A DNA stretch of 61,599 nucleotides from IMG/VR virus record IMGVR_UViG_3300027908_000007; one strand, given 5' to 3'. The notes beneath the pieces were generated by a model. It was not told where the DNA came from and searched no databases. It saw nothing but the letters and a program-made list of their open reading frames with translations. The stretch is from a virus. Shown here piece by piece: positions 1 to 61,599 of this stretch (within the stretch, counting starts at the first letter, position 1; each line of letters starts with the position of its first letter). The translations under genes were made by a program, and so were the position numbers.

Positions 1-99
1 AAGCCGATGGACGTTGCTCTCGCGGAACTGGCGGCGAAAGCTACCCAGGAGCACGAAGCAAGGAAGGTGGAGAATAACTCAGGAAACGTGCCATGAACG
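1..99. repeat. 99-bp exact direct repeat with the window end (61501..61599); circular-assembly overlap or terminal redundancy
   Basis: Bases 1-99 read identical to 61501-61599. The repeat carries the 3' end of CDS 61273..61596. Confidence 0.95.
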
Positions 100-270
100 C
101 CGACCAAATACAAGCCCTCTCCGAGATAGACGCCGACTGACCACGACCATAGAGAGAGTCCTGAGGTCCGGTGCGGTCCAGAAACGCATGCTCCTGGACG
201 ATCTGAAGCGGATTCATGGCAAGATCCAGAACTTCCTGAACACGCAAGAGAAGCCCCCGGAAGGGGCGTC

Positions 271-648
271 CTAGATAGGCGTCCCGGTAGCTGTCGGTCC
301 AGGTTTCATTGCTCCAGTTATTGGGCCAAACATTTTCCAAGGTTTAATTTTTGGAAACTTCGGTTCCTTGCCTTCTTCCCAGAGGTAAAGCCCTGGCGAT
401 GGCCAGTTGTTGTCTGGCCTGATCGTCTCCCAGTAATAGAGCCCTGGGACTTCTGGAGGGTGCTGGTCATCGTGCCAGCGAACAAGGACGGCTTTCGTAT
501 CCTGAAGTTTTTCGATGCAACGAAGAAACTGACGCGATAGCATTCGCAAATCGTCGTCGGGATCGCAGTTTGGTTCGTCCATTAGCTTGTTGGCCAGCCG
601 GATGGTTTCTTCTCGTTCAGTGTCAATTATTGTTCGTTTGACTGCCAT
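271..648 (-). CDS. hypothetical protein (W/P-rich)
   Basis: ORF 271..678 trimmed to ATG 648, which is preceded by AAGGAG on the minus strand. Confidence 0.55.
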   Translation of the reverse strand: MAVKRTIIDTEREETIRLANKLMDEPNCDPDDDLRMLSRQFLRCIEKLQDTKAVLVRWHDDQHPPEVPGLYYWETIRPDNNWPSPGLYLWEEGKEPKFPKIKPWKMFGPITGAMKPGPTATGTPI

Positions 649-772
649 GCAAAGCTCCTTTTTGGCGGACCATCCCATCTAACGCTACTCTACCCTAGCG
701 AGGCCCTTTCGGGGGCGATTGGTCCTCAATCTGAGCCGTTCCCGGTCAACGTGGGGAAGACTGGGGGCGGCT

Positions 773-1108
773 TTATTTGATTGTCTGGAAAACCGCTTTA
801 GCGACAGCTTGTCCGTCTTCAAAGGCTTCCAAGTCTTCGCCGTTGATGCTGTCGTAATTATCTGGAAAAGCATCTCCATCAAAACCGGCGCAGAAATTGG
901 CTAGATAGGCATGTCCGTAAACTGATTCTGCCCAATATCCTGCATCTCTATCGCTGGGCTGTCCTTGAGATAAGAAAATAGCTCCAACGGCACAGCAGCA
1001 TAGTTGGCCCGTATTGTCTTTTGTGCAGTAGACTTGGATCACTGGCTTAGCCTTGGTTGCTTCGTAAGCGGCCTTAGCTTCTTCCACGGTTATCCGTTTC
1101 TCGCTCAT
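773..1108 (-). CDS. hypothetical protein (Cys cluster QLCCCAVG)
   Basis: 111-aa ORF with protein-like composition, same strand as its neighbours. Confidence 0.6.
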   Translation of the reverse strand: MSEKRITVEEAKAAYEATKAKPVIQVYCTKDNTGQLCCCAVGAIFLSQGQPSDRDAGYWAESVYGHAYLANFCAGFDGDAFPDNYDSINGEDLEAFEDGQAVAKAVFQTIK

Positions 1109-1153
1109 CGTTTCCTTCGCTTTCTCAAGAACTTCTTGCTAAAATACCGGTGG

Positions 1154-1747
1154 ATGACCCAGACACCGCGTAAAACAAGGAACAGTAATGGATGGGACCA
1201 TGGCGTCAGTGTCAATACCTGGATCGGAGTCGCGGTAATGGCAATCATGGCTGCCCAAGCAATATGGTCTGGCGTCTTGCAGTACCTTAACCGCCGTCTC
1301 GACCTTGAGGTTCAGCGAAACAAAGCCGAATCCCAGGTACGCGATGCCGTCACGGACGACCGGGTAGATTCCATCTACCGAGCCAACTACGAACGCGGCG
1401 TCATGGCTGCGAAGAAACGCCCCGATCTTGTCAATCCCCCTTCTGTCAAGGCAATCCCCCACGGTGGCACAATGGCAAATCTAGTCCTGGACCCCGCTAG
1501 TATTACCCCTGAAGTCAGGGAAGCTTACAAACCCATCGTCCCGTTCCTTCGAGAAATCCGTAAACAATACCCCGACCCCGCCAAGTTCTCTGAAGTCGTC
1601 CTCAAGGAGCACGGGGCGTGGCTTCTGCGACATATCTGCGATCCTCTGGACGTCAAGGACTTCGAGTGCCTGGCCATCGCTAGAGCTGTATCGGAGGACG
1701 TCTGCGAGACGGTGTCAAGCGACGACATCAGCACGGCACCGATTTAA
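1154..1747 (+). CDS. hypothetical protein with one N-terminal TM segment
   Basis: ORF 1004..1747 trimmed to ATG 1154, because the first 150 nt overlap the divergent gene 773..1108. Hydrophobic stretch WIGVAVMAIMAAQAIWSGVL. Confidence 0.5.
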   Translation: MTQTPRKTRNSNGWDHGVSVNTWIGVAVMAIMAAQAIWSGVLQYLNRRLDLEVQRNKAESQVRDAVTDDRVDSIYRANYERGVMAAKKRPDLVNPPSVKAIPHGGTMANLVLDPASITPEVREAYKPIVPFLREIRKQYPDPAKFSEVVLKEHGAWLLRHICDPLDVKDFECLAIARAVSEDVCETVSSDDISTAPI

Positions 1748-2099
1748 GCTTCTCGCGGTACGCCTCAAAGTCGAAAACAGGCTTCTTGGTTTCGTGCTTG
1801 GCAGCCATAGCCTTAACGTAGCCGGCAAAAGCCGGTGCCGACGTTCCGCTGGCCTTGATGTAGGCATTGGTTATTTTCGTCCATTGCTTAACCTCCTTGC
1901 GGAATTGCTTGGCGTACTCACGTAACTCCAAACGCAAGTCCGCTAGGTCGTCTTTCTCGCATTCTCCTTTCCAGACTGCGTCAGTCGGAATACTGTGGCA
2001 TTTCAAACAGACTTTCCCAGCGGTATGAACCGACTGGCAGACGATCTTCAACTGGATCGGGTTTATCAACGTGTAGACTAACCGTGGCTTCGCGTTCAT
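1728..2099 (-). CDS. hypothetical protein
   Basis: ORF 1728..2153 trimmed to ATG 2099 (MNAKPRL), preceded by GGGAG. Overlaps the 3' end of the upstream gene by 119 nt. Confidence 0.5.
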   Translation of the reverse strand: MNAKPRLVYTLINPIQLKIVCQSVHTAGKVCLKCHSIPTDAVWKGECEKDDLADLRLELREYAKQFRKEVKQWTKITNAYIKASGTSAPAFAGYVKAMAAKHETKKPVFDFEAYREKLKSVPC

Positions 2100-3306
2100 C
2101 TTTCTCCCTTTCTTTACGTTCTCGCTTGATCTCCTTGAACCGTTGATACGCATCTGATTTCGGCTGAGTCTGACCTAGACCCTTGCACCAGTAGTCATTC
2201 CTCAAGAGCACCTTGCATAGCCTTCGCCAAGACGGTGCCCAGCACTTTGCTTCAAGCTCTGGCGGGGCTTCCTCTGGGATTTCTTTGTAGCCGCGATTGT
2301 GCCACCCGAAAATGAACTTCTTGAACCGAACCGTGTAGTGATCTCGCGTCTTCTTGGGCATCGTCTGGAGGAGTAGGTTGCAGAAGCTCTTCCAGGTATG
2401 CCCTTCAGGTTTACTGATCTTGTTGTAGCCGTTGACGTTTCCCGTCTCTTCGATGTAGAGCGATCCCGAATTAGCTCCGTTGACCCTTGAAACCAGCTTA
2501 AACCACGTATGTGGTTCAAGGATGTGATAGAGCCACAGTCCACGTCTCTGGTCATCTCCGAAGGGCTGGCAGAGCCTTTGTTGGCTTAGCTTCACTCCTG
2601 CCATGTGCATCTTGTCGTAGATGCGATTGTGCGGCCTATCGGGATATTGAGCGTGGAATCTCCAAACATCCTGAACGAGCCAATCGTAGATCGGATAGAA
2701 GTTGTAGGTTTCCGCCACGATCTTGGTTGTCCAGCGGTGTCCCTGGAAGGTTAGATCCTTTTTTTCCCAGGTAGCTACGGCACAATACCGATGCAAGCTC
2801 TCCTGTGCTCGAATGCCGATGAAGCCAGCACAAGGGTTGCCCTGCCCGTACCACTCCCCGAAAAGAACGATGAACTCTTCAAATTCCATTTCAGGTAGGC
2901 AAAACGGATAGTCTTCGACGTTCTTGCATCCTTCTGGTTTGTCCCGAATCCAGAGTTCCTTTTTAGTCTCATCCCAGCACGTCCATCGTGGTTCGTAGTT
3001 CGTGACCGCGTTTCTCAGGAGCATCGGGACACAGATCCAGTGTTGCTCTATATTGTCGCGGTAGAGATTGAACATCTCCTGAACGTGCGTAATCGTGTCG
3101 GCGTATTGTGCCTCAAAGTCGATAAACATCACGGCAACCTTGCGTCCCCTGGCAATGGCCGCTTCCATGACCAAATGCAGCATGACGCTACTATCCTTGC
3201 CTCCCGAGAAGGCACAGTAGATTCGCTCGAAATTATCGAACGCCACGGCGATTCTCCGGCGAGCGGCAGCCAGTACGTCCAAGTCGCGATAGTGCTTGAT
3301 TCCCAT
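1981..3306 (-). CDS. PP-loop ATPase, PAPS-reductase-like (IbrA/DndC-like) with a long C-terminal domain
   Basis: SGGKDS PP-loop motif near the N-terminus and 441 aa. Sits 1 nt downstream of a ParB-like gene, the classic IbrB/IbrA arrangement. Confidence 0.8.
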   Translation of the reverse strand: MGIKHYRDLDVLAAARRRIAVAFDNFERIYCAFSGGKDSSVMLHLVMEAAIARGRKVAVMFIDFEAQYADTITHVQEMFNLYRDNIEQHWICVPMLLRNAVTNYEPRWTCWDETKKELWIRDKPEGCKNVEDYPFCLPEMEFEEFIVLFGEWYGQGNPCAGFIGIRAQESLHRYCAVATWEKKDLTFQGHRWTTKIVAETYNFYPIYDWLVQDVWRFHAQYPDRPHNRIYDKMHMAGVKLSQQRLCQPFGDDQRRGLWLYHILEPHTWFKLVSRVNGANSGSLYIEETGNVNGYNKISKPEGHTWKSFCNLLLQTMPKKTRDHYTVRFKKFIFGWHNRGYKEIPEEAPPELEAKCWAPSWRRLCKVLLRNDYWCKGLGQTQPKSDAYQRFKEIKRERKEREKDEREATVSLHVDKPDPVEDRLPVGSYRWESLFEMPQYSD

Positions 3307-3307
3307 G

Positions 3308-4474
3308 TCAATAAATATCCGATTGCCGGTCGTAAGAATAAGCTTCCGCCATCGTCACTTCAGGTCGTCCGTTAGCGACGTTCCATTTGTTCAAATAGAC
3401 CAGAGCCATCTCGTCGGCTGCGGTTCTTTGTTCCTTATCCAAGAGAGAAAACCCGCTTCGGAAGTTAGACGGAACCCCAGTGGCGTAGCACATGGCAGCC
3501 TGACCTAGCCACGCAATCTTGTTCATCGCCACATTGGTAAGGTAGTGTTCGCATGAATGCTTCCATTCGGTTATGACGTGGCCCAAGGCGTCTGCGAACC
3601 TAGGCAGGTCGGCAAGGAACTCGCGATAGGCTTCTTCGCACTCCGTCTTGTTCATGCCTTCCTTGGAGCTGTTGTAAAACCCCGCCGCATAACATTCCCA
3701 CTTTTCGTAGGTGTGAAAGACCCTGCCTTCGTCGCTCGTATTGACCGTGCGGAACTTAGTGGCTTCCTCTCCATAGGTGGAAATGTCATCGGTCAATTCC
3801 TCGAAGTCCGATTCGTTCACTTCTCCTTCGACATCCCACGACTTCGAGAACTCCTGATCCTGAAACAGATCGGCCAGACCGGTAATCTGGCATAGTCTCA
3901 GAACCTCATCCTGATCCATGCCTAGTTCGCGGCAGATGCGATCATCGGACCAATTCCTTCTCTTTAGTTCGATGACGATATCGGACATTGCCTCAACCTT
4001 GTGCTTGCCTCTGGCTCGATTGTGGCGAATCGTGGAGGCAACGCGGTCGCTCTTGTCCAAGCGGTCAGCACGGATGATCGTGATCGGCAGGTATCCTTTC
4101 ACCCTCTCTCGGACTTCAGGACATTCCTTGCCGACGCGATTCCTATGGAACCCATCGACGACTTCAAAGGACTCTCCATCCTTCCACGCCACGATGGGTT
4201 GAGTAAAACCGTCAGAAATCACGGAATGTTCCAGTAGCTTCATCTCTGGAGGCGCCACGGAATTGGGGTTATAGGCGTTACCGTGAACCTGATCGGCAGG
4301 AACCCAGATCACGCAATCGACCGGCTCCTGTGAGAAAGGGCTGAGTTCGTGAAGACGCATCCGCACGGAGTTTATCGCCTCAATCCGTTTCGCCTCTGGC
4401 ATGCTTTCGAGCTTGGCAAAGAACGGCTCAAGGTAACTGTCGGTCGTGCATTTGGTTTTGCACTTAACTGTCAT
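3308..4474 (-). CDS. ParB N-terminal-domain protein (IbrB/DndB-like) with an uncharacterised C-terminal domain
   Basis: Motifs VVDGFHRNRVG and IRHNRARG typical of ParB/Srx-fold nuclease-like domains. GGGAGGAAGG RBS before ATG 4474. Confidence 0.8.
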   Translation of the reverse strand: MTVKCKTKCTTDSYLEPFFAKLESMPEAKRIEAINSVRMRLHELSPFSQEPVDCVIWVPADQVHGNAYNPNSVAPPEMKLLEHSVISDGFTQPIVAWKDGESFEVVDGFHRNRVGKECPEVRERVKGYLPITIIRADRLDKSDRVASTIRHNRARGKHKVEAMSDIVIELKRRNWSDDRICRELGMDQDEVLRLCQITGLADLFQDQEFSKSWDVEGEVNESDFEELTDDISTYGEEATKFRTVNTSDEGRVFHTYEKWECYAAGFYNSSKEGMNKTECEEAYREFLADLPRFADALGHVITEWKHSCEHYLTNVAMNKIAWLGQAAMCYATGVPSNFRSGFSLLDKEQRTAADEMALVYLNKWNVANGRPEVTMAEAYSYDRQSDIY

Positions 4475-4770
4475 TCCTTCCTCCCGCAGTCGGTGCTTGC
4501 GTCTAGTTCATTCGCGAACATGCAGCAATCGTTGAGCATGTGTATTAACGTGGAGTGCCGCTTCTGGAGATCGGCCAGAGCGGACTTAGCTTTACCAGCG
4601 GCGTTGCAGAAGTCTCGATTGACTCCTTGAGCCATAGCGAGACTGCGTTGGGCTTCTTCAAGCTCGGCAAGCAACTCCTTGGCTAGTTCGGCGGCATCGT
4701 GGCATCCTTCTAGGTCCAATATCTCAGGCAGAGACTTGGCTTCCTCCAACCGTTCCTTGCTCATCGTCAT
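4471..4770 (-). CDS. hypothetical coiled-coil protein
   Basis: ORF 4471..4944 trimmed to ATG 4770 (MTMSKE), preceded by GGGAGGG. Its stop overlaps the ParB-like start (ATGA). Confidence 0.55.
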   Translation of the reverse strand: MTMSKERLEEAKSLPEILDLEGCHDAAELAKELLAELEEAQRSLAMAQGVNRDFCNAAGKAKSALADLQKRHSTLIHMLNDCCMFANELDASTDCGRKE

Positions 4771-4771
4771 C

Positions 4772-5014
4772 TCACCCTCCCGCCCGATTGTGCTTGGTTC
4801 TGTCCCGTCTAGCCTTCTTGACCGACATTTCGTCGCTCCTGGGTCTGCCGGGGCGATCCTTGGGGACGTCGCGGAGGTCTGATCTCCCGATAGCGTCTGC
4901 CATCGTGTGAGCCACGAAGTCCGACATGGACACGTCGAGATCATCGGCCCTCTTGCCGATCAGTTTCCGCAAAAGCGGGTGACAGTTGAACCGTATCGCT
5001 ACTGCCTCAGCCAT
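4772..5014 (-). CDS. ribbon-helix-helix (CopG/Arc-like) DNA-binding protein
   Basis: N-terminal strand-helix-helix pattern AVAIRFNCHPLLRKLIGKRADDLDVSMSDFVAHTMADAIG. First gene of the leftward operon; AAGGAG RBS. Confidence 0.6.
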   Translation of the reverse strand: MAEAVAIRFNCHPLLRKLIGKRADDLDVSMSDFVAHTMADAIGRSDLRDVPKDRPGRPRSDEMSVKKARRDRTKHNRAGG

Positions 5015-5102
5015 TAGCTTTTCTCCTTTGGTTAAAGGCTGATCTAAGAATATCCCGAGCGGACAGAATAATCAAGGCCCAAATAAATATGCAAATAAAA
5101 GG

Positions 5103-5131
5103 TTGACTATTTTTCTAGCCCAGCGTATCCT
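5103..5131 (+). promoter_or_regulatory. sigma70-like promoter candidate for the rightward early block
   Basis: TTGACT (5103-5108), 17-nt spacer, TATCCT (5126-5131), in the divergent intergenic region 5015-5176. Confidence 0.35.
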
Positions 5132-5176
5132 TCCTTTCGTCATGCAATCAGGGGCCGAAAATAAAGGACTAAGCAG

Positions 5177-5419
5177 ATGTTGAAGTTTGAATTCTACGGC
5201 GAAGGAGAGTGGGAAGCGTATTCCGAAATGAACGATGGAGGTGATCGATTCACTTGGAGGATTTCCGTTTGCGATGACGGCGAGTTTACCGCAAGCCAGT
5301 CCGATGGCGAACTTCTTGGTCCGACTACTCCGGTGTTCGAGAGGTTTAAGGATGCTGTTGCTTGGTGCAACGAGCAAGAGAGAGTTCAGGTAGCGTCTGC
5401 ACGTTTGCAAGACAGTTAA
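5177..5419 (+). CDS. hypothetical acidic protein
   Basis: 80-aa ORF, first gene after the divergent region. Confidence 0.55.
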   Translation: MLKFEFYGEGEWEAYSEMNDGGDRFTWRISVCDDGEFTASQSDGELLGPTTPVFERFKDAVAWCNEQERVQVASARLQDS

Positions 5420-5446
5420 GTAAGGGACCGAATCTAGGAGAAAAGA

Positions 5447-6346
5447 ATGGCAGTAAAGATTATCTCTGCGACAGAAGCAATCGACGTGAGTCAATTGTGC
5501 GTGGTTATTTTTGGCCAGCCTGGAAGTCGAAAATCCAGTTTGGCTCAGACCGCCGAGTCCCCGGTAACGATGGCTTTCGACAACGGCATTTACCGGGCAT
5601 TCGGGCGGAAAGAGTCTGCTATGTTCGATACCTGGCAAGACGTAATGGACTTCGATTTGTCGAAATACAAGACGCCGGTGATTGATACCGTTGGGCAGTG
5701 TCTTTCCAAGCTTGGGCAGGCAATCGTTCGCGACAACGCGAAGAATGGGAATCGAACCGGAGGTCTGACGCTCCAAGGGTACGGTGCTCTCAAGGAAAGT
5801 TTCAAAGGGTGGGTCGAAGGACGCAAGAAGGCTGGACAGGATCTCGTGTTCATTGCTCAAGAGAAGGAAGACCGCAACGGAGACGATTCGTACTTCCGTC
5901 CCGACATCGTCGGCGGCAGCTACAACACGCTCATGGAAGTATGCGATTTGGTCGGCTACCTTCATTTTGAGAACGGCCGCAAGGTCATCGACTTCAACCC
6001 TACTGACCGTTGGATGGCCAAAGCTCCTCCGTGCGGATGGCAGCAGATGGTCCTCCCTGACTTCGCGGCTCAACCCGATTTCCTTGCCAAGCTGATCGCT
6101 GAGGCCAAGGCTTCGATGGGACGCATCTCTGGAGAGTCGGCCCAGATGGCAGCCACGATAGACCAGTGGAAAGCCAAGCTTGCCGCCGATCCGATGTTGC
6201 CAGAGTTCAATGCCCTGATGGACGAGTACAAGGCGTTGACGAACGGCATCAAGAAACAGGTAAAGGCGATGCTGGAGGCTCACGCCAAGCAGGTAGGCTG
6301 GAAGATGAGCAAGGCTGGCGTGTGGGAAGCAAGGGAGGTAGCGTAA
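5447..6346 (+). CDS. AAA ATPase, Sak4-like (AAA_24-type) recombination protein
   Basis: Walker A-like GQPGSRKSS at the N-terminus and VFIAQEKE Walker B-like strand. Immediately followed by an exonuclease gene (TAATG junction). Confidence 0.65.
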   Translation: MAVKIISATEAIDVSQLCVVIFGQPGSRKSSLAQTAESPVTMAFDNGIYRAFGRKESAMFDTWQDVMDFDLSKYKTPVIDTVGQCLSKLGQAIVRDNAKNGNRTGGLTLQGYGALKESFKGWVEGRKKAGQDLVFIAQEKEDRNGDDSYFRPDIVGGSYNTLMEVCDLVGYLHFENGRKVIDFNPTDRWMAKAPPCGWQQMVLPDFAAQPDFLAKLIAEAKASMGRISGESAQMAATIDQWKAKLAADPMLPEFNALMDEYKALTNGIKKQVKAMLEAHAKQVGWKMSKAGVWEAREVA

Positions 6347-6981
6347 TGCTGCGAACCCGCGTTACTGCTCTGGAGAGCTATAGGCGTGTTCTTCAGGAAG
6401 AATATGCCCGCGAGGATGAGTTGATCGCCTCCATTAAGGGCAAGCCCTTTGAGCCGAACCAGTACATGCTGGCCGGAACGGCTTTCCATGCGATACTTGC
6501 CGATCCAGACAAGCACCGCGAAGGCGATAAGGACGGTGGCTATTACACGTCGAAAGGATGGTTCTTCGATGAGGAGACTACCGACGTTGCTGTTTTGCAC
6601 GTCGGCAAAGGTTCCTGCGAAGTCCCCGGCTTCAAGATCTTCCAGACCTCGCACGGCCCGATCACCGTGAATGGGATCTGCGACCGCATCAACGGCAAGA
6701 TCATCCGAGATGCCAAGGCGACATGGTCAACCCCGGACGCGAAAAATTATGAGCGTTCACTCCAATGGAAGCTTTATCTCCAGCTATTCGAGGCCGACCA
6801 GTTCGCTTACGACATCTTTGCGTTCTCGGAACCCAAGGACGGCTTCTGCAAGCTACGAGATATCGTGTCGTTCAATCTGTTCCGCTATCCAGAGATCGGA
6901 GCGGACTGCGAACGATGGGTACGAGACTTCGTGCAATGGGCAGATGATCGGCATTTGCTCGGATACTTGGAAGTTAAGTGA
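6346..6981 (+). CDS. PD-(D/E)xK exonuclease (RecB/Cas4-like)
   Basis: ORF 6166..6981 trimmed to ATG 6346. Motifs GICDRINGKIIRDAKAT (D...D-x-K) and QWKLY (QxxxY). Confidence 0.65.
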   Translation: MLRTRVTALESYRRVLQEEYAREDELIASIKGKPFEPNQYMLAGTAFHAILADPDKHREGDKDGGYYTSKGWFFDEETTDVAVLHVGKGSCEVPGFKIFQTSHGPITVNGICDRINGKIIRDAKATWSTPDAKNYERSLQWKLYLQLFEADQFAYDIFAFSEPKDGFCKLRDIVSFNLFRYPEIGADCERWVRDFVQWADDRHLLGYLEVK

Positions 6982-6986
6982 CAACC

Positions 6987-7128
6987 GGGCCGCAAGCTCT
7001 TCGGATGAGCTTCGGTTCCTTTAGCGGGGAATCGGTCCGCTACCAAGTAGGAAGCATTCTAGACCTTCCGAAGAGTGGTGGAAAACGCCTTCCTAGGCGT
7101 GGATCGGGTTCGACTCCCGAGCGGTCCA
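6987..7128 (+). ncRNA. tRNA-like structured RNA (142 nt) with G3:U70 and A73 and a non-canonical middle section
   Basis: Acceptor GGGCCGC (6987-6993) pairs with GCGGTCC (7121-7127), giving G3:U70. D-arm 6996-7010 (GCTC/TTCGGAT/GAGC), T-arm 7104-7120 (TCGGG/TTCGACT/CCCGA), discriminator A7128. Bases 7011-7103 hold three hairpins instead of one anticodon arm. Confidence 0.4.
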
Positions 7129-7325
7129 ATGCCTTCTTAAATGGGTCTAACCCATTCCTTGCCAGGTGTCCTCCTCTGGCATGTAAGGCAATGGCGGATG
7201 GTTCTGCTTGAGTACCGGATCTCTAAGGCAAGGAACTGAAACCCGGAGCGGATGGAAACTCCGCATGCCAATGGCCGTTCGACTCGGCCAAGCAGACTTG
7301 TTTTCAACCCAACGGAGTAACCCCA

Positions 7326-7481
7326 ATGTTCACCGCTCTACGCAACGCCTACGCCAGACTGACGGCAGTCTTGGAACGTATCGCGGACAGGTTTGAAGAG
7401 TTCGAGGCCCAGATCGGTAAACCCGAGACGACGGTTATCGAGGACCGGAGAAAGGTGACTACCAATGGGAAGCGAAACTGA
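7326..7481 (+). CDS. hypothetical small protein (51 aa)
   Basis: Translated by hand: MFTALRNAYARLTAVLERIADRFEEFEAQIGKPETTVIEDRRKVTTNGKRN. Overlaps the next start by 17 nt. Confidence 0.35.
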   Translation: MFTALRNAYARLTAVLERIADRFEEFEAQIGKPETTVIEDRRKVTTNGKRN

Positions 7482-7845
7482 TCGGCTGTCCGCGAGGCTG
7501 CAACTGGCGGGTCTGTGCTGTCCTCGCATTGTGGATCTTGCAATCAAAAGCCGGGACGTCGGAAACCCGGAAACTGTTGAAACGGCAGCCAGGGCATGCT
7601 TGCAGTGGGCAGATCATCTCATCGCCGCTGATGCCAAATCCGCTCCCTGCTCAGACGCCTCGGAGATGGCCAGGACGATTGTGCGGTTGGAGTTCGTCAA
7701 CCGAACGGCCATAGATGCCCTGAAAGCCATATCGGCATTGTGCGGCAAACCTATTCCCCATGAGCCGCAGAGCGATGGTTGGAAAATCAAACGCCAAGCC
7801 GATCAGGCCCTTCAGATAGCCCAAGACGTGGAGGCATCCAAATGA
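7465..7845 (+). CDS. hypothetical protein
   Basis: 126-aa ORF; stop overlaps the next ATG (ATGA). Confidence 0.55.
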   Translation: MGSETDRLSARLQLAGLCCPRIVDLAIKSRDVGNPETVETAARACLQWADHLIAADAKSAPCSDASEMARTIVRLEFVNRTAIDALKAISALCGKPIPHEPQSDGWKIKRQADQALQIAQDVEASK

Positions 7846-8033
7846 CCCAGCAAACCATAGCCGACTGCTATCGCTCCGAGATAGCTGACCTACGCCAACA
7901 GGTGGAGATTCAGCGATCAACCAACGACCAGCTCTGCGACCTCTCGGAGAGGCTGCGGAAGGAACTGGCGGAGAAGATGGATGAGAACGACAGACTCAGA
8001 GAACTCTTGAAGTTAAAGGAAGCCAATGCCTAA
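7842..8033 (+). CDS. hypothetical coiled-coil protein
   Basis: ORF 7779..8033 trimmed to ATG 7842 (MTQQTIADCY), coupled to the upstream stop. Confidence 0.5.
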   Translation: MTQQTIADCYRSEIADLRQQVEIQRSTNDQLCDLSERLRKELAEKMDENDRLRELLKLKEANA

Positions 8034-8295
8034 GCACATGGGATATGGCGAAGGCCCATTGCATCCAGACCAGTCTGCAATCGTCGTGGCCACTACTGGA
8101 GCAATCAAGGCCGTGGTGTGCTGTCTAACCGCTGCCAACGCTCATGAGTCTAAGCAGGCAGGCTACGAAACCGAATTCCCGGACATGCCTAGCGGAGAAG
8201 TAACCGTTTCCAATGCCCGTGCCTACTTCCGAGCGGTAATGGCGAAAGCTATCGAACTGATCGACAAAACGGAGGTCACCAGTGGAAATCAATGA
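8026..8295 (+). CDS. hypothetical protein
   Basis: 89-aa ORF overlapping the upstream stop by 8 nt. Confidence 0.55.
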   Translation: MPKHMGYGEGPLHPDQSAIVVATTGAIKAVVCCLTAANAHESKQAGYETEFPDMPSGEVTVSNARAYFRAVMAKAIELIDKTEVTSGNQ

Positions 8296-8378
8296 GGACC
8301 TCGTGGCCTTCGCCTGTTTCGCTTTCGTGTGCGTGCTGTTCTGGCCGGCGTGTCTGGATAAGTTTTTGAGGAGACGCC

Positions 8379-8597
8379 GTGACCGCTGAATCCGTCAACA
8401 CGCTAGCCGAATGGCTGCACCGCACAACCAAGATCAGGGAAGGCTATTTCTGGCCCTGGAGCAAGCTTACCGGGGCACAGAAGGCACGGAGTATCCATCT
8501 GGCAAAAGTGTTGTTGTCCAATCCTCCAGAGGTGTTGATCGAGGCTATCAAGGAGATGTCATGCAAACCGGCGACTGCAAGCAATGCGGCGGACTGA
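8379..8597 (+). CDS. hypothetical protein
   Basis: GTG start at 8379 preceded by GAGGAG; 72 aa. Confidence 0.5.
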   Translation: MTAESVNTLAEWLHRTTKIREGYFWPWSKLTGAQKARSIHLAKVLLSNPPEVLIEAIKEMSCKPATASNAAD

Positions 8598-8749
8598 CGC
8601 TAATCTGCGAACTGCGGACCTACGGAAATCGCTGCGAGAATTGTTGGAGCGGTCCTCTGCCGGTGTGCCGGTACGACGACAAGAAACAACGTGTTGTGCA
8701 TGACCCGAATCCTGGGAAGAGCGAAATCGCGGAATTGATCTCCGGTTAG
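8561..8749 (+). CDS. small zinc-ribbon protein
   Basis: ATG 8561 preceded by AAGGAG. CKQCGG ... CENCW motif pairs. Confidence 0.5.
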   Translation: MQTGDCKQCGGLTLICELRTYGNRCENCWSGPLPVCRYDDKKQRVVHDPNPGKSEIAELISG

Positions 8750-8935
8750 TCTTGCCGATCCAGACGATAAAGGTTAGATTGTAAGCGGCCTCTGAACGGG
8801 CCATCTATTGCGGCTACGCAATCCAGTATTCAATCGAGTCCGGTCCAGGGTTCCTCAGTTTGAAGTGCTCAGTAGCCGGGGCATCAAACAGTTCAGGGGG
8901 AATCCTGGGCTGGCCTTTTCGTGCATGGAGTTTCG

Positions 8936-9913
8936 ATGCGAGAGCAGCAATATAAACCTCATCCATTGGCTGAATGCTGGCCACTTCATGAGGGACCGGC
9001 TCTGTGGGAAATGTCTGACCACATCAAGGAACACGGTCAGCAAAATCCGATAATGCTTTTTGAGGACCAAATACTAGACGGAAGGCGAAGAAACCTTGCT
9101 TGTCTTCGTGCCGGGGTTGAACCAAAGTTCAAGGCTTTCAAGGGAGATTGGAGCGAAGCTCTTGCGTATGTCGAGGGAGCTAATCAGCATCGTAGGCATT
9201 TGGGAGATGGGGAAAAGGCGTTGGTTGCGGCTAGGCTGGCCACGCTTAAAAAGGGGAAACCATCCGCAAGCGTAAATAGCTCTACGAAGCTATTAAGCCA
9301 ATCAGATGCCGCAAAAACCGCTGGAACAAGCGTTGCTAGCCTGAAAAAAGGCAAAGAAGTTCTCGCCAATGGAACGCCGGAATTAGTAGCCGCTGTCGAG
9401 GATGGAACGGTTTCCGTTACTGATGCCGCAGCGGTCGCGAGCGAACCTGCAAAAGTTCAGAATGCCGCCGTCAAAAAAGTCCGCAAGGGTAAAGCGAAAA
9501 CTGCCAAAGCAGCGGTCGCGAGCGAAACGGACATAGGCGAATCTTTGCTCGACAATGAGGGGCACGAGGTTCCCAAGAATCTGAATGATGCCTTTCACTC
9601 GCTCGATAAGTTTGCCGAGCTTGATTCGCACTGCAAGGCGATCCAAAAGGGGCTGGACGAAATATCACGACTGCCCGGCGGAGAGCAGATTCGTTTCTTC
9701 CTCACACCGACCGGAACGGAAGACAAGAAGATCAACAAATCCGAATACCTGAATTCTCTCAAGAGGGACTTGAAGGGAACCCGCCCGCACTCGGTTTGCC
9801 CTTGGTGCCAGGGGAAAGCGAATAAGGAATGTAAGGGCTGCAAAGGCAACGGCTGGGTGACTAAGGTCACTTGGGATCAGGCCGAAGACGCTATCAAGGA
9901 GAAATTGAAGTGA
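8936..9913 (+). CDS. ParB-N-domain / HTH protein with a C-terminal DnaJ-type zinc finger
   Basis: ILDGRRR and NQHRRHL ParB-type motifs, central HTH-like segment, C-terminal CPWCQGK...CKGCKGNG (CxxCxGxG repeats). ATG 8936 follows GGAG; GTG 8921 is an alternative start. Confidence 0.65.
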   Translation: MREQQYKPHPLAECWPLHEGPALWEMSDHIKEHGQQNPIMLFEDQILDGRRRNLACLRAGVEPKFKAFKGDWSEALAYVEGANQHRRHLGDGEKALVAARLATLKKGKPSASVNSSTKLLSQSDAAKTAGTSVASLKKGKEVLANGTPELVAAVEDGTVSVTDAAAVASEPAKVQNAAVKKVRKGKAKTAKAAVASETDIGESLLDNEGHEVPKNLNDAFHSLDKFAELDSHCKAIQKGLDEISRLPGGEQIRFFLTPTGTEDKKINKSEYLNSLKRDLKGTRPHSVCPWCQGKANKECKGCKGNGWVTKVTWDQAEDAIKEKLK

Positions 9914-11430
9914 GCTTTAATCTTCGGCCGTATCAAATAAAGGCCATGCAGTGTGCTGACGAGATGTTGCATACGCATAAGTCTACGCTAATCGAGATGG
10001 CAACTGGTTTGGGCAAGACTGTGGTGTTTTCTCACATTGCTGATGCGTGGCCGGGCCGAGTTCTTGTGATAGCTCATAGGGACGAATTGATACGCCAAGC
10101 TGCCGAGAAGATTTACCAGATCACCGGGCATCCATGCTCGATTGAGATGGGTCGCGAGACATCGGACGACGAGCTTTACGGAACCAAAGTGACCGTCGCT
10201 AGCATTCAGACTCTCGCCCGAGCCAAGCGGAGGATCAAGTTTCACCCCGATCATTTCTCACTTCTGGTAGTCGATGAGGGGCATCATGCGGTAGCAGCGA
10301 CGTATCGGGAGGTACTCAGCTATTTCGAGAGTGCCAAGAAGCTATTCGTCACTGCAACACCGAAGCGAGGCGACAATCTCGCTCTCGGAACCGTCTGCGA
10401 ATCGGTTGCTTTTCAGTACGGCATTGAGCCAGCGATTGACGATGGCTGGCTGGTGCCTGTGCGGCAGACGGTCGTCAAGGTTGAAGGACTAGACTTCTCG
10501 AAGGCAAGAACCGTCGCGTCGGATTTCAATCAAGGCGATTTGGAAAAGATTCTGGTCGAAGAGAAGCCTTTGCACGCGATGTGTGCAAGTGCCCACGAGT
10601 TGATAGGCAATCTTCAGGCTTTGTGGTTCTGTAACTCAGTGAACCATTCGAGGTTGACGGCTGGAGTTCTTTCGAGATATCCGACCGGAGGCGTTAGGTT
10701 CCTCTCGGGCGATACACCGACCGAAGAACGGCGGGACGCCGTGAGGCAATTCAAGAAGGGCAACATTCAGCATCTCGTGAATTGCGGTTTATTCCTGGAA
10801 GGCTTCGACGCTCCGAACACTGCCGCCATAGTAATGGGAAGACCGACGAAAAGCCTGTCGCTTTACATGCAGGTTCTCGGAAGGGGAACACGCCCATTGC
10901 CAGGTATCGTGGATGGAATCGAGGAGGCAGAGCAACGCCGCACGGCCATTGCGATGAGCCTGAAGCCGAGCATGATGGTGATCGACTTCGCTGGGAACGC
11001 TGGGAAGCACAAGATTGTACAGGCTGCCGACGTGCTTGGCGGGAAGCACGAATTGCCGGTTCGCCAGTACGCCAAAGACACAATGGAGGAGGAAGGCAGA
11101 CCGGTCGATCTCGAAGCGGCCCTTGATCGTGCCGAAAAAGAAATGGCCCTGATGAGCCAAGAAGACGAACGCCGCAAGAGCATCACTGCCAAGGCAGCTT
11201 ATCAGACTCAGGAGATTGATCCGTTTACGAAACAGTACTCGAAGAACAGGCAAGGCAAAACTCCAAAGGATACTGGACCTCCGTGCTCTCCCAAGCAAGC
11301 AGGATTGATTTGCTTTCTTTCAAGGCAGGTTAATGCTGGATGGACTTACGAGAACGCTTCCAGATTGAGTGCTAAAAGTGCGAGAGGCATAATCGGCGGA
11401 CTCTTTGCCAAAGGAGCGAAAGCAGGATGA
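9910..11430 (+). CDS. SF2 DEAD/DEAH-box helicase
   Basis: Motifs ATGLGKT (I), VVDEGHH (II), TATP (III), QVLGRGTR (VI). GTG 9910 follows AAGGAG and overlaps the upstream stop (GTGA). Confidence 0.85.
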   Translation: MSFNLRPYQIKAMQCADEMLHTHKSTLIEMATGLGKTVVFSHIADAWPGRVLVIAHRDELIRQAAEKIYQITGHPCSIEMGRETSDDELYGTKVTVASIQTLARAKRRIKFHPDHFSLLVVDEGHHAVAATYREVLSYFESAKKLFVTATPKRGDNLALGTVCESVAFQYGIEPAIDDGWLVPVRQTVVKVEGLDFSKARTVASDFNQGDLEKILVEEKPLHAMCASAHELIGNLQALWFCNSVNHSRLTAGVLSRYPTGGVRFLSGDTPTEERRDAVRQFKKGNIQHLVNCGLFLEGFDAPNTAAIVMGRPTKSLSLYMQVLGRGTRPLPGIVDGIEEAEQRRTAIAMSLKPSMMVIDFAGNAGKHKIVQAADVLGGKHELPVRQYAKDTMEEEGRPVDLEAALDRAEKEMALMSQEDERRKSITAKAAYQTQEIDPFTKQYSKNRQGKTPKDTGPPCSPKQAGLICFLSRQVNAGWTYENASRLSAKSARGIIGGLFAKGAKAG

Positions 11431-11606
11431 CTACTCAAGAACTTTTGCGAATCGCTGCCGACCGTGGCTTAAACATAATCTTGAGTGAGGGGCGTCCTGT
11501 TATCGCTCCAGGTTGCGAGAAAGCAGCGGTGACGGGAGAGCTTTTGGCGGTGCTGAAAATTCATCGCGAAAGGATCATAGAAATCCTCAGGCAAAAGGAA
11601 CCCTAA
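11427..11606 (+). CDS. hypothetical small protein (59 aa)
   Basis: Hand translation MTTQELLRIAADRGLNIILSEGRPVIAPGC... Has an ATGA junction upstream and a TAATG junction downstream. Confidence 0.45.
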   Translation: MTTQELLRIAADRGLNIILSEGRPVIAPGCEKAAVTGELLAVLKIHRERIIEILRQKEP

Positions 11607-11788
11607 TGTTCCTCTGCCCCCGCTGCAAACAACCCCTGGACCCTGGAAGGATCTGCGGAGCATGTCGCAAGCGGTGGTGTATATGTCAGAGGCCCACGAA
11701 GAGCGGTATGGATGAGGCGTGTGTGAAGTGTGAGCGTGAAATGGCGTCCCGTAAAACTGGATGGGAGAGACGACATGGCAACGATTGA
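11606..11788 (+). CDS. small zinc-ribbon protein
   Basis: MFLCPRCKQPLDPGRICGACRKRW...CVKCE; ORF 11513..11788 trimmed to the coupled ATG 11606. Confidence 0.5.
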   Translation: MFLCPRCKQPLDPGRICGACRKRWCICQRPTKSGMDEACVKCEREMASRKTGWERRHGND

Positions 11789-12005
11789 CCGAAGCGTCGA
11801 TGGCGAAGAGATCGAAGCCGTGGCCATGCACTTCCAAGGATTGGCGACTGCTCACGATGGAGATAGCCCGACGATCATCTTGTATATGGAACTCGGCGGC
11901 ACGATGTTCCCGGTAAGCATCTGCAAAGGATGTGCTTCCATGTTGCTGGATTGCCTGCTAACCGTGAAAGATAATCATCCGAATCACTTCGCGGAGCCAG
12001 CATGA
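11775..12005 (+). CDS. hypothetical protein
   Basis: ORF 11730..12005 trimmed to ATG 11775, preceded by GGAGAG. Confidence 0.5.
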   Translation: MATIDRSVDGEEIEAVAMHFQGLATAHDGDSPTIILYMELGGTMFPVSICKGCASMLLDCLLTVKDNHPNHFAEPA

Positions 12006-12244
12006 TCTCCCGCGAGGAATACCAAGCCATCGTTCGCCGCTTCATTCTGGGCATCTGCTACGACGCGATCATAAGCAAGCGTGCTGGTGCCCCGCTGGCG
12101 ACGTGGATGGAGTTAACGGCAGAGCAGGTGGATGTAAATACGGGGCAGTGGTACGACAGGTTACTCAAGGACTTTCAGGCTAGTCAACCGAAACCAGCCG
12201 TGCCCACGAATGGGGCGGCTTTGCGGACTGAGGTTAAGAAGTGA
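12002..12244 (+). CDS. hypothetical protein
   Basis: 80-aa ORF with an ATGA junction. Confidence 0.55.
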   Translation: MISREEYQAIVRRFILGICYDAIISKRAGAPLATWMELTAEQVDVNTGQWYDRLLKDFQASQPKPAVPTNGAALRTEVKK

Positions 12245-12504
12245 AGCTTTACAGTATCCATGACGGAACATTCGACAGGATGGTTCTGGCGAACAACCAG
12301 GCCGAAGCTTCATTAGCACTGCGTTGTTCGGTTTACTCGCTAAGAAAGTTCGGTAATACGATTCCGGCTACCCATAGGTGGTTCGAGGTAGCCATGAGTG
12401 AGCCGATTGGGCGAGTCTGGAAAAGAGACTTGCGAGAGCCATCAGCCGGATGTTGGGTGTTTGATGATGTGAACTGGAAACCAAAAGAAAAGGTGAAACT
12501 ATGA
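12241..12504 (+). CDS. hypothetical protein
   Basis: GTG start with a GTGA junction; 87 aa. Confidence 0.5.
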   Translation: MKLYSIHDGTFDRMVLANNQAEASLALRCSVYSLRKFGNTIPATHRWFEVAMSEPIGRVWKRDLREPSAGCWVFDDVNWKPKEKVKL

Positions 12505-12731
12505 GCGTGGAACCAGAATCCGACAGCGGAGCATTTGAGCAGGCACACGGATCAGCACAGAATCCTCCCAAGGAGGCTACCAAGAGGCAGACGAGATCCT
12601 ACGCGACTGAAGCGGCTGCCATGCGTTCAGCCATCAGTATGGCCGTGCTGCTGCTCGCTAACGTGAAGTGCGAGAAGGGCAGCCAAGACACGATGAACGC
12701 GGTGATTGGTCTTCTCAAAGGATCGGTCTAG
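12501..12731 (+). CDS. hypothetical protein
   Basis: 76-aa ORF with an ATGA junction. Confidence 0.5.
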   Translation: MSVEPESDSGAFEQAHGSAQNPPKEATKRQTRSYATEAAAMRSAISMAVLLLANVKCEKGSQDTMNAVIGLLKGSV

Positions 12732-13072
12732 TGAGAATCGTTAATGAGGCTTGCCTTGATCGGTTCCGCCAAGCCTTTAAGTGCGAATGGTGCGGGGCTT
12801 TCTCTCGTGGCCGAATGGACCCTCATCACGTTTTGGGACGAGGTACGGCAGGTGCGTGGCGGCTTGACATACCGGAAGCGTTGATCTCGCTATGCCCTGC
12901 CTTCGTGGGCGGATCGTGTCACACGAAGTACGGAGATCTACCAGCGTACCAGCCTAAGTTCTTGGCAGTGATAGCGAAGCGTGAGGGATTTGCCTCTGCC
13001 GAAGTACTCAAGGATTGGCTGTTGAAGATTCGCGAGTTGCCCAAGAACTCAGAACTCCCGGAGCGACCATGA
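12731..13072 (+). CDS. zinc-binding HNH-like nuclease candidate (NinG/DUF968-like)
   Basis: ORF 12668..13072 trimmed to GTG 12731. Pattern CEWCG ... DPHHV ... LCP...CH. Confidence 0.4.
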   Translation: MRIVNEACLDRFRQAFKCEWCGAFSRGRMDPHHVLGRGTAGAWRLDIPEALISLCPAFVGGSCHTKYGDLPAYQPKFLAVIAKREGFASAEVLKDWLLKIRELPKNSELPERP

Positions 13073-13521
13073 AGCCTCTCACTACTGCCCAAGCCCGCAA
13101 AATGGGAATCCTGCCCCAGAAGCCTAAACGCTCCAAGGCTGACAAGGAAGCGGCACGGAAGAAGAAGGAAGCGGAACAAGCGGACTTTCAGAGAATGGTC
13201 AGCCGGTGGGATCTTCCTGTCCCGGTTCCAGAGTTCGAGTTCCATCCAGTCAGAAAATGGAAGTTCGATTGGTTGTTCCGAAAGCTTGGAATGCAGGCCG
13301 GAGTAGCTCTAGAGATCGAAGGCAGCCCCTATGCTGGCAAGCCATGCCCAAGGTGCCGCATGAGGCCGGGAGGCAGGCACAATCGCGGCAAGGGATTCAT
13401 CGACGACCTACGCAAATACGATGAAGCCGCGATCATGGGATATCTGGTCATTCGGGCAACCTGGGACATGGTAAACAGTGGGGAAGCTTTTGAGATGGTA
13501 CGCAGGGCTATGGGCCTTTAA
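13069..13521 (+). CDS. PD-(D/E)xK-fold endonuclease candidate (Vsr/DUF559-like; possible resolvase)
   Basis: ORF 13015..13521 trimmed to the coupled ATG 13069. Pattern KFDW...VALEIEG...H...DDLRKYD...GYLVIR. Confidence 0.45.
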   Translation: MKPLTTAQARKMGILPQKPKRSKADKEAARKKKEAEQADFQRMVSRWDLPVPVPEFEFHPVRKWKFDWLFRKLGMQAGVALEIEGSPYAGKPCPRCRMRPGGRHNRGKGFIDDLRKYDEAAIMGYLVIRATWDMVNSGEAFEMVRRAMGL

Positions 13522-13535
13522 CGGGAGGAATCAAA

Positions 13536-13940
13536 GTGAGCGTGATGACGATTGATGATCGAATGCGATGTGTGGAACGAGAAACGAATGCCTCCAAAAA
13601 CTGGAGTCAGACCAGAGAGATATTCAGAAATCACTTGGAGGCAGCCGTTGCCGATGCCGTGGCGGCTAAAGAAGCCGAGTTGGAATCGGCCAACGGGGCC
13701 TTGCGATCTCTGGCCTGCTGGCTGAGTGTGGGCGGATACAATGCCGAGTCTGTAGATCCCGATGTGTTTGAGAAAAAGATACGTGATGGCGTCGAATCGT
13801 TGGTCAAGATCGAGTGCGAAAGGGTTCGCGGTCCACGATTAAGCGACTCAGAAGAGATGGCTTTACTTCGCCGGATCAACGCCGGACTGGAATCCGAGCT
13901 CGCTGCCCTTCGCGTGCCGGTGGGCCGGTGGGGCCGGTGA
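13536..13940 (+). CDS. hypothetical protein
   Basis: GTG 13536 preceded by GGGAGG; 134 aa. Confidence 0.55.
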   Translation: MSVMTIDDRMRCVERETNASKNWSQTREIFRNHLEAAVADAVAAKEAELESANGALRSLACWLSVGGYNAESVDPDVFEKKIRDGVESLVKIECERVRGPRLSDSEEMALLRRINAGLESELAALRVPVGRWGR

Positions 13941-14119
13941 CAGTGGAGGAAGCCGATGCTATTTGGCAATCTTACGATGATGAAGAAACGCACGAAGGGG
14001 GAATACAATCTGTGCGTGCGTATCTCGACAAACTCCTCGCTCCGCGCGTGGCCCAGGCTGTGGCGGCTGAGCGGGAGCGAATATTCCGACTCGTGAGGCG
14101 AGCTATGGGGGATAGTTGA
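13937..14119 (+). CDS. hypothetical protein
   Basis: GTG 13937 overlaps the upstream stop (GTGA); 60 aa within ORF 13814..14119. Confidence 0.4.
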   Translation: MTVEEADAIWQSYDDEETHEGGIQSVRAYLDKLLAPRVAQAVAAERERIFRLVRRAMGDS

Positions 14120-14121
14120 CT

Positions 14122-14289
14122 ATGCTTGACGCTAAGAATAAACTGTCTGAGGCAGCGGCAGAGATGGGTCGTCTTGGTGGCTTGGCACGCGCCAAGTCCA
14201 TGACGGCAGAGGAAAGGTCCGCACAAGCCAGAAAGGCAGTCGTTGAGCGATGGCGGAAGTACAGGAAGCGAAAGAAATCCGAGCGGTGA
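14122..14289 (+). CDS. small basic protein (55 aa)
   Basis: Hand translation MLDAKNKLSEAAAEMGRLGGLARAKSMTAEERSAQARKAVVERWRKYRKRKKSER. Stop overlaps the HNH start. Confidence 0.45.
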   Translation: MLDAKNKLSEAAAEMGRLGGLARAKSMTAEERSAQARKAVVERWRKYRKRKKSER

Positions 14290-14603
14290 CTCTCGCTGAG
14301 AGGTTTTGGAGCAAGGTCCAGAAATCAGAAGGGTGTTGGCTATGGATCGGTTGCCGACATCGGCAAGGATACGGGAAGCTTCACACTGGCGGGAAGATTG
14401 GCAAGGTAGTTCCTGCTCATCGAATATCTTGGGAAGTCAATTTTGGTCCGATTCCAGATGGATTGTGGGTTTTGCATAAGTGCGACAATCCGCCTTGCGT
14501 TCGCCCCGACCACCTTTTCCTCGGAGACCGGAAAGACAACATGGTCGATTGTGCCCAAAAGGGAAGACTGGCTGTCCAGAAGCGATTAAGAAAGCAGGTC
14601 TAA
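14286..14603 (+). CDS. HNH homing-type endonuclease
   Basis: ERFWSKV...CWLW.G...GYG...AHRISW...GPIP.G..VLHKCDNPPCVRPDHLFLG...DN, the HNH_3 pattern. GTG 14286 within ORF 14250..14603. Confidence 0.8.
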   Translation: MTLAERFWSKVQKSEGCWLWIGCRHRQGYGKLHTGGKIGKVVPAHRISWEVNFGPIPDGLWVLHKCDNPPCVRPDHLFLGDRKDNMVDCAQKGRLAVQKRLRKQV

Positions 14604-15226
14604 TGATGAATGATTGCTGCAAAATTTTAGCAGATCGCCACGCCGCCGAACTAGCCAAATGGAAAGAAGCGGCCGAGCATCATTTGAGTGAATCAAACAA
14701 GCTTGGTGACAAACTGGCCAAGGTCCACCAGCTTCACAAAGCTGTTTTGGACAACAATAACCGTGCCCACGACGTCCGAGTGCAAGATATGGAGAGCCTT
14801 ATACAGAGATATAAAGACGAGCAAATTGTCATGACTGATGAAATGGCCGCAGCCGACCAACGCTGGCAAGAGCGGCTGGCGAAGGTGGAGGCTGCGAACC
14901 TACAAGAGCACCATTCGCTATGCTCACAAATCGAACTGCTGCGAGAAGTGATCGAGGACTTACGAAAACAGCGAACCAAGGCCGTGGCCGCTGCCTATGA
15001 GGAAGCAGCCAAGATAGCTCAGCCGAGTGATTCTCCGCATCTGGACAGTCTCATGATCCGCACTCGCATTGCAAAAGCCATACGCCAACTTGCCGCCAAG
15101 CCCCAAGAGTGCACTTGCGGACCTACCGGCTGCGGCCTGCACATGGATGGCTGTCAATCCGCCAAGGTCCGCAAGCCGTCCCCTGCCGATCAGTTCGTCC
15201 AGAATGTCGGCTGGAGAATCCCATGA
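14603..15226 (+). CDS. hypothetical coiled-coil protein
   Basis: ORF 14480..15226 trimmed to ATG 14603 (TAATG junction). Confidence 0.55.
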   Translation: MMNDCCKILADRHAAELAKWKEAAEHHLSESNKLGDKLAKVHQLHKAVLDNNNRAHDVRVQDMESLIQRYKDEQIVMTDEMAAADQRWQERLAKVEAANLQEHHSLCSQIELLREVIEDLRKQRTKAVAAAYEEAAKIAQPSDSPHLDSLMIRTRIAKAIRQLAAKPQECTCGPTGCGLHMDGCQSAKVRKPSPADQFVQNVGWRIP

Positions 15227-15693
15227 AACCGCATATCAGATGGCTCATTCGCCACGACATGGAAGAAGTGCTCGCTATCGAGCTAGAAGCCTTTGGTGAA
15301 CTCGGCTGGAACGAGCAAGACTTCCTGTCCATGCTGCGACAGCGAATCACGATAGGGATGGTCGTGGATATCGAAGATCACGTTCGCGGTTACATGATCT
15401 ACGATCTGGCCAAGGCCGAATTAGTTGTGCATAATTTCGTGGTGCAGAAATGTTGTCAACGAGAAGGCATCGGATCGGCGATGGTCGACAAGCTTAAGAG
15501 CAAACTTTCCAGCCATCGGCGGACCGGGATAACCATGAGCGTGCCAGAGACTAACCTGGATGCGTTGCTGTTCTTTCGCTCTCAGGGGTTCTTGGCGACA
15601 GGGATACTCCGGGACGACTACGAAGGCCCTTGTGGGCCAGAGGACGGGATCGCGATGGCTTACTGCCTCCCTGAGCTTGTGGAGGCACCATGA
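15223..15693 (+). CDS. GNAT-family N-acetyltransferase (RimI-like)
   Basis: ORF 15109..15693 trimmed to the coupled ATG 15223. Motif QREGIGSAMVDKL (Q/RxxGxG/A acetyl-CoA loop). Confidence 0.7.
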   Translation: MKPHIRWLIRHDMEEVLAIELEAFGELGWNEQDFLSMLRQRITIGMVVDIEDHVRGYMIYDLAKAELVVHNFVVQKCCQREGIGSAMVDKLKSKLSSHRRTGITMSVPETNLDALLFFRSQGFLATGILRDDYEGPCGPEDGIAMAYCLPELVEAP

Positions 15694-15800
15694 AACGCCC
15701 CAAGTATAGATCCAGCGGACGCGACAAGAAGAAGGAAGTTGTAGCGATAGTGCGGTCCCGGGTGACGTTTGGTCTACTGAGGAAGAAGGTGAAGCGATGA
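15690..15800 (+). CDS. very small basic ORF (36 aa)
   Basis: ATGA-coupled at both ends; MKRPKYRSSGRDKKKEVVAIVRSRVTFGLLRKKVKR. Confidence 0.3.
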   Translation: MKRPKYRSSGRDKKKEVVAIVRSRVTFGLLRKKVKR

Positions 15801-15952
15801 GGCATATCGATGTTAAGCTCGAAGAGTTCGTGTGGCTGGCCTCTCAAGCGAAGTGGGGAATTCAGAAGATTTCGATTCATGCGTGGTTGTGCGTGCAGTT
15901 CAAGTCGTTCGTGAGAATCGGCGACCAGATGGTGAGGTGCTGCCGTGGTTAG
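15797..15952 (+). CDS. small ORF (51 aa)
   Basis: ATGA-coupled start; MRHIDVKLEEFVWLASQAKWGIQKISIHAW... Confidence 0.3.
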   Translation: MRHIDVKLEEFVWLASQAKWGIQKISIHAWLCVQFKSFVRIGDQMVRCCRG

Positions 15953-16199
15953 TGCAAGCCTGATCTGGCAACGCAGGATGATGGCTGCGGGAAACTGCAA
16001 GGGCTGCGGCAGGAAACGCAATCGGCACAAAACGCTCTGCGACAGGTGCCAGAATGAGCAGAATGACAGGACAAGGTCGCGTCAGCTCAACCTAGTCCGT
16101 GAGGGGAAATGCAGGCTGTGCGGCCGCGAGCGAGGATCGGGAGATAAGCTTTGCGACGAGTGCATGCGAAAAGATAGGGACAGGAAGAATGTTAAGTGA
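15945..16199 (+). CDS. small Cys-rich (multiple CxxC) protein
   Basis: CKGCG, CDRCQ, CRLCG and CDECM pairs; GTG start, with an internal ATG possible. Confidence 0.45.
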   Translation: MVSASLIWQRRMMAAGNCKGCGRKRNRHKTLCDRCQNEQNDRTRSRQLNLVREGKCRLCGRERGSGDKLCDECMRKDRDRKNVK

Positions 16200-16254
16200 A
16201 CCTTCTGCGACCGCTATCGTGAAGCGATAGAATTCCCCTTGAGAGGAAAATGCA

Positions 16255-16470
16255 ATGGCCGAACGGAATTCTACTCAGGGACGCATGTCAACAGAGTTTA
16301 CTGTTTGGTGCGGACGAATGGGCTGTGCCACCTGGTATCAGGTGTCATGCCGATCCAAGAGGGATGCCGGTAAGAAGGCCAAAGAAATCGACTGGCAACT
16401 GACCAGAGAGTTCGGCTGGCAGTGTCCGCGTTGCTCACAGAGAGAACGTGATCGGTATGCGGGCAGGTGA
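16255..16470 (+). CDS. small zinc-binding protein
   Basis: 71-aa ORF with WCGRMGC...CPRC; last gene of the rightward block. Confidence 0.5.
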   Translation: MAERNSTQGRMSTEFTVWCGRMGCATWYQVSCRSKRDAGKKAKEIDWQLTREFGWQCPRCSQRERDRYAGR

Positions 16471-16498
16471 GGCCGCGTCCCAAGAGCGAGACGCGGCC
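16471..16498. terminator. bidirectional hairpin between convergent genes
   Basis: GGCCGCGTC (16471-16479) pairs with GACGCGGCC (16490-16498), a 9-bp GC-rich stem. No clear T-tract. Confidence 0.4.
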
Positions 16499-16509
16499 GA
16501 TAGGAAGGG

Positions 16510-16836
16510 CTAGGCTGTCAAGAAATCGATATTTCCAAGCGTTTCGATGGACTCGCTGCCATCGTACTCGTCGATGCGGAACTTAGTGCCTTCATCAATC
16601 CAAGCGACTTTCAAATCTCTGGCTCCAAGAACGCAGACGTATTCGCCAGGATAGGCAGCTTCGACGACACTGGCGGCGGCACCACCTCCCCCTTCCAGGA
16701 AAGCGTGGACGACTTTTTCATCCATGCTCATGAATTCAGCCAAGCCGTCTTTTCCATTGTTCCAGGTAGACCACCCGGCACCAAAACTAGGCGAGTAAAG
16801 AACGGCCACTTTACCGTCACGAATCAACTTGCTCAT
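16510..16836 (-). CDS. hypothetical protein
   Basis: ORF 16510..16851 trimmed to ATG 16836 (MSKLIRDG), preceded by GGAGG. Confidence 0.55.
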   Translation of the reverse strand: MSKLIRDGKVAVLYSPSFGAGWSTWNNGKDGLAEFMSMDEKVVHAFLEGGGGAAASVVEAAYPGEYVCVLGARDLKVAWIDEGTKFRIDEYDGSESIETLGNIDFLTA

Positions 16837-16838
16837 GT

Positions 16839-16943
16839 TTATTTCCTCCATATCCAGTGCAACAGATCATGCAACCACTGGCCTCCGAAGAAGCCAACCA
16901 CGCAGACAGCGGCAACTAGGGCGTAGGGGTAGGTCAAGGGCAT
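16839..16943 (-). CDS. small membrane peptide (34 aa)
   Basis: Hand translation MPLTYPYALVAAVCVVGFFGGQWLHDLLHWIWRK; fills the gap between two minus-strand genes. Confidence 0.35.
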   Translation of the reverse strand: MPLTYPYALVAAVCVVGFFGGQWLHDLLHWIWRK

Positions 16944-17350
16944 GGCTTGGCCTCCCGGCATTCAGAGGCATCCACGAAGAAGCAAGCCTTTGTCTGAAAG
17001 CTTGCCCATCCGTCTGGAGAAAGCCCATGCCTACGGTTTATGTGCGTGAATCGTACGATAAAGACGATGTGGTTGGCATCGCCTAGCACGTTCACGTAGT
17101 AGGAAGAATACCGATCAGGAAAATTGGCCGCTTTCCTGTAGCGATCAGCTTGGATGCGGGAATCAGTGGCCTGATGTTCGGCCCACTTGCTTATCCGCTT
17201 CGTGAACTCGCTGTCGAAATAGTCTTCCGGGCAGGCCGCGAATTCGCGCTCCACGTAGCCTCTGAATTCCTCCTGCAAGTCTTTTTGGTAGTCGATCTCA
17301 GTTTGTCCGAATCCAAGAACAAAGGCCACTTCACACCCTCCAAGCAGCAA
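16934..17350 (-). CDS. hypothetical protein
   Basis: 138-aa ORF in the leftward operon. Confidence 0.55.
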   Translation of the reverse strand: MLLGGCEVAFVLGFGQTEIDYQKDLQEEFRGYVEREFAACPEDYFDSEFTKRISKWAEHQATDSRIQADRYRKAANFPDRYSSYYVNVLGDANHIVFIVRFTHINRRHGLSPDGWASFQTKACFFVDASECREAKPCP

Positions 17351-17375
17351 GAGAAAAGATAAACAAGAGACAGGT

Positions 17376-17681
17376 TCAGTTCACGCACTCGCAGCACTTC
17401 TCATCCAGATAAGCCACCCACGACTCGCTCTGGTTCAGCCAATTGCCGATAACCTTGCATTCTTCCTCAAGAGCCGACCGTGTCGTGTCCTCGCCAGTCC
17501 AGATCTGGGCCGACAGCACGCGGTACTCGCAGGGATTAACCCAGCCGGTGTCGTCGTAGGTGAACTCGCAGGTAACGGAGACTTGGTAGCAGAGCATGTC
17601 AGCATCGGCTGAGCCAGGCAGGCGGTCGATGCAGAGTTCGTCTATGGTGTGTTCCAAGAGGCCGTATTCGTGGGTGGTCAT
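17376..17681 (-). CDS. hypothetical acidic Cys-containing protein
   Basis: 101-aa ORF, first gene of the leftward operon 17681->16510. Confidence 0.55.
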   Translation of the reverse strand: MTTHEYGLLEHTIDELCIDRLPGSADADMLCYQVSVTCEFTYDDTGWVNPCEYRVLSAQIWTGEDTTRSALEEECKVIGNWLNQSESWVAYLDEKCCECVN

Positions 17682-17706
17682 GGGAGGCTCCTGTTAAGTG
17701 TGGCTC

Positions 17707-17721
17707 TAAGTGAGTCACTTA
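17707..17721. promoter_or_regulatory. perfect 7-1-7 palindrome (operator candidate)
   Basis: TAAGTGA-G-TCACTTA lies 26-40 nt upstream of the minus-strand start at 17681. Confidence 0.3.
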
Positions 17722-18040
17722 CTTCCCCGAATGAGGCATCGGGAACACCGCCAGTCCACTGCATTAACCTCCGGCGGGGAAGCTTGAGGCTTCAGGCTGA
17801 ATCGCTGCCTTCTCCAGCGATCCGAGAGGCGATGCGATAAGCTCGCATCCGGCTCCCACGACATTTGGCTTTCGTGAGCAGAAGCCGCCAGATTTTGTTC
17901 CCGCTGGCCAGGAAGCACTCTTGCCGGGTTGCGTCCGTCTTGGTTGTTTCAGCCAACCTCGCGAAGCTTGCGTGCGGTTTTGTGTCCCGTTCGCTCTCGA
18001 CAATTAAAGTATATACTCTTTTGTCGGGACGTCAAGCCGA

Positions 18041-18090
18041 TTTGGCAAAATAAAAAGATATTTGTCAAAATAGATTTCGGCGTGTACAAT
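18041..18090 (+). promoter_or_regulatory. sigma70-like promoter with two direct-repeat operator candidates
   Basis: TTGTCA (18062-18067), 17 nt, TACAAT (18085-18090). TTTGGCAAAATA (18041-18052) and TTTGTCAAAATA (18061-18072) are spaced 20 bp apart. Confidence 0.5.
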
Positions 18091-18096
18091 TGGGTC

Positions 18097-18291
18097 ATGG
18101 GCAAGCCTGGGAGAAAGCCAACGGGAAAGGTCCGGGAGACGTATTGTTCTACGATGGACCGTGGTTTGCTTGCTTGGCTTAGGGGAACCGCAGAACAGGA
18201 AAGCCGTCCTATCAGGGAGATAATCGAGTCTGGCCTTGTGCGAGAGCGTGAAGCCCGCAATGGCCACGAACGAAGGGGCGGTGAGTTATGA
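18097..18291 (+). CDS. ribbon-helix-helix regulator (paralog of 59914..60102)
   Basis: ORF 17929..18291 trimmed to ATG 18097. GKPGRKPTGKVRETYCSTMDRGLLAWLRGTAEQESRPIREIIESG aligns with the 59914..60102 product. Confidence 0.6.
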   Translation: MGKPGRKPTGKVRETYCSTMDRGLLAWLRGTAEQESRPIREIIESGLVREREARNGHERRGGEL

Positions 18292-18524
18292 ATGCTCTCG
18301 GAGATCGCGTCATAGCCCAGCTAAGCCAGCGACGCTGCCAAAGATGTGGAAGCCTTCTATTTCACAATCTGGACATGATGGCCAGTTACCTGGATCAGAT
18401 ATGCGAGTACCGCAGCGAAGGACGATGCGAAGAGGCCAAGGCTATTGAGGAAGGCATAGAAGCGGCGAAGGTTTGTCTCTGTTGCACTACGGTGGACGCT
18501 ATCCACAGGATGGGTGCGAAATGA
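18288..18524 (+). CDS. hypothetical Cys-containing protein
   Basis: 78-aa ORF with an ATGA junction. Confidence 0.5.
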   Translation: MNALGDRVIAQLSQRRCQRCGSLLFHNLDMMASYLDQICEYRSEGRCEEAKAIEEGIEAAKVCLCCTTVDAIHRMGAK

Positions 18525-18793
18525 CAGCACAAGACGAAGTGGTCAGCGACAGCCAGTCCGATGCGTTAGGCAAACTGTGCGGCTCCGTAATGGCAGGAGC
18601 TATCCTTTGCTCGAAGGGTAACGACGGCCTGGCGGAGATGCAGTGCAACCCAGAAGTGATGGAAAAGGCGATCAAGAAGTGCTGCGTGAGAGCTTTCGGT
18701 TCTGAGGCTTACTTGCCCAAGACGCATCGTGAATGGAAGATATACCTGACTGAAGTCTTGCGGATGGGGCTGAAGATACTGGAGGCGGAATGA
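18521..18793 (+). CDS. hypothetical protein
   Basis: ORF 18473..18793 trimmed to the coupled ATG 18521. Confidence 0.5.
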   Translation: MTAQDEVVSDSQSDALGKLCGSVMAGAILCSKGNDGLAEMQCNPEVMEKAIKKCCVRAFGSEAYLPKTHREWKIYLTEVLRMGLKILEAE

Positions 18794-18804
18794 TGGCGAA
18801 CGGT

Positions 18805-18913
18805 TCCCCTGTAGATCAATTGGCAGATCACGGAGAAAGGCCGCTTACACCGGCTGAGTAAACGGGCTGACGGCAAACGTCGGCATTGGTGAGTTCGAGT
18901 CCACCCAGGGGAA
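18805..18913 (+). ncRNA. oversized tRNA-like RNA (109 nt); possible anticodon loop CTTACAC (UAC)
   Basis: Acceptor TCCCCTG (18805-18811) pairs with CAGGGGA (18906-18912). U8A9, D-arm GATC/AATTGGCA/GATC, hairpin 18839-18855 with a 7-nt loop, and a 7-bp GCAAA-loop hairpin at 18866-18884. The T-arm 18888-18905 needs a bulged A18892. Confidence 0.35.
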
Positions 18914-18916
18914 ATC

Positions 18917-18990
18917 GCCTACGTAGGCCAATTGGTAGAGTCGTCCGCTTGAGGGGCGGAATGTTGCTGGTTCGAATCCAGCCGTAGGCA
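18917..18990 (+). tRNA. tRNA, anticodon GAG (Leu by anticodon; class-I body with a 5-nt variable loop)
   Basis: 74 nt. Acceptor GCCTACG/CGTAGGC, anticodon arm TCCGC-TTGAGGG-GCGGA (GAG at 18951-18953), T-arm GCTGG-TTCGAAT-CCAGC, A73, no encoded CCA. Confidence 0.8.
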
Positions 18991-18993
18991 ATG

Positions 18994-19065
18994 GGGCACG
19001 TAGACCAATGCAGAGTCAACAGGCTTAAAACCTGTCCAGTGTCGGTTCAAGTCCGACCGTGCTCA
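18994..19065 (+). tRNA. tRNA, anticodon UAA (Leu by anticodon; class-I body)
   Basis: 72 nt. Acceptor GGGCACG/CGTGCTC, anticodon arm ACAGG-CTTAAAA-CCTGT (TAA at 19026-19028), T-arm GTCGG-TTCAAGT-CCGAC, A73. Confidence 0.8.
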
Positions 19066-19066
19066 A

Positions 19067-19139
19067 GCCGCTGTAGGCCAATGGCAGAGCCGACAGTTTT
19101 AGAAGCTGTTGGATGAGGGTTCAAATCCCTCTGGCGGCA
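19067..19139 (+). tRNA. tRNA, anticodon UAG (Leu by anticodon; class-I body)
   Basis: 73 nt. Acceptor GCCGCTG/TGGCGGC (two G:U pairs), anticodon arm ACAGT-TTTAGAA-GCTGT (TAG at 19100-19102), T-arm GAGGG-TTCAAAT-CCCTC, A73. Confidence 0.75.
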
Positions 19140-19142
19140 ATG

Positions 19143-19216
19143 GCTCAGGTATCCCAACTGGCAGAGGAGCTACGTTCAGAACGTAGTTGTTGCAGGTTCG
19201 ATTCCTGTCCTGAGCA
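19143..19216 (+). tRNA. tRNA, anticodon CAG (Leu by anticodon; class-I body)
   Basis: 74 nt. Acceptor GCTCAGG/CCTGAGC, anticodon arm CTACG-TTCAGAA-CGTAG (CAG at 19177-19179), T-arm GCAGG-TTCGATT-CCTGT, A73. Confidence 0.8.
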
Positions 19217-19221
19217 CTGAA

Positions 19222-19295
19222 GGCCAGCTAGGCTAATTGGTAACGCCGCGATGCTCAAAACATCGTGAATTTCGGTTCGAGTCCGAAGCTGGCTA
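19222..19295 (+). tRNA. tRNA, anticodon CAA (Leu by anticodon; class-I body)
   Basis: 74 nt. Acceptor GGCCAGC/GCTGGCT, anticodon arm CGATG-CTCAAAA-CATCG (CAA at 19256-19258), T-arm TTCGG-TTCGAGT-CCGAA, A73. Confidence 0.8.
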
Positions 19296-19297
19296 AT

Positions 19298-19398
19298 CCA
19301 CGACAAGTTCCGGGGGTGTAGTTCAAATGGCTGAACGCTGCGTCTTGGGCGCGGAATTGCGGGTTCGAATCCCGTCGTGAACCCAGAGCTTGTCGTGG
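19298..19398 (+). ncRNA. tRNA-like core (19312-19383) without acceptor pairing, enclosed by a 13-bp external stem
   Basis: The D-arm GTTC/AAATGGCT/GAAC, the arm CTGCG-TCTTGGG-CGCGG (C at position 33) and the T-arm GCGGG-TTCGAAT-CCCGT all fold. But 5' GGGGGTG cannot pair with 3' CGTGAAC. CCACGACAAGTTC (19298-19310) pairs with GAGCTTGTCGTGG (19386-19398). Confidence 0.4.
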
Positions 19399-19417
19399 TT
19401 AATTCAAAGGTGATACG

Positions 19418-19651
19418 ATGATCGGCGGCATCCCCCACAACGGCAAAGGACCGGCGATGGTCGAGATTCCCGAGTTTATTCACGCTTGCAGCCAATTCGG
19501 GGACGGCTACTTGTTTCCGCCAGAGGCACGCGATGCTATGCTCAAGGGCGAAGTAAAGCGGCTCAAGGTGTTCAGTATGGTTCGCGGCCCGCAAGGTGAA
19601 CTTATCGAACAGGAACGCATCGTGGACTTCGAGAAAGGCGAGACGCTGTGA
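19418..19651 (+). CDS. hypothetical protein
   Basis: 77-aa ORF right after the tRNA array; GTGA junction to the next gene. Confidence 0.55.
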   Translation: MIGGIPHNGKGPAMVEIPEFIHACSQFGDGYLFPPEARDAMLKGEVKRLKVFSMVRGPQGELIEQERIVDFEKGETL

Positions 19652-20280
19652 GCAATGATCTTTACGCCACGCTCGGAGTCAGCCGCAAGGCACGCAAGGC
19701 CACGATTGTGAAAGCGTTCCGCCGTCTGGCGATGAAGCATCACCCAGACCGTGGAGGAGATCGTGCCGAGTTCGAGAAGATCGAAGCCGCTTACTCGATT
19801 CTAGGAGACGACGCCAAACGAAAGCGTTACGATGAGACAGGCGAAGTCGATGGACCTGCCCAGAATATTCTAGCTGACGTCATGCAAGTGCTAGGACCGT
19901 GCTACCAAGACGTGCTGAAGTCTATAATCGAATCAGGCAGGTCTCCAGAACATACCGATGTCTGCAAGATGATGCGAGACGCCATCGGTAACAAGATCAG
20001 CGAGATCAACCGAGAGATGGCCAAGCCAAAGAGGGTGCTGGCATCTTACCAGAAGCTTCTGGGGAGATGGTCGGCAAAGGATCAGCCGAATTTGATGGAT
20101 GGTCTGACGCGACAGATGGCAGATGCTCTGCGGGACCAGATAAAGCAGATGCAAGCGTTTGCGGACAGGAACAAGCAAGCATTAGAGTTCCTGAAGGCAT
20201 TCAGCTTCAAGTTCGATCCGCAAGAGATGCCACGCAGCATGAACGGGTTCGTGAGGCTCGGGCAGTGGACGACGGTTTGA
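19648..20280 (+). CDS. J-domain (DnaJ-like) co-chaperone protein
   Basis: DLYATLGVSRKA...AFRRLAMKHHPDRGGD...AYSILGDDAKRKRYD, a J domain with the HPD motif. It has no DnaJ Gly/Phe or zinc region. Confidence 0.85.
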   Translation: MSNDLYATLGVSRKARKATIVKAFRRLAMKHHPDRGGDRAEFEKIEAAYSILGDDAKRKRYDETGEVDGPAQNILADVMQVLGPCYQDVLKSIIESGRSPEHTDVCKMMRDAIGNKISEINREMAKPKRVLASYQKLLGRWSAKDQPNLMDGLTRQMADALRDQIKQMQAFADRNKQALEFLKAFSFKFDPQEMPRSMNGFVRLGQWTTV

Positions 20281-20313
20281 CATAACCCAAGGCAACAGCG
20301 TAGGTTGAACGAG

Positions 20314-20691
20314 ATGATTTACTTCGTTACCGGAAGACACGACCCCAAAAGCCTAATCAAAATCGGTTACGTTAAAGGAAGCCTTGCCAAAAGGATAAGC
20401 GACATGCAAACCGGCAATCCTTATCGCATAGTTCCTTTGCTGATCGTGGATGGAGAAATCAAGGACGAGAAGGAATTGCAAAGGTCATTTTGTGGAGCGA
20501 GGTATCGAGGGGAATGGTTTAAGCCGGCCCCGGAGTTGATAAAATTCATTCGTGAAACCGCTGGAGAATGGATAGAAAAAGAGATAGTCTCGGCTTCGCA
20601 AGATGAACCCAGGATTGAGTATCTGGCGAAAACCCTAGGATGGGAACCTGAAGAAGTTCGCTCTGGTCTTTTGGCACTTCAAAACCGATAA
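20314..20691 (+). CDS. T5orf172/MUG113-type (GIY-YIG-like) domain protein
   Basis: IYFV...IKIGY...RISDMQTGNPYRI...E..LQRSF...RYRGEWF pattern. ATG 20314 within the TTG-initiated ORF 20305..20691. Confidence 0.6.
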   Translation: MIYFVTGRHDPKSLIKIGYVKGSLAKRISDMQTGNPYRIVPLLIVDGEIKDEKELQRSFCGARYRGEWFKPAPELIKFIRETAGEWIEKEIVSASQDEPRIEYLAKTLGWEPEEVRSGLLALQNR

Positions 20692-20705
20692 TCCGATTCA
20701 GAACC

Positions 20706-21131
20706 ATGTCGAGAACCCAGCAATACGCCGACGACGAGATTCTTGAGGCCTTGCAGCTAACCAAGGGCAAGGTATACGATGCTGCCGACGTTATCGGCTG
20801 TTGTGCCGACACGATTTACGAACGGGCCAAATCCTGTCCAGCCATCCTCACGGCCATGAAGCACGCCAGGGGGAAGTTTCTCGACAAGTGCGAAGGCAAG
20901 CTTGAGGAAGCGGTTGATGCTGGCGAGCAATGGGCGATCAACCTTTCCCTGAAGACGTTGGGCCGCGAGCGTGGCTATTGGGACAAGACAGAGCAACAGC
21001 ACAGCGGTTCCGTCGAGATCAAGACGGTCACTACCGTTCGCCCGTCTACCGCCAAGCCTCTTGACGCTAATGGCTTTCTGGCCAGACAATCCCTAAATGG
21101 AACAAGCAACGGAACAAACGGCCACGGTTGA
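20706..21131 (+). CDS. terminase small subunit candidate
   Basis: N-terminal HTH-like segment and WAINLSLKTLGRERGYW motif, immediately upstream of the large terminase. Confidence 0.55.
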   Translation: MSRTQQYADDEILEALQLTKGKVYDAADVIGCCADTIYERAKSCPAILTAMKHARGKFLDKCEGKLEEAVDAGEQWAINLSLKTLGRERGYWDKTEQQHSGSVEIKTVTTVRPSTAKPLDANGFLARQSLNGTSNGTNGHG

Positions 21132-22374
21132 GCCATTCTACGTTTACCTCCCCAATGGCGACGTTAGGATCAATCTCCACGAAGGGCAGGATGAAGCCGT
21201 CCATTGCCCCGAGAGGTTCATTCTCTTGCTCGCTGGTCGCCAATCAGGCAAGACCTGCACCGGCCCCCTCTGGCTACACAGGGAAATCATGAGGTGTGGT
21301 CCGGGGGACTACCTTTGCGTAGCTCCGCAATTCTCCCTGATGAACAAGAAGGTCTTGCCTGAGTTCATCCGCTACTTCGAGACGATCTACAATCTCGGCA
21401 CCTATCGCTACACCGACCGAATCTTCCAATTCCACGACAAAGAAACCAAAGTCTTTTTCGGGCATGGCGACGATCCTGAGTCTCTCGAATCGGCCACGGC
21501 TAAAGCTGCGTGGCTAGACGAGTGCGGCCAGAAGAGATTCCGCATGTACTCCTGGGAGGCCATCCGGGGACGTCTTGCCTTGCATCGCGGTCGTGTTCTG
21601 ATGACGACGACGCCTTACGACTTGGGATGGCTCAAGAGCGAGATCTACGACCGCTGCCCGCGACCAGGAAATAAGGGAGAGCCAGACTATCGGCTGATTA
21701 ACTTCGATAGCCTGATGAACCCGGCATTCTCGCGGGAGGAATACGAAGACCTGCGAAAGAGCTTGCCTGGCTGGAGATTCCGAATGTTCTACCAAGGTCA
21801 GTTCGAGCGACCGGCCGGGATGATCTACGATTGCTTCGACGAGAAGTTCAACAAATGCCCGCGTTTCCAGATACCTTCAGACTGGAAGCGGTACATGGGC
21901 AATGACTTCGGGGCAGTGAACACGGCAGCCGTATACTTAGCTGAAGATCCAGGGACAAAGATCCTTTACGCCTATCGGGAGTACTGGCACGGAGGCAGAA
22001 CAGCCAAGCAGCACACGGCGGCGATGCTTGACAGGGAGCTGGGCTTGCCGTTGGTTTGTGTAGGCGGTGCCCAGAGCGAAGAGAACTGGCGAGACGAGTT
22101 CAAGGCGGCTGGATTGCCTATTAGGGAGCCGGATATCAAGGAAGTGGAGGTCGGAATAAATCGGGTTTACGGTGAATTCGAGTCGCATTCTCTGGTAATA
22201 TTCGATGATCTAAAGCACACGCTAGAGAACGTGATGAGCTATTCCAGGGAACTAGACGACTTCGGCCAGCCGACAGAGAAGATCGAGGACAAGGAGAAAT
22301 ATCATCTTGCGGACGCCCTTCGCTATGTGGTCGGTTACTTGCGTGGCAAACCTAAACGAGTCTGGGTGAGGTGA
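21097..22374 (+). CDS. terminase large subunit
   Basis: Walker A LLAGRQSGKT, Walker B AWLDECG, C-terminal RNaseH-like nuclease region (GNDFGAVNTAA ... DALRY). Confidence 0.85.
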   Translation: MEQATEQTATVEPFYVYLPNGDVRINLHEGQDEAVHCPERFILLLAGRQSGKTCTGPLWLHREIMRCGPGDYLCVAPQFSLMNKKVLPEFIRYFETIYNLGTYRYTDRIFQFHDKETKVFFGHGDDPESLESATAKAAWLDECGQKRFRMYSWEAIRGRLALHRGRVLMTTTPYDLGWLKSEIYDRCPRPGNKGEPDYRLINFDSLMNPAFSREEYEDLRKSLPGWRFRMFYQGQFERPAGMIYDCFDEKFNKCPRFQIPSDWKRYMGNDFGAVNTAAVYLAEDPGTKILYAYREYWHGGRTAKQHTAAMLDRELGLPLVCVGGAQSEENWRDEFKAAGLPIREPDIKEVEVGINRVYGEFESHSLVIFDDLKHTLENVMSYSRELDDFGQPTEKIEDKEKYHLADALRYVVGYLRGKPKRVWVR

Positions 22375-22380
22375 GCAAAG

Positions 22381-22686
22381 ATGAAGCGTGAGCCATTTGA
22401 CGACAGATTCAGTACCATCCGTCCTATCTGGCCAGTATTTTTCTGGCTCAAGTGCATTAAATGTTGCCATGAGTTTCGCCGTGAATATGGTTGGGCATTC
22501 AACCGCAATAGCGTATCAGAGAGGGTTGGTTGTCAAGAGTGTTTCCCGCTCAAGCAACACTTCGTTGACTACCTTAACCGTCCAATGCAGATGCCCAAAG
22601 GCGGATCAGGCACAGCACCAAGGACCAAGCCATCGCCTCCTCCGTTTACGACGATCACCAAAGAAGGCACTGAGTACAAGAGGTGA
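22381..22686 (+). CDS. hypothetical Cys-containing protein
   Basis: 101-aa ORF preceded by the AGGTGAGCAAAGATG junction cassette. Confidence 0.5.
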   Translation: MKREPFDDRFSTIRPIWPVFFWLKCIKCCHEFRREYGWAFNRNSVSERVGCQECFPLKQHFVDYLNRPMQMPKGGSGTAPRTKPSPPPFTTITKEGTEYKR

Positions 22687-22692
22687 GCAAAG

Positions 22693-22932
22693 ATGGACAT
22701 GGGACCGTGGATCATCAAAGGCAATCGCTATCCGCCACGCATTTCGATGGCGAGTCGAGTCATTGCGTGGTTGTTTCTTAAGATCGGCTTCGTCCCTCTG
22801 TCGTGGTACGCCAAGGCCGTTGAACGTGAAACCGAACTTGAGGATGATTTGCGAATGCACGAGAGAATCAGCACATCCAAGCGGGTTGTTGAGTCTTATC
22901 GCGTGCAACCTGAACCAGACCGCAGAGGCTAA
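22693..22932 (+). CDS. hypothetical membrane protein
   Basis: 79 aa with hydrophobic VIAWLFLKIGFVPLSW; preceded by the same AGGTGAGCAAAGATG cassette. Confidence 0.5.
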   Translation: MDMGPWIIKGNRYPPRISMASRVIAWLFLKIGFVPLSWYAKAVERETELEDDLRMHERISTSKRVVESYRVQPEPDRRG

Positions 22933-22936
22933 CCAA

Positions 22937-23152
22937 ATGAATGTAGTCGAGTTGATAGCCGATCAAGACGATTGTGCTTTCGACCAACCTTGCCGGTTCG
23001 GCCGTCGCGTGGAATGCCACGCCGTCTACTGCCACAACACGACATGGAAAGACGCTCCAAGGAAGTGTCATCGGTCAGCACAAGATCCAGAGTTCAGGCA
23101 CGAAGCCTGTCCAGGATTCGAGACCAATCCCGCAGCAGAGGCTAACCCATGA
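22937..23152 (+). CDS. small Cys/His-rich protein (71 aa)
   Basis: C-terminal part of ORF 22388..23152, starting at ATG 22937. ATGA-coupled to the portal. Confidence 0.45.
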   Translation: MNVVELIADQDDCAFDQPCRFGRRVECHAVYCHNTTWKDAPRKCHRSAQDPEFRHEACPGFETNPAAEANP

Positions 23153-25440
23153 ACTACATCCCTCGCAGTGCCGCCCGCTCCATGATCCGAGCCGAGCAGA
23201 AACGCCAGGTACGCTCTGCCATCAGAGGCACAGCCACCGGCGAGAAGATCATGGGAGCCCTGATGCCCGGCAGGGGCTACGCCTTCCCTGGGGGATGGTC
23301 GCAGGACCGCATAGCCCAAGTCCAGCACATGAAGGACTGGACAGGAGTTTGCATTGACAAGCTGGCCTCTCTCTGTGCTCAGCTAGTGCCTAACTGTGCA
23401 GCTGTAGTGGTGGGCAATCCCAAGAGTAGGCAGAAGGGCTATAGCCCCTATCGGCAGCAGCTTGACGGTCTGGCCACGGGCGTCCGCAAGATTCAGCGGT
23501 ATGACTGTGCTGGATATAGTTTCTCGAATCATCCCTATCACGCCAAGGCCCTGGGGGTAATCAAGCCAGAGGAAGAGCTAGAACCGCTTGCGTCCCGGCA
23601 TCCGTTACGCAGGCTAATAGAGTCTCCCAACGATTGGGACACGCAGTACGATCACGACTATGAACTGGTGATGTTTCAGTATCTCTGTGGTGTGGCCTAC
23701 GATTGGGCAGTGCCAGAATCGTACCACTGGGAGGATCACAAGGACTTCAGCACGCCGGTAGCCGATGGGCCGTTTGGTGATTATCCGCAAGAGTTGTGGT
23801 GCATACCGTCTCACTGGGTATGGCCGCGTAGTTCTGGTGGATCACTCGTCAGCCCAGAGCATCCTAATGCTGACAAGCTAATCGAGTACTACGAGATACG
23901 TCCTTGGGGTGGATTGGGCACGGCAGGGGTTATCAGAATCCCGCCAGAGCAGATTGTGCGGTACGCCTTCAAGTCGCCTATTAACAAGGTTGACGGCTGG
24001 GCACGCACGCAGATGGGGGCAGCATGGATCGACACGGACGATAGTATAGCTACCTGCCAGCGGTCGATGATGACCAACGGGATCTATCCCAGCTTTTGGC
24101 TGGAGATGGGCGAAGGATTCTCGGATCTGACGGACGACCAGGTAGACCGGGTAGAGGCGAAGATCTATGCCAAGCTCGGAGGGGAGAATCGGTTTGGGAG
24201 GCCGTTCATATCCTCTCAGGGGACCAAGCCTCATCCGCTGGTGTTTCCGCCGAATCAGTATGCCTTTGCTGACTCAGGGGACCAGTCGCGTAACAGGATC
24301 ATCGCCCTGTTTGGTCTTAACCTTCCAGTGCTGGGCATGAGCGAATCCCAGACGTTTGGGTCGGTGCTGGCAAACCTCATGTCGGTGTCGGTGCATACGC
24401 TGAAGCCGCTACTAACGGCGAATGGGCAGACCAAGACGAAGTTCCTGGCACGGTACTTCTCGACGCCACAGCGGCCGCTGAAGGTTTGGTACGACGACCC
24501 GACGCCGATAGATCCGCAGCAATTGAATCTTGATATTTCATGCGACGTGGCGTCCGGGTCGATAGTTCCGAATGAAATAAGGCTTCTGAGAGGACGCCCG
24601 CCATACGAGCACGGAGGAGACGACCCAATTCTGCCGATGGGCAGCATTCCCATGCCCCTCAACACTGGCCAAGACCTCAGCGACCTCGCGGAACTGGTGC
24701 CCTTGCTCGGGAGGCAAGAGAACCCGGCCGCAGAGGAAGAAGAAGCCGAAGCTGGGCTGGGGAGTCCGCAGGTGGAGGAGCCGAATGGCGGGCCGTCTAA
24801 ACGATGGGGAGGCAGGCTCAAGGGATTCAACGAATCCGACCACCCGCGAGGCCAACCGGACAATGCCGGCCAGTTTGGTCCCGCCTCTGGGGTTCCAGAG
24901 TCTTCGAGCGGCAAGCGTCAACCCAAGGAAGACGATCCGGTTAACGGATACTTGGGAGCCTTCAAGGAAGACAAGACGACGGAACCCAAGGAGATGGTCA
25001 AGGAAGCCCGCCAGGCCAATGCTGAACTACGCGACGAAGATTCCAAGTTTCGCATCGTCCCGGATGGCAAGGGAGGCTGGGATGCCAAGCACGTCAACGA
25101 CATTATCGACGACTTCGGTTCTAAGATATGGACTATTCGCGTCCATCCCTTGACAGGTATGCCCGATGCCGGAGATCCAGATTACTTCAAGGACATGGAC
25201 AATCTGGCAGGAGACAGGAGCAGTCAGTCGTATGTTCAAGCGTTCAATGATCCAAACGCGACTAAGGCCACTCAAGAAGACGCAGACAACGCCAATGCCG
25301 AACTAGCCGAAGAAGGCAGCAAGTACAAGCTGGTATTTAGCGACGAGTACGACCTCTGGATAGCAGAACCAGCCAAGCCACAGAAGTCCTACGGCCCTCG
25401 CTCCGCTCTACCCAAGTTCAGCACCAACGGAGTACACTGA
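23149..25440 (+). CDS. portal protein with a ~250-aa C-terminal extension
   Basis: 763-aa ORF downstream of the terminase in canonical position. Its C-terminal third is acidic/low-complexity and carries the DHPRGQPDNAGQFGPASGVP motif. Portal identity rests on position and size only. Confidence 0.65.
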   Translation: MNYIPRSAARSMIRAEQKRQVRSAIRGTATGEKIMGALMPGRGYAFPGGWSQDRIAQVQHMKDWTGVCIDKLASLCAQLVPNCAAVVVGNPKSRQKGYSPYRQQLDGLATGVRKIQRYDCAGYSFSNHPYHAKALGVIKPEEELEPLASRHPLRRLIESPNDWDTQYDHDYELVMFQYLCGVAYDWAVPESYHWEDHKDFSTPVADGPFGDYPQELWCIPSHWVWPRSSGGSLVSPEHPNADKLIEYYEIRPWGGLGTAGVIRIPPEQIVRYAFKSPINKVDGWARTQMGAAWIDTDDSIATCQRSMMTNGIYPSFWLEMGEGFSDLTDDQVDRVEAKIYAKLGGENRFGRPFISSQGTKPHPLVFPPNQYAFADSGDQSRNRIIALFGLNLPVLGMSESQTFGSVLANLMSVSVHTLKPLLTANGQTKTKFLARYFSTPQRPLKVWYDDPTPIDPQQLNLDISCDVASGSIVPNEIRLLRGRPPYEHGGDDPILPMGSIPMPLNTGQDLSDLAELVPLLGRQENPAAEEEEAEAGLGSPQVEEPNGGPSKRWGGRLKGFNESDHPRGQPDNAGQFGPASGVPESSSGKRQPKEDDPVNGYLGAFKEDKTTEPKEMVKEARQANAELRDEDSKFRIVPDGKGGWDAKHVNDIIDDFGSKIWTIRVHPLTGMPDAGDPDYFKDMDNLAGDRSSQSYVQAFNDPNATKATQEDADNANAELAEEGSKYKLVFSDEYDLWIAEPAKPQKSYGPRSALPKFSTNGVH

Positions 25441-25568
25441 TGCGTAATCCCATAGACATGCTGATCGGTATAATCCTGTTCGGTGCTCCAGAGGTAGCGG
25501 AGTACTTCTGGCCGGTGGTGTCGTTTGTACTGGCGTTTGTTTTGGTCATTACGTGGTTGCTGAGGTGA
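25440..25568 (+). CDS. small membrane peptide (42 aa)
   Basis: Hand translation MRNPIDMLIGIILFGAPEVAEYFWPVVSFVLAFVLVITWLLR; TGATG junction to the portal. Confidence 0.4.
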   Translation: MRNPIDMLIGIILFGAPEVAEYFWPVVSFVLAFVLVITWLLR

Positions 25569-25572
25569 GACA

Positions 25573-25875
25573 ATGTTAGATCGTAGGCAGGCTCTATCTG
25601 GATTAGCGGCGTTGGTTGGTACGGGAGCAGTTTCTTTTGCTGGCCTTGAGCCAGAGAAGTTCAAGCGAGTTTTTCGGTACGACGGACATGGATGGCGAGA
25701 GATAGCTTGGGAGGACATGAAGCCAGGCGACGAAGTAATACTCATGGAAATCGGCGAATCTATTGCAGACAAAACTTACCTAACTGTCGATCTGCTCACG
25801 GTCGGAAAGATTGACGGACCGATTCAGATAAGTGTTGCTAAACTGCAAAACCTCACGCCGATCTACGGCAAATAA
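25573..25875 (+). CDS. small protein with a twin-arginine-like signal peptide
   Basis: MLDRRQALSGLAALVGTGAVSFAG N-terminus (RR + hydrophobic + AxA-like). Confidence 0.5.
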   Translation: MLDRRQALSGLAALVGTGAVSFAGLEPEKFKRVFRYDGHGWREIAWEDMKPGDEVILMEIGESIADKTYLTVDLLTVGKIDGPIQISVAKLQNLTPIYGK

Positions 25876-25877
25876 TC

Positions 25878-26138
25878 ATGGCCAAGATCCACTCCCGTTG
25901 CGAGCGGTGCAAGCGATTCGCCAGTCTGGCCAACGTAACGGTCTACGTGCCGCCTGGGACGCTGAAGGTGGCTAGGGTTTGTGCTGGCTGCGAATCAATC
26001 GTGCGTAATCTAAACGGCAAGTTAAGGCAGATGGTCACGAAAGGGGAACTCTGTGCAAGCGTACAAAAATCCGACGTTCGTAGCACCGGATCGGCGTTAC
26101 AAGCTGATGAAGGTGTCACCGGAACTATTGCTGGTTAA
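25878..26138 (+). CDS. small zinc-ribbon protein
   Basis: CERCKR ... CAGCE pairs. The 3' end overlaps the next ORF by 86 nt. Confidence 0.45.
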   Translation: MAKIHSRCERCKRFASLANVTVYVPPGTLKVARVCAGCESIVRNLNGKLRQMVTKGELCASVQKSDVRSTGSALQADEGVTGTIAG

Positions 26139-26673
26139 TCTGTTCAACGGCAGTATTTCCAGGGACTTTCCTGACGGTAACGTGTTGATCCAAACCGTCA
26201 GCCACGACATGCCAGAAGGCACACAGATCGAGGCCGTGACGTTCGACGACTATAGCCGATGTTTCATGTTCCGATTGTGGCGTGCGGACTGGCCGGAAAT
26301 AGCGGAAGCGGCACACATACCTGATATCAACGTCACGTTCACGAGCCGGGATTTTACGCTGACTCCAGAAGCAAGCGGGATGTGGAGCAGTCATCCATCG
26401 TTCTGGCTGGAACTTGGCGAGAAGATGAACAGCCCAGAAACCGAAGCTAGGATCAAGGAGCTCGAAGCGAAGATCATGGCTAGCATCAACGCAGGAAATG
26501 CCGGTAAGCCGTTTGTTGCTCCTCCAGGGATCAAACTAGCCGACATCAAGGATATGTACGCCAAGCTACAGTTTACGCAGACAAGCCAGGAGATTGGCAA
26601 TACTGGAGACATCAGGTTGCTAGCTCCTGAAAGCGAAGAGACACGCAAGGTAAATTTCAGGGAGTTTTTATGA
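26053..26673 (+). CDS. hypothetical head-module protein, paralog family A (C-terminus KVNFREFL)
   Basis: GTG 26053 follows AAGGGGA. The C-terminal ~70 aa align with the 26670..27269 product. Confidence 0.55.
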   Translation: MQAYKNPTFVAPDRRYKLMKVSPELLLVNLFNGSISRDFPDGNVLIQTVSHDMPEGTQIEAVTFDDYSRCFMFRLWRADWPEIAEAAHIPDINVTFTSRDFTLTPEASGMWSSHPSFWLELGEKMNSPETEARIKELEAKIMASINAGNAGKPFVAPPGIKLADIKDMYAKLQFTQTSQEIGNTGDIRLLAPESEETRKVNFREFL

Positions 26674-27269
26674 GCGAACTAACCGAAGCCAAGCTTGAGT
26701 ACAGCATCCACAGCGACATGAGTGGAGTACATTTATTGCTCCGCAAGCGTGACACCATAGACCGCGAACGCGGCTTTGTGGGCGAGAAGCTCCCTATCCG
26801 CCGCGAGGACTTGGATACGCTCAAGACGGCGATACGGCAGTTCTTTGGGGATGAGGTTTGGCCAGAAGCGTGCTTGCAAGTCAATATCGCTTCTGGGGAG
26901 CCCATTCCGCCAGTCACCGCCAAGGCAATTCAGGACATGTACGTGAAGATGCAGCCTGGATTAATCAATCACGGAGCAGGGACGTGCAGTCACTGGCAAC
27001 CAGAAGCCAGCCAACCTGGAGAACCGTATAAGGCATGCGATAGGGAAGTCGTGGGCGGAATGAGGATTCCCGACGAACTCTTGCCTGCGATAGCGGCATC
27101 TATGAGTGAGCAAACCGACCAGCCCACACTAAACGGCATGCCGCTAGTGTTCACGCACAAGATTTGCCAGTTTGGCAACGGAGAGGAATTACGGCTGGTG
27201 GGGCCATCCAAAGTTAGCGAGCCTAGTGTCCCAGAGGCAGGCAAGGTCAACTTCAGGGAGTTCCTATGA
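26670..27269 (+). CDS. hypothetical head-module protein, paralog family A (C-terminus KVNFREFL)
   Basis: 199-aa ORF with an ATGA junction. Shares IQDMYVKMQ and KVNFREFL with 26053..26673, and an N-terminal LKTAIRQFFGDEVW motif with 27266..27466. Confidence 0.6.
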   Translation: MSELTEAKLEYSIHSDMSGVHLLLRKRDTIDRERGFVGEKLPIRREDLDTLKTAIRQFFGDEVWPEACLQVNIASGEPIPPVTAKAIQDMYVKMQPGLINHGAGTCSHWQPEASQPGEPYKACDREVVGGMRIPDELLPAIAASMSEQTDQPTLNGMPLVFTHKICQFGNGEELRLVGPSKVSEPSVPEAGKVNFREFL

Positions 27270-27466
27270 CGATTGTCAAGAGTTCCAAAATAACGATCCA
27301 AGGAGAGAAAGGAACCGTCAATATATCCTGGGACAGACGCACGGCAGATACCGTAGACGTTGGCCAGATAATTTTGAAAGCCGGAGACTTGGCATCGTTG
27401 CGTAAGGCCATTCGGATAGCGTTTGGCGAAGACGCTTGGCTAACTGAGGAAGACCTCAAGATATGA
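27266..27466 (+). CDS. small protein related to the N-terminus of 26670..27269
   Basis: 66 aa; LRKAIRIAFGEDAW aligns with LKTAIRQFFGDEVW. Confidence 0.5.
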   Translation: MTIVKSSKITIQGEKGTVNISWDRRTADTVDVGQIILKAGDLASLRKAIRIAFGEDAWLTEEDLKI

Positions 27467-28296
27467 CAGCTCTCCTCCAACCAGCCAGCCTCTACCCGCT
27501 GATAATGCGACTTCGGCACATACTGGCGATGCAGCGTGCCGACGTGATGATGCGTCTGCCGGCAGCGATACGCTCTGGTCAGCCGATCTCCCTGGAGCAT
27601 TGGACTAAGCCAATGGCCGACGTGCTAGTTCACGTCATGGGGCCTTACTGGCAGCAAGGATTGCTACGCGGCAGGCGGGAGGTTGCGAGGGTCTTGGATG
27701 GGAGGCCGCTGCCGAGCGTGGCACCGGAGATAGTCGAAAGGAGCATGCGTCAGAAGACGCAACCTAGATATTCCAAGGCGTTGCTGCGAGAGAGAAAGAA
27801 GGACTTCGCGTTGGCCATGTCATCGCCGCGTACCTTCAACTTGCACAATCCGTCGGTTTTGGAAGCCATCGACCGTGCAACTTTTCTCTTCTGCGACACC
27901 ACTAATGCGACCGCGACTCGGGACTTGAATGAAGCCATAGCCAAGCTCCGAATCGAGATTGACCAGGGCGTAGAGGCCGGCGAATCGTTTCGAGACCTTG
28001 GCGATAGAGTGCGGACGCTTTTCGATACGCCGAGAGCGGCACTCATCGCGACACAGGAAAGCTCGCGTGCCCTCAATGGCGGAAGCCTGATTGCCTACGA
28101 GAAGGCTCAATGTGAAGGGTCGGCGTGGTTGGCAAGTACGGCACCATGCCCTATTTGCTGGGATCTCGATGGAGAGGAAAGGCCGTTTGGTGTGCCGTTC
28201 TACGTCGACCCTCGCGGCGGACCCTATGCTACCTGGTATTTTCCTCCAGGGCATCCGTGGTGTTACTGTACGTCAACGCCAGTGCTTGCTCTTTAG
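27463..28296 (+). CDS. MuF / SPP1 gp7-like head morphogenesis protein
   Basis: C-terminal pattern CPICWDLDGE...FPPGHPWCYC, matching the PPxHPNCRC hallmark of the family. Confidence 0.7.
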   Translation: MTALLQPASLYPLIMRLRHILAMQRADVMMRLPAAIRSGQPISLEHWTKPMADVLVHVMGPYWQQGLLRGRREVARVLDGRPLPSVAPEIVERSMRQKTQPRYSKALLRERKKDFALAMSSPRTFNLHNPSVLEAIDRATFLFCDTTNATATRDLNEAIAKLRIEIDQGVEAGESFRDLGDRVRTLFDTPRAALIATQESSRALNGGSLIAYEKAQCEGSAWLASTAPCPICWDLDGEERPFGVPFYVDPRGGPYATWYFPPGHPWCYCTSTPVLAL

Positions 28297-28377
28297 CCAG
28301 TCAGGGATATAATCAACGCGGGCCAGACGTTGTCGCGTCCAGCCCGCAACAATCACCAGCTTTTAGGGAGCCGGATC

Positions 28378-28566
28378 ATGTCTGAAGACAAAATACCAAG
28401 TTTACGCGAGAGTGTCGCACGTTTGCGTCTGCCTCAATCTGAATCTAATTCAGTAGACCGCGTGGCGACATGGTTCGCAATCGTGGCTGGTTGCACCGGA
28501 TTGCTGTTTTTGGCTTCAGTGTCGATTCTGATGCTGGCCTTGGCTTATAAGGTGATATTGGAATGA
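28378..28566 (+). CDS. small membrane protein
   Basis: ATG 28378 follows GGGAG; TM segment WFAIVAGCTGLLFLASVSILMLALAY. Confidence 0.5.
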   Translation: MSEDKIPSLRESVARLRLPQSESNSVDRVATWFAIVAGCTGLLFLASVSILMLALAYKVILE

Positions 28567-28751
28567 ACATTTCCAAAAGAATCGAGAGGGCTGAGAAAAT
28601 AGCTTGCAGCGAACAATGCGAGACATGCAAGCGTTTCACACTATCCAAAATCAATCTAGAAGTAGACCTTGATGGTGCGGTTAAAGTCCAAACTAAGTGC
28701 GAGCATTGCGGACGGCAAGACGTTTTCACATATAGAAATCTCGGAGCGTAA
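28563..28751 (+). CDS. small zinc-ribbon protein
   Basis: CSEQCETC ... CEHCG; ATGA junction. Confidence 0.5.
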   Translation: MNISKRIERAEKIACSEQCETCKRFTLSKINLEVDLDGAVKVQTKCEHCGRQDVFTYRNLGA

Positions 28752-28755
28752 TGTC

Positions 28756-29010
28756 ATGCACACAACCCAGTCCAACCACAACGCCGGTAACGTGGTCAAC
28801 TCTGTCATGACTGATGAGCAAGCGACGGTGCTGGCTGAGATAATTGCAGAAACAACTCTTGCTGTGCGGCACAATAGACCTAGTGAGTCTGGGACTATTA
28901 TTGAGGTCAGGACTGGCGATGAATCAGACAGAGACACGGCTCAATGGCTTGGCGGGTGGACGCGGGCAGGATTCGAGAACTTGGTTAAGCGGATCTTGAT
29001 GGAGGGGTGA
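28756..29010 (+). CDS. hypothetical protein
   Basis: ORF 28669..29010 trimmed to ATG 28756. Confidence 0.45.
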   Translation: MHTTQSNHNAGNVVNSVMTDEQATVLAEIIAETTLAVRHNRPSESGTIIEVRTGDESDRDTAQWLGGWTRAGFENLVKRILMEG

Positions 29011-29196
29011 ATGGCGAGCAATGGGATGACCAAAGAATTCGTGGACATGATTTACAAGCTCTACGGCAACTCTTCGGCCGTCAACATCCTTTTGAGCAGG
29101 CTCGTCAAAAAATATGGCGACGAGTCAGACAAGAGGGACTACGAATCGCTGATGAAGGAGCGTGACGAAATAGCCGCTGATCTATTTGGAGGCTGA
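29011..29196 (+). CDS. hypothetical protein
   Basis: 61-aa ORF starting directly after the upstream stop. Confidence 0.5.
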   Translation: MASNGMTKEFVDMIYKLYGNSSAVNILLSRLVKKYGDESDKRDYESLMKERDEIAADLFGG

Positions 29197-29200
29197 GCCC

Positions 29201-29362
29201 ATGCCCCGCTGTCGCGAGAACCGCCGAGCCAGACTGAGACGCAGGCGGAAGCATGAGGATAGGTTGGCTATCCCTCCGATGGAGCGGACGATACGGAAAA
29301 TGTTCAGGCAGGCGGCTCGCTGGTACAAGCACTACGCTTTTGAAGTCGGAGTAAGGCCATGA
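29201..29362 (+). CDS. small arginine-rich protein (53 aa)
   Basis: Hand translation MPRCRENRRARLRRRRKHEDRLAIPPMERTIRKMFRQAARWYKHYAFEVGVRP; ATGA junction downstream. Confidence 0.4.
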   Translation: MPRCRENRRARLRRRRKHEDRLAIPPMERTIRKMFRQAARWYKHYAFEVGVRP

Positions 29363-29631
29363 ATTTGCGATGTCCTTTATGCAGAGAAGAACTTACGAGC
29401 ACTGGAGATTTTTGTGGAGAGCCAGTGTTTGCTCAGGCGTGTAGCTGCAAGCTTGCTGAACCTAGAAATATTGTCTTTCGTGGGCACCATTTAACAATAG
29501 TTCGGGACCGAGCGTATTGGGAAACTATTTTCAACAATTCTCCGGCTTGGTGGCTAGCTGTCAATAATCCTGGCAAAATGGAATGGAAGGGCGGAATCTG
29601 GCAGTGCGTAGACATGGATGATTCAGTTTGA
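29359..29631 (+). CDS. small Cys-containing protein
   Basis: 90-aa ORF beginning MNLRCPLCREEL. Confidence 0.5.
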   Translation: MNLRCPLCREELTSTGDFCGEPVFAQACSCKLAEPRNIVFRGHHLTIVRDRAYWETIFNNSPAWWLAVNNPGKMEWKGGIWQCVDMDDSV

Positions 29632-29668
29632 CTTTCCTCTTGCATTTACTCACTCCCATGCCTAGCCT

Positions 29669-29893
29669 TTGAGCATGGGACAATCCATCGATAAACCCGA
29701 CAAGTCAGACTGGTCGGCTCTGGAGACGGACTGTCTCCAGTCAGTCAAGCCTGTCGTTACGTCTACGCCAGATGAGCCAGTGTTGCCTCTAGGCGAGAAG
29801 ATAGTCATGATTGCAGCTACCCGGAGAGATGGGCCTATGCCGGGCTTGCCTCAGACTGCATCGGACGTGCATACGCAGCCGGGGGCGGAATGA
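29669..29893 (+). CDS. hypothetical protein
   Basis: TTG 29669 or ATG 29675; ATGA junction to the protease fusion. Confidence 0.4.
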   Translation: MSMGQSIDKPDKSDWSALETDCLQSVKPVVTSTPDEPVLPLGEKIVMIAATRRDGPMPGLPQTASDVHTQPGAE

Positions 29894-32766
29894 GCCTATC
29901 CGCCCTACATGCTGACATCGCGGCCCGCTATGACCGGCTGAACCAGAGCATCAGCAAGGGTAAGATCAAGCCTGAGCAGGCGGCGGTGTTGTCGGATCGG
30001 TATGCGTGGCCGGTCAGCAAAGACGGCACGCTGGGGATGGGCCAGCATGCGTCAGCCGAGCGGAAGTACATCGACAGCGTAGAGGCGTCCTGCCCGTTCA
30101 TTATCTCGACTCAAGACGAGGATAGCGACGGTGATATTGTTGTCTCCCGTGGAGCTGACCTTAGTCGCTTTGCTCTCAATCCGGTCGTGCTACTTGGTCA
30201 CGGCTCGTACCAAATGCCTATCGGAACAGCCAGGGCAAAGGACGGAACAATCTCCGTTTGGCCCGAAGAGAATCGCGTTAGAGCTAACTGCTATTTCGAT
30301 ATGCCTGATCCTGATTCTGCTGCGGTCTATGGCAAGGTCGAACGGGGCATTCTGAACGCCACTTCCATTTCGTTCTTGCCTCTTCAGGCTCACAAGCGAG
30401 AATACGACAAGGCTCACCATGACGGAATGATGCCGCCGGGGTGGCTGTTCCAGCGGTGGCAGCTCACTGAGTTTTCGATTGTGAGTGTGCCCGCGAATGC
30501 CGGTGCCGTACGGGACTGGCTAGACTCCGACAAGGACTTGAGCCCCAAGCTTCAGAAGGCCCTACAACCGTTCGCGGCCGTCGCTAAAGGCTGCTTTAAT
30601 GGCTACTGTCCGTGTCCGCCATGCGATAAAGCTTGGGACGAAGCCGACCATCCAAGAGGGCAGCCGGAGAATGCTGGGCAGTTTGGTCCGGCGAGTGGAG
30701 TGCCAAGCACGGATAGTGAATCGGCAAAGGTTGCATCCGAAGACTATAAAAATAACGGTACCAAGGCTAAGGCTTTCAAGGAGTGGTTTGGAGACAGCAA
30801 GGTAGTAGATAAAAAAGGCAAGCCTCTTGCGGTCTACCACGGAGCCCAATCAGATTTTGATGAGTTTGATTCTGCAAAAGCCGGATCGAACGCTTCTTTT
30901 GCAGGCAACGGTTTCTATTTTTCCGAGAACGAGAAGATAGCCAGATCCTACTCGTTTGAAGACGGAAAGATCATAGAAGCGTACCTGAAGGTGAAAAATC
31001 CTTTCGACTTTAAAGCCTCGGTTGGCGAAGATGGCCTGAGAGAATTGGCCAAGAAGGTGTCTTCCCTGTTTCAAAAAGAAGGCGTCACCAAAGATCAGCT
31101 TGAGCAAAAATTGCTGGGGGCATTTGGCGTCGACGGCAGTGGCAAAGCAGAGGCAATTAGCGGTTACTTCGTACACAATTCGATAGCCTCTGTCATCGGG
31201 AGCAAGAACGTAAATTCCGTCATCGAAAAGCTCGGCCACGATGGCATAAAGTATAGCTCCATGAATGCCGCAGGAACGCCAAGAGCAAGCAGCAAAGAAA
31301 AAGACTTAGGATTAGTTTGGGTCGCTTTCGGCCCTAAGCAGATAAAATCGGTTGACAACGATGGGACTTTTGACCCTGATAGCCCTAACATCCGAAAGAA
31401 AGCCAAATACGAAAGTCACCTAGGCCAGTTCCTTCATGCCCAGAGAGTCAAAGACATGACAAAGAAACAGAACGCGGCCGTGCTAACCTCTGGCCTGCCG
31501 GGTGCGAAAGCCTGCCACAAAAGCTACTGCGCCTGCAAATCGTGCAAGAGCGTTTGCAAGTCCAGTGTAAATGGCCACTTCATCACGTATTGTTCGTGCG
31601 GGAAAGTCATTGCTCAATGCCGATGCACCAGCAAGGACAAGATCAAGAAAACGATTACGGACGGGTGTTCAGAGTGTAAGCGCTCAAAGGGTCTTCCAGA
31701 GGAGGAAGACGCCGTATCTGGTGCCGAAGCGTCTGGAACGAATCCCGAGCGGCACGAGCATGAGGAAGAAGGGGCAGAGCACGAGAAGACGTTGCAAGAA
31801 TCGGTTGCCGCGAAGATGCCCAAGCTGATGGAGTGCGGCTACACCGAACCGCAGGCGATGTGTCTGGCTGCTCATTTGCACGGCAAGGGTCTGGAAGGCG
31901 AAGACATCACAGGACACGAAGAAGCGGCCAAAGCTCTTGGCTACACCAAGAAGGACGACATGGGTGGCGAAGAGTCCATGTCGCTGAAGAGCTTCGTGAA
32001 GTCCGTCAAGAAAGAAAGCGACTCGGAAGCCCTCGATGAGTCACACGAAGGGGAAACCGAATCCGCCAGCGAAGGCGAAGAAGCGGACGAAGAAGAGGAA
32101 GAGAAGCCGCAATACAAGCCATCCGCCAAGTGCCTTGGTGCGATGCACAACCATATGAAGCTTGCTCACGACTTCTTGAGCAAGGAAATCCCGGTGATGG
32201 ATCATCCCCAGCTATCCAAGGCCATGACTGCCCACGTCAAGGACTTGGAGGGCCACATGGAGAACTACAAGGATCTCGCAGGCAAGTACCATCCCGATCT
32301 CGACTTCGAGAAGATGTGCAAGGATCTCGGTGGCGAAGGTGGAGAAGCCGAAGAAGAATCAAACGAGACTGGTGCTGGCGAGTCCAGCGAAGCATCCTCG
32401 GAAGAAGGAGACGGCCGCAAGACGGACGACGAAAGCCCCGCCGAGAAGGTGCAAGAATACCAGCATCCCAAGGGAGCCAAACGTCGCGTCCAGAAGGCCA
32501 TGATGGATCACGGCTGCGTCAAGGAAGCTGCGGACTACATGGCGGAAGCGTCCAGAGATGCTACAATGCCGCGAACGCACAAAGCGGCGATGTCTCACCA
32601 CTGCTCAGCCCTTACGGGATACTGCAAGGCGATAGAGACAACGCCAGCGGAGCCAGTACGGGAAGGCGACCCGAATGAGGTGCCGCCGGAAGCTATGAAG
32701 AAGGTTGCCGAGCGGTTCGACCAGTTTGCCGATTTGATCTTCCTGAAGACGGGGCAACGGTTCTAA
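29890..32766 (+). CDS. prohead protease (HK97 gp4/S78-like) fused to an ART-like domain, a Cys-rich segment and an acidic scaffold-like C-terminal half
   Basis: The N-terminus reads FIISTQDEDSDGDIV...VVLLGHG...ATSISF...SIVSVPAN. Residues ~295-500 read WFGDSKVVDKKGKPLAVYHGAQSDFDEF...GFYFSENEKIARSY...AYLKVKNP...KQIKSVDNDGTFD. These are followed by a CxxC cluster and E/D-rich coiled regions. Confidence 0.75.
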   Translation: MSLSALHADIAARYDRLNQSISKGKIKPEQAAVLSDRYAWPVSKDGTLGMGQHASAERKYIDSVEASCPFIISTQDEDSDGDIVVSRGADLSRFALNPVVLLGHGSYQMPIGTARAKDGTISVWPEENRVRANCYFDMPDPDSAAVYGKVERGILNATSISFLPLQAHKREYDKAHHDGMMPPGWLFQRWQLTEFSIVSVPANAGAVRDWLDSDKDLSPKLQKALQPFAAVAKGCFNGYCPCPPCDKAWDEADHPRGQPENAGQFGPASGVPSTDSESAKVASEDYKNNGTKAKAFKEWFGDSKVVDKKGKPLAVYHGAQSDFDEFDSAKAGSNASFAGNGFYFSENEKIARSYSFEDGKIIEAYLKVKNPFDFKASVGEDGLRELAKKVSSLFQKEGVTKDQLEQKLLGAFGVDGSGKAEAISGYFVHNSIASVIGSKNVNSVIEKLGHDGIKYSSMNAAGTPRASSKEKDLGLVWVAFGPKQIKSVDNDGTFDPDSPNIRKKAKYESHLGQFLHAQRVKDMTKKQNAAVLTSGLPGAKACHKSYCACKSCKSVCKSSVNGHFITYCSCGKVIAQCRCTSKDKIKKTITDGCSECKRSKGLPEEEDAVSGAEASGTNPERHEHEEEGAEHEKTLQESVAAKMPKLMECGYTEPQAMCLAAHLHGKGLEGEDITGHEEAAKALGYTKKDDMGGEESMSLKSFVKSVKKESDSEALDESHEGETESASEGEEADEEEEEKPQYKPSAKCLGAMHNHMKLAHDFLSKEIPVMDHPQLSKAMTAHVKDLEGHMENYKDLAGKYHPDLDFEKMCKDLGGEGGEAEEESNETGAGESSEASSEEGDGRKTDDESPAEKVQEYQHPKGAKRRVQKAMMDHGCVKEAADYMAEASRDATMPRTHKAAMSHHCSALTGYCKAIETTPAEPVREGDPNEVPPEAMKKVAERFDQFADLIFLKTGQRF

Positions 32767-32957
32767 TGCCGGAAGTTATTGGCTATGGAACGCAGAGGTC
32801 TACAAAGCTTGAGCAGACGGTTCAGGCTTTTCGGGACCAGCTCGTTCAGGCTCAGAAAGAAAAGACTACTGGCCAGATCACGGCTCTGGTAGACTTGGGC
32901 GAAGGCGGGATCAATAGCAGTAAAATCGGAGTGGTCAAAAACGTCCTAACTAAATAG
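32766..32957 (+). CDS. hypothetical protein
   Basis: 63-aa ORF with a TAATG junction. Confidence 0.5.
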   Translation: MPEVIGYGTQRSTKLEQTVQAFRDQLVQAQKEKTTGQITALVDLGEGGINSSKIGVVKNVLTK

Positions 32958-33010
32958 TGGTCCCGTCAAAGCGGGAGTTCATCTCAGCCCTCCGGGGAAT
33001 TGAGCATGAG

Positions 33011-33044
33011 CCTGCGGGAGAAATCTCGCGGGCTTTTTCTTTTC
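33011..33044 (+). terminator. terminator-like or RNA-stabilising hairpin just upstream of the capsid gene
   Basis: CCTGCGGGA (33011-33019), GAAA loop, TCTCGCGGG (33024-32): 9 bp including 2 G:U pairs. Followed by CTTTTTCTTTT. Confidence 0.45.
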
Positions 33045-33055
33045 CTGGAGAACAA

Positions 33056-34474
33056 ATGGCAGCATTTTCCAATCAGACGGCGGTCAAGGACGTAGGCAAA
33101 GACCTCATGGAGAGGTTCGACAAGATCGAGAAGTTCTTTACCGACAAGGCTGAAAAGGAAGTCAAGCAAGCTCCGCGAATGGCCATGTCCAAGTTCGTTC
33201 CGGCGGGGACCGATCCGGGATGGGATCAGGATCACATTCAACGGCTCTCGAAGTCTTACGATCCAGGCAACATCGAACACCTGATGCGGATGAGCAAAGG
33301 TCGCGTCAGCCCGCATGGTTCCGCTATCAAGAAGATGTGCCTCGCTGGGATGCCGACTTATAAGTCTCACTACGAGCAGACGTACGGTGAGCTGTCTCCT
33401 GAAGATCGGGCATACGGTAACGAGCAGTTTGAGCGAGACTGCAAGTTTGTGCCGTGGTACTCGCTGGCCAACAAATCCATCCGCAGCGGGACGGGGGAGA
33501 TCCACAAGGCCAGCAACATGGCCGAGAACTCAGGCATCCTCGGTGGCTATGCCGTTCCTCCTGATTTCAGGAATCAGGTCCAGACGATTCAGGAAGAAGA
33601 GTCTACGATTCTGCCTCGCTGCATGCGGATTCCGCAGACGACCAAGACATCGACTTGGCCCATGCTGGACATCTTCACCAACTACGGAACCGGCAAAAGC
33701 CCTTACGAAGCGAACGTCTTCCAGTCGTGGCAGCCTGAAGCGGCCCTCATCAATCAAACCAATACCCAACTTCGCCAGTTCAATCTAAGCAACTGGGATC
33801 TCGTCACCTATATCGTCATCAGCAACGACCTGTTGCAAGACAACAGCGTTGGCCTGGACACGATCATCACGACCCTGTTGGCGAGTTCGGCAGGCTTCTA
33901 CATCGAATACGCCTTGATGAATGGCCTAGGCAGCAATAGTAGCATGCCCCTTGGTGTGCTTAATGCTCCTTCGACCATCGGCATCGACCGGCAGACCAGC
34001 AACACAATCACAATCTCTGACGTTCTCACGATGTACTCGCGGCTCCAGAGCCGGTCGTGGGATAGCTTCTGCTGGCACGCTCACCAGAGCACGATTCCGG
34101 CCCTTGCGGCACTCGTTAGCAACGCCACCACTGGTCAGTTCGCCTTGCTCGACCCGAACGGCCAGAACGGCATGGGGCCGTTGGCTGGGCGGATGGCTGA
34201 CAAGCTGTTCGGTGGTGCTCCGCTCTACTTCACGCAGACCTGCCAGCAACTAGGCTCGACGGGAGACTTGCGGGCCAACGACTGGAAGCACTACTTCGTA
34301 GGCGAGCGAATGGGGCTTCAGGTTGCTGTCAGCGACCAGTTCTTGTTCACGAATAATCAGATTGTGATTCGGTCGGTTCAAAGATTGGGCGGAGCGCCGT
34401 GGACCCCGACGACCATAACCGATGCACAAGGGTTCACTATTAGCCCATTTGTTTTGCTCGACGTACATTCCTAG
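33056..34474 (+). CDS. major capsid protein, HK97 fold, with a ~170-aa N-terminal (delta-like) domain
   Basis: ATG 33056 follows GGAGAA and the hairpin. Contains GGYAVPPDF, and the C-terminus FTNNQIVIRSVQRLGG is typical of HK97-type MCPs. GTG 32957 is rejected as the start. Confidence 0.75.
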   Translation: MAAFSNQTAVKDVGKDLMERFDKIEKFFTDKAEKEVKQAPRMAMSKFVPAGTDPGWDQDHIQRLSKSYDPGNIEHLMRMSKGRVSPHGSAIKKMCLAGMPTYKSHYEQTYGELSPEDRAYGNEQFERDCKFVPWYSLANKSIRSGTGEIHKASNMAENSGILGGYAVPPDFRNQVQTIQEEESTILPRCMRIPQTTKTSTWPMLDIFTNYGTGKSPYEANVFQSWQPEAALINQTNTQLRQFNLSNWDLVTYIVISNDLLQDNSVGLDTIITTLLASSAGFYIEYALMNGLGSNSSMPLGVLNAPSTIGIDRQTSNTITISDVLTMYSRLQSRSWDSFCWHAHQSTIPALAALVSNATTGQFALLDPNGQNGMGPLAGRMADKLFGGAPLYFTQTCQQLGSTGDLRANDWKHYFVGERMGLQVAVSDQFLFTNNQIVIRSVQRLGGAPWTPTTITDAQGFTISPFVLLDVHS

Positions 34475-34489
34475 GCCACATAAGGACTT

Positions 34490-35563
34490 ATGCCAACATC
34501 GCTACGCGACCACATGCGACGAAGGAAAGCCTCCATCCCGAAAGGATGGACTGGCTTCCTGTCGGCATTGCGTAATAGGCAGCACAAGCAGTTAGCGGAC
34601 ATGGGATCGGTTTTGGTATCGAAAGCATCGGTCCAGAACGAGTCGAGTGGTATCACAGGCGGCTATTCGGTGCCTCCCGATTTCAACCTGATGATCGCGA
34701 CGACCTACGAAGAGGAGTCGTTCTGGTATCAGCGGGCAACCGTGGTGCCGATGCTTAGCCTTGAGACGGCCTTGCCGATTCCTAATGCTTCGGCTCAGAC
34801 GGCTGGTACGGCTCCGTGGTTTGGCGGGATGGATCTAGGCTGGGTCGGGACGCCTATCGCCACTAACACGACGTTCTCGCAAGTCAGGCTGACCGCCAAG
34901 AGCTTGACCGGTGTCATCACGGTATCTAACGACCTCGCGGCGGACATGGGTCCGGGTGGCGACGAGTTCCTCTTTACCATCTTCGCTCGCGGGGCGGCGT
35001 ACTACGAAGAGCTAGCGTTCCTTCAGGGGACTGGAGTAGTCGCGGGAGGGTCTAGTCCTCAGGCTCAGCCTCAGGGGGTAATCAATGCTCCTGGAACGGT
35101 GGTTATTACTCGCAAGACCACGAACCAGATCAATCAGCAGGACGTTAATGGCCTTGCCGCCGCTCTTGCTCCGAAGTCGTGGACGAAGGCGATATGGGTG
35201 TGCAGTCCGACTGCTCTAGCTCAGGTTATGGCCATTACCGGATACGTTCCGAACCAGCAAAATGGCTTCGATACCGACCACGTATCGGCAGCCGGATCGC
35301 TCGCAGGCAGACCGTTGTTTGTGACCGACAAGGTTCCAGCCCTTGGGACGCAAGGTGATCTTGGATTGTACGATCCAAGCCAGTACGTGATCGGTGATAG
35401 GGCTGAACTGATTGTGCAAGCCAGCACAGAGAACAAGTTCACAAACAATCAGACGGTATATCGGATCTGGAGACGCCTGGACGGTACTCCGATCTATGGC
35501 AAGCCAATTACCCTAACGGACGGAGCTACGCAAGTAAGTTCGTTCGTCACTCTGTCCAAATAA
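34490..35563 (+). CDS. second HK97-fold capsid protein paralog
   Basis: GGYSVPPDF...EEES... and the C-terminal FTNNQTVYRIWRRLDG align with the preceding gene product. Confidence 0.7.
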   Translation: MPTSLRDHMRRRKASIPKGWTGFLSALRNRQHKQLADMGSVLVSKASVQNESSGITGGYSVPPDFNLMIATTYEEESFWYQRATVVPMLSLETALPIPNASAQTAGTAPWFGGMDLGWVGTPIATNTTFSQVRLTAKSLTGVITVSNDLAADMGPGGDEFLFTIFARGAAYYEELAFLQGTGVVAGGSSPQAQPQGVINAPGTVVITRKTTNQINQQDVNGLAAALAPKSWTKAIWVCSPTALAQVMAITGYVPNQQNGFDTDHVSAAGSLAGRPLFVTDKVPALGTQGDLGLYDPSQYVIGDRAELIVQASTENKFTNNQTVYRIWRRLDGTPIYGKPITLTDGATQVSSFVTLSK

Positions 35564-35572
35564 GGAGCAATC

Positions 35573-36040
35573 ATGATTTCGGCCTACTTAGAGCAGCTGA
35601 CACAAGGTCTTTCGTGGCCATGCTCTCCGCTATTCACCGTCAACGCCGCCAGCAACGCCACGGCGTCCACAATCGGCCCAGTCTTGGCCAGCGAGTTCGA
35701 GCGGTTCATTGCCGTGGTCGAAGTCTCGACGGTCACTGGGGCAGGCAACGTCTCGGTGTACTTGCAGGGCAGTAACTTCGCCAACGGTGCGAACGCCGTC
35801 AACATCAGCCCGACGAACGTCGTTGGGTTCTCGAACACGGCGAATACGCTCATCACCGTGGAGGCTCGCGGGGACCAGCTTCCCAGCACTGGCAATGCCT
35901 ACATCTTGGCTAAGGTGCTGATCGGCGGAAATTCCGTCTTCACTGGCGGCATGTTGATTGGTGCGGGTGCTCGGTACAGCCCTGCGAGCAATTACAATAA
36001 CCTGAACACGCTGCCGGTTGCTAACCAGATCGTGTACTAA
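35573..36040 (+). CDS. hypothetical structural protein (N/T/G-rich; decoration-protein candidate)
   Basis: 155-aa ORF immediately after the capsid genes. Confidence 0.45.
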   Translation: MISAYLEQLTQGLSWPCSPLFTVNAASNATASTIGPVLASEFERFIAVVEVSTVTGAGNVSVYLQGSNFANGANAVNISPTNVVGFSNTANTLITVEARGDQLPSTGNAYILAKVLIGGNSVFTGGMLIGAGARYSPASNYNNLNTLPVANQIVY

Positions 36041-36549
36041 TGGACGACATCGAAAAACGTCTGGCACAGCAGCTTGGTTGCGGGCCAGCGACTTCCGCTA
36101 GCGGTTTCGTGCCAACTGAAGAATATGCCGGGCCGCAAGCTTCACCGGAGAGCAAAATGATTCCGACTTACGTTGACGACAGGCGGCGGACGCATGCCCC
36201 CTCGGCTGCGAGCATGCGGCCTCCCACTGTGCCTCCCGAGCATGTTCAGGACCATCCGTTTTGCGATGCTCCCGGGATGGCTCCCGAAGCAAAAAAGGAC
36301 GTGGCGGAATGGTTCCAGATCTTGGACAGCTACGTCAAGGCCAACGACGCAAGGTTCTCGGCACTCGAAGGCAGGCTTACTGTGCTGGAATCGAGACCGG
36401 CAGTGCAGGCCGACGAGAAGACGCTGGCGGACTTGAACGGCCGCATTGCTGCTCTTGAGGCCAAGCCAGCGGCGGACAGCGATTCTATTGCGGCATTGCA
36501 GGCTCGCGTTGTTTCACTGGAGGAATTCCAGGCAACGCTGGTCAAGTAA
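36040..36549 (+). CDS. hypothetical protein with a C-terminal coiled coil
   Basis: 169-aa ORF with a TAATG junction. Contains the repeats LEGRLTVLESRPAVQ...LNGRIAALEAKPAA. Confidence 0.5.
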   Translation: MDDIEKRLAQQLGCGPATSASGFVPTEEYAGPQASPESKMIPTYVDDRRRTHAPSAASMRPPTVPPEHVQDHPFCDAPGMAPEAKKDVAEWFQILDSYVKANDARFSALEGRLTVLESRPAVQADEKTLADLNGRIAALEAKPAADSDSIAALQARVVSLEEFQATLVK

Positions 36550-36578
36550 CTCTCTTAACTTCTCTAGGAGGAAGTTTC

Positions 36579-38153
36579 GTGAGCGAGCAGATTGAAAAAC
36601 CAATTGTCTTCATAGCCCACATCTCTTACGGACTATGCGTGCGGGCGTCAGCAAGGCAAGTAGATTGCCATACGCTCAAACCCGACGACCCCTATCAGCC
36701 AATCAGGTACAACACTGGATTCTCCTTGCTGGCCCATGCGTTTAATGATGCGTGGTGCCAGGCGTTGAATCAACAGAAACTCGGCATGAACATCAAGTAC
36801 TTCGTGATGCTTCATGACGACATCGTTCCTGAGGACTGGTGGGTCCGCCAGCTTATCGACGACATCGAGCCGACCGACTTCGACATGGTTTCCGCTCTGG
36901 TTCCTCTCAAGGACACGTCGGGAGCTTCGAGCACGGCCGTAGACAAGTTCGGCAATAAGCACGAGCAATGGAATCCGTCTCCTGGGGACCAGTATCTCTG
37001 GGAACGTCGAGTCACCATGAAGGAAGCAGCCAAGCTCCCAGCGGTGTTCACAGCGGCAGATTGCGGCTACGCCGATAGGCGTCTCCTAGCGAATACCGGC
37101 TGCTGGATCTGCCGCTTTGATCGCCCCTGGAGGCACGAGACTGACGAGCATGGCAACCTGAAGATGTTCTTCAAGATCGACAACCGCATTCACATGAACA
37201 ACGGCAACTGGACTGCCGATTGCGAACCTGAAGACTGGTTCTTCTCTCGACAACTCCAAAGACTCGGCGGCAAGGTTGCGGTGACTCGAAACGTGAGGCT
37301 GACGCATTACGGGCTAACTCCTTACCCGAACTACGCCAAGTGGGGATGCGATTACGACAAGGCTTTCGCGGAGAACGTCGGCTACACGCCCATCGGTGAA
37401 AAGCAGCCCGACATTAACTTCAGCTATGACTCGACTGAATTCCCAGACGTGCGGGGCTTCCTGAACGACGACGAAGGCAGATTGCTTGCGGAGATTGCCA
37501 AGGATAAGAGCGTTCTGGAGATCGGCTCTTATTGTGGTCGGTCGACGATCTGGATGGCTCGCACGGCGAAATCAGTCCTTGCGGTGGATACCTGGAATGG
37601 CAAAGGCATGGACGGGGAAGACACCCTTGCGGTGTTTACAGAGAACATCTGCCGCCACAAGGTCGCCCACAAGATCGACATTGCCGGGGGCACGATCAAA
37701 GCGACCAGGAAGGCTAACGGCTGGTACGAAGGCTCTCCGCACTACAACCCTGAAGGCTGGCCCTTCCAGTTCATCTTCATTGACGCCGGCCACACCTTCG
37801 AGGAAGTACAATCGGACATTGACGAATCACTCCCGTTGTTGTCCACGGACGGCCTTGTAGCTTTCCACGACTACGCGAGGGCGATAGATCCTGGTGTGAC
37901 TCAGGCGGTAGATTTGTTAATCAAACAGGGTGCGGAAATTGTAGCCCGTGCCGGTACAGTCATTGTTTTGAAGGTGCAAAATGTCAGACGAGAAACAAGA
38001 ACAAGCGGAGAAGGACCGGCAGAAGAACGCCACCTTGGCGGACCTGAAACAAATGGTTTCGGAGCAAGCCAAGAGCATCGAGACGCTGACGCAGCAAGTA
38101 GCATCGTTGCTGGTGAATCGGCAGCCACTTTCTCAGCAGTCGTCTCAGCATGA
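36579..38153 (+). CDS. GT-A glycosyltransferase-like domain fused to a class I SAM-dependent methyltransferase (Methyltransf_24-like)
   Basis: GTG 36579 follows AGGAGG. The N-terminal half has MLHDDIVPEDWW and EDWFFSRQLQRLGGKV. The C-terminal half has VLEIGSYCGRST...FIFIDAGHTFEEV...LVAFHDY. The last ~55 aa look like run-on sequence. Confidence 0.6.
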   Translation: MSEQIEKPIVFIAHISYGLCVRASARQVDCHTLKPDDPYQPIRYNTGFSLLAHAFNDAWCQALNQQKLGMNIKYFVMLHDDIVPEDWWVRQLIDDIEPTDFDMVSALVPLKDTSGASSTAVDKFGNKHEQWNPSPGDQYLWERRVTMKEAAKLPAVFTAADCGYADRRLLANTGCWICRFDRPWRHETDEHGNLKMFFKIDNRIHMNNGNWTADCEPEDWFFSRQLQRLGGKVAVTRNVRLTHYGLTPYPNYAKWGCDYDKAFAENVGYTPIGEKQPDINFSYDSTEFPDVRGFLNDDEGRLLAEIAKDKSVLEIGSYCGRSTIWMARTAKSVLAVDTWNGKGMDGEDTLAVFTENICRHKVAHKIDIAGGTIKATRKANGWYEGSPHYNPEGWPFQFIFIDAGHTFEEVQSDIDESLPLLSTDGLVAFHDYARAIDPGVTQAVDLLIKQGAEIVARAGTVIVLKVQNVRRETRTSGEGPAEERHLGGPETNGFGASQEHRDADAASSIVAGESAATFSAVVSA

Positions 38154-38397
38154 ATACCTGATCTCCAAGGGCTGGTCGCCCATTGGGATAGACGACAAGG
38201 GCAACGAACTATGGAAGCCTCCCGAGCAGGACGTCAAGATCTGGCAGAAGGACGTGACCTATCCGTCATCCAAGGCTCCTGATGACCGTAGTCGTGACAC
38301 GACGTTCAAGCGGACCATGATTCCGTCGCTTGAACTGCAATGCACGACTCTCCAGGCGGTGTTCCGGCAGAAGCAGAAGGATAGCAAGGTTGCGTAA
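37981..38397 (+). CDS. hypothetical protein
   Basis: 138-aa ORF with good composition. Overlaps the upstream ORF's tail by 173 nt. Confidence 0.5.
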   Translation: MSDEKQEQAEKDRQKNATLADLKQMVSEQAKSIETLTQQVASLLVNRQPLSQQSSQHEYLISKGWSPIGIDDKGNELWKPPEQDVKIWQKDVTYPSSKAPDDRSRDTTFKRTMIPSLELQCTTLQAVFRQKQKDSKVA

Positions 38398-39389
38398 TGC
38401 TGACGACGTTGGCGAATTTGATTCTGACTCCAGCAAGTCCGCCGACTAACCCGGTGTGGCTCAATCTATTGCTGACTGAAGCCGACACGGCAATCAAAAC
38501 CTTCATAGGTTACAACCCGGAATGGACGAGCTATCCGGGTGTCGGTGTCAGTGCAAGCACGACGGGGGAGTCTGGATTTTACTCTGGGCAAGATCGGCCC
38601 GACATTGTTATCAGGCAGCTTCCTTTGCTGCTGCCAAGCACCACGATTGCCGTAGGGTCCAACAATCAGGGACTGCCGCAGAGCACGATCAATGTTGCCA
38701 GTACGTCAGGGTTCAATCCGGCCGGCGGGACGTTCACGGTAGTCTTTCAGCCGAGTACGAATCCGAACGCGGCGGCGATCAACTACACGGGACTGACTTC
38801 GACAAGCTTCACGGGATGCACGACGCAGAGTACCGGGACGCTTGCGAGTGGCCAGCAAATATGGGGAATCGCCCTTTGGTTCAACCAGCAAGGCTATGGA
38901 GGTCAGGCACCGCAGGCTTTCAGTAATCAGACGCTCCTGACAACCGGGCAAGCCTACATGGTGCAGACCACAAGGCAGTTACCTTTGCCTGGAGGTGGAT
39001 CAGTAGCGGCGGCTCCCGCAGGGCTTATTCGTCGTCTGGGTAATCAGGCTTTTGTCGGGACGGGATTTCCGTATTCATTCGGAGGATGGGGCAGAAACGC
39101 GAAACTGTCTGCTCAGCAGCTTCCTCCGTGGCCTCCAGGCTACCAGAACATTCAGGTAGCGTACCAAGCAGGGTATCCGGTGATTCCGGCGGACTTGCAG
39201 TTTGCCTGCAACTTACTCGTCCAGCAAATGGTAATTAATCTACCCTTTGGCGGGGCCTTGCAGTCGCAAACTTTGGGAGCGTATTCGTATAGCCTTTTGG
39301 CTCAAGCGGCAGTCGGAATGATGCCACAGCTTGCAACGGTGTACTCGATACTTCGCCGGTACCGCGATATTTCGTTTGGAACGAACTGA
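38397..39389 (+). CDS. head-tail connector (gp6-like) candidate with an inserted domain
   Basis: Position and the N-terminal LTTLANLILTP...LLLTEADTAIKTFIGY pattern; TAATG junction. Confidence 0.4.
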   Translation: MLTTLANLILTPASPPTNPVWLNLLLTEADTAIKTFIGYNPEWTSYPGVGVSASTTGESGFYSGQDRPDIVIRQLPLLLPSTTIAVGSNNQGLPQSTINVASTSGFNPAGGTFTVVFQPSTNPNAAAINYTGLTSTSFTGCTTQSTGTLASGQQIWGIALWFNQQGYGGQAPQAFSNQTLLTTGQAYMVQTTRQLPLPGGGSVAAAPAGLIRRLGNQAFVGTGFPYSFGGWGRNAKLSAQQLPPWPPGYQNIQVAYQAGYPVIPADLQFACNLLVQQMVINLPFGGALQSQTLGAYSYSLLAQAAVGMMPQLATVYSILRRYRDISFGTN

Positions 39390-40111
39390 TGCCTAGCCCG
39401 ACTAGCATGATGGAGTCTTCTGGCTTCCTGCAAAGGGCGGCAATCGGTCGCGATACGCAACAGGGTGTCACCCAGACCTGGGAGACTATTACTCCGTCCG
39501 TGCCATGCTCGATCCAGCCAGCTAACGCCACGGTGCAATTGCTCTACAAGCAGCGAAATTCAGAGATAACGACCATCGTCTATTTGGCTCAAGACATCGG
39601 GGCACAGGTCAACGATAGGTTCGTTTACTCCAGCCCGGGAGGAGAAACCGGAACGCTGTTGATACTGGCCAACGCTCAGCAGGTGAACCGGGGAGTAGTG
39701 TGGAAGATCGACGCCAAGCAGATACCGGGGGCATTTACTCCGGTAGCCGTGGCGTTCGAGATATCCGCTCCCACCGCAGTAGGCATAGGCGAAAACTTCT
39801 CGTTCACAGTTCAGGCGGTAGACGCTCTGGGCAATCCAGTTTCGTCGTACAACGGCACGGTGGCGTTCTATGCCTTCGACGATCTTTTCGCTGTCTTGCC
39901 ATCGCCTTCGGCAATCACCAGCGGAGTTGGGACGTTCGTGGGGCAATTGAACACGTTTGGCTCACAGATACTGCTAGTTCAAGACGTGGCCAACGTGCAG
40001 ATATTTGGGCAGACGATCATAACGGTTAGCGATTCGTCACCAGACAACAATTTCGCTGGGAGCCAGTTCCAGTTCGCTGGTTCTGAATTTGACTTTGCAG
40101 GAGCAACATGA
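39389..40111 (+). CDS. head-closure / head-tail joining protein with a C-terminal Ig-like domain
   Basis: The N-terminal ~110 aa match the head-tail joining pattern (GVTQTWETITPSVPCSIQPANA...TTIVYL...NDRF). The C-terminus GENFSFTVQAVDALGNPVSSYNGTV is Big-like. Confidence 0.55.
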   Translation: MPSPTSMMESSGFLQRAAIGRDTQQGVTQTWETITPSVPCSIQPANATVQLLYKQRNSEITTIVYLAQDIGAQVNDRFVYSSPGGETGTLLILANAQQVNRGVVWKIDAKQIPGAFTPVAVAFEISAPTAVGIGENFSFTVQAVDALGNPVSSYNGTVAFYAFDDLFAVLPSPSAITSGVGTFVGQLNTFGSQILLVQDVANVQIFGQTIITVSDSSPDNNFAGSQFQFAGSEFDFAGAT

Positions 40112-42216
40112 GCCAGATTCAAACCATTCAGCTTGGCACTGCTCCTGCCGGAAGCGACGGCGATTCCAACCGCACGTCCAGCACAAAGATCAATCTGCTA
40201 CTGGGGCCATTGGTAGGGGCAAGTGGCAAGGTCGTCATGGAGGCTGGCATTCCGGCCGTTGTGACCGACCCGGCTTCGCTGCTTGTGGCGAACAACCTTA
40301 GCGACATAGCCAACGATGCCACCGCGAGGGTCAATCTAGGCGTCCCGTCTGGGTCGGGAGTCAGCACAGGGACCAACACCGGCGACCAGACGCTCAATGG
40401 ACTGCTACCATCGCAGTCCGGGCAGTCTGGAAACTTTCTGACTACAAACGGATCGAACGCAAGCTGGGCTGCTACCTCTGGTGGAGGCGGCAGTATACCT
40501 GCGGGCACGTTCGATGTTGTCGCTACCTATCACGGTTCTGGTTCTGCCCAGACGACTACTGGCAACATCAGTTCTTCCAGCAGCACTACCACGCTAACCG
40601 TCGGTAGTGCAATCGACTTCGCGATCAATCAGGGCATTTGCGTCATCGGGGCTGGGGCAGGCGGAACGAATCTTGTCACGACCATCAGCAACATTGTCGG
40701 GACTACGATAACGGTTGCCAGTCCAGCTTTGACCACGGTTGCCGGTGCAGTAGTTCAGCACGACGACACCCTTGCAATCAACACGGCCTTGGCCGCGGCT
40801 CTCACGGCAGGCGGCGGCACTGTCCTATTAAGCAACATAAACGGCGGCCGATATCGTTGCAGTGGGGCACTGAACGGCACGACTAATTCAGTGCTGACTA
40901 TTCCTCAGAACTCATCTGACGCCTCTGGCATCTACCCACACATCATTCTTAAAGGAAGCATTGAAGGGAAGTCGAACACGGTCACGGAAAGCGGATATGG
41001 CAACGTCATGCTTGACTTTCTGACCGCTCCCGCCGCTAGCGGAACGCAGCCTTCAGGTTTTGCCGTTCATGCCTTCGTAGATCCTCCCGATGGGCTGGAT
41101 ACCAACGCCAACCCCATCAGAATAGAAATTGACGAAATCTACTGGCTATTTCGTGGAAATTCAGACCTCAACGGAATCAGCCTAAATAACTCCCTGCAAG
41201 CAAGGATCGGGAACAATGTCGTTGTAACCACCCAATCTGTAAGCGGGGCCATTGTCCAGCCGACGAACCAGACGTGGGGCATCCGCATGCCCGGCCTTGG
41301 AAACAACGTCTATTCGTTTGCAGGAGCCTGCCAGGTCATTGGGTTCTATCACGGCATATGGACGGGTGAGCTTTGCGTTCTCGGTCGCCCCTACGTCATA
41401 TTTTGCGTCAATGCCTTAACCCTTGGAGGAAGCCTCCATCCAGTAATCGGGTCGATTTGCACGCAAGATAACAACCACGATGTGAACGTTCTTCAGAACA
41501 CTCCAAGCGCCCCCGTAATAGCGGTCAATTTGATCGTCGAGTCTGAAAACTTCACCTCGGGTTGGTGGAGCACCGCGACATACAACATAGTAGACCCCGG
41601 CAACTGGCTGCGTGGATTGATCCAGTACACCACCGGCTCGCAGAACGGCACGACTACAACAAATTGGACAAGGAACGGGGCTCAGCTTTGCCAGATCGTC
41701 AACAGCGCGATAGGCCAGCCGATCACTCAGACTTTCAAGGGCGACAACGCCACTAGTTCAGTCACGTTTCAGTTGCCGGTCGGCTGCACCAACCTTCGGA
41801 TCATGTTCACGGGCGGCACCGACAGCATAAGTGCAGCTCAGCTTCAGCTTCAATTTAACGGCGATACTGCGAGCCATTACGATTGGGCCATTGCTTACAA
41901 CATCAACGGAACTTGGTCCTTCACGACCGATGGCAGTGGGGCAACCACGGTTATGGCTGTCGGCAATCTTCCAGCCACCGGGGCGACCACGCCCGGCGAC
42001 ATCGTTATCGATGTGCCAGGCTACACCGGCACAGTTTTTTGGAAGGCCATCCAGTCTCGTAGCGGCACTGCCACTAATGGCTCGATTAACACGACCCAGC
42101 AAATAGCTCTTTGGCGGGGAAGCTGGCACAGCGCGGCCGCGATTACGAGCGTGACGTGCCTGGTCAACTTGGGTCACTTCGCGACCGGGAGCCTTTTAAC
42201 GGTGATTACCGAATGA
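40108..42216 (+). CDS. tail fibre / tailspike with a pectate-lyase-type beta-helix
   Basis: GDQTLNGLLPSQSGQSGNFLTTNGSNASWA fibre N-terminus, then DDTLAINTALAAALTAGGGTVLL...GRYRC (Pectate_lyase_3-like). Confidence 0.6.
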   Translation: MSQIQTIQLGTAPAGSDGDSNRTSSTKINLLLGPLVGASGKVVMEAGIPAVVTDPASLLVANNLSDIANDATARVNLGVPSGSGVSTGTNTGDQTLNGLLPSQSGQSGNFLTTNGSNASWAATSGGGGSIPAGTFDVVATYHGSGSAQTTTGNISSSSSTTTLTVGSAIDFAINQGICVIGAGAGGTNLVTTISNIVGTTITVASPALTTVAGAVVQHDDTLAINTALAAALTAGGGTVLLSNINGGRYRCSGALNGTTNSVLTIPQNSSDASGIYPHIILKGSIEGKSNTVTESGYGNVMLDFLTAPAASGTQPSGFAVHAFVDPPDGLDTNANPIRIEIDEIYWLFRGNSDLNGISLNNSLQARIGNNVVVTTQSVSGAIVQPTNQTWGIRMPGLGNNVYSFAGACQVIGFYHGIWTGELCVLGRPYVIFCVNALTLGGSLHPVIGSICTQDNNHDVNVLQNTPSAPVIAVNLIVESENFTSGWWSTATYNIVDPGNWLRGLIQYTTGSQNGTTTTNWTRNGAQLCQIVNSAIGQPITQTFKGDNATSSVTFQLPVGCTNLRIMFTGGTDSISAAQLQLQFNGDTASHYDWAIAYNINGTWSFTTDGSGATTVMAVGNLPATGATTPGDIVIDVPGYTGTVFWKAIQSRSGTATNGSINTTQQIALWRGSWHSAAAITSVTCLVNLGHFATGSLLTVITE

Positions 42217-42704
42217 AAACTCTAGCCGAAAAAGCCGCTGCTCTGGCTGCCAGAATCGACCGGGAGATTAAAGCTTCCGCCGGGAAGGGTCTGGGCAAAG
42301 CCGTGAAGTTCATCGAGGCTCGCGTGAAGGAAGCGGCCAACGTGAAGGCTCCGACACGGGAAGTGGTCGGAAGGGACGGCAGAAAGTATCTGGTGGCAAC
42401 CACCAAGGCGACTCCAGGGGCACCGCTTAGGGTGGTATCGGGCAGGTTCTTCAGGTCGATCACGAGCCAGATGGAAGACGAATTCACTGGAGTAGTGGGG
42501 AGTAATGCTCACGCGGATTTGAGCCATGCAGCCAGATTCGTGGCCGCTCTTACGGGAGAGAATACTTATGGATTCGGCTATCCAGGATATTGGGAGGTAA
42601 AGAATCCTGTCCACCAGACGTTTACCCCGACGTTCGAGCGATGGATGCCGGAAATTAAGGCGATCATCGGCGGCGACGTGAAGATTGACTTGGGGGCAGC
42701 CTGA
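42213..42704 (+). CDS. HK97 gp10-like tail-completion protein
   Basis: ORF 42111..42704 trimmed to the coupled ATG 42213. Contains APLRVVSGRFFRSIT, the family's TGxLRxSI-type motif. Confidence 0.5.
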   Translation: MKTLAEKAAALAARIDREIKASAGKGLGKAVKFIEARVKEAANVKAPTREVVGRDGRKYLVATTKATPGAPLRVVSGRFFRSITSQMEDEFTGVVGSNAHADLSHAARFVAALTGENTYGFGYPGYWEVKNPVHQTFTPTFERWMPEIKAIIGGDVKIDLGAA

Positions 42705-43192
42705 TGCCCGCTCCACTCATAATGGGTTTTTGCAACTACTTGTCTGCTCCGGGGCAGCTTAACCTCCCGGTTTACGACGGCGAGCTACCAAGATTTGACG
42801 TGGCTGGAGATCCGATAGTTTTGGGGACTACGCCAGCTTTCGCGGTGGAGATGACCGAACAGGGCATGAACCGTCTGGCTACGAGGACTTTTCTGGACCC
42901 GTACTCAGAAGAAGGGCCGTTGCAGTTCTACATATTCACGAACACGAGGAACGCTACCCAGAACGTCTTGAATCAGCTTGAGGCGTTGTTGGTGAACGCC
43001 AATAACTGGCCGTTGATTGTCTTGCCGGGAGGGCCGACAGCGAATCCGTACTACGTGCAAGATCTAGCTTGGGGTAACTGGACGAACATCCTCATGCCAA
43101 ATGTTCGCGATCAGGAAAGTAATTACATCTATCTCGGTCACGTGGTGTGCCAGGTAGTTATTCATGGAGCAATTTCTTCGGTGCAAACATGA
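42704..43192 (+). CDS. tail terminator / DUF3168-like candidate
   Basis: 162 aa; called from position and general pattern only. Confidence 0.35.
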   Translation: MPAPLIMGFCNYLSAPGQLNLPVYDGELPRFDVAGDPIVLGTTPAFAVEMTEQGMNRLATRTFLDPYSEEGPLQFYIFTNTRNATQNVLNQLEALLVNANNWPLIVLPGGPTANPYYVQDLAWGNWTNILMPNVRDQESNYIYLGHVVCQVVIHGAISSVQT

Positions 43193-43560
43193 ACGTAGGC
43201 GATAAAGTCCAATGGGTTCCCAGTATCGAGCACGCTCGGGAGGAAGTACCCGGCAAAGGCTTTGCGTGGGAACACAACATAATGGTCATCGATCCAGGCA
43301 AGGCAGAAAGAAAGGCCGTTCCCGCTTCGACGGAAAAGATTCGCAACGCCATCGAGGTCATCAAACGGGATAAGTCCCAAAAGCCTTACCTTGTGGCGGT
43401 GAAGCCGAGATTGACTTATCCTGCCACGGTGGAGGAAGTTTCTGGCGATACTGTATCGCTGGCCATTCTGAACCCGTGCAACAATGTCACGCTGCGGTAC
43501 GCTAACGTGAAGGTTGATCCGAACAAAGCCCCTGGTACTTGCCACGTGGAGGCAGAATAA
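43189..43560 (+). CDS. hypothetical tail-module protein
   Basis: ORF 43147..43560 trimmed to the coupled ATG 43189. Confidence 0.5.
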   Translation: MNVGDKVQWVPSIEHAREEVPGKGFAWEHNIMVIDPGKAERKAVPASTEKIRNAIEVIKRDKSQKPYLVAVKPRLTYPATVEEVSGDTVSLAILNPCNNVTLRYANVKVDPNKAPGTCHVEAE

Positions 43561-44108
43561 TGGCGATCTCGACTCTTAACGTAACGACAAGCCAGGGACA
43601 GAACTGGAACGCCCAGAACACGATTACCGGGCTATCGTCGACGACTGGCAATGCTGGAGCAAACACCAAGAGCCAGACGTACTCGAACGCTACCGCCAAC
43701 AATGCCTTGGGCGGTGCTGACGAGTATTTCAACTTCCTGATTACGATTGCCGGATCTGGCAATGCGACCATCGATCTGACAAACCTTATCGACATCCTTC
43801 AGACAGCAGCGGTTTCGCTGGCGAGGTTGAAGTCGTTCCAGTTTCAATTGCTCAACCTGAATGACGATCCGGTCAATGGCACGCTCTGCACAGAGATCAC
43901 GATTGGGGATGCTGCCAGCAACGCTCAGCCTTTGAACATCGGGGCGACTGGAACGTACATCATGTTCACCGGGGGAAGCTGGTCTTACTTCGATCAGACG
44001 GCCGGCGGATTCACGGTGAGTTCTTCTCTGAAGAACATCAAGATCGTCAATAACGATGCCTCGCACGCGGCGGCAGTTCGCGTGCAACTAACCGGAGGTT
44101 CGACATAA
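43560..44108 (+). CDS. hypothetical N/T/G-rich structural protein
   Basis: ORF 43539..44108 trimmed to ATG 43560 (TAATG junction). Confidence 0.5.
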   Translation: MAISTLNVTTSQGQNWNAQNTITGLSSTTGNAGANTKSQTYSNATANNALGGADEYFNFLITIAGSGNATIDLTNLIDILQTAAVSLARLKSFQFQLLNLNDDPVNGTLCTEITIGDAASNAQPLNIGATGTYIMFTGGSWSYFDQTAGGFTVSSSLKNIKIVNNDASHAAAVRVQLTGGST

Positions 44109-44534
44109 ATGGCACAGATCATTGGAACCGGCATCCAACGCTCCGGTAAAAATTCGGCGGTCATCGTCACGGCAACCACTCTTGCAATGGCCAAGTGGAC
44201 CATCACGAATAAGGGTGTGGATCTGGACACGACGAATTTCACGTCTGCCGGCTATCAGGAAGGCATCCTTGGCCCAATCGGCCTGGAGTGGTCCCTCGGT
44301 GGCCTCTGGGACGCCGGGACTAATCCCAACGCCGATCCTCCTGGTCTGTACCCTCGGGACAACCTGTCGGCCTTGCAGCTTGTCGTCAATGTGGCGGACG
44401 CAACGGCTTATGTCATGACCTTCGCCCGCGTCAGATCGGCAGTCACGGGAACTACCGTCACGACGGCAGTGGCGTTTGATGCCTCGGGGATGAACCAAGG
44501 ACCATTCACGATACCGGTTACGGAAGTGACATGA
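44109..44534 (+). CDS. tail tube protein candidate
   Basis: 141 aa, positioned two genes upstream of the chaperone pair. Pattern KWTITNKGVDLDTTNFTSAGYQEGILG. Confidence 0.5.
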   Translation: MAQIIGTGIQRSGKNSAVIVTATTLAMAKWTITNKGVDLDTTNFTSAGYQEGILGPIGLEWSLGGLWDAGTNPNADPPGLYPRDNLSALQLVVNVADATAYVMTFARVRSAVTGTTVTTAVAFDASGMNQGPFTIPVTEVT

Positions 44535-44980
44535 GTCAAAAAGGCAAGCTCTGGGACTTGGAGACAGGAGAGGAGATCCTTCGTCCGATTGAGTGGGATG
44601 AGGTCCGTGGCCTCTTTACGGCATACCAAGTCACTGCCTTCGGCAGGATCAAGACGAATGCGGCAGGCGAGCGGCTGACCTATACCGCCATTGGCAAGAT
44701 CAAATGGGAACCAGCCAAGATCAAGCTCACGCATCGGCGGGTGTCCCACTGGGGAGCGAAGTGCATGCTCTGCACGAGAGACGCTAACTGGTCGGTAGGT
44801 GACGAAACGCCGCTTCCTCCGGTGCCGCACAGAGGAAAGCTTTACCTTCAGGCCCGAACGGTGGCAGTGCGTTACTACTGCGACTTTCACTACAAGGCAC
44901 CAAGGATTCTGGACGCGAGTGGGGAAATCATGGAAACGATTGACGAAGCAGGGGGAGTAAGACCGCAATGGCACAGCTAG
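44531..44980 (+). CDS. hypothetical protein
   Basis: 149-aa ORF with an ATGA junction. Confidence 0.5.
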   Translation: MSQKGKLWDLETGEEILRPIEWDEVRGLFTAYQVTAFGRIKTNAAGERLTYTAIGKIKWEPAKIKLTHRRVSHWGAKCMLCTRDANWSVGDETPLPPVPHRGKLYLQARTVAVRYYCDFHYKAPRILDASGEIMETIDEAGGVRPQWHS

Positions 44981-45501
44981 ACACGACACAGTTAAGCGTG
45001 ACCGAACAGCTAGGCGAGCACGCGGCCAATCCGCCTTTGCCAGCGGTCGCAGACTTCATTCTGTCTGCCTTTGGAAGGCAGTGGCCGATTGCATTACTGG
45101 AGCAAAGAATCAAAGCCCAGTTTGAAACCTGGCTGCTCAAGAACGCCATGCAGGCGATCATGGACATTGAAGCCTTTGCCAATGACGCTGGGTCGGTCAA
45201 AGAGCGAACCAAGTGGCTCGAAGAAGCCGAGCGGCAACGCTCGCTCTACATGCACGGCAGGGCGGCCCAGAAGTATTCTTGGCGGGGTGAAGCTTGGCGG
45301 GCAGCCATGTCGGACATTCCCGGCAACACTTACTTCCTCTACCTGCTCTTGAAGCGTTGCGATCCTGGCATGACCTTGGAAGCTACCAAACAAATCTTCA
45401 AGGACAACCCCAAGCAGTGTGGCGAGGCAATTAGCTGGGCACTGGGAAACGACGTGGCCCCATTCGTCGGGGCGGTAAACAAAGACGCGGGAAAGGACTG
45501 A
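44968..45501 (+). CDS. tail assembly chaperone (G-like)
   Basis: Directly upstream of the tape measure. Ends 4 nt after a G GGA AAG heptamer, and the -1 frame stays open to the tape measure start. Confidence 0.75.
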   Translation: MAQLDTTQLSVTEQLGEHAANPPLPAVADFILSAFGRQWPIALLEQRIKAQFETWLLKNAMQAIMDIEAFANDAGSVKERTKWLEEAERQRSLYMHGRAAQKYSWRGEAWRAAMSDIPGNTYFLYLLLKRCDPGMTLEATKQIFKDNPKQCGEAISWALGNDVAPFVGAVNKDAGKD

Positions 45502-45797
45502 CCGACACCGAGATTGTTGCCGAACTGGTCAACAAAGGCGTCACGCTTCAGACAATAGCCGGTCTCTCGGACAGACAGATTGCTCATCTGTACTTCCGCC
45601 CTAGAGACAAATACGGCAGACTCCGACGCAAGAAGCAAAAGCACAACTATGGCAAGCTGGTGAAGATCCACAATCCTATTCGGTGGGATTTGATGTTCAA
45701 GAAAGTCTGGTCGGAACGCGGCCTGACTCCAGAGCAAGTTGAAGAGAAGTTCCGCGAGCACATGAAAAACAATCCTGATCGACGCGAGATTTGGTGA
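44968..45797 (+). CDS. tail assembly chaperone frameshift product (GT-like): 44968..45495 joined at -1 to 45495..45797
   Basis: Hand translation of the -1 frame reads GKGLTDTEIVAELVNKGVTLQTIAGLSDRQIAHLYFRPRDKYGRLRRKKQ...NPDRREIW, ending on the tape measure ATG. Confidence 0.7.
45489..45495 (+). promoter_or_regulatory. -1 programmed ribosomal frameshift slippery heptamer G GGA AAG
   Basis: GGGAAAG is in the X XXY YYZ register of ORF 44968..45501. The -1 frame has no stop for 101 codons, up to TGA 45795-45797. Confidence 0.75.
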
Positions 45798-47035
45798 TGG
45801 CATTAGGGCAAGAAGATCTGCGGTTTGTCATGACGGTGGACCCCGACACCGCCAAGATGCAGACCGCCATCAAAGATATTGGCAGGGACATGGACAATCA
45901 GGTCAAGAGCCTGAAGAGTTCGTGGGACGCCCTGTCTGCATCTGGTGCCAAACAACTCGAATCGATTGAAGCTAACCGCAGGATTTCCGAAGGTTTTGTG
46001 GCCAAGAAAATCCCTGACGTTCTGGAACTGGTGGGCGTCATCAATCTCCGCGAGGAAGCCGAGAAGAGAATCACCAAGGACATGGGTGAGCAGCTTGCTT
46101 TGATCGAGAGGATCAAAGCCGAGTCTGATCCTGACGTTCTTCGCCAGCGGGTGGCACTGGAAAAGCAGATAGCCGATGCTCGCAAGGATTATTTGGGAGC
46201 ACATAGTGCGGAGGCAGCAAGGCAAGGTCTGCCATCGTCTCCTAAGTTCGATATCTCCAATCCAATTGGCTCAATCAAAGCACTAGCTATTGCTGCTCTT
46301 GGAGAAGTCGGGGCGACTCTCGCGGCCGTTGCGACGGGAGCCGGTTCTGCCGCTTATGCTCTCAAGCTTATAGTCAGTGCCATTTCTGGTTTTGTCGCCG
46401 TAGCTTCTCCTGGTGCCTTTAGGCAATGGGAATTCGTTCTGAGAGATGTAAGCGGAGTCATCGGCCAGACATTGATTCCCGTACTCGCCTTGATGCGTGA
46501 CGGCATGCGTCTTTTCGGTGACGTATTGGCAAACATCCTTCCGAGCACGCAGGAGATGGCCCAAGCACTCGCTCCGCTTCGAGAGGCTTTTGGAGACCTC
46601 GCGAGAGATATTCGCGTTCTGCTTGCGGAAATAGGTCCGACGATCAGATACCTTGTCACGTCAGCACTAGCCAACTTGGCCACGGAGCTTTCCTTGGTTG
46701 CCAAGGCGACTGACAACGCTGTCTGGGCATTGCGGCATCTGGTCCCCATCCTTGGATTTCTCGGTGGCAGCACCGAAGCTAGGTCGTCTGTAGGGGCGGC
46801 AGCCAGGGCTGGTGGTATAGCTACGGGCGAGGCTTACCAGAGAGGGAATATTGAGGCAGCTTTGAATGCCAGTGCAGGCCAACAATCGGTGCCACGGCAG
46901 ACGCTTGGAGTGCTTGAACGGATCTTAAAAGCCATCACGGACAATCAGCAAAAGAAGGGATCTAGTTTCGCCGGCATAGCCCCGAATCAGGGATGGGACT
47001 CCCACGGCATCCGCCGAGCATTGGCGGGATTCTAA
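45797..47035 (+). CDS. tape measure protein (412 aa)
   Basis: Position after G/GT; alpha-helical, A/L/G-rich sequence with hydrophobic central segments. Confidence 0.7.
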   Translation: MALGQEDLRFVMTVDPDTAKMQTAIKDIGRDMDNQVKSLKSSWDALSASGAKQLESIEANRRISEGFVAKKIPDVLELVGVINLREEAEKRITKDMGEQLALIERIKAESDPDVLRQRVALEKQIADARKDYLGAHSAEAARQGLPSSPKFDISNPIGSIKALAIAALGEVGATLAAVATGAGSAAYALKLIVSAISGFVAVASPGAFRQWEFVLRDVSGVIGQTLIPVLALMRDGMRLFGDVLANILPSTQEMAQALAPLREAFGDLARDIRVLLAEIGPTIRYLVTSALANLATELSLVAKATDNAVWALRHLVPILGFLGGSTEARSSVGAAARAGGIATGEAYQRGNIEAALNASAGQQSVPRQTLGVLERILKAITDNQQKKGSSFAGIAPNQGWDSHGIRRALAGF

Positions 47036-48040
47036 ATGGCTGCTGCTTTTCCAGAGCTACGAATCTGGTCTAATTCCGGCCTAACCTTCCCGTGGGTATT
47101 CGCTACCGGGCCAACAGGTTCAATCTCCGATGCCAATCTAGGCCACGGTGGCTGTGCGGCTGCCGAGGTCATGCTGATCTATTTCGACGACCTGGCTGAC
47201 GCTGCCCAGCAACTCATCGGCTACTCGTGGCGTGACACAAGCACGACTCCTAGCACGCTCAGAAGGATTATCCCCTTCAAGCATCCGTTTTACACGCAGC
47301 TTTACTGCACGCGGATCGTCAAGGTGGAGGGTCTTCAGCCGGACGGAGTTTTCGACGACACGTTTGGACCCTACGAAACCTACACGCTTATGCGGCTGAC
47401 GCTTCAGTTCAGCCGGCCGAATTATGCCCTATTAGCCGATAATCAAATTCTGGACATGGACGGCAACCCTCAGGAATGGCTCCGCTACACGGATCGTTAC
47501 TGGTATCCCGACGTCCAGCTTTACTACCGTGAGTCAACGACTTTCGTTTACACCGAAGGCACCCCGTCCAGTCCGCAGCAACCTGTGCCCAGTTCAGTTG
47601 GTCTGCCGATAGCCAAGCTTGAATTAACGCGGCGGTGGTATCAGCTTCCCGAAAACGCCGTCTACACGAATACAGGATTTCCCAGCAACCTGATCTTCAA
47701 TTTCTTCGATGGCTCGAACATGTTGGAGACGCTGAACAGCACAGCGTTTCTGGGTATTCGGGCTGGGTGTTTACGGTACGTCAAGCCCGAGATACTTCCG
47801 CAGCCTTTGCCGTTGCCTCCGCAGCTTATGGGACTTCTAGACACAGAATCGTTTCAGCTTCAGTACGACGTGGTTTTCCATTTCGTGTACTTCGATCCTC
47901 CCTTGGGGTCGGGAGCGACGACGCACGGGCATAATACGCTGCCTTGGGCCGATAATCTCTGGTACTTAGCGGCGACCAAACAGAGCGGTCAGCCGCAGTT
48001 CGCCAGCAACACGATGCAGAATCTCTGGCAGATTCTATGA
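47036..48040 (+). CDS. distal tail / baseplate-type structural protein candidate
   Basis: 334-aa ORF directly after the tape measure. Confidence 0.45.
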   Translation: MAAAFPELRIWSNSGLTFPWVFATGPTGSISDANLGHGGCAAAEVMLIYFDDLADAAQQLIGYSWRDTSTTPSTLRRIIPFKHPFYTQLYCTRIVKVEGLQPDGVFDDTFGPYETYTLMRLTLQFSRPNYALLADNQILDMDGNPQEWLRYTDRYWYPDVQLYYRESTTFVYTEGTPSSPQQPVPSSVGLPIAKLELTRRWYQLPENAVYTNTGFPSNLIFNFFDGSNMLETLNSTAFLGIRAGCLRYVKPEILPQPLPLPPQLMGLLDTESFQLQYDVVFHFVYFDPPLGSGATTHGHNTLPWADNLWYLAATKQSGQPQFASNTMQNLWQIL

Positions 48041-48951
48041 ACATTCCACCAGGACCATTGAGCCAGAAAACCGCCGCGGAGCTATCCAAAAAGTTCCGCG
48101 ACCTGGATCGTCTCGCCCAGCAGTCCCCGCAGAGCAATATCAGCGGTGGCACGGCGACGGTCAACCGCAACCCCAACGATATCTTCCCGGCGTTACTCAC
48201 GGCCGTTTCGGGAGGTCTTTATACCTGGCAGGAGCAGTTCTCAAAGGGAGCGGATTACGCTGGCTGGAATGACTTGATCGGCGGACGGTTCGGTTCAGAC
48301 ACGGCTACGCCAGCCTTCGAGCCCAACGACGTGGCGATAGACGTAACGACTCCGGTACTGGCGTTTATCCAGCGGGCGTACATTGATTCATCACTAGGTT
48401 GGGTCTATGTGATCGTGAGTTTTTCCGAGACCGGGACCGGAACGCTTGAAGTCACTGATGGAGTGACGACGGTCACAGGCGTAGATGAAATAAACTTCAC
48501 GAGCGGAGCGACGGTAACGAGCGGCGGACCTGGAATAGCTGACGTGGCGATATCGGGAGGTGGAACTTCTTCTATCGTCTACTCCGCTACGAATACCTTT
48601 AGCGCAATAGGCACGATATTCACCGATACTTTTACGGCAACATCAGCAGGAGTCTACTTAGTCATAGGGACGATTACGCAAGCGACATTCCCTATTGTCA
48701 TGCTTCCAGGAGACACGTTGGCGGCGGTAATAGTCGGAAACGGAACATCGTCATTCAATGGTGCTACTCAATCAATCAACGGCCCTTCTTATGACTACTT
48801 GAGTGCCCAGGACGGCAATATTGGCCTGACAGTCTGCCAAATGGGTACTTTGTCAGTTAGCGATCAGGTGAAGTTCGAGGGAACGTGGCAGTCCGCCACC
48901 AGTTCCGCTAATCAAGGACGATGGACGTGGAAAGTAATGAAGCTGGCGTGA
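48037..48951 (+). CDS. tail tip / fibre-associated structural protein candidate
   Basis: 304-aa ORF with an ATGA junction and a T/G/S-rich C-terminal half. Confidence 0.45.
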   Translation: MNIPPGPLSQKTAAELSKKFRDLDRLAQQSPQSNISGGTATVNRNPNDIFPALLTAVSGGLYTWQEQFSKGADYAGWNDLIGGRFGSDTATPAFEPNDVAIDVTTPVLAFIQRAYIDSSLGWVYVIVSFSETGTGTLEVTDGVTTVTGVDEINFTSGATVTSGGPGIADVAISGGGTSSIVYSATNTFSAIGTIFTDTFTATSAGVYLVIGTITQATFPIVMLPGDTLAAVIVGNGTSSFNGATQSINGPSYDYLSAQDGNIGLTVCQMGTLSVSDQVKFEGTWQSATSSANQGRWTWKVMKLA

Positions 48952-49067
48952 ATCGACTTAACCGATTGGCTAACCGGGTTCTGTCCAGAAAGGAATAAAC
49001 ATGTCCGCTTACTACCAAGATTCCGTCGTCTAGCTAATCTGCCAGCAAAAGGTTAAACTGTTTTGAG

Positions 49068-49146
49068 CCTGCAATGGGCTACCGGAGCTGATCGGTCTGG
49101 GGAGACGGTTGGCTCCGGGTTGTCTCTCTCCCCAACCCATTGCAGG
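49068..49146 (+). promoter_or_regulatory. structured leader: 11-bp outer stem plus two crossing inner helices that sequester the RBS of the peptidase gene
   Basis: CCTGCAATGGG (49068-78) pairs with CCCATTGCAGG (49136-46). CCGGAGC (49082-88) pairs with GCTCCGG (49112-18). GGGGAGAC (49099-106) pairs with GTCTCTCT (49122-29). The RBS AGGAG lies at 49144-48. Confidence 0.5.
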
Positions 49147-49153
49147 AGTCCGC

Positions 49154-50452
49154 ATGAACGATAGCGAATTGATGATCCCGCAGACCAGTCCGCCTCATGA
49201 CGGCAAGTTCAAGCCGTTTGCTCACCCTTACTACCAACGCCTCAAGGGATTCATGGCCTCGCGGGCGACACATGCCCACGCAAGCTTCCCCGCTGGCACG
49301 TTTGCCCCTGGAGCAGTCCCGAAAGCCTATCGCTTCCCTGCCAACGCGGGAACGCCGAAGGTCACGACCAAATATGGGATCGTAAGTTTGGGAGGCAATG
49401 TCCCGAAAAGCGACGTCGCCAACTTCTGCTCTCAGTCAAACATTCTCCCGCCCAATCTCAAGGTCATGTTTATTGCCGGGGCGGACACGACGAATGATCC
49501 CGGCGGGGCGAACGTCGAGAACAATCTTGACTGGCAGATGATCCTGCAAGCCTGGAACACAGCTTTTCCGTCAGTTGCTTGCGACATTACCATCATGATT
49601 GGCCCTAACAGTTCCAACGGCATAGCCGATTGCGTCACGGCCCTCGTGAAGCTCGGTTGTACCGTAGTGAGCATTAGCTGGGGTGCCGCGAAGTCCCAAT
49701 GGACGGCAGCCAGCCTTGTCTATTCCGAAGCGGCATTCGCGGCAGCCAAGGCGTCTGGCGTATTCATCGACGCCGCCAGCGGAGACAACTCGGCCAACGA
49801 CGGGACCGGGGCCAAAGTTCTCGACTACCCTTGTGCGTCCGTCAATGCCTGGGGTGTCGGGGGTACTGCTCTGACCGTGAACGCGGCAGGGGAGTTTGTT
49901 TCGGAAAAAGCTTGGGGCGATGGTTTGGCTGGAGATGAGGGCGGAGGCGGCGGATTCGATACGACAACTCCTATCCCGACGTTCCAGCAAGGTGTCGTTT
50001 CAGGTTCATTCAGGGGAGGCCCAGATTCGTCTGCGAACGCTTCGCCAACGACGGGCTACCAGACCTACTCCGATGGGACATGGGGCGTAGTCGGCGGCAC
50101 AAGTGCTTCCGCTCCGCTCACGGGAGGATTGATCGGTGTCATCTTGGCAATGGGTGGCACTGTGGCCAACTTCCAGTCCGTGCTTTACACCAATCGCAAG
50201 ACGTGCTTCACGGACTGCACCGTTGGATCGAATGGTTATCCGGCCGGCGTAGGCTGGGACCCGGCAACCGGCCTAGGTTCGCCCATCGGTCCAGGCGTAG
50301 CGGCAGCCCTTGGTGTCGGAACGGTGATCACTCCCCCAACCCCGCCTACCGGCCTCACGTTCACCGTCACGAACAACCCGGAAGGTTTGACGTACAAGGG
50401 CAAGGCCAGTGCTGGCCTAGTCGTTGGCAAGACTTACTCACTCTCGAACTAG
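49154..50452 (+). CDS. S53 (sedolisin/kumamolisin-like) serine-carboxyl peptidase
   Basis: ORF 49109..50452 trimmed to ATG 49154. Motifs VENNLDWQ (E-x3-D), SISWG, AASGDNS and GGTSASAP. Confidence 0.75.
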   Translation: MNDSELMIPQTSPPHDGKFKPFAHPYYQRLKGFMASRATHAHASFPAGTFAPGAVPKAYRFPANAGTPKVTTKYGIVSLGGNVPKSDVANFCSQSNILPPNLKVMFIAGADTTNDPGGANVENNLDWQMILQAWNTAFPSVACDITIMIGPNSSNGIADCVTALVKLGCTVVSISWGAAKSQWTAASLVYSEAAFAAAKASGVFIDAASGDNSANDGTGAKVLDYPCASVNAWGVGGTALTVNAAGEFVSEKAWGDGLAGDEGGGGGFDTTTPIPTFQQGVVSGSFRGGPDSSANASPTTGYQTYSDGTWGVVGGTSASAPLTGGLIGVILAMGGTVANFQSVLYTNRKTCFTDCTVGSNGYPAGVGWDPATGLGSPIGPGVAAALGVGTVITPPTPPTGLTFTVTNNPEGLTYKGKASAGLVVGKTYSLSN

Positions 50453-50461
50453 GAGACAATT

Positions 50462-50821
50462 ATGGGACCGCTTCTACAGGCCAAGGCGGACGCAGTTGTT
50501 GCTGCGTCCGGCCTCAATCCAGGTGCAGTAAACTTGGGCAGCGTTTTGCAAATAATCGAGCAAATCCTCTCGGGACTTGCTCTCTGTCCGGGGCTAGGCG
50601 TAATAGCCCCGCCAACGGCAGCTACGGTTCATGGGGCACTATCCGCTCCGACTCCGCAACAGGCCAGAACCGCAAAGCGACTGGTTCGCCGCGAGTTCAG
50701 ACGACAGCCGCAGATTTGGGAGAATGTTCTGGAAGGTTTGTACGCCACAGGCAAGGCGATGAGCGTGGCGGATTCGTCAGCACTCTTTAAGGAAGTGAAT
50801 GGGGTTGCTCCGTCCGCGTGA
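50462..50821 (+). CDS. hypothetical protein
   Basis: 119-aa ORF. Confidence 0.5.
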   Translation: MGPLLQAKADAVVAASGLNPGAVNLGSVLQIIEQILSGLALCPGLGVIAPPTAATVHGALSAPTPQQARTAKRLVRREFRRQPQIWENVLEGLYATGKAMSVADSSALFKEVNGVAPSA

Positions 50822-50913
50822 CAGGATATAACTAAGCGGAGCCAGTCGGGGCTGTAATTCCCGGCTGGCCCCTTCACCCTGACTTGGTGGGAGCCAGAGT
50901 GCAATTTCAGTGT

Positions 50914-52407
50914 ATGCTTTTGGCCTTTCTCATCTCGCTACAAAACGCGATTCCGCCTCCAGTTTCCCCAGACGATCATGCTCGTTTGGCCGCACAGTTT
51001 CTGTCCGACGCCAATCGCTCGATACCGCAGGACGCTAAGCCTTATGTGCGGTTCCTGAGCTGGCAAAACTATGCAGGGAGTCCCGACCTTGAACAACGAA
51101 CCAGAATCATGCGATTCTGGATCAACTCCTTGCACTTGGAGTCAGACCCAGAGTTTCCCAGGGAACTTGCTGGCAGTAACGGGCTACTTTCGTATATCGA
51201 CTTGCGTGATTACGGTTGGACCCCCGCTGCCTGGCTCGCAGTGGCCCAGCGAGAACCTTACTTCCGACAGCCAGCGGTTAGCAGTGGTGCCGCTCAATTT
51301 ATCCGAGTTGTAATCGGAGCCAACCAAGATCCCAATACCTTTCACGCTGTCGGTATCGTCCGGGCTGACTGGTTCTTCCGCGAGACCGTAGAGCTAGATC
51401 GCTCGCCCGCCTATTACGATCTTCTCTTCGCCAAGCAGCGGCACCCAGACGGCACGGAAACCGAAGAAAGGATCATCGACCACAAGGGCGGCTGGCTGGA
51501 GGCTTCTGGCCAAGTCGTGGAACCGGGCCGATACTCGATAAAGGTTCCCAAGGGTTCCAAGTTCGTGGACTTTCCCAAGACCGAAGGAGACGTCGAGAAG
51601 GCTCTTGGCGTAGACGGCATCCGAGCGTTCATCAAGACCTCGGGTATCAACCTGCAACACGGGGCGGTAGTCGAGGGTGGCGAGAAGGGCAATTCCGTAG
51701 TCGCACGGCAGAATCGCTTACTGGAGAGAACCAATGGGCCAATCGGATACTACTGGAAGACGTTCGACGTCAAAGAAACGAGCGGCAAAAGGGACTTCGC
51801 GGAAACCCTCCACAAAGACTTTGCTTTCGATGCTGGAGAGATATTGTTCAGACTCCCTGGAGGGGGGCAAGGTGGATTGTTGGTTGATTCAGGCGGTAAT
51901 GTCCTCAACGTCGCGGATAACCGCTTCGCGATTGACGGTTCTGACAGCAAAGACGTGAGAGTCCGCAACCCAGGCTCTTGCATGGTCTGCCATGAATCGG
52001 GGATAATCAAGCCCGCCAATCTGATCGAGGAAATGCTAAAATCTGGCGTCGATATAAAGTTCAAGGACAAAAAGGAGAGCCGCGATGCAAGAAGCTTCTT
52101 TCTCGGCTGGGAATCAAAACTCATCAACGACCAGCAAGAGTACGCCGGTTTCATCAAGCGAACCTCTGGCTATAGTCCAGCGGAGAATAGCCGCCACTTC
52201 AAGGCTTTTAGGGATTCCTACGACGGCTCGGTTAGCCTTGATGGAGCGGCAAGAGAATGCGGGGTGCCAGTGCCGGTTCTGCTCGCGGCGGCACGTAAGT
52301 CTCTGAAGGCAAGGGTGCTGAATTTGTGCCAGGGAATCTCTTGCCCGCGACGTACATTCGAGAGTGACGTTTACCCAGAATTGGTTAAGCTTTTGAGGGC
52401 GAAGTGA
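50914..52407 (+). CDS. large secreted-type protein with one CxxCH motif
   Basis: Hydrophobic N-terminus MLLAFLISLQNAIPP and NPGSCMVCHESG. TTG 50884 is an alternative start. Confidence 0.55.
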   Translation: MLLAFLISLQNAIPPPVSPDDHARLAAQFLSDANRSIPQDAKPYVRFLSWQNYAGSPDLEQRTRIMRFWINSLHLESDPEFPRELAGSNGLLSYIDLRDYGWTPAAWLAVAQREPYFRQPAVSSGAAQFIRVVIGANQDPNTFHAVGIVRADWFFRETVELDRSPAYYDLLFAKQRHPDGTETEERIIDHKGGWLEASGQVVEPGRYSIKVPKGSKFVDFPKTEGDVEKALGVDGIRAFIKTSGINLQHGAVVEGGEKGNSVVARQNRLLERTNGPIGYYWKTFDVKETSGKRDFAETLHKDFAFDAGEILFRLPGGGQGGLLVDSGGNVLNVADNRFAIDGSDSKDVRVRNPGSCMVCHESGIIKPANLIEEMLKSGVDIKFKDKKESRDARSFFLGWESKLINDQQEYAGFIKRTSGYSPAENSRHFKAFRDSYDGSVSLDGAARECGVPVPVLLAAARKSLKARVLNLCQGISCPRRTFESDVYPELVKLLRAK

Positions 52408-52556
52408 TGGAAGATCAGATCAATCCTTGGGTGGCCGGTTCCGTGATCGGCATCCTTGCTTTACTCTGTGGATTTCTCGCAGAATATCCAAGGATAAAGG
52501 AAATCAATCGCGTCAACAAGCTTTATCGAGATCGACAAGAAAAGGAGTCCCGTTAA
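52407..52556 (+). CDS. small single-TM protein (49 aa; holin-like architecture)
   Basis: Hand translation MEDQINPWVAGSVIGILALLCGFLAEYPRIKEINRVNKLYRDRQEKESR; TGATG and TAATG junctions. Confidence 0.45.
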   Translation: MEDQINPWVAGSVIGILALLCGFLAEYPRIKEINRVNKLYRDRQEKESR

Positions 52557-53251
52557 TGCGTCCGCTATTCCTGTCCCTTCTGGCCCTCCTCGCCATCGGC
52601 TCAGTACGTGCCGACGACTGCGTGCGGAGCCGGGCGGTTTACTCGACCTACATCGCCCCGAGCGTGGTTGCCGTGCCGACTTACGCTTACACTACCAACT
52701 ACGCCTACCAGCAAACTCTCTTGGTCCCTCAAGTGCTCGAAGTGGCCACCTACGCACCTAACCACGTCTACTCGATAAGCTCAGAGTTTCAGGCGGCACA
52801 ATTCCTTGACGCCGTGACTCGGCACGACAAGGAGATTCGCGACTCATTGCAGCAAGGGCAACCAACTGGTCAGTTGCCACAGCAACCGCCTCCGCAGCCC
52901 GTCCAGGCTCCTCCAGTCGCTCCAGTGCCTCAGCCTGTCCAGCAGCCGGCGGTGCAGCCCAGAGCGAGCATGGGTCCAGTGCGGCCTAGTGCGTTCCAGG
53001 ACGCGAACCTAATTGCTCTGATTCAGTCCAAATGCGTAAAATGCCACAGTCCCGGCAGCAAGCGTTTGCAACTACTCACGACGGATGGCAAGGGACTTGC
53101 AGACTTGTCTAGACTGGAGTCTCTGACCACATATTGGATGGTCAACACGGGAGCCATGCCAAAGACGACGGAGCCAGTAGACCCAGCCAAACCGGAAGTG
53201 CCGGATTCAGCTATGCCGTTGTTTGCGAAGTGGATCGAGGCGAGCAAATGA
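52556..53251 (+). CDS. secreted protein with a planctomycete-cytochrome-c-like (PSCyt1-like) CxxCH domain
   Basis: Signal peptide MRPLFLSLLALLAIGSVRADD, a P/Q-rich linker, then LIALIQSKCVKCHSPGSKRLQLLT...TGAMPK. AAAGGAG RBS before ATG 52556. Confidence 0.6.
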   Translation: MRPLFLSLLALLAIGSVRADDCVRSRAVYSTYIAPSVVAVPTYAYTTNYAYQQTLLVPQVLEVATYAPNHVYSISSEFQAAQFLDAVTRHDKEIRDSLQQGQPTGQLPQQPPPQPVQAPPVAPVPQPVQQPAVQPRASMGPVRPSAFQDANLIALIQSKCVKCHSPGSKRLQLLTTDGKGLADLSRLESLTTYWMVNTGAMPKTTEPVDPAKPEVPDSAMPLFAKWIEASK

Positions 53252-53568
53252 GAAAGTTGAAGTCCGACCAGCCCGGATACTTTGAGATATTCGAGGGAGA
53301 CGGAGATAGCGGATGGTACTTCGCTTGCAAATGCCCATGCGGTTGCCAATACGATGACATAGTGCCAATTTATCGTGTTGGCGTTGCACAGAAGCATGTT
53401 CACAATGTGGCTTGGCAGTGGGACGGAGATCTACAAAAACCCACGCTAGTTCCGTCGTTCAAAAGGCATACGCCATGCGGCATTCACTTCAACATAACTG
53501 GCGGCAAACATGTCCGCCACGATGATCCCGGAACCGCCCAGCTTGCGTCAAATGTTTATCAAGGTTAA
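53248..53568 (+). CDS. hypothetical Cys-rich protein
   Basis: ORF 53134..53568 trimmed to the coupled ATG 53248; contains CKCPCGC. Confidence 0.5.
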   Translation: MRKLKSDQPGYFEIFEGDGDSGWYFACKCPCGCQYDDIVPIYRVGVAQKHVHNVAWQWDGDLQKPTLVPSFKRHTPCGIHFNITGGKHVRHDDPGTAQLASNVYQG

Positions 53569-53584
53569 CTTAGGAGTCTCAATC

Positions 53585-54109
53585 GTGAAAAGTCTTGGTA
53601 TCGCAGTTCTCGCTTTCTTCTGCCTCGTGGGCAGCGTCGAAGCCAACCCCGCCCGTGGCCGGCAGGTCATCCGCCAACGCACGGTCATCCGTGGCGGCGG
53701 GGCACGCTTCGGCGGTGGTGCCCGGTTCATTGGGCCAGGTTTCTCGCGTGGACGAATATTCTCGGCTTCTGTAGCTGTCGGTGGCGTTGGGTACAGTTCG
53801 TTTAACTCTGCTGTCTACGCTCCGCAGGTCGTGGTGCAGCCGGCTTTCGTGCAATCGGCGGTTTACGCGGCACCCGCCGTCGTGGTCCCGCAGGTCAGTT
53901 ACATCTCGGCAGTCCAGGTGGTTCAGCCTCAAGTGGTCGTGCAGCCTGCCGTAGTTCAGGAAGCGGTAGCAGTCTGTCCTACGGTGGCCGTACAACCTGC
54001 CTTTGTGCCAGCCGTGGCCAGCTACGCCACTGGATACGCTGGTGGGTGCGGACTGGGGTCGGTAAGTGGTTCCGTGATTCGTCAGCGGACCAGCATCAGG
54101 ATTCGGTAA
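53585..54109 (+). CDS. secreted V/Q/P/A-repeat protein
   Basis: GTG 53585 follows AGGAG. Signal peptide VKSLGIAVLAFFCLVGSVEA. VVQPA-type repeats are bracketed by VIRQRTVIR and VIRQRTSIRIR. Confidence 0.55.
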   Translation: MKSLGIAVLAFFCLVGSVEANPARGRQVIRQRTVIRGGGARFGGGARFIGPGFSRGRIFSASVAVGGVGYSSFNSAVYAPQVVVQPAFVQSAVYAAPAVVVPQVSYISAVQVVQPQVVVQPAVVQEAVAVCPTVAVQPAFVPAVASYATGYAGGCGLGSVSGSVIRQRTSIRIR

Positions 54110-54470
54110 GCGACTTTGGCGGCTGCGGAGTGAAAGCTCGTAAGGCAGCATCATCAAGGACACGGCAATGCCGAAAGCTGACCGTTAGCCGTGATTCGCT
54201 CCGGTGGAGACGGTTCTTAACACGGCAGAGAATACAGCAACGTGGGAAAGCCGACTTGATCGTAGCCGTCAATCTTTTTCGGTAAGGAAGCGACTGCCCC
54301 TAACCGGGCGGTGATTTTGGCGGATTGCCGAAAGGCTCGAATAAGGGTTTCCAGTAGCTATCGTGACTCAGTAACCCTGAAAGACACATGGACCAGAAAT
54401 GGCAGCCAAGCTGTTAGCCGATAGATCCGCCAATCTTTCTTTACTCGACTAAGGAAGCATCCTTCCGTTG

Positions 54471-54512
54471 GGGCGGGTTCTGGGATGCCTTTATCCCGGT
54501 GCCCGCCTTTTT
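54471..54512 (+). terminator. intrinsic terminator
   Basis: GGCGGG (54472-77) and GGGAT (54482-86) pair with ATCCC (54493-97) and CCCGCC (54502-07), followed by TTTTT. Confidence 0.6.
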
Positions 54513-54531
54513 CTCTCTGGAGGTCATCCCT

Positions 54532-54846
54532 ATGTTGACGCAACCAACCCCTCCGAGTTCACCTACTCCCGACCATCAATCCCAAGTCCGCACGCTGGCC
54601 AGCCAGATCGGCCTTAACCCCGGTTCAGCCGAGATGCTGATTCAGGACCATGCCGAGCATCTGCCGGTGCTGCTCAAGGTGCTGGATTGCTTCGTGGGCG
54701 GCTTCACCTGGAGGAAGGCTTTCCCAATCCTGCACAGCGACCAGAACCTAGCCAATGACCTTATCTACGGGATAGCCCTGGCTATGGGTTATCAGCTACC
54801 GCAACGACCACTCATGGACAGCCACGCGAGCAAAGAGGTTAATTAA
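54532..54846 (+). CDS. hypothetical protein
   Basis: ORF 54499..54846 trimmed to ATG 54532, preceded by GGAGG. Confidence 0.5.
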   Translation: MLTQPTPPSSPTPDHQSQVRTLASQIGLNPGSAEMLIQDHAEHLPVLLKVLDCFVGGFTWRKAFPILHSDQNLANDLIYGIALAMGYQLPQRPLMDSHASKEVN

Positions 54847-55004
54847 TGGACGCCGAAGAAAGGGCTCGCCGCTTGATAGGCGACATGCCCTGGATCACTG
54901 ACAAATTCGATGACGCCACCATTGACGACATGAGGAAACAAATCCAAACGTGTATAGAAGTGTCCATAGAAGAAGCGATCAATCAGATAGATTATCTGGG
55001 ATAG
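54846..55004 (+). CDS. small acidic protein (52 aa)
   Basis: Hand translation MDAEERARRLIGDMPWITDKFDDATIDDMRKQIQTCIEVSIEEAINQIDYLG; TAATG junction. Competes with the antisense ORF 54843..55136. Confidence 0.4.
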   Translation: MDAEERARRLIGDMPWITDKFDDATIDDMRKQIQTCIEVSIEEAINQIDYLG

Positions 55005-55016
55005 GGACACGCGGCC

Positions 55017-55307
55017 ATGAAAAGCCCACGACAGAAACGCGAAGATGCTCTCAGGGACGCCTATAACCTCAAAGACGACGTTGCGTTTGAGGAAGCGATC
55101 AATGCTATGGCCGCTCACGAGGAAAGCCTTCACCAAGAAATCGTCATGTACCGAGACGCCTTGAATGAGATCGCATGGCCAAAGGACACCATCAACGGAC
55201 CTTTGCCGCGTAAGATTGCCATTCGTGCTCTCGACATTTCCACTGTCGGGCAGAGGCTCAAAAAGATGTTCGCCAATTGCGTTCAGCCTGTAGAGGTCAA
55301 GCCATGA
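55017..55307 (+). CDS. hypothetical protein
   Basis: 96-aa ORF. Confidence 0.5.
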   Translation: MKSPRQKREDALRDAYNLKDDVAFEEAINAMAAHEESLHQEIVMYRDALNEIAWPKDTINGPLPRKIAIRALDISTVGQRLKKMFANCVQPVEVKP

Positions 55308-55576
55308 TAAACGACGTTGGTTCTGTCGAAGAACAGATCGACCTGTACGCCCTCCAGAATGGCCGCATGAACTTTCTGCGGCAGGCGTTCTCGCTGTGGC
55401 TTCAGGTCAAATTTGTGCTCCAGAAAAAGGGCTTCACGCTTCAACGCATACTGGCTAACCTGCCCAAGATAGTCCCGGTTCTGTTCAGTGGCATGCCGTT
55501 GCCGAAGATAATTTCCAAGTGCGTTTCGATAATACGGCACAAGCACAGGCGTTGCCGGAAAGGCCGGTGGAGTTAA
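55304..55576 (+). CDS. hypothetical protein
   Basis: The coupled ATG 55304 favours this strand, but the antisense ORF 55283..55618 is equally long, so the strand is uncertain. Confidence 0.35.
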   Translation: MINDVGSVEEQIDLYALQNGRMNFLRQAFSLWLQVKFVLQKKGFTLQRILANLPKIVPVLFSGMPLPKIISKCVSIIRHKHRRCRKGRWS

Positions 55577-55578
55577 AC

Positions 55579-55728
55579 ATGGGACCAGCCAAGATTCCCT
55601 ATCCGCAAGCCCCGCCAAACGTCATAGACAACTCCCGCGATGCCTTTGCTGCTGGCCTGGCAATCGGCTTCATGGCAACAGTCTTCGCTTTTGTCGCCGT
55701 GGCGATAGTCGCAATATTGTTTTTCTAG
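55579..55728 (+). CDS. small C-terminally anchored membrane protein
   Basis: ATG 55579 within ORF 55519..55728; hydrophobic tail AIGFMATVFAFVAVAIVAILFF. Confidence 0.45.
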   Translation: MGPAKIPYPQAPPNVIDNSRDAFAAGLAIGFMATVFAFVAVAIVAILFF

Positions 55729-55767
55729 CGTCGATTTCCAAAACCTGCCGTCCTAAGAGTAATACCA

Positions 55768-55929
55768 ATGAAGAAACCGCAAGACGAAACCTTGGTAGCC
55801 AAGATCAATGCCGCCCTAGAGCTGGCTACCTATGAGCAAGACAAAAAAGACAAACAGTTTGAAGAACTTCGACAGGCTGCCATAAAGTTTCTTATATCTC
55901 AGATAGCCAGCAGAATCCGAGGCGAGTAA
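55768..55929 (+). CDS. small protein (53 aa)
   Basis: Hand translation MKKPQDETLVAKINAALELATYEQDKKDKQFEELRQAAIKFLISQIASRIRGE. Preceded by the conserved AACCTGC...CCTAAGAG motif. Confidence 0.45.
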   Translation: MKKPQDETLVAKINAALELATYEQDKKDKQFEELRQAAIKFLISQIASRIRGE

Positions 55930-55973
55930 ATCGCTGCCGTTATTACCCCAACCTGCTTTGACCTAGAGGGAAC

Positions 55974-56678
55974 ATGAACTCTATTTATGCAAGAGCACAT
56001 CGCCTCTTGAATCTTAAAGACTTCTCTACCTATCATCCCCCCGAAGATTGTGGAGAATGGACCTCTCTGCCACCAGATGAACGCCAGTACATTCTGAGAA
56101 TGTTAGTTCAGCGGCCTGGAGATCGCGGACTGTCATTGCCAGCCGAATTGCGTTGGCTAAAAGATGTCATCTTCAAGACATGGAATCTTCAAGAAGACAA
56201 CGGTCTGGCACCTTGGAGAGACTTCGTTTACGTCACCGTTCGGCACGGTCTTGTCACTTCTGAATTAGATGACGCTTGGCACGTCGATGGTTTTTCTATG
56301 CGATACCCGCACCGTCCAGAGCAGAATTACATTTGCTCGAATATCTTCCCGACCGAAGTTCTAAATCAGGCATTCGACATTCCTGCCGATTTTGATCCTC
56401 GCAGACACAACATTCACCTGTTCTTTCAAGACAATTCTGATTACAGCAAGGCATCTGGCCTGATTGCCAACAGGATCTTCCTGATAGATCCCTACATCGT
56501 CCACCGAAGGACCAACGTGCCAGTGAATGCTGTGCGGACGTTCTTTCGCATATCGTTCATACCCATCGAAATTGACGACGACAGTTGCACGCCAAATCCC
56601 TTGTTGCCTAGTAAGCGATACAGCCGCGACGGTGTGAAAGAATATCGCGACAAATTGATTCGATATGTGCGTTCCTAA
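55974..56678 (+). CDS. 2OG/Fe(II)-oxygenase-like (cupin/PhyH-like) protein candidate
   Basis: WHVDG (HxD), a downstream YIVHRR (distal His) and RTFFRISF (Arg-x-Ser). Preceded by the conserved upstream motif. Confidence 0.4.
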   Translation: MNSIYARAHRLLNLKDFSTYHPPEDCGEWTSLPPDERQYILRMLVQRPGDRGLSLPAELRWLKDVIFKTWNLQEDNGLAPWRDFVYVTVRHGLVTSELDDAWHVDGFSMRYPHRPEQNYICSNIFPTEVLNQAFDIPADFDPRRHNIHLFFQDNSDYSKASGLIANRIFLIDPYIVHRRTNVPVNAVRTFFRISFIPIEIDDDSCTPNPLLPSKRYSRDGVKEYRDKLIRYVRS

Positions 56679-56708
56679 TCCCTAAACCTGCTGACCCTAA
56701 GAGGAATC

Positions 56709-58157
56709 ATGTCTGGACAAAAACAGATCGTATTTTGCACGACGGTACGAAATCGTTTGGCTCACCTTCAGGCAACGCTCCCCGTCAATCTAGGCGGCAA
56801 TCCGTTAGCCAAATTCGTCGTCCTGAACTACAACTCTCCCGACAACCTTCTCGACTATCTCCGCGATATGTTCCAACCCGAGATCGAATCTGGCCGGCTC
56901 ACGGTCTACAGTTACTTCGACTCTCCCGTCTTTCAGATGGCGAAAGCCAAAAACATGGCACACCGCTGCGGCATCCTGGAGGGTGCCGATGTCCTCGTGA
57001 ACTTGGACGCCGATGGCTACGCCGGGGCCAACTTCGACCGCTTTATTCTCGACAAGTTCGAGGAACACGGCGAAGACATCCTCTTGCAGGCCATGTGGAA
57101 CCGCTGGGTGATGGGTAAACGCAAGAAGCGATGGGTATGCCAGGACGAGAACGGAACCTGCCTGCCGCCCGTTCCCAAGGGCAGTAACGGCCGCATGGTC
57201 GTCACGACGAAAGCCTTCTGGATGGCTGGAGGCTATGACGAGAAGTACAACACCTGGGGACCAGACGACAAGGACTTCAACATCCGCCTACGCCGACTCG
57301 GCATGGTCCCGCACTTGATCCCTCACGAGCACCTCGAGACAGTCCTGCACAACGACAAGGTGCGATTCCGAGACTACCCAGAGGCAAAGGACACGAAGAG
57401 CTATGAGTTCAGGATTTCGGTCCACGACTCAGAGGAGACGATAGCCAATTTCGGGAACGTCGGGTGCGGAAGAGTCTACAGGAACCTAGATCGTGGACAA
57501 GGACTGTTTGTTGAACGAGCAGAATGGATGGCCAAGAACAATCCTCGCATCGACATCGGCCCTATCCCTACCCGAGTCTTCGGTATCGGCATGCACAAGA
57601 CCGGAACGACCAGTCTTCACCACGCCTTCGAGATTCTGGGCTTCAAGTCGTCGCACTGGCCGAGTGCCCATTGGGCCAAGCAAGTCTTCACGGAGATGAA
57701 GTACAGCGGGCAATCGCCCCTCCTGGACAAATCCTACGCCGCCTGCGACCTGCCGATTCCGTTGCTCTACAAAGAGCTAGACAAGGCCTATCCAGGGTCG
57801 AAGTTCATCCTGACCGTGCGGAGCGAGGAATCGTGGTTACAGAGCGTGGAACGGCACTGGGACGAGCGGTTTAACCAGTATCGTTGCCGATGGGATACCG
57901 ACCCGTTCACGCATCGGGTTCACAAGGAACTATACGGGCAGAGGAACTTTGACCGGGAGGTGTTCTTGGCGAGGTATCGTCGGCACAATGCAGAGGTGCG
58001 TGAACACTTCAAGAATCGACCGGGAGACCTTCTGGACTTGAATCTGGAAAGCCTGCCATTCAAGACCTGTGCGTGCGAATGGGAGCCTCTCTGTGCGTTC
58101 CTGGGACATCCAGTGCCGAATGTGGAGTATCCGCAGAGCTATCGAACCGTGACGTGA
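56709..58157 (+). CDS. GT-A glycosyltransferase domain fused to a PAPS-type sulfotransferase domain
   Basis: The N-terminal half has VVLNYNSPD...NLDADGY...GGYDEKYNTWGPDDKDFNIRLRRLGM. The C-terminal half has GMHKTGTTSL (5'-PSB loop), FILTVRSEESW and YRRHNAEVREHF. Confidence 0.65.
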   Translation: MSGQKQIVFCTTVRNRLAHLQATLPVNLGGNPLAKFVVLNYNSPDNLLDYLRDMFQPEIESGRLTVYSYFDSPVFQMAKAKNMAHRCGILEGADVLVNLDADGYAGANFDRFILDKFEEHGEDILLQAMWNRWVMGKRKKRWVCQDENGTCLPPVPKGSNGRMVVTTKAFWMAGGYDEKYNTWGPDDKDFNIRLRRLGMVPHLIPHEHLETVLHNDKVRFRDYPEAKDTKSYEFRISVHDSEETIANFGNVGCGRVYRNLDRGQGLFVERAEWMAKNNPRIDIGPIPTRVFGIGMHKTGTTSLHHAFEILGFKSSHWPSAHWAKQVFTEMKYSGQSPLLDKSYAACDLPIPLLYKELDKAYPGSKFILTVRSEESWLQSVERHWDERFNQYRCRWDTDPFTHRVHKELYGQRNFDREVFLARYRRHNAEVREHFKNRPGDLLDLNLESLPFKTCACEWEPLCAFLGHPVPNVEYPQSYRTVT

Positions 58158-58179
58158 TCCACTTCGGTGGGGTGCCAGA

Positions 58180-58212
58180 CCTCTCCCCTTTCTATGCAGG
58201 TTGGGGGAGGGG
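58180..58212. terminator. hairpin between convergent genes (weak terminator candidate)
   Basis: CCTCTCCCC (58180-88) pairs with GGGGAGGGG (58204-12), 9 bp with one G:U pair and a 15-nt loop. No T-tract. Confidence 0.25.
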
Positions 58213-58217
58213 CTGGC

Positions 58218-58430
58218 TTATTCTCTCGTGACGCTTGATTTTGTCCAAGACATGACCGTTACTTTCTCTTCTCCATTCGGGGATATTTCGATTCTACCTC
58301 CCTGTTGGAGTGCTCGGAAAAGCGATGCCAGAAACTTCTCTTCCTGGAAGTCCACGGCTTCAAGGGTGATTCTTTTGCATCGCTTTTCGTAAGCGAATTT
58401 CTCGTCAGCGGGATTCACAATGGCTTTCAT
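58218..58430 (-). CDS. hypothetical protein
   Basis: 70-aa ORF with a GAGGG RBS. Confidence 0.5.
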   Translation of the reverse strand: MKAIVNPADEKFAYEKRCKRITLEAVDFQEEKFLASLFRALQQGGRIEISPNGEEKVTVMSWTKSSVTRE

Positions 58431-58572
58431 CTTTCACCCTCTCCGCTTCCAGCATCATCCTTGACGTCACGTCTGCCATCCGGTGGTAGCACTCGACCCG
58501 CTCGGCAGCCAGTTCCCTCATCTGCTGGTTGATCTGGCGTAGGCGGGCCTCTGCGGCGTCGTAGACGGTCAC
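58405..58572 (-). CDS. hypothetical coiled-coil protein
   Basis: ORF 58405..58596 trimmed to GTG 58572. It follows AGGAG and overlaps the upstream stop (GTGA). Confidence 0.45.
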   Translation of the reverse strand: MTVYDAAEARLRQINQQMRELAAERVECYHRMADVTSRMMLEAERVKDESHCESR

Positions 58573-58757
58573 AATTCTTTCTCCTGAGCTATCCATTCGG
58601 TCACGAACATATGCCCGCTTCCCTTGCCGACGCTGTCACTGTAGTCGGCGTCTAGTTGGCTGTTCGGTAGCCAGATTTCGTCATCGTCGATCAAAACGAG
58701 CACAGCCTTTTCGGTCGCTCGCAAGATGTCGTCGTACTCGACTTTAACCCATGCCAT
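58569..58757 (-). CDS. hypothetical protein (WLPNSQL motif)
   Basis: 62-aa ORF with a GAGGGAG RBS. Confidence 0.55.
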   Translation of the reverse strand: MAWVKVEYDDILRATEKAVLVLIDDDEIWLPNSQLDADYSDSVGKGSGHMFVTEWIAQEKEL

Positions 58758-58881
58758 TGATCTCCCTCACTGTTGATTGGTTTCGGACACGGAACGGATT
58801 ATCTTCGCCTCTGCTTTGCTTTTCATTCGGTATCCACGGAACCGAAATCGTCCTTGCGTCATCCAAGAGCACCAACGGCAT
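58741..58881 (-). CDS. small ORF (46 aa) resembling the N-terminus of 58569..58757
   Basis: Hand translation MPLVLLDDARTISVPWIPNEKQSRGEDNPFRVRNQSTVREINGMG. VLLDD...WIPNE echoes VLVLIDDDEIWLPNS. Confidence 0.3.
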
Positions 58882-58893
58882 CGGCAAGTGACT

Positions 58894-59115
58894 TTATGAA
58901 TGCGAATCATTTCCAAGTCCAAGCTCCCGATACTGAAGCTCCTGCCATTCTTCCACTCGTTTTCGGCATTCGTTCGAGCAGCAGTCCTCGTCGCATTCTA
59001 CGATGCAATCAAATTGCTTTTTACAGACGATGCACTCCCGAACGCATGGTGTAGCCGGTTCAGGCTGCGGATCGTCTTGTTCTTCGTAGTGATGTCGAAC
59101 GTCAAACCAACTCAT
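58894..59115 (-). CDS. small Cys-rich protein
   Basis: 73 aa; CVRECIVCKK...CIVECDEDCCSNEC. Confidence 0.5.
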   Translation of the reverse strand: MSWFDVRHHYEEQDDPQPEPATPCVRECIVCKKQFDCIVECDEDCCSNECRKRVEEWQELQYRELGLGNDSHS

Positions 59116-59152
59116 TTCTTACCCTCGTGCGGAATCGTCCAGAGACACTCAT

Positions 59153-59461
59153 TCACCTATTGGAAAGCCTGCTGGCCTCGTGATGCAAGCTTGCGGACAA
59201 TTTGAAAGCCTCGTGGGCATTCAGAGACAGAGTAACCTTGCCGAATTTGACCAGTATTTCTCCGTCGCGTGCCAAGTCATCCGTGTTGCTCGAAACCTCT
59301 ATTTCTTGATCGATGTAGGTCGTTCCTGAAGGTTCTTCGATTGGTTCTTGTCTGACTGGCCGCAACGACATGTTTCCACACTTGGGACATTTTTTGACGT
59401 TGTGGTATCTTTCGTCTAGAACGCAGTCGCACCACGAACAAGATACTTTTACGTATGGCAT
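59153..59461 (-). CDS. zinc-ribbon protein
   Basis: 102 aa; CSWCDC...CPKCG. Confidence 0.55.
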   Translation of the reverse strand: MPYVKVSCSWCDCVLDERYHNVKKCPKCGNMSLRPVRQEPIEEPSGTTYIDQEIEVSSNTDDLARDGEILVKFGKVTLSLNAHEAFKLSASLHHEASRLSNR

Positions 59462-59646
59462 TATTCGCCCATCCTCTTGAGGATAGCCTTGGCCATTTTC
59501 ACGGCATCGACTTCGTCTTCAAAGTGAATCGTGATTCCGTCAAGGTGAATCAAGAAGCCTTCGTTGCGTGACTCGGGATAGTTGTGGGCGATTCCATCCC
59601 TGTCTACGCTGAATTCGCAACCGCGTGCAAAGTTAAGAGCCGCCAT
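59461..59646 (-). CDS. hypothetical protein
   Basis: ORF 59461..59673 trimmed to ATG 59646 (MAALNFARG), preceded by GGAGG. Confidence 0.5.
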   Translation of the reverse strand: MAALNFARGCEFSVDRDGIAHNYPESRNEGFLIHLDGITIHFEDEVDAVKMAKAILKRMGE

Positions 59647-59926
59647 TTTCGTCCTCCAAGTCTTCCTGGTCACCTATCCCCAGGTAAAGCGACTCCCCTT
59701 CTGCTTCCAAAGCCAGAAGCGAACCAGCCAGAGAATTTCCTTTCGCGGCGGCATTGCGGATTTCATCCTTCCAGAGCGGCCGGCGATCCGATTCAGAGTT
59801 ACGTGGAGTTTGCTCCGATCCGGGGCATCTAGTTCCGTTGTTGGGGTATTTGTGGACAGGAACTAGCCGGTCAGCGTAAAGCTTCGGATAGGTCTTGCCG
59901 CAATGCGGACACATCATGAGAGCCAT
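59633..59926 (-). CDS. zinc-ribbon protein
   Basis: 97 aa; MCPHCGK...RCPG. Confidence 0.5.
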   Translation of the reverse strand: MALMMCPHCGKTYPKLYADRLVPVHKYPNNGTRCPGSEQTPRNSESDRRPLWKDEIRNAAAKGNSLAGSLLALEAEGESLYLGIGDQEDLEDENGGS

Positions 59927-60102
59927 GTTTCTTCCTCTCGGTACTTCTGGATTGCCGACTCAAGGATCTCGCGGGCCGGACGCCTCTCGACGAAAGCCTG
60001 CTCCTTTAGCCATTTCTTCACGTCTGGCAAAAGAGAAGTGCAGTAAGGAACTCTCTGCCTTCCCTTAGGACGCCCAGCCCTTGATTTCGCTTTCATGAAC
60101 AA
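59914..60102 (-). CDS. ribbon-helix-helix regulator (paralog of 18097..18291)
   Basis: GRPKGRQRVPYCTSLLPDVKKWLKEQAFVERRPAREILESAIQKY. First gene of the leftward block 60102->58218. Confidence 0.6.
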   Translation of the reverse strand: MFMKAKSRAGRPKGRQRVPYCTSLLPDVKKWLKEQAFVERRPAREILESAIQKYREEETWLS

Positions 60103-60157
60103 AGCATACGCGACATAAGTATTTTCGTCAATTCTTTTATTTCTTGCAATAAACGTA

Positions 60158-60186
60158 TTGACGCCAAAACGAAAGTAGCGTATTCT
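60158..60186 (+). promoter_or_regulatory. sigma70-like promoter candidate
   Basis: TTGACG (60158-63), 17 nt, TATTCT (60181-86), in the divergent region 60103-60227. Confidence 0.4.
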
Positions 60187-60227
60187 TTACTTCAGTGGAA
60201 GACACGAACGCCAAACGGGAGAAGAAA

Positions 60228-60449
60228 ATGCTGAAGACTCAAGTAGCCGAGAAGATGAGCCAGTGGAACCGCGAGGCCCTTTTATTCTGTGCAATGCACG
60301 GCCGCAAGGGTGGCTCATTCGAGATCAACGTGTGGGCCAACGGCAAGACGATGGTGGAAGTCCCAGGAGCACGCTGCAACCAAGCCATTACTCTCGAAGA
60401 CTTCGTGGAACTGAAGAACAGCGATTGGACGTTCTGCTACCGCCAGTAG
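60228..60449 (+). CDS. hypothetical protein
   Basis: ORF 60195..60449 trimmed to ATG 60228, preceded by GGGAGAAG. Confidence 0.55.
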   Translation: MLKTQVAEKMSQWNREALLFCAMHGRKGGSFEINVWANGKTMVEVPGARCNQAITLEDFVELKNSDWTFCYRQ

Positions 60450-60467
60450 AAATGATCGTAATCAGCA

Positions 60468-60492
60468 AGCCATCCTTCGGGGTGGCTTTTTT
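60468..60492 (+). terminator. rho-independent terminator
   Basis: AGCCATCC, TTCG loop, GGGTGGCT (8 bp), followed by TTTTT. Confidence 0.75.
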
Positions 60493-61096
60493 AGTTTGAT
60501 GGGGGTATAAATAAAGTGACCCGGAAAGCCCAACCAAAAGCCTTCCGGGTCGAGAGTCAAAACAGCAAGGTACAAGCATTCTATACCCATGAAGACTTTA
60601 CTTCAATACCGAATGCCTGTAGCGGTTTCTTCCGGTTTTCTTTCTCCGCGACCAAAAAGCAATTTCGTTAACCAGATCAGGCGGTTATATTCTCCCGCCA
60701 GAGGTCTCTCAGCCGATTCAAAGCTTCCCTCTACGCATGAGGTCTTCCCCCGCAACGGGCAGGTAGTTGATCCTGCTATACCATCGACGTCGGGGTCTAT
60801 GTCGCTACGCTTGGCTTCGGTTAGGCGTAGTTCCGAGGCACACAAAGAAGCTGCAAAAGTCGTGGCTGTCCTTTACCATTGGACAGTTTTTCGCTGCGGG
60901 CCATCAAAGATCCGGCAGTAGCCTTTTGGCTCCGTCCACCCTTGCTGTTGTTCGTTCGGGCCATGCAACCAAGAACCTTTTCCAAGCAGCATTAAACAGG
61001 TGCTGAGGAGAAGACTGGGATGATGGTCTATCTTGAGCATGACTTCACGGTTACACTGGTACGCTTTAGACCCTCAAGTCAAGCAAGGGGCTTAGC

Positions 61097-61273
61097 ATGT
61101 CCATCGGATTCATTTTCTGGCTCATCATGCTTCTGTGCATTCTGTTCGGCTTCTACTCGAACGGACCAGCCTTCAGGACCGGGAATTACGCACCGCTCGG
61201 GAATAGTCTGCTTTTGTTCATTCTGCTCTTCCTGCTTGGCTGGAAGGTATTCGGCTTCATTATTCAGGGGTAA
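61097..61273 (+). CDS. small two-TM membrane protein (58 aa)
   Basis: Hand translation MSIGFIFWLIMLLCILFGFYSNGPAFRTGNYAPLGNSLLLFILLFLLGWKVFGFIIQG; TAATG junction downstream. Confidence 0.55.
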   Translation: MSIGFIFWLIMLLCILFGFYSNGPAFRTGNYAPLGNSLLLFILLFLLGWKVFGFIIQG

Positions 61274-61596
61274 TGCCAATGCTATTCGCTCTCACCGACG
61301 ACACCTGGAAGCAAGTCATCGAATACGCCATAGGAACCGTCGTCACTGCCGTCATGCTCTACATGCAACAGAGGAACAACAAAGCCATCGAGGCCGTCGC
61401 CAAGACCGGCAAGGAAACCCACGAACTGGTCAACGGTGCCATGTCTTCCCAGCTCAAGCTGACCAGCGACGCTCTGACCAAGGTAGCCTCCATGACAAAC
61501 AAGCCGATGGACGTTGCTCTCGCGGAACTGGCGGCGAAAGCTACCCAGGAGCACGAAGCAAGGAAGGTGGAGAATAACTCAGGAAACGTGCCATGA
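61273..61596 (+). CDS. membrane-anchored coiled-coil protein
   Basis: 107-aa ORF with N-terminal TM IEYAIGTVVTAVMLYM. Its last 32 codons lie in the terminal repeat and are duplicated at 1..96. Confidence 0.6.
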   Translation: MPMLFALTDDTWKQVIEYAIGTVVTAVMLYMQQRNNKAIEAVAKTGKETHELVNGAMSSQLKLTSDALTKVASMTNKPMDVALAELAAKATQEHEARKVENNSGNVP

Positions 61597-61599
61597 ACG
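61501..61599. repeat. second copy of the 99-bp terminal direct repeat
   Basis: Identical to bases 1-99. Confidence 0.95.

Follow-up and report, generated by a model that had tools for sequence, protein, structure and literature searches.

A 61,599-nucleotide stretch of phage DNA (about 62 kb; the window, meaning the whole of the sequence analyzed) carries five class I tRNA genes of 72 to 74 nt whose anticodons, GAG, UAA, UAG, CAG, and CAA, are all leucine anticodons, as ARAGORN and Rfam agree. Going by their sequences, these genes are probably genuine leucine-accepting tRNAs of the type I family that make up a complete decoding set of the phage, most likely a pool of tRNA-Leu that it supplies for itself. 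Short-armed tRNA-Leu is not new and is common in phages and mobile tRNA clusters; what is new here is mainly the complete five-anticodon leucine set as the only intact tRNAs of a phage.

Five tandem tRNA genes with five leucine anticodons

An initial annotation of this DNA had proposed five tandem class I tRNAs with all five leucine anticodons, and both programs called them at the same coordinates, all on the + strand. They are tRNA-Leu(GAG) (t1; 18917 to 18990; 74 nt; variable loop AUGUU; G37; Rfam score, 55.1 bits), tRNA-Leu(UAA) (t2; 18994 to 19065; 72 nt; CCAGU; 53.4 bits), tRNA-Leu(UAG) (t3; 19067 to 19139; 73 nt; UGGAU; A37; 58.2 bits), tRNA-Leu(CAG) (t4; 19143 to about 19216; 74 nt; UUGUU; A37; 54.6 bits), and tRNA-Leu(CAA) (t5; 19222 to 19295; 74 nt; UGAAU; 53.9 bits). 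The spacers between them are 3, 1, 3, and 5 nt long, and none of the five genes encodes CCA. Scores against RF00005 thus lay between 53.4 and 58.2 bits, compared to a gathering score of 29, with E values of 5e-10 to 1e-8 for the whole window and alignments over model positions 1 to 71. The Rfam and ARAGORN registers of the anticodon loop coincided in every case, so the covariance model upheld the register in which the anticodons had first been read.

Each tRNA has a 7-bp acceptor stem, a 5-bp anticodon stem, a 7-nt anticodon loop with U33 and a purine at position 37, and a canonical T-loop. The variable loop is 5 nt in all five, which sets them apart from the long-armed class II to which bacterial tRNA-Leu usually belongs. 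In the parsed cloverleafs, the D-loops are 7 to 9 nt long, compared to 8 to 9 nt with G18G19 in bacterial tRNA-Leu, and contain GG in four of the five; the exception is t2, whose 7-nt D-loop (AAUGCAG) has a single G instead of G18G19. Pairwise identity among t1 to t5 is 47 to 66%, with stem differences throughout, and identity to tRNAs of other phages reaches 87%, which contradicts the earlier suggestion that the five are paralogs of a single family differing at the anticodon alone. The most divergent member is t5, which found few outside matches in BLAST comparisons with tRNAs from other loci.

If anticodons are assumed to be drawn at random, the chance that each of the five leucine anticodons appears exactly once is, by our own arithmetic, about 5!/45^5, or 6e-7. 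Five distinct leucine anticodons in one copy each is far beyond chance. ARAGORN and Rfam found no further canonical tRNAs in the 61,599-nt window.

Leucine identity of the tRNA bodies

Judged by their identity nucleotides, t1 to t5 are very probably real leucine acceptors and not recoding tRNAs. All five carry U8, A14, A15, U48, and A73, and in all five position 13:22 is unpaired (C13.A22 in t1 to t4, U13.C22 in t5), leaving a 3-bp D-stem. The initial annotation had named A73 as a leucine determinant; it is indeed present throughout and is accompanied by U8:A14, A15:U48, and the unpaired 13:22. Both U8:A14 and A15:U48 are listed as identity elements of E. coli tRNA-Leu (PMC6614811). We determined the frequencies of these nucleotides in 1,843 tRNAs from fetched loci, where A15:U48 and A73 each reached 94% in short and 100% in long tRNA-Leu, and in an independent set. 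In the sampled loci, A15:U48 was present in 91 to 94% of short and 83 to 100% of long tRNA-Leu and in 0 to 76% of other isotypes, and A73 was present in 94 to 98% of short and 100% of long tRNA-Leu, with other isotypes retaining their own discriminators. Position 13:22 lacked a pair in most tRNA-Leu, both short (97%) and long (95%), versus 6 to 47% in most other isotypes, a statistic that is inflated for pattern-selected members, since A22 belonged to the search pattern. In the independent set, drawn from viral loci, short tRNA-Leu combined A73, A15:U48, and an unpaired 13:22 in 89% of cases and long tRNA-Leu in 72%, and no other isotype exceeded 12%.

The body plan of the array also goes with leucine. 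We defined it by three features: a D-loop of the GGCAGAG type with one additional nucleotide, a variable loop of 5 nt, and a T-arm of canonical form; t3 and t4 fit this pattern exactly, and t1, t2, and t5 are variants (GGUAGAG, GCAGAG, and GGUAACG, respectively). Among the matches listed, 119 of 124 viral tRNAs with the exact plan (96%) have leucine anticodons, and the remaining 5, with the usual D-stem of 4 bp, belong to other isotypes and were read in another register. When t1 to t4 were compared by BLAST with 787 tRNAs, 79 to 95% of their matches were leucine tRNAs. By inspection, none of t1 to t5 has G3:U70 or another strong foreign determinant. Anticodon-masked HMMs, which are of moderate accuracy on held-out tRNAs, were less decisive: an arm-excised class II leucine profile ranked 1, 2, 2, 2, and 7 of 20 for the five tRNAs, with small margins, and the top nonleucine profiles were inconsistent (Pro, Asn, Lys, and Gln) and scored at generic levels.

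Bacterial tRNA-Leu that reads CUN codons usually has G37. Both t3 and t4 carry A37, as do 78 of 102 CUN-reading short tRNA-Leu genes in the sampled loci. In the same loci, 113 of 114 tRNA-Ser and 44 of 49 tRNA-Tyr genes are long, so that only tRNA-Leu goes short. This pattern fits what is established for the synthetases: the long arm serves SerRS and the TyrRS of bacteria but not LeuRS. The initial annotation had left the choice between a structurally streamlined tRNA-Leu and a set charged with another amino acid; the first is the better reading, and the second is not supported by the evidence given here or by the codon data below.

Short-armed tRNA-Leu in phages and cells

The same annotation had treated short-armed tRNA-Leu as exceptional, a premise that is not borne out: there is a leucylated cellular example in Streptomyces coelicolor, there are annotated genes in cultured phages, and a pattern scan found the exact body plan, with its 5-nt variable loop, in more than 120 viral contigs among the matches listed. 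Pattern scans for a sister form with a 6-nt loop yielded at least 120 further viral contigs and, spread over several phyla, more than 100 species genomes, the cellular counts describing this form and other short leucine tRNAs in the same loci. Leucine anticodons account for 84% of the viral matches listed for the 6-nt pattern, which t3 and t4 do not match. In cells, the sister form is found mostly in Actinomycetota, as single genes, and in dense arrays in Cyanobacteria, Planctomycetota, and others; short tRNA-Leu(UAA) is an ordinary single chromosomal gene in many Actinomycetota.

Among cultured phages, Mycobacterium Bixzunavirus phage Colt (gag and caa) and Rhodococcus phage Trina (taa) have annotated tRNA-Leu genes of 74 to 75 nt, and Vibrio phage F86 has a tRNA-Leu(tag) that is short according to ARAGORN. 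These genes resemble the array in their D-arm, which is of the CCAAyGGCAGAG type, in their short variable loop (5 nt in those that were parsed), and in A73, and the tRNA-Leu of this group is 70 to 86% identical to the window tRNAs. They differ in being one to a few short leucine tRNAs among larger tRNA sets, with class II tRNA-Leu alongside in Colt and Trina. BLAST matches to annotated genes also placed similar tRNA-Leu bodies in Vibrio phage 6E35.1a, cluster M mycobacteriophages, Streptomyces phages of ~131 kb, Synechococcus phage S-CREM1, and Ochrobactrum phage vB_OspM_OC. The best outside matches of t2 are the Trina tRNA-Leu(taa) (86%) and a tRNA-Leu(caa) from one of the fetched loci (L337; 87%), t3 is 85% identical over 61 nt to the F86 tRNA-Leu(tag), and the best full-length match of t4 (77%) is a tRNA-Leu of a Phycisphaerales tRNA array (L168). 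We considered this last match as a pointer to a Phycisphaerales host and set it aside, as 77% identity is too weak to use.

None of the cultured phages examined has a leucine-only set or all five short anticodons. The claim that a complete set devoted to leucine is unusual is supported by ~240 sampled viral loci, in which complete short-leucine sets (L122, L289, and L360) always lie inside larger multi-isotype clusters. Close to the window array are the tRNA array units, or L-arrays, which have been described as dense, co-oriented, and horizontally transferred in phages, plasmids, and chromosomes (PMC4758250, PMC5966550, PMC8421152, PMC12803027). In the loci that we sampled, the leucine tRNAs of these arrays and of mobile tRNA sets in general are mostly of the short type, and homing-endonuclease-like genes are often near the arrays. 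A tRNA array unit, however, comprises at least 20 tRNA genes at a density of at least 2 per kb and serves most amino acids, whereas the window has five genes for one amino acid plus relics; with five intact tRNAs and two adjoining relics, it lies below the 20-gene threshold. As an individual array, it is an addition to an existing, barely described family.

The best-characterized counterpart is the type I tRNA-Leu(CAA) of S. coelicolor, which is leucylated by the single LeuRS of that organism, an enzyme that can do without the long arm (PMC6614811, Fan et al. 2019). According to its published description, it has a leucine anticodon, a 5-nt variable loop, and U8:A14, as the window tRNAs do. On its side, it coexists with class II tRNA-Leu, and its leucylation by a bacterial LeuRS has been shown; it differs in being a single chromosomal isoacceptor, not a member of a five-gene phage set, and in that A73 is dispensable. 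Type I tRNA-Leu was called rare in that study, and the S. coelicolor enzyme (ScoLeuRS) was described as the sole prokaryotic LeuRS that charges both types; the E. coli enzyme was unable to charge the type I tRNA-Leu(CAA) of Streptomyces (PMC6614811). Since ScoLeuRS charges a type I substrate and E. coli LeuRS does not, chargeability by an arbitrary host should not be assumed. Phages of Proteobacteria and Cyanobacteria have similar tRNAs, and if these are charged in hosts of that kind, the recognition rules of LeuRS would be broader than published. Animal mitochondria also have type I tRNA-Leu, with a class I body and a leucine anticodon, but it is a separate lineage with its own dedicated LeuRS, and the window tRNAs keep canonical bacterial D- and T-loops; human mitochondrial tRNA-Leu(UUR) is not a substrate of ScoLeuRS (PMC6614811).

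Flanking relics and gene neighborhood

The window contains four tRNA-like relics, two of which adjoin the array (18803 to 18914 and 19296 to 19400) and two of which lie at 7033 to 7128 and 7202 to 7297. In the decayed relic directly 5' of the array (18803 to 18914, + strand), the acceptor stem has 8 bp, the D-arm is intact, and an A is bulged out of the T-arm; the anticodon/variable region contains ~35 extra nt that fold as two hairpins (whole fold, -40.7 kcal/mol; z, -2.0). Except for this insert, the relic aligns with a viral tRNA-Asn body; neither ARAGORN nor Rfam called it. In the decayed relic directly 3' of the array (19296 to 19400, + strand), a D-arm is followed by an anticodon-like arm, whose UCUUGGG loop places C at position 33, and by a perfect T-arm; the acceptor stem is broken and lies inside a 13-bp outer helix (CCACGACAAGUUC / GAGCUUGUCGUGG). 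This relic scored 30.9 bits against the Rfam tRNA model at 19317 to 19377 (model positions 6 to 65) and folds at -48.4 kcal/mol (z, -3.8), and its similarity to tRNAs is generic only. We also considered other identities for these flanks. As attP sites, they had neither an integrase in the phage nor a close match among the fetched tRNAs. As for a Y RNA-like (YrlA) element at 19296 to 19400, the YrlA match sits over the true tRNAs and reaches 21 bits, compared to a gathering score of 69, and the arms of the element itself stand in the natural tRNA order.

The five tRNAs are co-oriented within a + strand gene block, with the genes for packaging and structural proteins just downstream, and we found neither a sigma-70 promoter of the array's own nor a specific terminator. 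One kilobase downstream there is a MUG113/T5orf172 (GIY-YIG-like) gene; an association of homing endonucleases with tRNA arrays has been described for both phages and bacteria (PMC8421152). TerL searches of viral and metagenome contigs found relatives at TerL identities of 57% or less, and none of them has the array, which therefore appears to be accessory and recently gained. There is no close cultured relative (portal identity, at most 26%), and we found almost no protein links between the phage and the flanks of tRNA-array loci.

Possible roles of the leucine set

Under the reading that we favor, that of a self-supplied tRNA-Leu pool, the five tRNAs would be transcribed as one precursor, which host RNase P and 3' processing enzymes would cut and the host CCA-adding enzyme would complete. 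Host LeuRS, which needs neither the anticodon nor the long arm, would then charge t1 to t5 with leucine by way of A73, U8:A14, A15:U48, and the D-loop/T-loop elbow, as their sequences and the biology of LeuRS suggest. The phage would gain its own complete decoding set for the six leucine codons. The set may be what is left of a once larger, mixed cluster of tRNA genes; that both neighbors have decayed while the five leucine genes are intact argues for selection on the leucine set. The weakest step concerns the benefit, which is most likely that leucine decoding would go on even if infection depletes or damages the tRNA-Leu pool of the host. Phage tRNAs and tRNA arrays have been discussed as a counter to tRNA depletion (PMC10264068, PMC12803027). 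The literature searched described no anti-phage nuclease specific for tRNA-Leu, and Pfam scans found no tRNA-Leu-directed nuclease encoded by the phage. With a leucine set and nothing else, this phage offers a clean natural system for asking why a phage brings its own tRNA-Leu and whether the missing arm matters.

Less probably, the short shape itself would be the point: a nuclease directed against the long arm, or against features of the leucine anticodon loop, would destroy the class II tRNA-Leu of the host, and the short phage copies would escape. Since all five anticodons are covered and even common codons are thus served, the set fits replacement of host tRNAs better than it fits supplementation, and tRNA-cleaving defenses are numerous. 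The A37 of t3, t4, and most CUN-reading short tRNA-Leu genes is an anticodon-loop difference of the kind proposed for nuclease resistance (PMC10264068). Short tRNA-Leu is also found in phages of hosts such as Vibrio. Hosts of that type have class II tRNA-Leu of their own, and the phage copies therefore differ from it in structure. Phage tRNAs that counter immunity, whether against retron effectors (PMC11555353) or PARIS/AriB (PMC12409363) or as anticodon-loop variants (PMC10264068), are likewise structurally altered, phage-borne replacements of host tRNA; in those cases, however, the nuclease and its target are defined and resistance lies in the anticodon loop, whereas the conspicuous difference of the window tRNAs is the absent variable arm. 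Other observations speak against evasion by shape. In the literature searched, none of the bacterial nucleases was described as specifically recognizing the long arm of tRNA-Leu, and the bacterial Schlafen studied there cleaves in the anticodon arm, with no stated specificity for type II tRNAs. The Ser and Tyr tRNAs of the same phage clusters retain their long arms, which makes evasion of a general class II-directed nuclease unlikely. Long and short leucine tRNAs stand together in Colt and Trina, and the single chromosomal tRNA-Leu(UAA) of many Actinomycetota indicates that a short arm need not be an anti-defense trait.

Evasion by shape is a sharper form of the idea of a replacement set, under which the short arm and the restriction to leucine would both have an explanation. 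Taken more widely, and in our view improbably, loss of the arm would be an adaptive disguise, with phages and mobile elements maintaining a parallel lineage of short tRNA-Leu against a widespread host or phage activity that destroys class II tRNA-Leu. Were this so, a phage that keeps only a complete short leucine set, with its neighboring tRNAs in decay, would mark a host with an as yet undescribed leucine-tRNA-directed defense, and type I tRNA-Leu could be charged by the LeuRS enzymes of many phyla, against the current view of such charging as a peculiarity of Streptomyces.

The array might also be a plain boost in supply, providing extra tRNA-Leu for fast translation of late genes or for a better codon match, with the short arm simply inherited from the mobile pool; this, too, we think unlikely. 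Leucine makes up 8.1% of the phage codons, second only to alanine, with all six codons in use, and the array is located just ahead of the genes for packaging and structural proteins. A short arm, being normal in mobile tRNA sets, would need no special reason. However, the usage of leucine codons in the phage is balanced, and relatives of equal GC content (54 to 55%) that lack the tRNAs show the same pattern. The leucine set is thus apparently not driven by codon usage, and correction of a mismatch is less likely to be its benefit. Codon compensation would moreover predict tRNAs for a few codons rare in the host, not a full set with CAG and GAG, and a boost leaves unexplained why Ala, Gly, and Ser, used about as often, have no tRNA.

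It is doubtful that the array is a nearly neutral remnant, that is, a block captured from a larger array, perhaps through the nearby homing-endonuclease-like gene, and now decaying, with five leucine genes not yet eroded. Consistent with such a history are the decayed relics on both sides, the MUG113/T5orf172 gene 1 kb away, the absence of the array from relatives, and the tandem leucine blocks of big arrays (L122, L138, and L360), which could be captured whole. Yet each of the five genes is whole, its 7/7 acceptor pairs, canonical T-loop, and identity nucleotides all present, while the immediate neighbors are broken, which looks more like selection than chance; the survivors are exactly one copy per leucine anticodon; and the gene order is unlike that of tandem blocks elsewhere, so that a simple recent en bloc capture is not evident.

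Leucine codons in the phage

The possibility raised initially that the tRNAs recode leucine codons, with a synthetase other than LeuRS charging the class I bodies so that these codons are partly or wholly read as another amino acid, is very improbable. The bodies do lack the long arm, E. coli LeuRS did fail on the Streptomyces type I tRNA-Leu, and the anticodon-masked HMMs placed leucine first for only one of the five. Against this, the leucine identity nucleotides are all present with no strong foreign determinant beside them, and the competing isotypes are inconsistent, at generic scores. The codons themselves point the same way: when TerL was aligned with its homologs from relatives that lack the tRNAs, leucine was the top aligned residue for each of the six leucine codons, although for TTA it tied with Phe in only 18 observations. 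The self-conservation of leucine in this alignment is 0.48, similar to that of Ile and Val. The four CUN codons (CTT, CTC, CTG, and CTA) also occur at canonical conserved leucines of a J-domain. Short tRNAs with leucine anticodons should not be flagged as evidence of recoding by annotators or in screens for codon reassignment. We also looked at "leucine-body" tRNAs that would read stop codons (TTA, TCA, and CTA); these were ordinary tRNAs in a shifted register, and only one of them (L065) may be genuine.

Five short-armed tRNA-Leu genes in tandem

ARAGORN, run on the whole window, returned tRNA-Leu(gag) at 18917-18990, tRNA-Leu(taa) at 18994-19065, tRNA-Leu(tag) at 19067-19139, tRNA-Leu(cag) at 19143-19217, and tRNA-Leu(caa) at 19222-19295, the place and anticodons proposed in the initial annotation. 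The Rfam tRNA model recovered the same five genes at full length with 53 to 58 bits (gathering score, 29) and in an identical anticodon-loop register. When drawn and parsed, all five cloverleafs have 7-bp acceptor stems, 5-bp anticodon stems, 7-nt anticodon loops with U33 and a purine at position 37, 5-nt variable loops, canonical T-loops, and A73; spacers are 1 to 5 nt, and CCA is not encoded by any of the genes. The array is real, and since ARAGORN, Rfam, and the parsed cloverleafs all agree, its description as five class I tRNAs with leucine anticodons is right in every structural point. The further proposal, that the genes are one paralog family differing only at the anticodon, does not hold: pairwise identity is only 47 to 66%, and the stems differ throughout.

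Genome context

The window belongs to a tailed phage. The array is followed closely by the genes for the large terminase (21097-22374), the portal (23149-25440), and the capsid, and helicase, ParB-like, and PAPS-reductase-like genes lie upstream. The array sits in a plus-strand block, in which small orphan ORFs precede it and the order after it runs through a 77-aa ORF, a J-domain (DnaJ) protein (19648-20280, +), and an MUG113/T5orf172 GIY-YIG-like protein (20305-20691, +) to the terminase genes. Homing-endonuclease-like genes are frequent beside tRNA arrays and may mobilize them (PMC8421152). Neither a sigma-70-type promoter nor a dedicated terminator was found around the array, and Pfam scans of ~60 window ORFs revealed no tRNA-processing enzyme, synthetase, tRNA nuclease, RNA ligase, or integrase. 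Because TerL relatives among viral and metagenome contigs (identity of ≤57%) lack the array, it is a lineage-specific acquisition. No cultured phage is related closely enough to point to a host.

One relative (IMGVR_UViG_3300009868_000017; TerL 50% identical) carries, ~150 nt upstream of its terminase gene, a 72-nt tRNA (1952-2023) that ARAGORN calls tRNA-SeC(tca) and that could be a UGA-reading suppressor. Elsewhere in the window, the PAPS-reductase-like gene adjoins the ParB-like nuclease-domain gene (1981-4474, -), and a fused glycosyltransferase-sulfotransferase gene is found at 56709-58157 (+); these genes may have DNA-modification or surface-modification functions. Two neighboring ORFs (32957-34474 and 34490-35563, +) both match the major-head-protein family phrog_10, and a 958-aa ORF upstream of them (29890-32766) matches head-maturation-protease and head-protein families.

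Probable leucine identity

A73, A14, A15:U48, and further tertiary features are listed as identity elements of E. coli tRNA-Leu (PMC6614811). U8, A14, A15, U48, and A73 are present in all five array tRNAs, and positions 13 and 22 are unpaired in all five, leaving a 3-bp D-stem. In a comparison set of 1,843 ARAGORN-called tRNAs from fetched loci, A15:U48 and A73 were each found in 94% of short and 100% of long-armed tRNA-Leu, and an unpaired 13:22 was found in 97% and 95%, respectively; non-Leu isotypes retained their own canonical discriminators, with 13:22 mostly paired. In an independent set drawn from a pattern scan for 5-nt variable loops, the three features coincided in 89% of short and 72% of long Leu tRNAs, and no other isotype exceeded 12%. 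In the loci of the comparison set, long arms were kept by 113 of 114 Ser and 44 of 49 Tyr tRNAs. SerRS and bacterial TyrRS read the long arm, whereas LeuRS does not, and this difference fits the retention of the arm in Ser and Tyr and its loss in Leu. The whole-body similarity of the first four array tRNAs is overwhelmingly to other tRNAs with leucine anticodons. As judged from these sequence features, the array tRNAs are very probably charged with leucine. Charging may depend on the synthetase: Streptomyces type I tRNA-Leu is not charged by E. coli LeuRS (PMC6614811).

G37, the m1G37 site, is usual in CUN-reading bacterial tRNA-Leu. The UAG and CAG array tRNAs (19067-19216) have A37, as do 78 of 102 short and 17 of 32 long CUN-reading Leu tRNAs of the sampled family, a sign that the anticodon loop may be modified differently.

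Short-armed tRNA-Leu in phages and bacteria

A short arm had been taken as exceptional for bacterial or phage tRNA-Leu; this view is not supported. In BLAST searches of cultured phages, the array matched genes already annotated as tRNA-Leu. Mycobacterium phage Colt has tRNA-Leu(gag) and tRNA-Leu(caa) of 74 and 75 nt beside an 86-nt tRNA-Leu(cag), Rhodococcus phage Trina has a 74-nt tRNA-Leu(taa) beside Leu tRNAs of 83 and 86 nt, and Vibrio phage F86 has a short tRNA-Leu(tag) by ARAGORN. Further matches, by similarity only, were in ~131-kb Streptomyces phages, cluster M mycobacteriophages, Synechococcus phage S-CREM1, and Ochrobactrum phage vB_OspM_OC.

We scanned viral contigs with the body plan, leaving the anticodon free, at two spacings: a 5-nt variable loop, matched exactly by the UAG and CAG array tRNAs, and a 6-nt loop, which selects a sister form. 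Leucine anticodons were present in 119 of the 124 5-nt matches listed (TAA, 73; TAG, 21; CAA, 18; CAG, 4; GAG, 2; AAG, 1) and in 102 of the 122 6-nt matches listed; the viral family is larger than these lists of at least 124 and at least 122. The five non-Leu 5-nt matches were rejected as Leu-body tRNAs, having ordinary 4-bp D-stems and being other isotypes in a shifted register. A tRNA near 4141 (+) of IMGVR_UViG_3300020202_000475, with a Leu-type D-arm (GCCC AACGGCAG AGGC) and anticodon UUA in the loop CUUUAAA, may be an ochre suppressor on a Leu body; all other apparent stop-codon-reading matches were register artifacts.

A single scan of the genome collection with the 6-nt pattern gave at least 120 stretches, and those listed fall into two kinds. 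The first is a single chromosomal tRNA-Leu(taa) in many Actinomycetota (Intrasporangiaceae, Microbacteriaceae, Nocardioides, Pseudonocardia, Mycobacterium, Streptomyces, Terrabacter, Janibacter, Knoellia, Phycicoccus, Clavibacter, and others). The second is dense clusters of 20 to 37 tRNAs in Cyanobacteria, Acidobacteriota, Omnitrophota, Planctomycetota (Phycisphaerales and Tepidisphaeraceae), and others, whose Leu tRNAs are of the short type. These clusters correspond to the "tRNA array units" or "L-arrays" described as spreading by horizontal transfer (PMC4758250, PMC8421152, PMC12803027). The type I tRNA-Leu(CAA) of S. coelicolor, leucylated by the species' single LeuRS, was termed rare (PMC6614811), and the spread of short-armed tRNA-Leu(UAA) in Actinomycetota outside Streptomyces exceeds that lone case. 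No paper describing the viral family was found in the literature searched. The array belongs to a known but underdescribed kind, the type I tRNA-Leu of phages and mobile tRNA arrays. At four loci (L144 and L158, both Streptomyces, L230, and L254), once on a 264-kb Streptomyces plasmid, short tRNA-Leu(taa) lies within 8 kb of tRNA-Ile(tat), a two-gene module for TTA and ATA, rare codons in high-GC genomes.

Origin and possible role of a leucine-only set

What is unusual, as initially proposed, is the configuration: a complete set for leucine alone. Three other loci hold complete sets of five short Leu tRNAs (L122, in tandem; L289; L360, four in tandem), all inside clusters of 12 to 28 tRNAs for many amino acids. 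A tRNA relic directly adjoins the array on each side. The relic upstream (18803-18914) can be aligned to a viral tRNA-Asn body except for an excess of ~35 nt in its anticodon/variable region; in the relic downstream (19296-19400), the acceptor stem is broken, position 33 is C, and there is an outer helix of 13 bp. The simplest history would be that a larger cluster eroded while selection kept exactly one gene for each leucine anticodon.

The array could serve as a self-supplied replacement pool should the host's own tRNA-Leu be depleted or cleaved; such a role has general precedent (PMC10264068, PMC11555353). Neither the literature searched nor this phage yielded a Leu-directed nuclease. Resistance through the missing arm itself is an attractive idea, but two facts weaken it: phages can carry long and short Leu tRNAs side by side, and many Actinomycetota have short tRNA-Leu(UAA) as an ordinary chromosomal gene. 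Support of leucine codon usage, raised in the initial annotation, is a poor explanation because usage is balanced and shows the same pattern in relatives of equal GC content that lack tRNAs; a replacement pool would fit better. The other early suggestion, that the tRNAs insert another amino acid at leucine codons, is not supported, since all six codons mainly face Leu in a TerL alignment with 18 relatives lacking the tRNAs (at TTA, Leu ties with Phe in only 18 observations; self-conservation is 0.48 for Leu, 0.43 for Ile, and 0.41 for Val codons) and the four canonical conserved J-domain leucines are encoded by CTT, CTC, CTG, and CTA.

The window also holds two tandem tRNA-like elements of ~95 nt each (7033-7128 and 7202-7297, +). 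Both possess an acceptor stem, a hairpin resembling a long variable arm, and a good T-arm (GGGUUCGACUCCC and GCCGUUCGACUCGGC), but their D and anticodon arms are poor. According to ARAGORN, the first is tRNA-Phe(gaa) or, with introns allowed, an intron-containing tRNA-Thr(agt); Rfam matches both to tRNA-Sec only, with 14 to 15 bits (E of 4 to 7). These elements look class II-like, whereas the intact tRNAs of the phage all lack that arm.

Follow-up and report, generated by a model that had tools for sequence, protein, structure and literature searches.

An ADP-ribosyltransferase domain in a cargo slot between the prohead protease and a scaffold-like region of a phage polyprotein, a candidate head-packaged effector

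Proteins that enter the host together with phage DNA are at work before expression of the phage genes begins, and are therefore a first line against host defences. Few injected proteins have been proven experimentally: Alt and IPI of T4, Dar of P1, and the vRNAP of N4. T4 Alt has a short capsid-targeting sequence at its N-terminus, which the prohead protease gp21 removes. Scaffolds are normally expelled or degraded during maturation. Phage P2 (gpO), Mu (gpI/gpZ) and lambda (gpC/Nu3) have protease/scaffold fusions or nested genes, and Duda, Oh and Hendrix reportedly found in 2013 that the C-terminal part of HK97 gp4 directs incorporation into proheads.

Alt is packaged in the T4 head and injected, and head packaging has been predicted for the ADP-ribosyltransferases (ARTs) of polyvalent proteins (PMC5512222). 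Polyvalent proteins are large and multidomain, combine unrelated effectors in a virion-gene setting and, where they include an assemblin-like peptidase, have it at the C-terminus (PMC5512222). The active site of the ART-PolyVal family consists of a His on strand 1, a Tyr on strand 2 and an Asp on strand 5, and the family (Tox-ART-HYD2 clade) is grouped with protein-modifying ARTs, including PARPs and the diphtheria/cholix toxins (PMC5512222). Its enzyme activity is a prediction in that paper and in passages of PMC9503650, which also describe Nudix domains fused to MuF, portal and capsid-processing serine peptidase proteins.

A prohead protease polyprotein of an uncultivated tailed phage carries an apparently intact ART of this family in an internal slot. 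The window is a stretch of 61,599 nucleotides (IMG/VR record IMGVR_UViG_3300027908_000007). The features of its head module and of the polyprotein are as follows.

23149..25440, + strand: portal protein, 763 aa (PF04860, residues 148-478)
24826-24897, + strand: second copy of the HPR junction motif, portal residues 560-583, followed by an extension of ~180 aa
27463..28296, + strand: MuF-like minor head protein, 277 aa, with no cargo appended (PF04233, PHROG head-morphogenesis)
29890..32766, + strand: protease/cargo/scaffold-like polyprotein gene, 958 aa, ATG start (ORF list)
30061..30534, + strand: S78 (HK97 gp4-type) prohead serine protease, residues ~58-215 (PF04586, phrog_80, tblastn)
30535..30630, + strand: pre-slot linker and Cys knuckle, KLQKALQPFAAVAKG-C235-FNGY-C240-P-C242-PP-C245, residues 216-247 (invariant alignment columns)
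30634..30705, + strand: HPR junction motif W249-DEAD-HPRGQPENAGQFGPASGVP-272, opening the slot (alignment; recurrence elsewhere)
30760..31404, + strand: ART-PolyVal ADP-ribosyltransferase domain, residues 291-505 (PF18760, AF2, Foldseek)
31414..31458, + strand: slot-closing junction S509-HLGQFLHAQRVKD-M523 (alignment; M523 invariant)
31459..31548, + strand: post-slot segment TKKQNAAVLTSGLPGAK-C542-HKSY-C547-A-C549-KS-C552 (alignment; second knuckle)
31549..31680, + strand: lineage-specific Cys-rich insertion, residues 554-597 (C556, C568, C570, C577, C579, C593, C596)
31690..32763, + strand: acidic, all-helical scaffold-like/capsid-targeting region, residues 601-958 (charge, HMM, AF2)
32957..35563, + strand: two adjacent HK97-fold major capsid protein (MCP) paralogues, 505 and 357 aa (PF05065, 4e-28 and 3e-29)

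The polyprotein gene is part of a conserved head module. The genes start at 21097 (TerL), 23149 (portal), 27463 (MuF-like), 29890 (polyprotein), and 32957 and 34490 (MCPs), placing the polyprotein between the portal/MuF genes and the two MCP genes, an order that is unchanged in relatives. The MuF-like protein scored 26.1 bits with PF04233, below the cutoff of 29.6, had PHROG head-morphogenesis matches, and has a conserved position in relatives. The two MCPs are 35% identical to each other (E=5e-44) and are presumed to be the substrates and assembly partners of the polyprotein. Besides the polyprotein gene and the two MCP genes, the stretch 29890-35563 contains a 63-aa ORF. The ORF at 29890-32766 encodes 958 aa exactly as the original prediction had it, and its start Met is common to homologues in the alignment. 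An identical copy is found on 7 metagenome contigs of ~61.5 kb, and the three listed occurrences are from different samples. Because identical proteins were recovered on contigs from different samples, the fusion is not an assembly chimera. IMG/VR contained only one close relative, we found no host or prophage match in GTDB genomes, and a PDB sequence search with the whole protein and the family profile gave no solved relative. The genome also has putative modification genes, encoding a methyltransferase, a PAPS reductase/DUF3440 protein, a sulfotransferase and glycosyltransferases.

The N-terminal domain is an S78 protease. All four parts described from the sequence earlier (protease, ART, Cys cluster and acidic C-terminal part) were detected, and for the HK97 gp4/S78 assignment, with the His in LLGHG and the Ser in ATSISF, several lines agree. 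The Peptidase_S78 profile (PF04586) matched residues 108-206 marginally above its cutoff (22.1 bits versus 21), phrog_80 ('head maturation protease') matched residues 77-206 at 1e-13, and tblastn found 29-36% identity to annotated prohead proteases of cultured phages. The catalytic residues His104 and Ser159 did not vary in any of three alignments, of 9, 40 and 29 relatives, and the gene lies between the portal and MCP genes of the head module. In 150 representatives of this family, the protease domain lies at the N-terminus or close to it, and of these only the polyprotein described here has an ART. We also considered whether long relatives of the family are protease/capsid fusions, as 'SGTAGGYTVP' in the consensus might indicate, and dropped this reading because Pfam found no capsid domain in 69 relatives.

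The central domain belongs to the ART-PolyVal family and is apparently intact. PF18760, the family that had been expected for this region, matched residues 307-491 with E=2.2e-23 and a score of 84 bits (cutoff 31.2); the match spans positions 1-136 of the 140-position profile. The family assignment thus stood, whereas the triad, previously given as H-Y-E, is H-Y-D: H317 (nt 30838-30840), Y343 (30916-30918) and D451 (31240-31242), conserved at 98, 80 and 100% across 46 ART domains. Other family-invariant residues (W299, F300, S303, K304, G310, P312, P371, G452, Q484 and K486) are also intact. There was no match to PF03496, and with H-Y-D the domain does not have the R-S-E triad of Alt/VIP2. In the AF2 model (pLDDT 89.9, pTM 0.87), the triad is on strands E31-35 and E58-61 and at the start of E168-173, that is, strands 1, 2 and 5. 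Foldseek matched this model to the catalytic domains of PARP1 and PARP2 (probability 0.99-1.0, E about 1e-3) with a TM of only ~0.35, which is partly due to a helical insert, and to 88 viral models at E<1e-3 with ART-PolyVal proteins on top. The region is modelled with a PARP-like catalytic fold. The ART profile gave only sub-threshold matches to PARP10/12 in the PDB. The closest relatives of the ART are MuF and portal fusions (P0022 and P0025).

Alignment of relatives showed, at the level of sequence, that the protease/scaffold protein is a conserved backbone with a cargo slot, and that the ART sits in this slot as a cassette. The protease of P0002 is 92% identical, and P0002 lacks residues 273-488 and keeps both junction motifs, that is, it has an empty slot. 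P0005, P0007 and P0009 have no slot, and P0006 has a 2H phosphoesterase in it. P0003 and P0004 have a shortened slot domain that is collinear with the ART and is missing the His and Asp, probably a decayed ART. The empty slot of P0002 and the shortened slots of P0003 and P0004 indicate that loss and decay occur in the lineage. These states might also mean that the ART of the polyprotein is a functionless passenger, a recently captured or decaying cassette in a tolerant protease/scaffold linker. We consider this very improbable: neither the triad nor the other family-invariant residues have been lost here, and the identical protein is on 7 contigs, with the three listed occurrences from different samples. 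We conclude that the ART is dispensable, because four relatives (P0002, P0005, P0007 and P0009) do without it and the copy in P0003 and P0004 is apparently decayed. Sister phages with different slot contents share one gene order.

The slot is flanked by Cys-containing segments. Just after the protease is a knuckle, C235-x4-C240-x-C242-x2-C245, that is invariant and was overlooked in the original prediction. After the slot is a second knuckle, in which C547, C549 and C552 are invariant in the family, and the pre-slot and post-slot segments have weak mutual self-similarity. The dense Cys cluster seen earlier is present, with 11 Cys in residues 542-596, but 'Cys knot' was a misnomer, and most of the cluster is a 41-aa insertion (residues ~554-594) that is found only in this protein and is absent from 8 of 8 close relatives. 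The Cys-rich insertion had no Pfam match. The clusters look like the Zn-knuckle or ribbon type, and Zn-ribbon-type segments are common across the wider protease family. The S509-M523 junction is present in slot-bearing relatives only and is retained in the empty-slot allele. We considered the invariant M523 as a nested start for a separate scaffold protein and found upstream of it only a weak GAGAG ~9 nt away.

The C-terminal region is predicted to be scaffold-like and capsid-targeting. As anticipated, it is acidic and helical: residues 601-958 have a net charge of -40, and the AF2 model is all-helical (pTM 0.29), with disordered acidic linkers between four confidently predicted modules. An HMM of this region matched 70 family members, always at the C-terminal end, whatever sits in the middle of the protein. 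The tail ends in LIFLKTGQRF (nt 32728-32763), in which F/Y-x-x-TG-x-R/K is conserved. A fold search with the C-terminal model found no significant structural neighbour. The first MCP has its own N-terminal extension of ~177 aa, which could be a delta domain.

The motif that opens the slot recurs in other head proteins of this and other phages. The slot-opening consensus is W-x-E-x-D-HPRGQPxNAGQFGP. In this phage and its relatives, it also follows the portal domain. The two copies in this phage, in the polyprotein and the portal, differ at synonymous sites, and the portals of sister phages vary downstream of the same motif. We found the motif in at least 119 viral contig stretches, where it links portals or MuF to effector-type domains, and it recurs in polyvalent proteins. 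In 58 complete viral ORFs with the motif, the carriers included three portal families (14 ORFs), DUF2213 (8) and MuF (1), and the cargo included R-S-E ARTs (9), Topo IB (8), NUDIX (6), Zeta toxin (4) and Acb1 (2); 2H and InPase domains were also motif-tagged. In about half of the ORFs, the motif is near the N-terminus of a stand-alone protein. A doubled-motif profile recovered only 11 short, uninformative fragments from a 5.8-billion-protein database. A tblastn search of cultured phages and plasmids with the 30-aa motif gave no match at E=10, probably an effect of the short query and the low-complexity filter and not absence. No description of the motif turned up in the literature searched, including PMC5576092 and PMC5512222.

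We tentatively suggest, as a plausible reading that we do not yet favour, that [WF]-x-E-x-x-HPRGQP-x-N-[AK]-G-[QE]-F-G-P-G-x-G is a portable tag for cargo inside the capsid, with the function in diverse tailed phages that the capsid-targeting sequence has in T4. Docking in the procapsid, cutting by the prohead protease, or both would depend on it, and the effectors would be interchangeable. The motif would act at the N-terminus of stand-alone proteins or between modules on the portal, MuF or prohead protease; the interchangeable head cargo would include two unrelated ART clades, Topo IB, NUDIX, Zeta toxin, Acb1 and 2H; and the protease/scaffold slot of this phage would be one of several loading sites.

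The ART is probably loaded into the head and injected, because the tag before it also precedes enzymes attached to head proteins in many phages. We lean slightly toward a polyprotein that combines a capsid-maturation protease, a scaffold-like region and a slot ART that is packaged in the head and then injected into the next host. The polyprotein would be incorporated into the procapsid by way of its helical C-terminal part and tail, like HK97-type proteases. The protease would digest the scaffold and the capsid pro-regions and would also cleave the polyprotein itself, with the HPR and SHLGQF junctions or their vicinity as plausible sites; release of the ART at these motifs is only a guess. The freed ART of ~25 kDa would be retained in the head, exit with the DNA at the next infection, and ADP-ribosylate a host target using host NAD+, for takeover or anti-defence, as T4 Alt does. 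No macro domain, ARH or other antidote was recognisable in the 61.6-kb genome, as expected for a non-toxic takeover enzyme; this gives no positive support. Against delivery, an ART on every protease/scaffold copy would mean a large copy number to keep or expel, and the ART could be lost along with expelled or degraded scaffold. The dispensability of the ART in sister phages and the low TM-scores to PARPs also count against this reading.

The ART might instead act only in the producing cell or procapsid late in infection, on host, capsid or scaffold proteins or phage DNA, and then be degraded or expelled without ever being injected. It is fused to parts that, in HK97-type assembly, are normally destroyed or expelled in maturation, and the genome has several putative modification genes. 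The H-Y-[DE] clade, according to passages of PMC9503650, includes DNA-modifying enzymes such as DarT. However, portal C-termini and MuF, which remain in the virion, also have effector-type domains joined to them through the HPR motif, and the cargo set (Acb1, NUDIX, Topo IB, Zeta toxin and ARTs) suits early infection and not assembly. Additionally, the dispensability of the ART among sister phages argues against a morphogenetic role. We therefore regard a solely late role as unlikely.

A delivered module need not modify proteins. Nucleic acids, small molecules or NAD+-derived immune signals could be its substrates: the target is unreadable from sequence, the motif-tagged cargo is rich in nucleotide-signal enzymes (NUDIX, 2H, Acb1 and InPase), and the ART superfamily includes NADases and DNA/RNA modifiers (PMC9503650). 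We consider this quite unlikely, since PMC5512222 places the family among protein-modifying ARTs and, of the solved structures, PARP catalytic domains match best. For the packaged, injected effector, the comparative context supports delivery and does not prove it.

This locus is a compact test case: one 25-kDa enzyme occupies a defined slot, and the protein around it is essential for assembly. Natural alleles (empty slot, no slot, 2H enzyme and probable decayed ART) are available in otherwise syntenic genomes. If the HPR motif is truly a targeting or cleavage signal, it would provide a sequence rule for packaged effectors in metagenomes, including the anti-CBASS protein Acb1 and topoisomerase IB, and a handle to load chosen proteins into engineered phage capsids.

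The polyprotein resembles P2 gpO, Mu gpI/gpZ and lambda gpC/Nu3 in having an N-terminal protease and a C-terminal part, here a predicted scaffold/targeting region, directly upstream of the capsid gene. We know of no P2-, Mu-, lambda- or HK97-type protease with an enzymatic effector between protease and scaffold. T4 Alt is separate from the protease, whereas the ART here is fused to it; like Alt, which is a head-packaged ADP-ribosyltransferase injected with DNA, it is predicted to be packaged, but Alt belongs to the R-S-E Alt/VIP2 clade (PMC5512222) and this ART has H-Y-D.

ART-PolyVal polyvalent proteins (PMC5512222) have in common with the polyprotein the H-Y-D PF18760 domain, the head-gene setting, the fusion to virion domains, and predicted packaging and injection. 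They differ in that the protease here is N-terminal and the one recognisable effector is internal, between the protease and the scaffold-like region. The 958-aa protein thus shares the ART family and packaging logic of polyvalent proteins but not their architecture (sensu Iyer 2017). In MuF polymorphic toxins (PMC5576092), a constant head-protein carrier is likewise combined with variable effectors, ADP-ribosyltransferases among them, and phage delivery is proposed; there, MuF carries a C-terminal toxin, whereas here MuF has no cargo and the variable parts are on the protease and the portal. The fusions in PMC9503650 also use head proteins as carriers, but in its passages on these fusions the peptidase carrier is mentioned with Nudix and not with ARTs, and those passages have no mention of a protease-scaffold slot, allelic slot polymorphism or the HPR junction motif.

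The idea of a capsid-delivered effector gained comparative support from the polymorphic slot and the junction motif, and is less novel than originally implied, since head-protein/effector fusions are known. Based on these comparisons, what appears to be new is the ART in a slot between the protease and the scaffold-like region, the polymorphism of that slot, and the shared HPR junction motif.

The ORF at 29890-32766 (plus strand; 958 aa in the ORF list of the window) is not an assembly artefact. The identical protein is encoded on seven metagenome contigs, each ~61.5 kb, and the three contig places shown are from different samples and represent different start points of one genome. Recovery of the same genome from different samples with differing starts indicates that the window is an essentially complete, circularly permuted phage genome. 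Cultured phages, GTDB genomes and IMG/VR yielded neither a cultured relative nor a host assignment. A pooled scan of 80 window ORFs detected, in the early and middle region, a sulfotransferase (2.5e-36), DUF3440 with a PAPS-reductase domain, a PP-loop ATPase, two glycosyltransferases, a DnaJ domain, a subtilase and a ResIII/DEAD helicase. Together they may be a toolkit for modifying DNA or protein; families of integrases or repressors were absent from the matches. The large terminase (TerL; 21097-22374, 425 aa) is without a Hint_2 (intein) domain, unlike the 735-aa enzyme of the sister genome GCA_040384165.1 (L004:1053-3260).

The protein begins with a prohead protease. Pfam assigned Peptidase_S78 to residues 108-206 (22.1 bits versus a cutoff of 21), in keeping with the S78 protease of the original prediction. 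The query also matched 'head maturation protease' in PHROGs at 1e-13, and its N-terminal 250 aa matched annotated prohead proteases of cultured phages (29-36% identity). The proposed catalytic residues, His104 (LLGHG) and Ser159 (ATSISF), were invariant in every family alignment that we made.

The protease is followed by a slot whose content varies among relatives. We defined the fixed backbone from homologues mapped onto the query and an alignment of the nine closest. It comprises the protease (residues 1-215), a linker ending in an invariant knuckle (C235-x4-C-x-C-x2-C245) and, after the slot, DM523-x-K-x-NA-x-x-L-x-S-x-LPGAK...C547-x-C549-x2-C552, an acidic region and a conserved C-terminal tail. 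The HPR motif, as we call W249-DEAD-HPRGQPENAGQFGPASGVP, opens the slot, and SHLGQFLHAQRVKDM closes it; the segments directly before and after the slot weakly resemble each other. The Cys-rich cluster noted originally is present (11 Cys in residues 542-596), and in the alignment with the nine closest relatives a 41-aa Cys-rich stretch (residues ~554-594) was found only in the query.

Slot content in the query and homologous proteins
Query: ART
P0002 (protease 92% identical to the query): nothing, both junction peptides kept
P0005, P0007, P0009: slot absent altogether
P0006: 2H phosphoesterase
P0008: domain without assignment
P0003, P0004: shorter domain

The shorter domain of P0003 and P0004 is collinear with the ART (GTYWTFSQEEAEGYA versus GNGFYFSENEKIARSY) and is without the ART's His segment and Asp. 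It is probably a decayed ART, a call that we keep at this strength because the hhalign E value was only 0.044. The genomes of P0003, P0006 and P0007 share a gene order: TerL, portal, MuF-like, protease fusion, small ORF, two major capsid proteins (MCP1 and MCP2) and a methyltransferase protein. In the window, the adjacent HK97-fold MCP paralogues (32957-34474 and 34490-35563; 505 and 357 aa) share 35% identity (E=5e-44), and the sister phages conserve both. MCP1 alone is extended at its N-terminus, by ~177 aa that could act as a delta domain. The pair may divide hexon and penton roles in the manner of T4 gp23/gp24, or consist of a capsid protein and an MCP-derived accessory protein. The 524-aa protein at 36579-38153, in the head-tail module just after the capsid genes, has a Methyltransf_24 domain (residues 313-432), and its position is conserved in 3/3 sister genomes.

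The ART fold and its catalytic residues appear to be intact. The ART-PolyVal-like module recognised originally was confirmed by Pfam (PF18760, residues 307-491, E=2.2e-23, 84 bits versus a cutoff of 31.2). The active site had been read as H-Y-E; it is instead H-Y-D, because the family, in the Tox-ART-HYD2 clade, is defined by a strand-1 His, a strand-2 Tyr and a strand-5 Asp (Iyer et al. 2017, PMC5512222). In an alignment of 46 ART-PolyVal domains, H317, Y343 and D451 were conserved in 98%, 80% and 100%. An AlphaFold2 model of residues 285-512 (30742-31425), built from 29 aligned sequences, was confident (pLDDT 89.9, pTM 0.87) and located the triad on or at strands 1, 2 and 5. Foldseek matched it to 88 viral models at E<1e-3, with annotated ART-PolyVal proteins at the top, and, in the PDB, to the catalytic domains of PARP2 and PARP1 (probability 0.99-1.0, TM only ~0.35). 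Together, the conserved triad, the confident model and the Foldseek matches argue for an intact fold and catalytic residues, and enzyme activity is predicted. That the ART is a functionless passenger is very unlikely.

The best solved-structure match of the model was PDB 9k3a chain B (Foldseek E=3.7e-5, TMq 0.45), with no sequence-level similarity. This chain comes from the pre-ejectosome structure of cyanopodophage A4, in which it serves as an internal ejection protein. In the accessible part of the source, gp28 is annotated with transglycosylase and M23 domains, an alpha+beta domain is left unassigned and ADP-ribosylation is unmentioned. That domain might be ART-like.

The HPR motif recurs at module junctions. 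A six-frame scan of the window found one other copy (24826-24897), which in the 763-aa portal comes immediately behind the portal domain and leads into a 180-aa extension without assigned function. The two DNA copies differ at synonymous positions, which argues for selection on the peptide and not a recent duplication. In the extension (24898-25440, residues 584-763), a ~60-aa unit without a Pfam match occurs twice (ANAELRDEDSKFRIVPDGKGGWDAKH... and ANAELAEEGSKYKLVFSDEYDLWIAE...). Portals of three sister phages (820-982 aa) switch to variable modules directly after an HPR-type motif, one of them with two motif-plus-module units; the modules differ, yet the portals share a C-terminal tail, ...SYGPRSALPKFSTNGVH. 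Many polyvalent proteins among the ART homologues have the motif one to four times, between domains, and degenerate versions precede the ART in its closest relatives, where it is fused to MuF or to a portal.

Exact DNA scans of IMG/VR found HPRGQP[DE]NAGQFG at 13 loci and HPRGxPxNxGxF in at least 119 stretches. Domain content was determined with Pfam on individual ORFs and on 58 complete ORFs, among the matches listed.

Domains in the 58 complete motif ORFs
Carrier, PF06381 portals: 12
Carrier, Mu-type portal: 1
Carrier, lambda-type portal: 1
Carrier, DUF2213: 8
Carrier, MuF: 1
Cargo, ADPrib_exo_Tox (R-S-E ART, unrelated to the query ART): 9
Cargo, topoisomerase IB: 8
Cargo, NUDIX: 6
Cargo, DUF7178: 5
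Cargo, Zeta toxin: 4
Cargo, anti-CBASS Acb1: 2
Cargo, InPase, 2H and GNAT: present

The motif was just C-terminal of the portal domain in 5/5 portal fusions inspected. Among the matches listed, 114 ORFs have an intact 5' end, and 56 of these have the motif no more than 110 aa from the first Met. On several contigs, two or three consecutive genes each start with it. This distribution over carriers, cargo and consecutive genes indicates that the motif generally marks modules that are joined to, or encoded beside, proteins facing the capsid interior. The query's protease family was found in 0/137 motif ORFs among the matches listed, and the protease seems to be a carrier peculiar to the window's phage group. 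The consecutive genes at five IMG/VR loci (L047, L105, L073, L039 and L007; ~200-450 aa, motif ~10-35 aa from the first Met) look like cassettes of separately tagged effectors. A 1,517-aa viral polyvalent protein (L018:5659-10209, contig 3300006175_000063) has three motifs and an Acb1 domain (3e-25), which suggests that capsids can be pre-loaded with anti-CBASS nucleases.

The wider protease family appears to be built as a sandwich of conserved protease, variable middle and conserved C-terminal region. Searched exhaustively with residues 1-250, the family numbers 7,098 proteins at E<=1e-3; at E<=1e-30 it forms 92 clusters (50% identity). The protease is at or near the N-terminus in almost all of the 150 members listed (up to 2,121 aa), and only the query has an ART. 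The long middles of 69 members gave few Pfam matches (AAA ATPase, 7; RMF, 8; DUF7895, 6; Zn-ribbons) and no capsid domain. The query's C-terminal region, searched as an HMM, matched 70 members, always at their C-terminal end, and the family's last residues are F/Y-x-x-T-G-x-R/K. It is these N-terminal proteases, diverse middles and C-terminal matches that point to the sandwich. The RMF (ribosome modulation factor) domain, in 8/69 of these long proteins, reached E=1.6e-11 at best (relatives P0081-P0172). Many of the same relatives share a mid-protein motif, K-x-L-x-E-x-SG-x-x-GGY-x-VP, that mimics the N-terminus of a mature HK97-type capsid protein (compare ENSGILGGYAVPPDF in MCP1).

The C-terminal region of the query (residues 601-958) is acidic and helical, as had been proposed, with a net charge of -40 and an all-helical AlphaFold2 model. 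Its four confident modules (about residues 631-690, 741-810, 881-920 and 934-955) are connected through acidic linkers that are predicted to be disordered. The global fold is not fixed (pLDDT 71, pTM 0.29), and a fold search gave no significant structural neighbour. As modeled, the region fits a scaffold or targeting region. In this acidic region (31690-32763), the conserved helices contain many invariant His, Met and Cys residues (LGAMHNHMK, HVKDLEGHMENY, C810), and the top, non-significant fold matches (E>1) were metal-binding helical hairpins (CopM, encapsulated ferritin), a weak lead to metal binding.

Starting from the observed architecture, intact ART, cassette behavior and motif distribution, we propose how the ART could be delivered. 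The polyprotein would enter the procapsid via its C-terminal region; HK97 gp4 reportedly enters through its C-terminus. The protease would then cut the scaffold, the capsid pro-regions and the polyprotein itself, and the freed ART would be kept in the head and ejected together with the DNA. The HPR motif might act as a cleavage site for the protease, as a docking peptide, or in both ways, for which the T4 capsid-targeting sequence is a precedent, and a role in ejection is possible. In the next host, the ART would use host NAD+ on a host target, as T4 Alt does (Iyer 2017, PMC5512222). We rate the whole chain, from procapsid entry to ART action in the next host, at slightly better than even. Action only in the producer cell or the procapsid is unlikely, and delivery with a non-protein substrate, which overlaps with the proposed chain, is quite unlikely. 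No macro, ARH or DarG-like antidote was recognisable in the window genome.

Head-packaged ARTs are an established prediction. Among the modifying domains of phage polyvalent proteins, ART-PolyVal is the most frequent, and these proteins are predicted to be injected (Iyer 2017, PMC5512222). The accessible part of Iyer 2022 (PMC9503650) estimates that ~44% of phage ARTs are in head-packaging contexts and mentions Nudix fused to MuF, portal and a capsid-processing serine peptidase, and MuF toxins were described by Jamet 2017 (PMC5576092). We did not find the HPR motif described in the searchable literature, including Jamet 2017 and Iyer 2017. Relative to these systems, features that appear to be new are a slot placed internally, with the protease on one side and the scaffold-like region on the other, an allelic series in what this slot contains across syntenic phages, and the sharing of the HPR motif as a junction or tag.

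Follow-up and report, generated by a model that had tools for sequence, protein, structure and literature searches.

A glycosyltransferase-sulfotransferase fusion gene of tailed phages and its oxygenase-like neighbour

Introduction

What a phage would do with a glycosyltransferase and a sulfotransferase joined in one polypeptide, and whether the oxygenase-like gene directly before them takes part, are the questions raised by two genes near the right-hand end of a 61,599-nucleotide stretch of viral DNA (IMG/VR record IMGVR_UViG_3300027908_000007), which was analysed as a whole and is called the window here. Phage glycosyltransferases (GTs) are a known means of restriction evasion, receptor change and virion decoration, whereas, to our knowledge, next to no work has addressed sulfation in phages. 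An earlier, sequence-only reading of this DNA had assumed a phage origin, which is supported by the presence of terminase, portal and major head genes, i.e., the window is a tailed-phage genome, and had proposed that the two genes, together with a small ORF before them, formed one cassette.

The Two Domains of the Fusion Protein

Both genes were found on the + strand where they had been placed, the oxygenase-like gene at 55974-56678 (234 aa) and the fusion gene at 56709-58157 (482 aa), and the translation of the latter contains the segments that had drawn attention to it (NLDADGY, GGYDEKYNTWGPDDKDFNIRLRRLGM, GIGMHKTGTTSL, RSEESW and YRRHNAEV). That it joins a GT to a sulfotransferase was borne out by the AlphaFold/Foldseek folds of both halves and by Pfam, where the match of the GT half is marginal, and because the AlphaFold (AF2) model has a pTM of 0.90 for the whole chain (pLDDT 89.4), the arrangement of the two domains is predicted to be fixed. 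Neither a signal peptide nor a TM segment was seen in the sequence. Conservation within the fusion was counted over 40 homologs.

The sulfotransferase half (57570-58154, + strand, aa 288-482) is a Sulfotransfer_4 domain by Pfam (PF17784) and Foldseek. The PF17784 match lies well above its cut-off (126 bits versus 22.8, E 2.5e-36), aligning aa 289-477 with profile positions 1-209 of 215; phmmer matched the domain to the sulfotransferase SULT-OR (4mua/6b4x) at E 5e-8, and Foldseek paired it with SULT-OR, Cpz8 and SgdX2 (E 5e-10, TM on the target 0.55-0.75). The 5'-PSB loop, GIGMHKTGTTS, conserved among homologs in the form GxGxHKTxTTS, lies at 57582-57614 (+) and includes K297, which, along with G292, G294, H296, T298, S302, D347 and the pair H426-N427, is present in 40/40 homologs. 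D347 (57747-57749, +) is a putative catalytic base, since phmmer aligned it to the "TDLP" Asp of 6b4x, the catalytic base of SULT-OR. The residues R371...S379 (57819-57845, +), present in the window protein and in 34/40 and 35/40 homologs, respectively, may be a 3'-phosphate-binding pair, to judge from the alignment with the RD..W..S block of SULT-OR. In a subclade of 4/40 homologs, L and A replace R371 and S379, and since both are lost there, donor use may vary. The sequence-only reading had named failed profile searches and a variable PSB loop as the outcomes that would speak against its sulfotransferase or GT assignment; neither was found, as the PSB-loop residues are invariant among homologs.

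The N-terminal half (56709-57494, + strand, aa 1-262) was assigned as a GT-A domain from Pfam, Foldseek and conserved residues. In Pfam, Glyco_transf_7C was only marginally above its cut-off (24.2 bits versus a GA of 23, over 46 residues) and Glyco_tranf_2_2 was below (20.5 versus 27.3), and precomputed tables assign PF02709 and/or PF10111 to many of the fusion homologs. The GT assignment is supported by the fold and an invariant DxD: Foldseek gave a probability of 1.0 to K4CP (2z86), PmHS2 (8vh8), GalNAc-T2 and a Leptospira GT, and also paired this half with many viral GT-A models. When a profile of the GT half (A3) was searched against the PDB, the GGYDE..WGxDDxD block brought up K4CP and beta4GalT7 (E 0.007-0.009), with the acidic block WGPDDKD (aa 183-189, + strand) aligned to "WGGEDNEF" of K4CP. 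The DxD itself, D100-A-D102 (57006-57014, +), is invariant in 40/40 homologs, as are E178, D186, D187, D189 and H214, the last being 27 residues past the WGPDDKD block and a putative third metal ligand. An insertion at about aa 128-157 is lineage-specific. The identities of both domains and of their catalytic residues were established in silico in this way, and UDP-sugar transfer followed by PAPS-dependent O-sulfation is a well-supported prediction of the fusion's chemistry.

The Oxygenase-Like Gene and Its Leader

The HxD...H...RxS spacing that had been read in the upstream gene, a member of phrog_1843, is present as H103-V-D105 (56280-56288), H177 (56502-56504) and R192-I-S194 (56547-56555), all on the + strand, and among 50 homologs H103, H177, R188 and R192 are invariant (50/50), with D105 in 49/50 and S194 in 48/50. 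The AF2 model of the protein (pLDDT 94.3) has as its top 50 Foldseek PDB matches nearly exclusively 2OG/Fe(II) dioxygenases or related non-haem-iron enzymes, although structural similarity in these matches is weak (E 6e-4 to 5e-3, probability 0.7-1.0, TM 0.3-0.4). The sole sequence-level match was phrog_1843 itself (E 2e-19), whose function is unassigned; sequence and profile searches of Pfam, NCBIfam and the PDB, which took in the protein itself, 50 family members and the family profile, were without a match at E up to 1-10. The claim of a 2OG/Fe(II) oxygenase has the conserved triad and a weak fold similarity in its favour and drew no Pfam, NCBIfam or PDB sequence match, and we call the protein oxygenase-like by its predicted fold and conserved triad only. 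A TET/JBP/AlkB-type oxygenase was considered and rejected, there being none among the top 50 Foldseek matches and no match in Pfam.

The common leader that had been reported before the small ORF, the oxygenase-like gene and the fusion was confirmed. It has the form AACCTGC-N3-5-CCTA(A)GAG-N5-8-ATG and stands ahead of three consecutive genes on the + strand, at 55742-55767 (AACCTGCCGTCCTAAGAGTAATACCA then ATG), 55950-55973 (AACCTGCTTTGACCTAGAGGGAAC then ATG) and 56685-56708 (AACCTGCTGACCCTAAGAGGAATC then ATG, the 3' half Shine-Dalgarno-like). A search of both strands of the 61.6 kb with the pattern CCTGC-N2-9-CTA(A)GAG gave exactly three matches, at 55744, 55952 and 56687, and the leader copies end 5-8 nt ahead of the ATGs at 55768, 55974 and 56709. 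First-order Markov simulations gave a mean of 0.27 such patterns, with 2/500 reaching three, and with the AA prefix a mean of 0.01, with 0/500 reaching three; since the pattern was defined post hoc, its placement outweighs the p-value. The three copies are unstructured as RNA, the start sites of other window genes are of the CTAGGAGG / TAAGGAG type, and related leaders are also found ahead of the fusion in two other phages (L005 and L002). The leader copies imply shared expression signals in this phage. The gaps between the leader-bearing genes are 30-44 nt, and no convincing terminator was found between them; a strong hairpin at 58174-58217, between the fusion stop codon and the convergent minus-strand genes (MFE -36.4 kcal/mol versus a shuffle mean of -26.2, z = -3.3), is a candidate bidirectional terminator closing the rightward transcription unit.

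In the window and in two syntenic relatives (L005 and L183), the fusion is at the 3' end of the structural/tail operon, past Peptidase_S8 and large tail-region genes. The left edge of the window's extra cargo is marked by a 99-aa ORF (55277-55576, +), of which a homolog (39% identity, E 8e-19 by BLASTP) lies directly upstream of the fusion in L005, at 9683-9961. Then come a small hydrophobic ORF with a single TM-like segment (55579-55728, +), which belongs to the window-specific cargo and for which tblastn found no homolog in L005 or L183, and a 53-aa ORF with the common leader (55768-55929, +), without homologs in related loci. The structural module of the window also contains an O-methyltransferase-type protein; a "DNA methyltransferase" label in the window was rejected, the protein being of the Methyltransf_24 / O-methyltransferase type.

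The proposal of one cassette found no support on comparison with other phages. L005 and L183 have the fusion without the oxygenase-like gene, which is also missing from the 6-10 kb around the fusion at all of 57 loci (0/57), and there is zero overlap between the 51 viral contigs with the fusion and the 42 with the oxygenase-like gene, whose family is hosted mainly by jumbo-type phages of 100-455 kb. The oxygenase-like gene is an independent passenger and not a conserved partner, an independence demonstrated in silico, and in general a leader held in common and adjacency in one phage should not be equated with a functional cassette.

Distribution of the Fusion

The rarity that the sequence-only reading implied for the fusion did not hold, as it proved to be a large family among the proteins of uncultured phages, with over a thousand protein clusters. 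Its homologs in metagenomes number 1,348, typically 50% identical, and the best 120 of them are almost all full-length at ~50% identity; 51 IMG/VR contigs carry it. Full-length fusion loci in cellular species genomes came to 2/185,579, i.e., a restriction to phages that was likewise established in silico. No full-length homolog was found in GenBank phage records, which gave one match, 32% identical and to the GT half only, and nothing in BFVD was closer than 16-21% identity. The sequence-only reading was aware of no characterised phage enzyme of this kind, and in the literature searched no publication on a GT-A/Sulfotransfer_4 phage fusion was found either.

The carriers are phage-like contigs of 40-230 kb with a GC content of 36-67%. 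Across the 57 loci there was no common neighbour family except a papain-like protease (12 loci), and the annotated neighbours in other phages are mostly of DNA metabolism: DNA polymerase, helicases, methyltransferases, HNH nucleases and RNR. When the families of 150 flanking ORFs were listed, one structural match was among the top 25. Tailed phages carry the fusion as an accessory gene that stands alone and is horizontally mobile. The near absence of the fusion from cellular genomes suggests that the carriers are mostly not integrated prophages, which weakens the case for a lysogenic-conversion-type role, and this near absence, the conservation of the gene and the 36-67% GC spread together suggest that phages have recurrently put sulfated sugars to a use of their own.

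Proposed Role and Its Rivals

As a whole, the fusion is best explained, tentatively and with somewhat less than even confidence, as a cytoplasmic, self-contained bifunctional enzyme. For the donor sugars, reaction order, acceptor and benefit to the phage, we infer the following. The GT-A domain would use a nucleotide sugar as donor, probably a UDP-hexose or UDP-HexNAc, and attach its sugar to a hydroxyl of the acceptor, a step served by the metal-binding DxD, the WGxDDxD block of the beta4GalT/chondroitin-synthase type and the C-terminal His ligand. The rigidly packed Sulfotransfer_4 domain would then O-sulfate the product using host PAPS, the supply of which is assumed, most simply on the newly added sugar, and no dedicated partner would be needed. 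The oxygenase-like gene and the 53-aa ORF would have been acquired independently, at an insertion site upstream of the fusion that varies, and both would be expressed via their leader copies as part of the 3'-terminal stretch of the rightward operon. The ~50% identity maintained across phages of 36-67% GC and unrelated neighbourhoods argues for a broadly conserved acceptor at the cytoplasmic face, and our first choice would be an undecaprenyl-linked, GlcNAc-type envelope-glycan precursor, on which a sulfated-sugar cap would change or prevent the display of glycans on the surface of the infected cell. As a precedent, TarP of S. aureus, a solitary prophage GT-A enzyme, remodels a wall glycopolymer from the cytoplasmic side. 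Against an envelope role, the solved sulfotransferases nearest to the fusion have small molecules and not polysaccharides as substrates; at none of the loci is it flanked by genes for envelope glycans (flippase, polymerase, Gtr-type), and the DNA-metabolism neighbours are at least equally compatible with early, anti-defence or nucleic-acid roles. The fusion would be a compact, soluble bifunctional enzyme for the synthesis of sulfated glycosides, and its acceptor, once identified, would reveal either a new mode of surface remodelling or a new way in which virions, DNA or metabolites are covalently modified.

The best of the rivals, though unlikely, is virion decoration, in which structural proteins (capsid, tail, fibres) would be O-glycosylated and then sulfated in the cytoplasm before assembly, so that virions acquire a coat of charged glycan with effects on adsorption, stability or recognition. 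Mycobacteriophage virions are glycosylated by phage GT-A enzymes, the GT domain of the fusion resembles the peptide O-GalNAc transferase GalNAc-T2, and its position at the end of the structural/tail operon in the window, L005 and L183 speaks for this reading, as does the O-methyltransferase-type protein in the same phage's structural module; the papain-like protease, the sole recurrent neighbour, also hints at a protein substrate. However, structural genes rarely adjoin the fusion elsewhere, as the single match among the listed families attests, no enrichment of Ser/Thr-rich tracts or collagen-like repeats was found nearby, and the fusion is highly conserved among phages whose virion proteins are unrelated, which favours an acceptor that they have in common.

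In a further reading, which we consider quite improbable, a soluble host metabolite, signal or antiphage compound is glycosylated and sulfated, and so inactivated, sequestered or created, for anti-defence or metabolic takeover. SULT-OR, Cpz8 and SgdX2, the closest solved sulfotransferases, are small-molecule enzymes, a solitary gene in early/DNA-metabolism neighbourhoods is typical of takeover or anti-defence, and conservation across diverse hosts predicts a conserved acceptor; yet no candidate compound is known, the closest GT relatives use glycans or peptides, and known defence or anti-defence genes were not linked to the fusion in the inspected loci.

About as improbable is a three-step cassette, in which the oxygenase-like protein hydroxylates, the GT glycosylates the new hydroxyl and the sulfotransferase sulfates, for which collagen lysyl hydroxylation and glycosylation provide an analogy. 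Adjacency, the same orientation, the common leader and the short gaps speak for it, as do the invariant triad and DSBH-like fold of the oxygenase-like protein. Iyer et al. 2010 (PMC2938197) predicted bacterial operons in which a 2OG dioxygenase adjoins a sulfotransferase, with collagen-like or tail-collar proteins as targets, a proposed hydroxylate-then-sulfate logic like that suggested for the window's gene pair; however, the pairing in the window is not conserved, its dioxygenase-like family is a different, unclassified one and there is no adjacent collagen-like or tail-collar target, nor was a collagen-like target found in the window. The retention of the fusion without its neighbour in L005, L183 and all 57 loci, and the disjoint contigs, with the oxygenase mainly in jumbo-type phages, weigh against it further.

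A broader idea, and a long shot, is a phage-specific "sulfoglycosylation" that marks phage DNA or virion proteins for anti-restriction or anti-recognition by means of one portable gene. On DNA, it would yield a sulfated glycosyl base, with the hydroxyl supplied in this phage by the neighbouring dioxygenase, and if true, sulfation would be a new class of phage hypermodification. For DNA hypermodification as such, Ghaly et al. 2024 (PMC10829341) cite Iyer et al. 2013 for phage nucleotide modification systems based on GTs and sulfotransferases. This reading, with the sugar of a glycosylated hydroxymethyl-pyrimidine sulfated for protection from host nucleases and the oxygenase-like neighbour as source of the hydroxyl, is very improbable, since, despite flanks in other phages dominated by DNA-metabolism genes, the window yielded neither a hydroxymethylase nor a TET/JBP or DNA polymerase, its "DNA methyltransferase" is of the O-methyltransferase type, the oxygenase-like gene is dispensable in relatives and its model resembles no TET, JBP or AlkB structure among its top 50 matches. 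GT-A enzymes do glycosylate DNA in the base-J and TET-phage systems, but we know of no precedent for sulfated DNA.

Comparison with Known Systems

The T4 alpha- and beta-glucosyltransferases, the TET-associated GTs, TarP and the mycobacteriophage GTs modify DNA, wall polymers or virions and so change recognition; unlike the fusion, none is known to have a sulfotransferase domain. The heparan-sulfate N-deacetylase/N-sulfotransferase NDST1 combines glycan modification and PAPS-dependent sulfation in one polypeptide, but this enzyme of the eukaryotic Golgi has a deacetylase in place of the GT, and its sulfotransferase is of the heparan-sulfate type and not Sulfotransfer_4; homology is confined to the general sulfotransferase fold. 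Closer to the sulfotransferase domain are SmSULT-OR (4mua), Cpz8 (9kf1) and SgdX2 (8y9p), which share its Pfam family, fold and PSB-loop Lys at 24-26% identity; each of them consists of a single domain and has drugs or natural-product intermediates as substrates, whereas the sulfotransferase of the fusion follows a GT-A domain. The GT half has in common with beta4GalT7 (3lw6), K4CP (2z86), PmHS2 (8vh8) and human GalNAc-T2 the GT-A fold, the DxD and the GGYDE...WGxDDxD block with a downstream His, although its sequence likeness to K4CP and beta4GalT7 extends over ~45-75 residues only (E ~0.007-0.009). It lacks the second GT domain, lectin domain or membrane anchor of these enzymes and has a sulfotransferase as its partner. 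K4CP, the E. coli K4 chondroitin polymerase, and PmHS2, the P. multocida heparosan synthase 2, are, like the fusion, two-domain glycan-builders.

The fusion protein and its two domains

The gene at 56709-58157 on the plus strand, which encodes a 482-aa fusion of a glycosyltransferase (GT) and a sulfotransferase (ST), and the 234-aa oxygenase-like gene directly upstream of it (55974-56678, plus strand) both lie exactly where the sequence-only reading had placed them, and every peptide motif quoted from them was found in the translations. In Pfam searches the C-terminal half was matched by Sulfotransfer_4 (E 2.5e-36, aa 289-477) over profile positions 1-209 of 215, Glyco_transf_7C (aa 161-206) reached 24.2 bits, barely over its 23-bit cut-off, and Glyco_tranf_2_2 scored under its own. 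The AlphaFold2 model, for which 40 homologs were used, was confident (pLDDT 89.4, pTM 0.90), and its high pTM implies that the GT and ST domains are held in a fixed arrangement. Foldseek searches of the PDB returned the Schistosoma SULT-OR enzymes, Cpz8 and SgdX2 for the C-terminal half (target-normalised TM 0.55-0.75, 24-26% identity) and K4CP chondroitin polymerase, heparosan synthase 2, GalNAc-T2 and other GT-A enzymes for the N-terminal half, whose profile also matched K4CP and beta4GalT7 (E 0.007-0.009) via a GGYDE...WGxDDxD block.

Invariant positions among 40 full-length homologs comprised, in the GT domain, the DxD (D100, D102), E178, D186, D187, D189 and H214 and, in the ST domain, the PSB loop (G292, G294, H296, K297, T298 and S302) together with H426, N427 and D347, the last of which aligns with the Asp of the SULT-OR TDLP motif. 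As modelled in silico, the fusion is thus a DxD GT-A enzyme with a catalytic block of the beta4GalT/chondroitin-synthase type, whose rigidly attached partner is a sulfotransferase of the PAPS type that has the full PSB loop and a catalytic Asp, and both domains look catalytically competent. The profile searches had been expected either to bear out the two domain assignments or to sink them; since the catalytic residues are invariant and the profiles and folds match, both assignments stand. There is no signal peptide or transmembrane segment to be seen in the sequence, so the enzyme is expected to act in the cytoplasm.

Two further features vary within the family. R371 and S379, the predicted 3'-phosphate ligands, occur in 34 and 35 of the 40 homologs, respectively, and the window protein has both; in one subclade of the fusion alignment (P0005, P0016, P0017 and P0025) they are replaced together, by L and A, and the PSB loop is kept, a pattern that, judged from the sequences, could reflect the use of another sulfate donor or decay of the ST function. 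The subclade of the window protein has an insertion of about 30 aa in the GT domain (AMWNRWV...PPVPKGSNG, aa ~128-157, 57090-57179), modelled as beta-strands and missing from about two thirds of homologs.

Distribution and genomic neighbourhoods

A word-indexed search produced 1,348 homologs of the fusion, the best 120 of which were almost all full-length at about 50% identity, and clustering at 50% reduced the full-length family to roughly 20 representatives, surrounded by many stand-alone sulfotransferases (about 200 aa, around 40% identity) and GT-only proteins. The contexts of the fusion were phage-like, one of them, on a 230 kb contig, including genes similar to T4 gp13 and gp25, and the GC content of the carrier loci ranged from 36 to 67%. 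Among 185,579 species-representative genomes, the full-length fusion was present on just two MAG contigs (35 and 65 kb, in Alphaproteobacteria bins), all remaining matches being single-domain; PHROG and Pfam scans of the neighbours of these two nominally cellular loci revealed nothing that told phage from cell. GenBank phages gave no DNA match and no full-length fusion homolog, with one partial protein match, and BFVD contained nothing nearer to the fusion than 16-21% identity.

When ORFs were called and clustered in 57 fusion loci, the neighbourhoods proved almost entirely idiosyncratic. The sole recurrent neighbour, found in 12 of the 57, was a papain-like cysteine protease of ~275 aa, usually encoded immediately downstream of the fusion (for example at 8088-8933 of locus L004 and 1422-2306 of L115, with 10 others), the profile of which matched PDB 3ois (E 4e-13) with C66 and H204 invariant; the window has no such protease. 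The top 25 PHROG families from 150 flanking ORFs were mostly DNA polymerase, helicases, methyltransferases, HNH nucleases, RNR and terminases, with one nucleotide-sugar epimerase and one structural protein. Two kinds of candidate target were also sought and set aside. Collagen-like (GXY)n proteins, an idea taken from Iyer et al. 2010, numbered none in the window and occurred in 2 of 56 loci, and mucin-like Ser/Thr tracts, suggested by a TTSTSSTTTTTTT protein of L183, a syntenic relative of the window, showed no enrichment versus control loci.

The oxygenase-like gene and the proposed three-gene cassette

The 234-aa protein falls in phrog_1843, a PHROG without assigned function, and had no match in Pfam, NCBIfam or PDB sequences; 50 members of its family, scanned singly, likewise had none in Pfam, and the family profile had none in the PDB. 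Its AlphaFold2 model was very confident (pLDDT 94.3), and the Foldseek neighbours of that model were almost exclusively 2OG/Fe(II) dioxygenases (probability about 1, but with E a modest 6e-4 and up and TM low at 0.3-0.4), including EFE, SptF, ColD, HygX, AviO1, EvdO2, ThoJ and prolyl hydroxylase, with no TET, JBP or AlkB structure among them. Across the 50 homologs H103, H177, R188 and R192 are invariant, D105 is present in 49 and S194 in 48. The proposal that this gene encodes a 2OG/Fe(II) oxygenase is supported by the putative facial triad and, more tentatively, by the fold class, and not by formal family membership, as no profile matched; we call the product a divergent 2OG-oxygenase-like protein. 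The phrog_1843 family resides mainly in very large phages (contigs of 100-455 kb), amid many small unannotated genes.

The sequence-only reading had gone further and joined this gene, the fusion and a 53-aa ORF (55768-55929, plus strand) into one apparent cassette. Syntenic relatives, the 57 loci and the contig lists all speak against that. A syntenic relative, L005, has 68-75% blastn identity to the window at 49.2-53.7 kb and 56.8-58.2 kb; its fusion is the nearest homolog known in this analysis (80% identity), but it lacks the 234-aa gene. Directly upstream of its fusion is instead a 92-aa ORF homologous to window 55277-55576 (39% identity, E 8e-19), which indicates that the window carries extra cargo between the 55277-55576 gene and the fusion, namely a small hydrophobic ORF, the 53-aa ORF and the oxygenase-like gene. 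L183, a further relative, with Peptidase_S8 synteny, also has the fusion and lacks the oxygenase-like gene. None of the 57 fusion loci contained a homolog of the 234-aa protein, and when it, the 53-aa ORF and neighbouring ORFs were searched by tblastn against fusion loci, the fusion alone was shared. IMG/VR yielded 51 contigs with the fusion and 42 with the oxygenase family, the latter mostly jumbo-type and 100-455 kb long, and no contig had both. What survives of the earlier interpretation is its enzymology and phage context; the three-gene cassette does not. In L005 the fusion homolog (10001-11415) is broken at about aa 303 into ORFs of 325 and 146 aa; the assembly is nanopore-derived, and the break is probably a frameshift error and not a real split.

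A repeated leader

What the three genes do have in common is a leader, AACCTGC-N3-5-CCTA(A)GAG, that in three successive genes lies 5-8 nt ahead of the start codon (ATG at 55768, 55974 and 56709), the two cargo genes nearest the fusion thus each having a copy. No further copy was found on either strand of the window, and simulation gave an expectation of 0.27 copies, falling to 0.01 when the AA prefix was required. The 3' half resembles Shine-Dalgarno-like sites elsewhere in the phage, such as CTAGGAGG and TAAGGAG. The promoter scan found no sigma-70 promoter at the leaders, and a role as RNA structure was discarded, since all three copies fold worse than shuffles (z +0.9 to +1.4). The gaps between the leader-bearing genes are 30-44 nt and hold no convincing terminator, and downstream of the fusion stop codon, facing convergent minus-strand genes, lies a hairpin (58174-58217) of marked stability (-36 kcal/mol, z = -3.3). 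Given the shared leader, the short gaps and this hairpin, a single transcript probably covers the three genes, which close the rightward operon, and translation of each would start from an initiation region of one common type.

Related leaders precede the fusions of L005 and another locus, L002; as a family-wide signal the leader was rejected, since most homologs of the fusion, and those of the 234-aa protein, do not have it upstream. Elsewhere in the window another two leaders, nearly identical to each other (ggcaaggtNaaNttcagggagttNNtATG, ~26640-26669 and ~27236-27265, plus strand), stand ahead of successive genes, so locally repeated leaders recur in this phage. The repetition suggests a hyperplastic insertion spot at which the leader would serve as a junction or an expression signal, perhaps comparable to the mobile regulatory cassettes of T4-type phages.

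Proposed reaction and candidate acceptors

Phage GTs are well known, and bifunctional glycan enzymes have precedents in K4CP, PmHS2 and NDST. The GT and ST domains are each from known families, and the searchable literature gave no account of a GT-A-Sulfotransfer_4 fusion in phages or elsewhere. Some members have been annotated automatically by JGI as 'Sulfotransferase domain/N-terminal domain of galactosyltransferase', so the architecture is already in databases, though uncharacterised. Restricted to phages and built from two known enzyme families, the fusion implies phage-driven sulfation of a glycoconjugate, and it is widespread, conserved and experimentally tractable. The GT domain would transfer a sugar from a UDP-sugar onto a hydroxyl of the acceptor, with inversion if the analogy to beta4GalT is valid, and the ST domain would next O-sulfate the product with host PAPS.

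The fusion is strongly conserved among phages that differ greatly, as do the GC contents of their hosts, and needs no partner, which leads us to expect a broadly conserved acceptor. The evidence that separates the candidates is weak and partly contradictory: the gene stands at the end of the structural operon in the window lineage and among DNA-metabolism genes elsewhere, and the solved relatives of the ST are small-molecule enzymes where those of the GT act on glycans or peptides. We tentatively place first an envelope-glycan precursor on the cytoplasmic face, e.g., an undecaprenyl-linked GlcNAc-type intermediate. Virion proteins, which would suit the operon position in the window lineage and not that in other phages, are a rather unlikely second. 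A soluble metabolite or signal, as the ST relatives would have it and the GT relatives would not, is doubtful. Slightly lower still ranks the pathway coupled to the oxygenase, for which predicted bacterial operons of a dioxygenase and a sulfotransferase acting on collagen-like or tail-collar proteins (Iyer et al. 2010, PMC2938197) are a conceptual precedent, not borne out here. Sulfotransferases and glycosyltransferases are among the co-occurring AMGs of a virome (Ghaly et al. 2024, PMC10829341), and that paper refers to Iyer et al. 2013 on phage systems that modify nucleotides by means of GTs and STs; DNA as the acceptor of the fusion is nevertheless highly improbable.

The phage genome

The window is a tailed-phage genome, with a large terminase (21097-22374), a portal (23149-25440), one prohead protease/scaffold-like protein and two major-head-protein-like genes, which are adjacent on the plus strand (32957-34474 and 34490-35563) and each of which has a match to phrog_10, a family of major head proteins. 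From ~8.9 kb to 58.2 kb nearly all genes are on the plus strand. An SF2 helicase is also encoded, as are a DnaJ-domain protein (19648-20280, plus strand, PF00226, E 2.6e-18) and six tRNAs, of which five are clustered tRNA-Leu genes (18917-19295, anticodons gag, taa, tag, cag and caa) and one is an unusually long tRNA-Phe (7034-7128, 95 nt). The gene at 36579-38153 (plus strand), located between head and tail genes, has a 524-aa product that is a DNA methyltransferase according to PHROGs and Methyltransf_24/O-methyltransferase-like according to Pfam, and may be another tailoring enzyme instead of a DNA methylase. On the minus strand, 1981-3306 encodes a protein with matches to PAPS_reduct (E 1.7e-12) and DUF3440 (E 3.6e-34), which gives this phage, besides its PAPS-type ST, another PAPS-related fold.

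Just upstream of the variable region are two plus-strand genes for low-complexity proteins with signal peptides (52427-53251 and 53510-54109), one rich in P/Q, its C-terminal part bearing a CVKCH haem-c-like motif, the other with VVQP repeats. The haem-c-like motif of the 52427-53251 protein, itself weak, is the only hint of a possible Planctomycetota host. Both proteins are kept in L005, and in L183 the equivalent place is taken by the mucin-like TTSTSSTTTTTTT protein.
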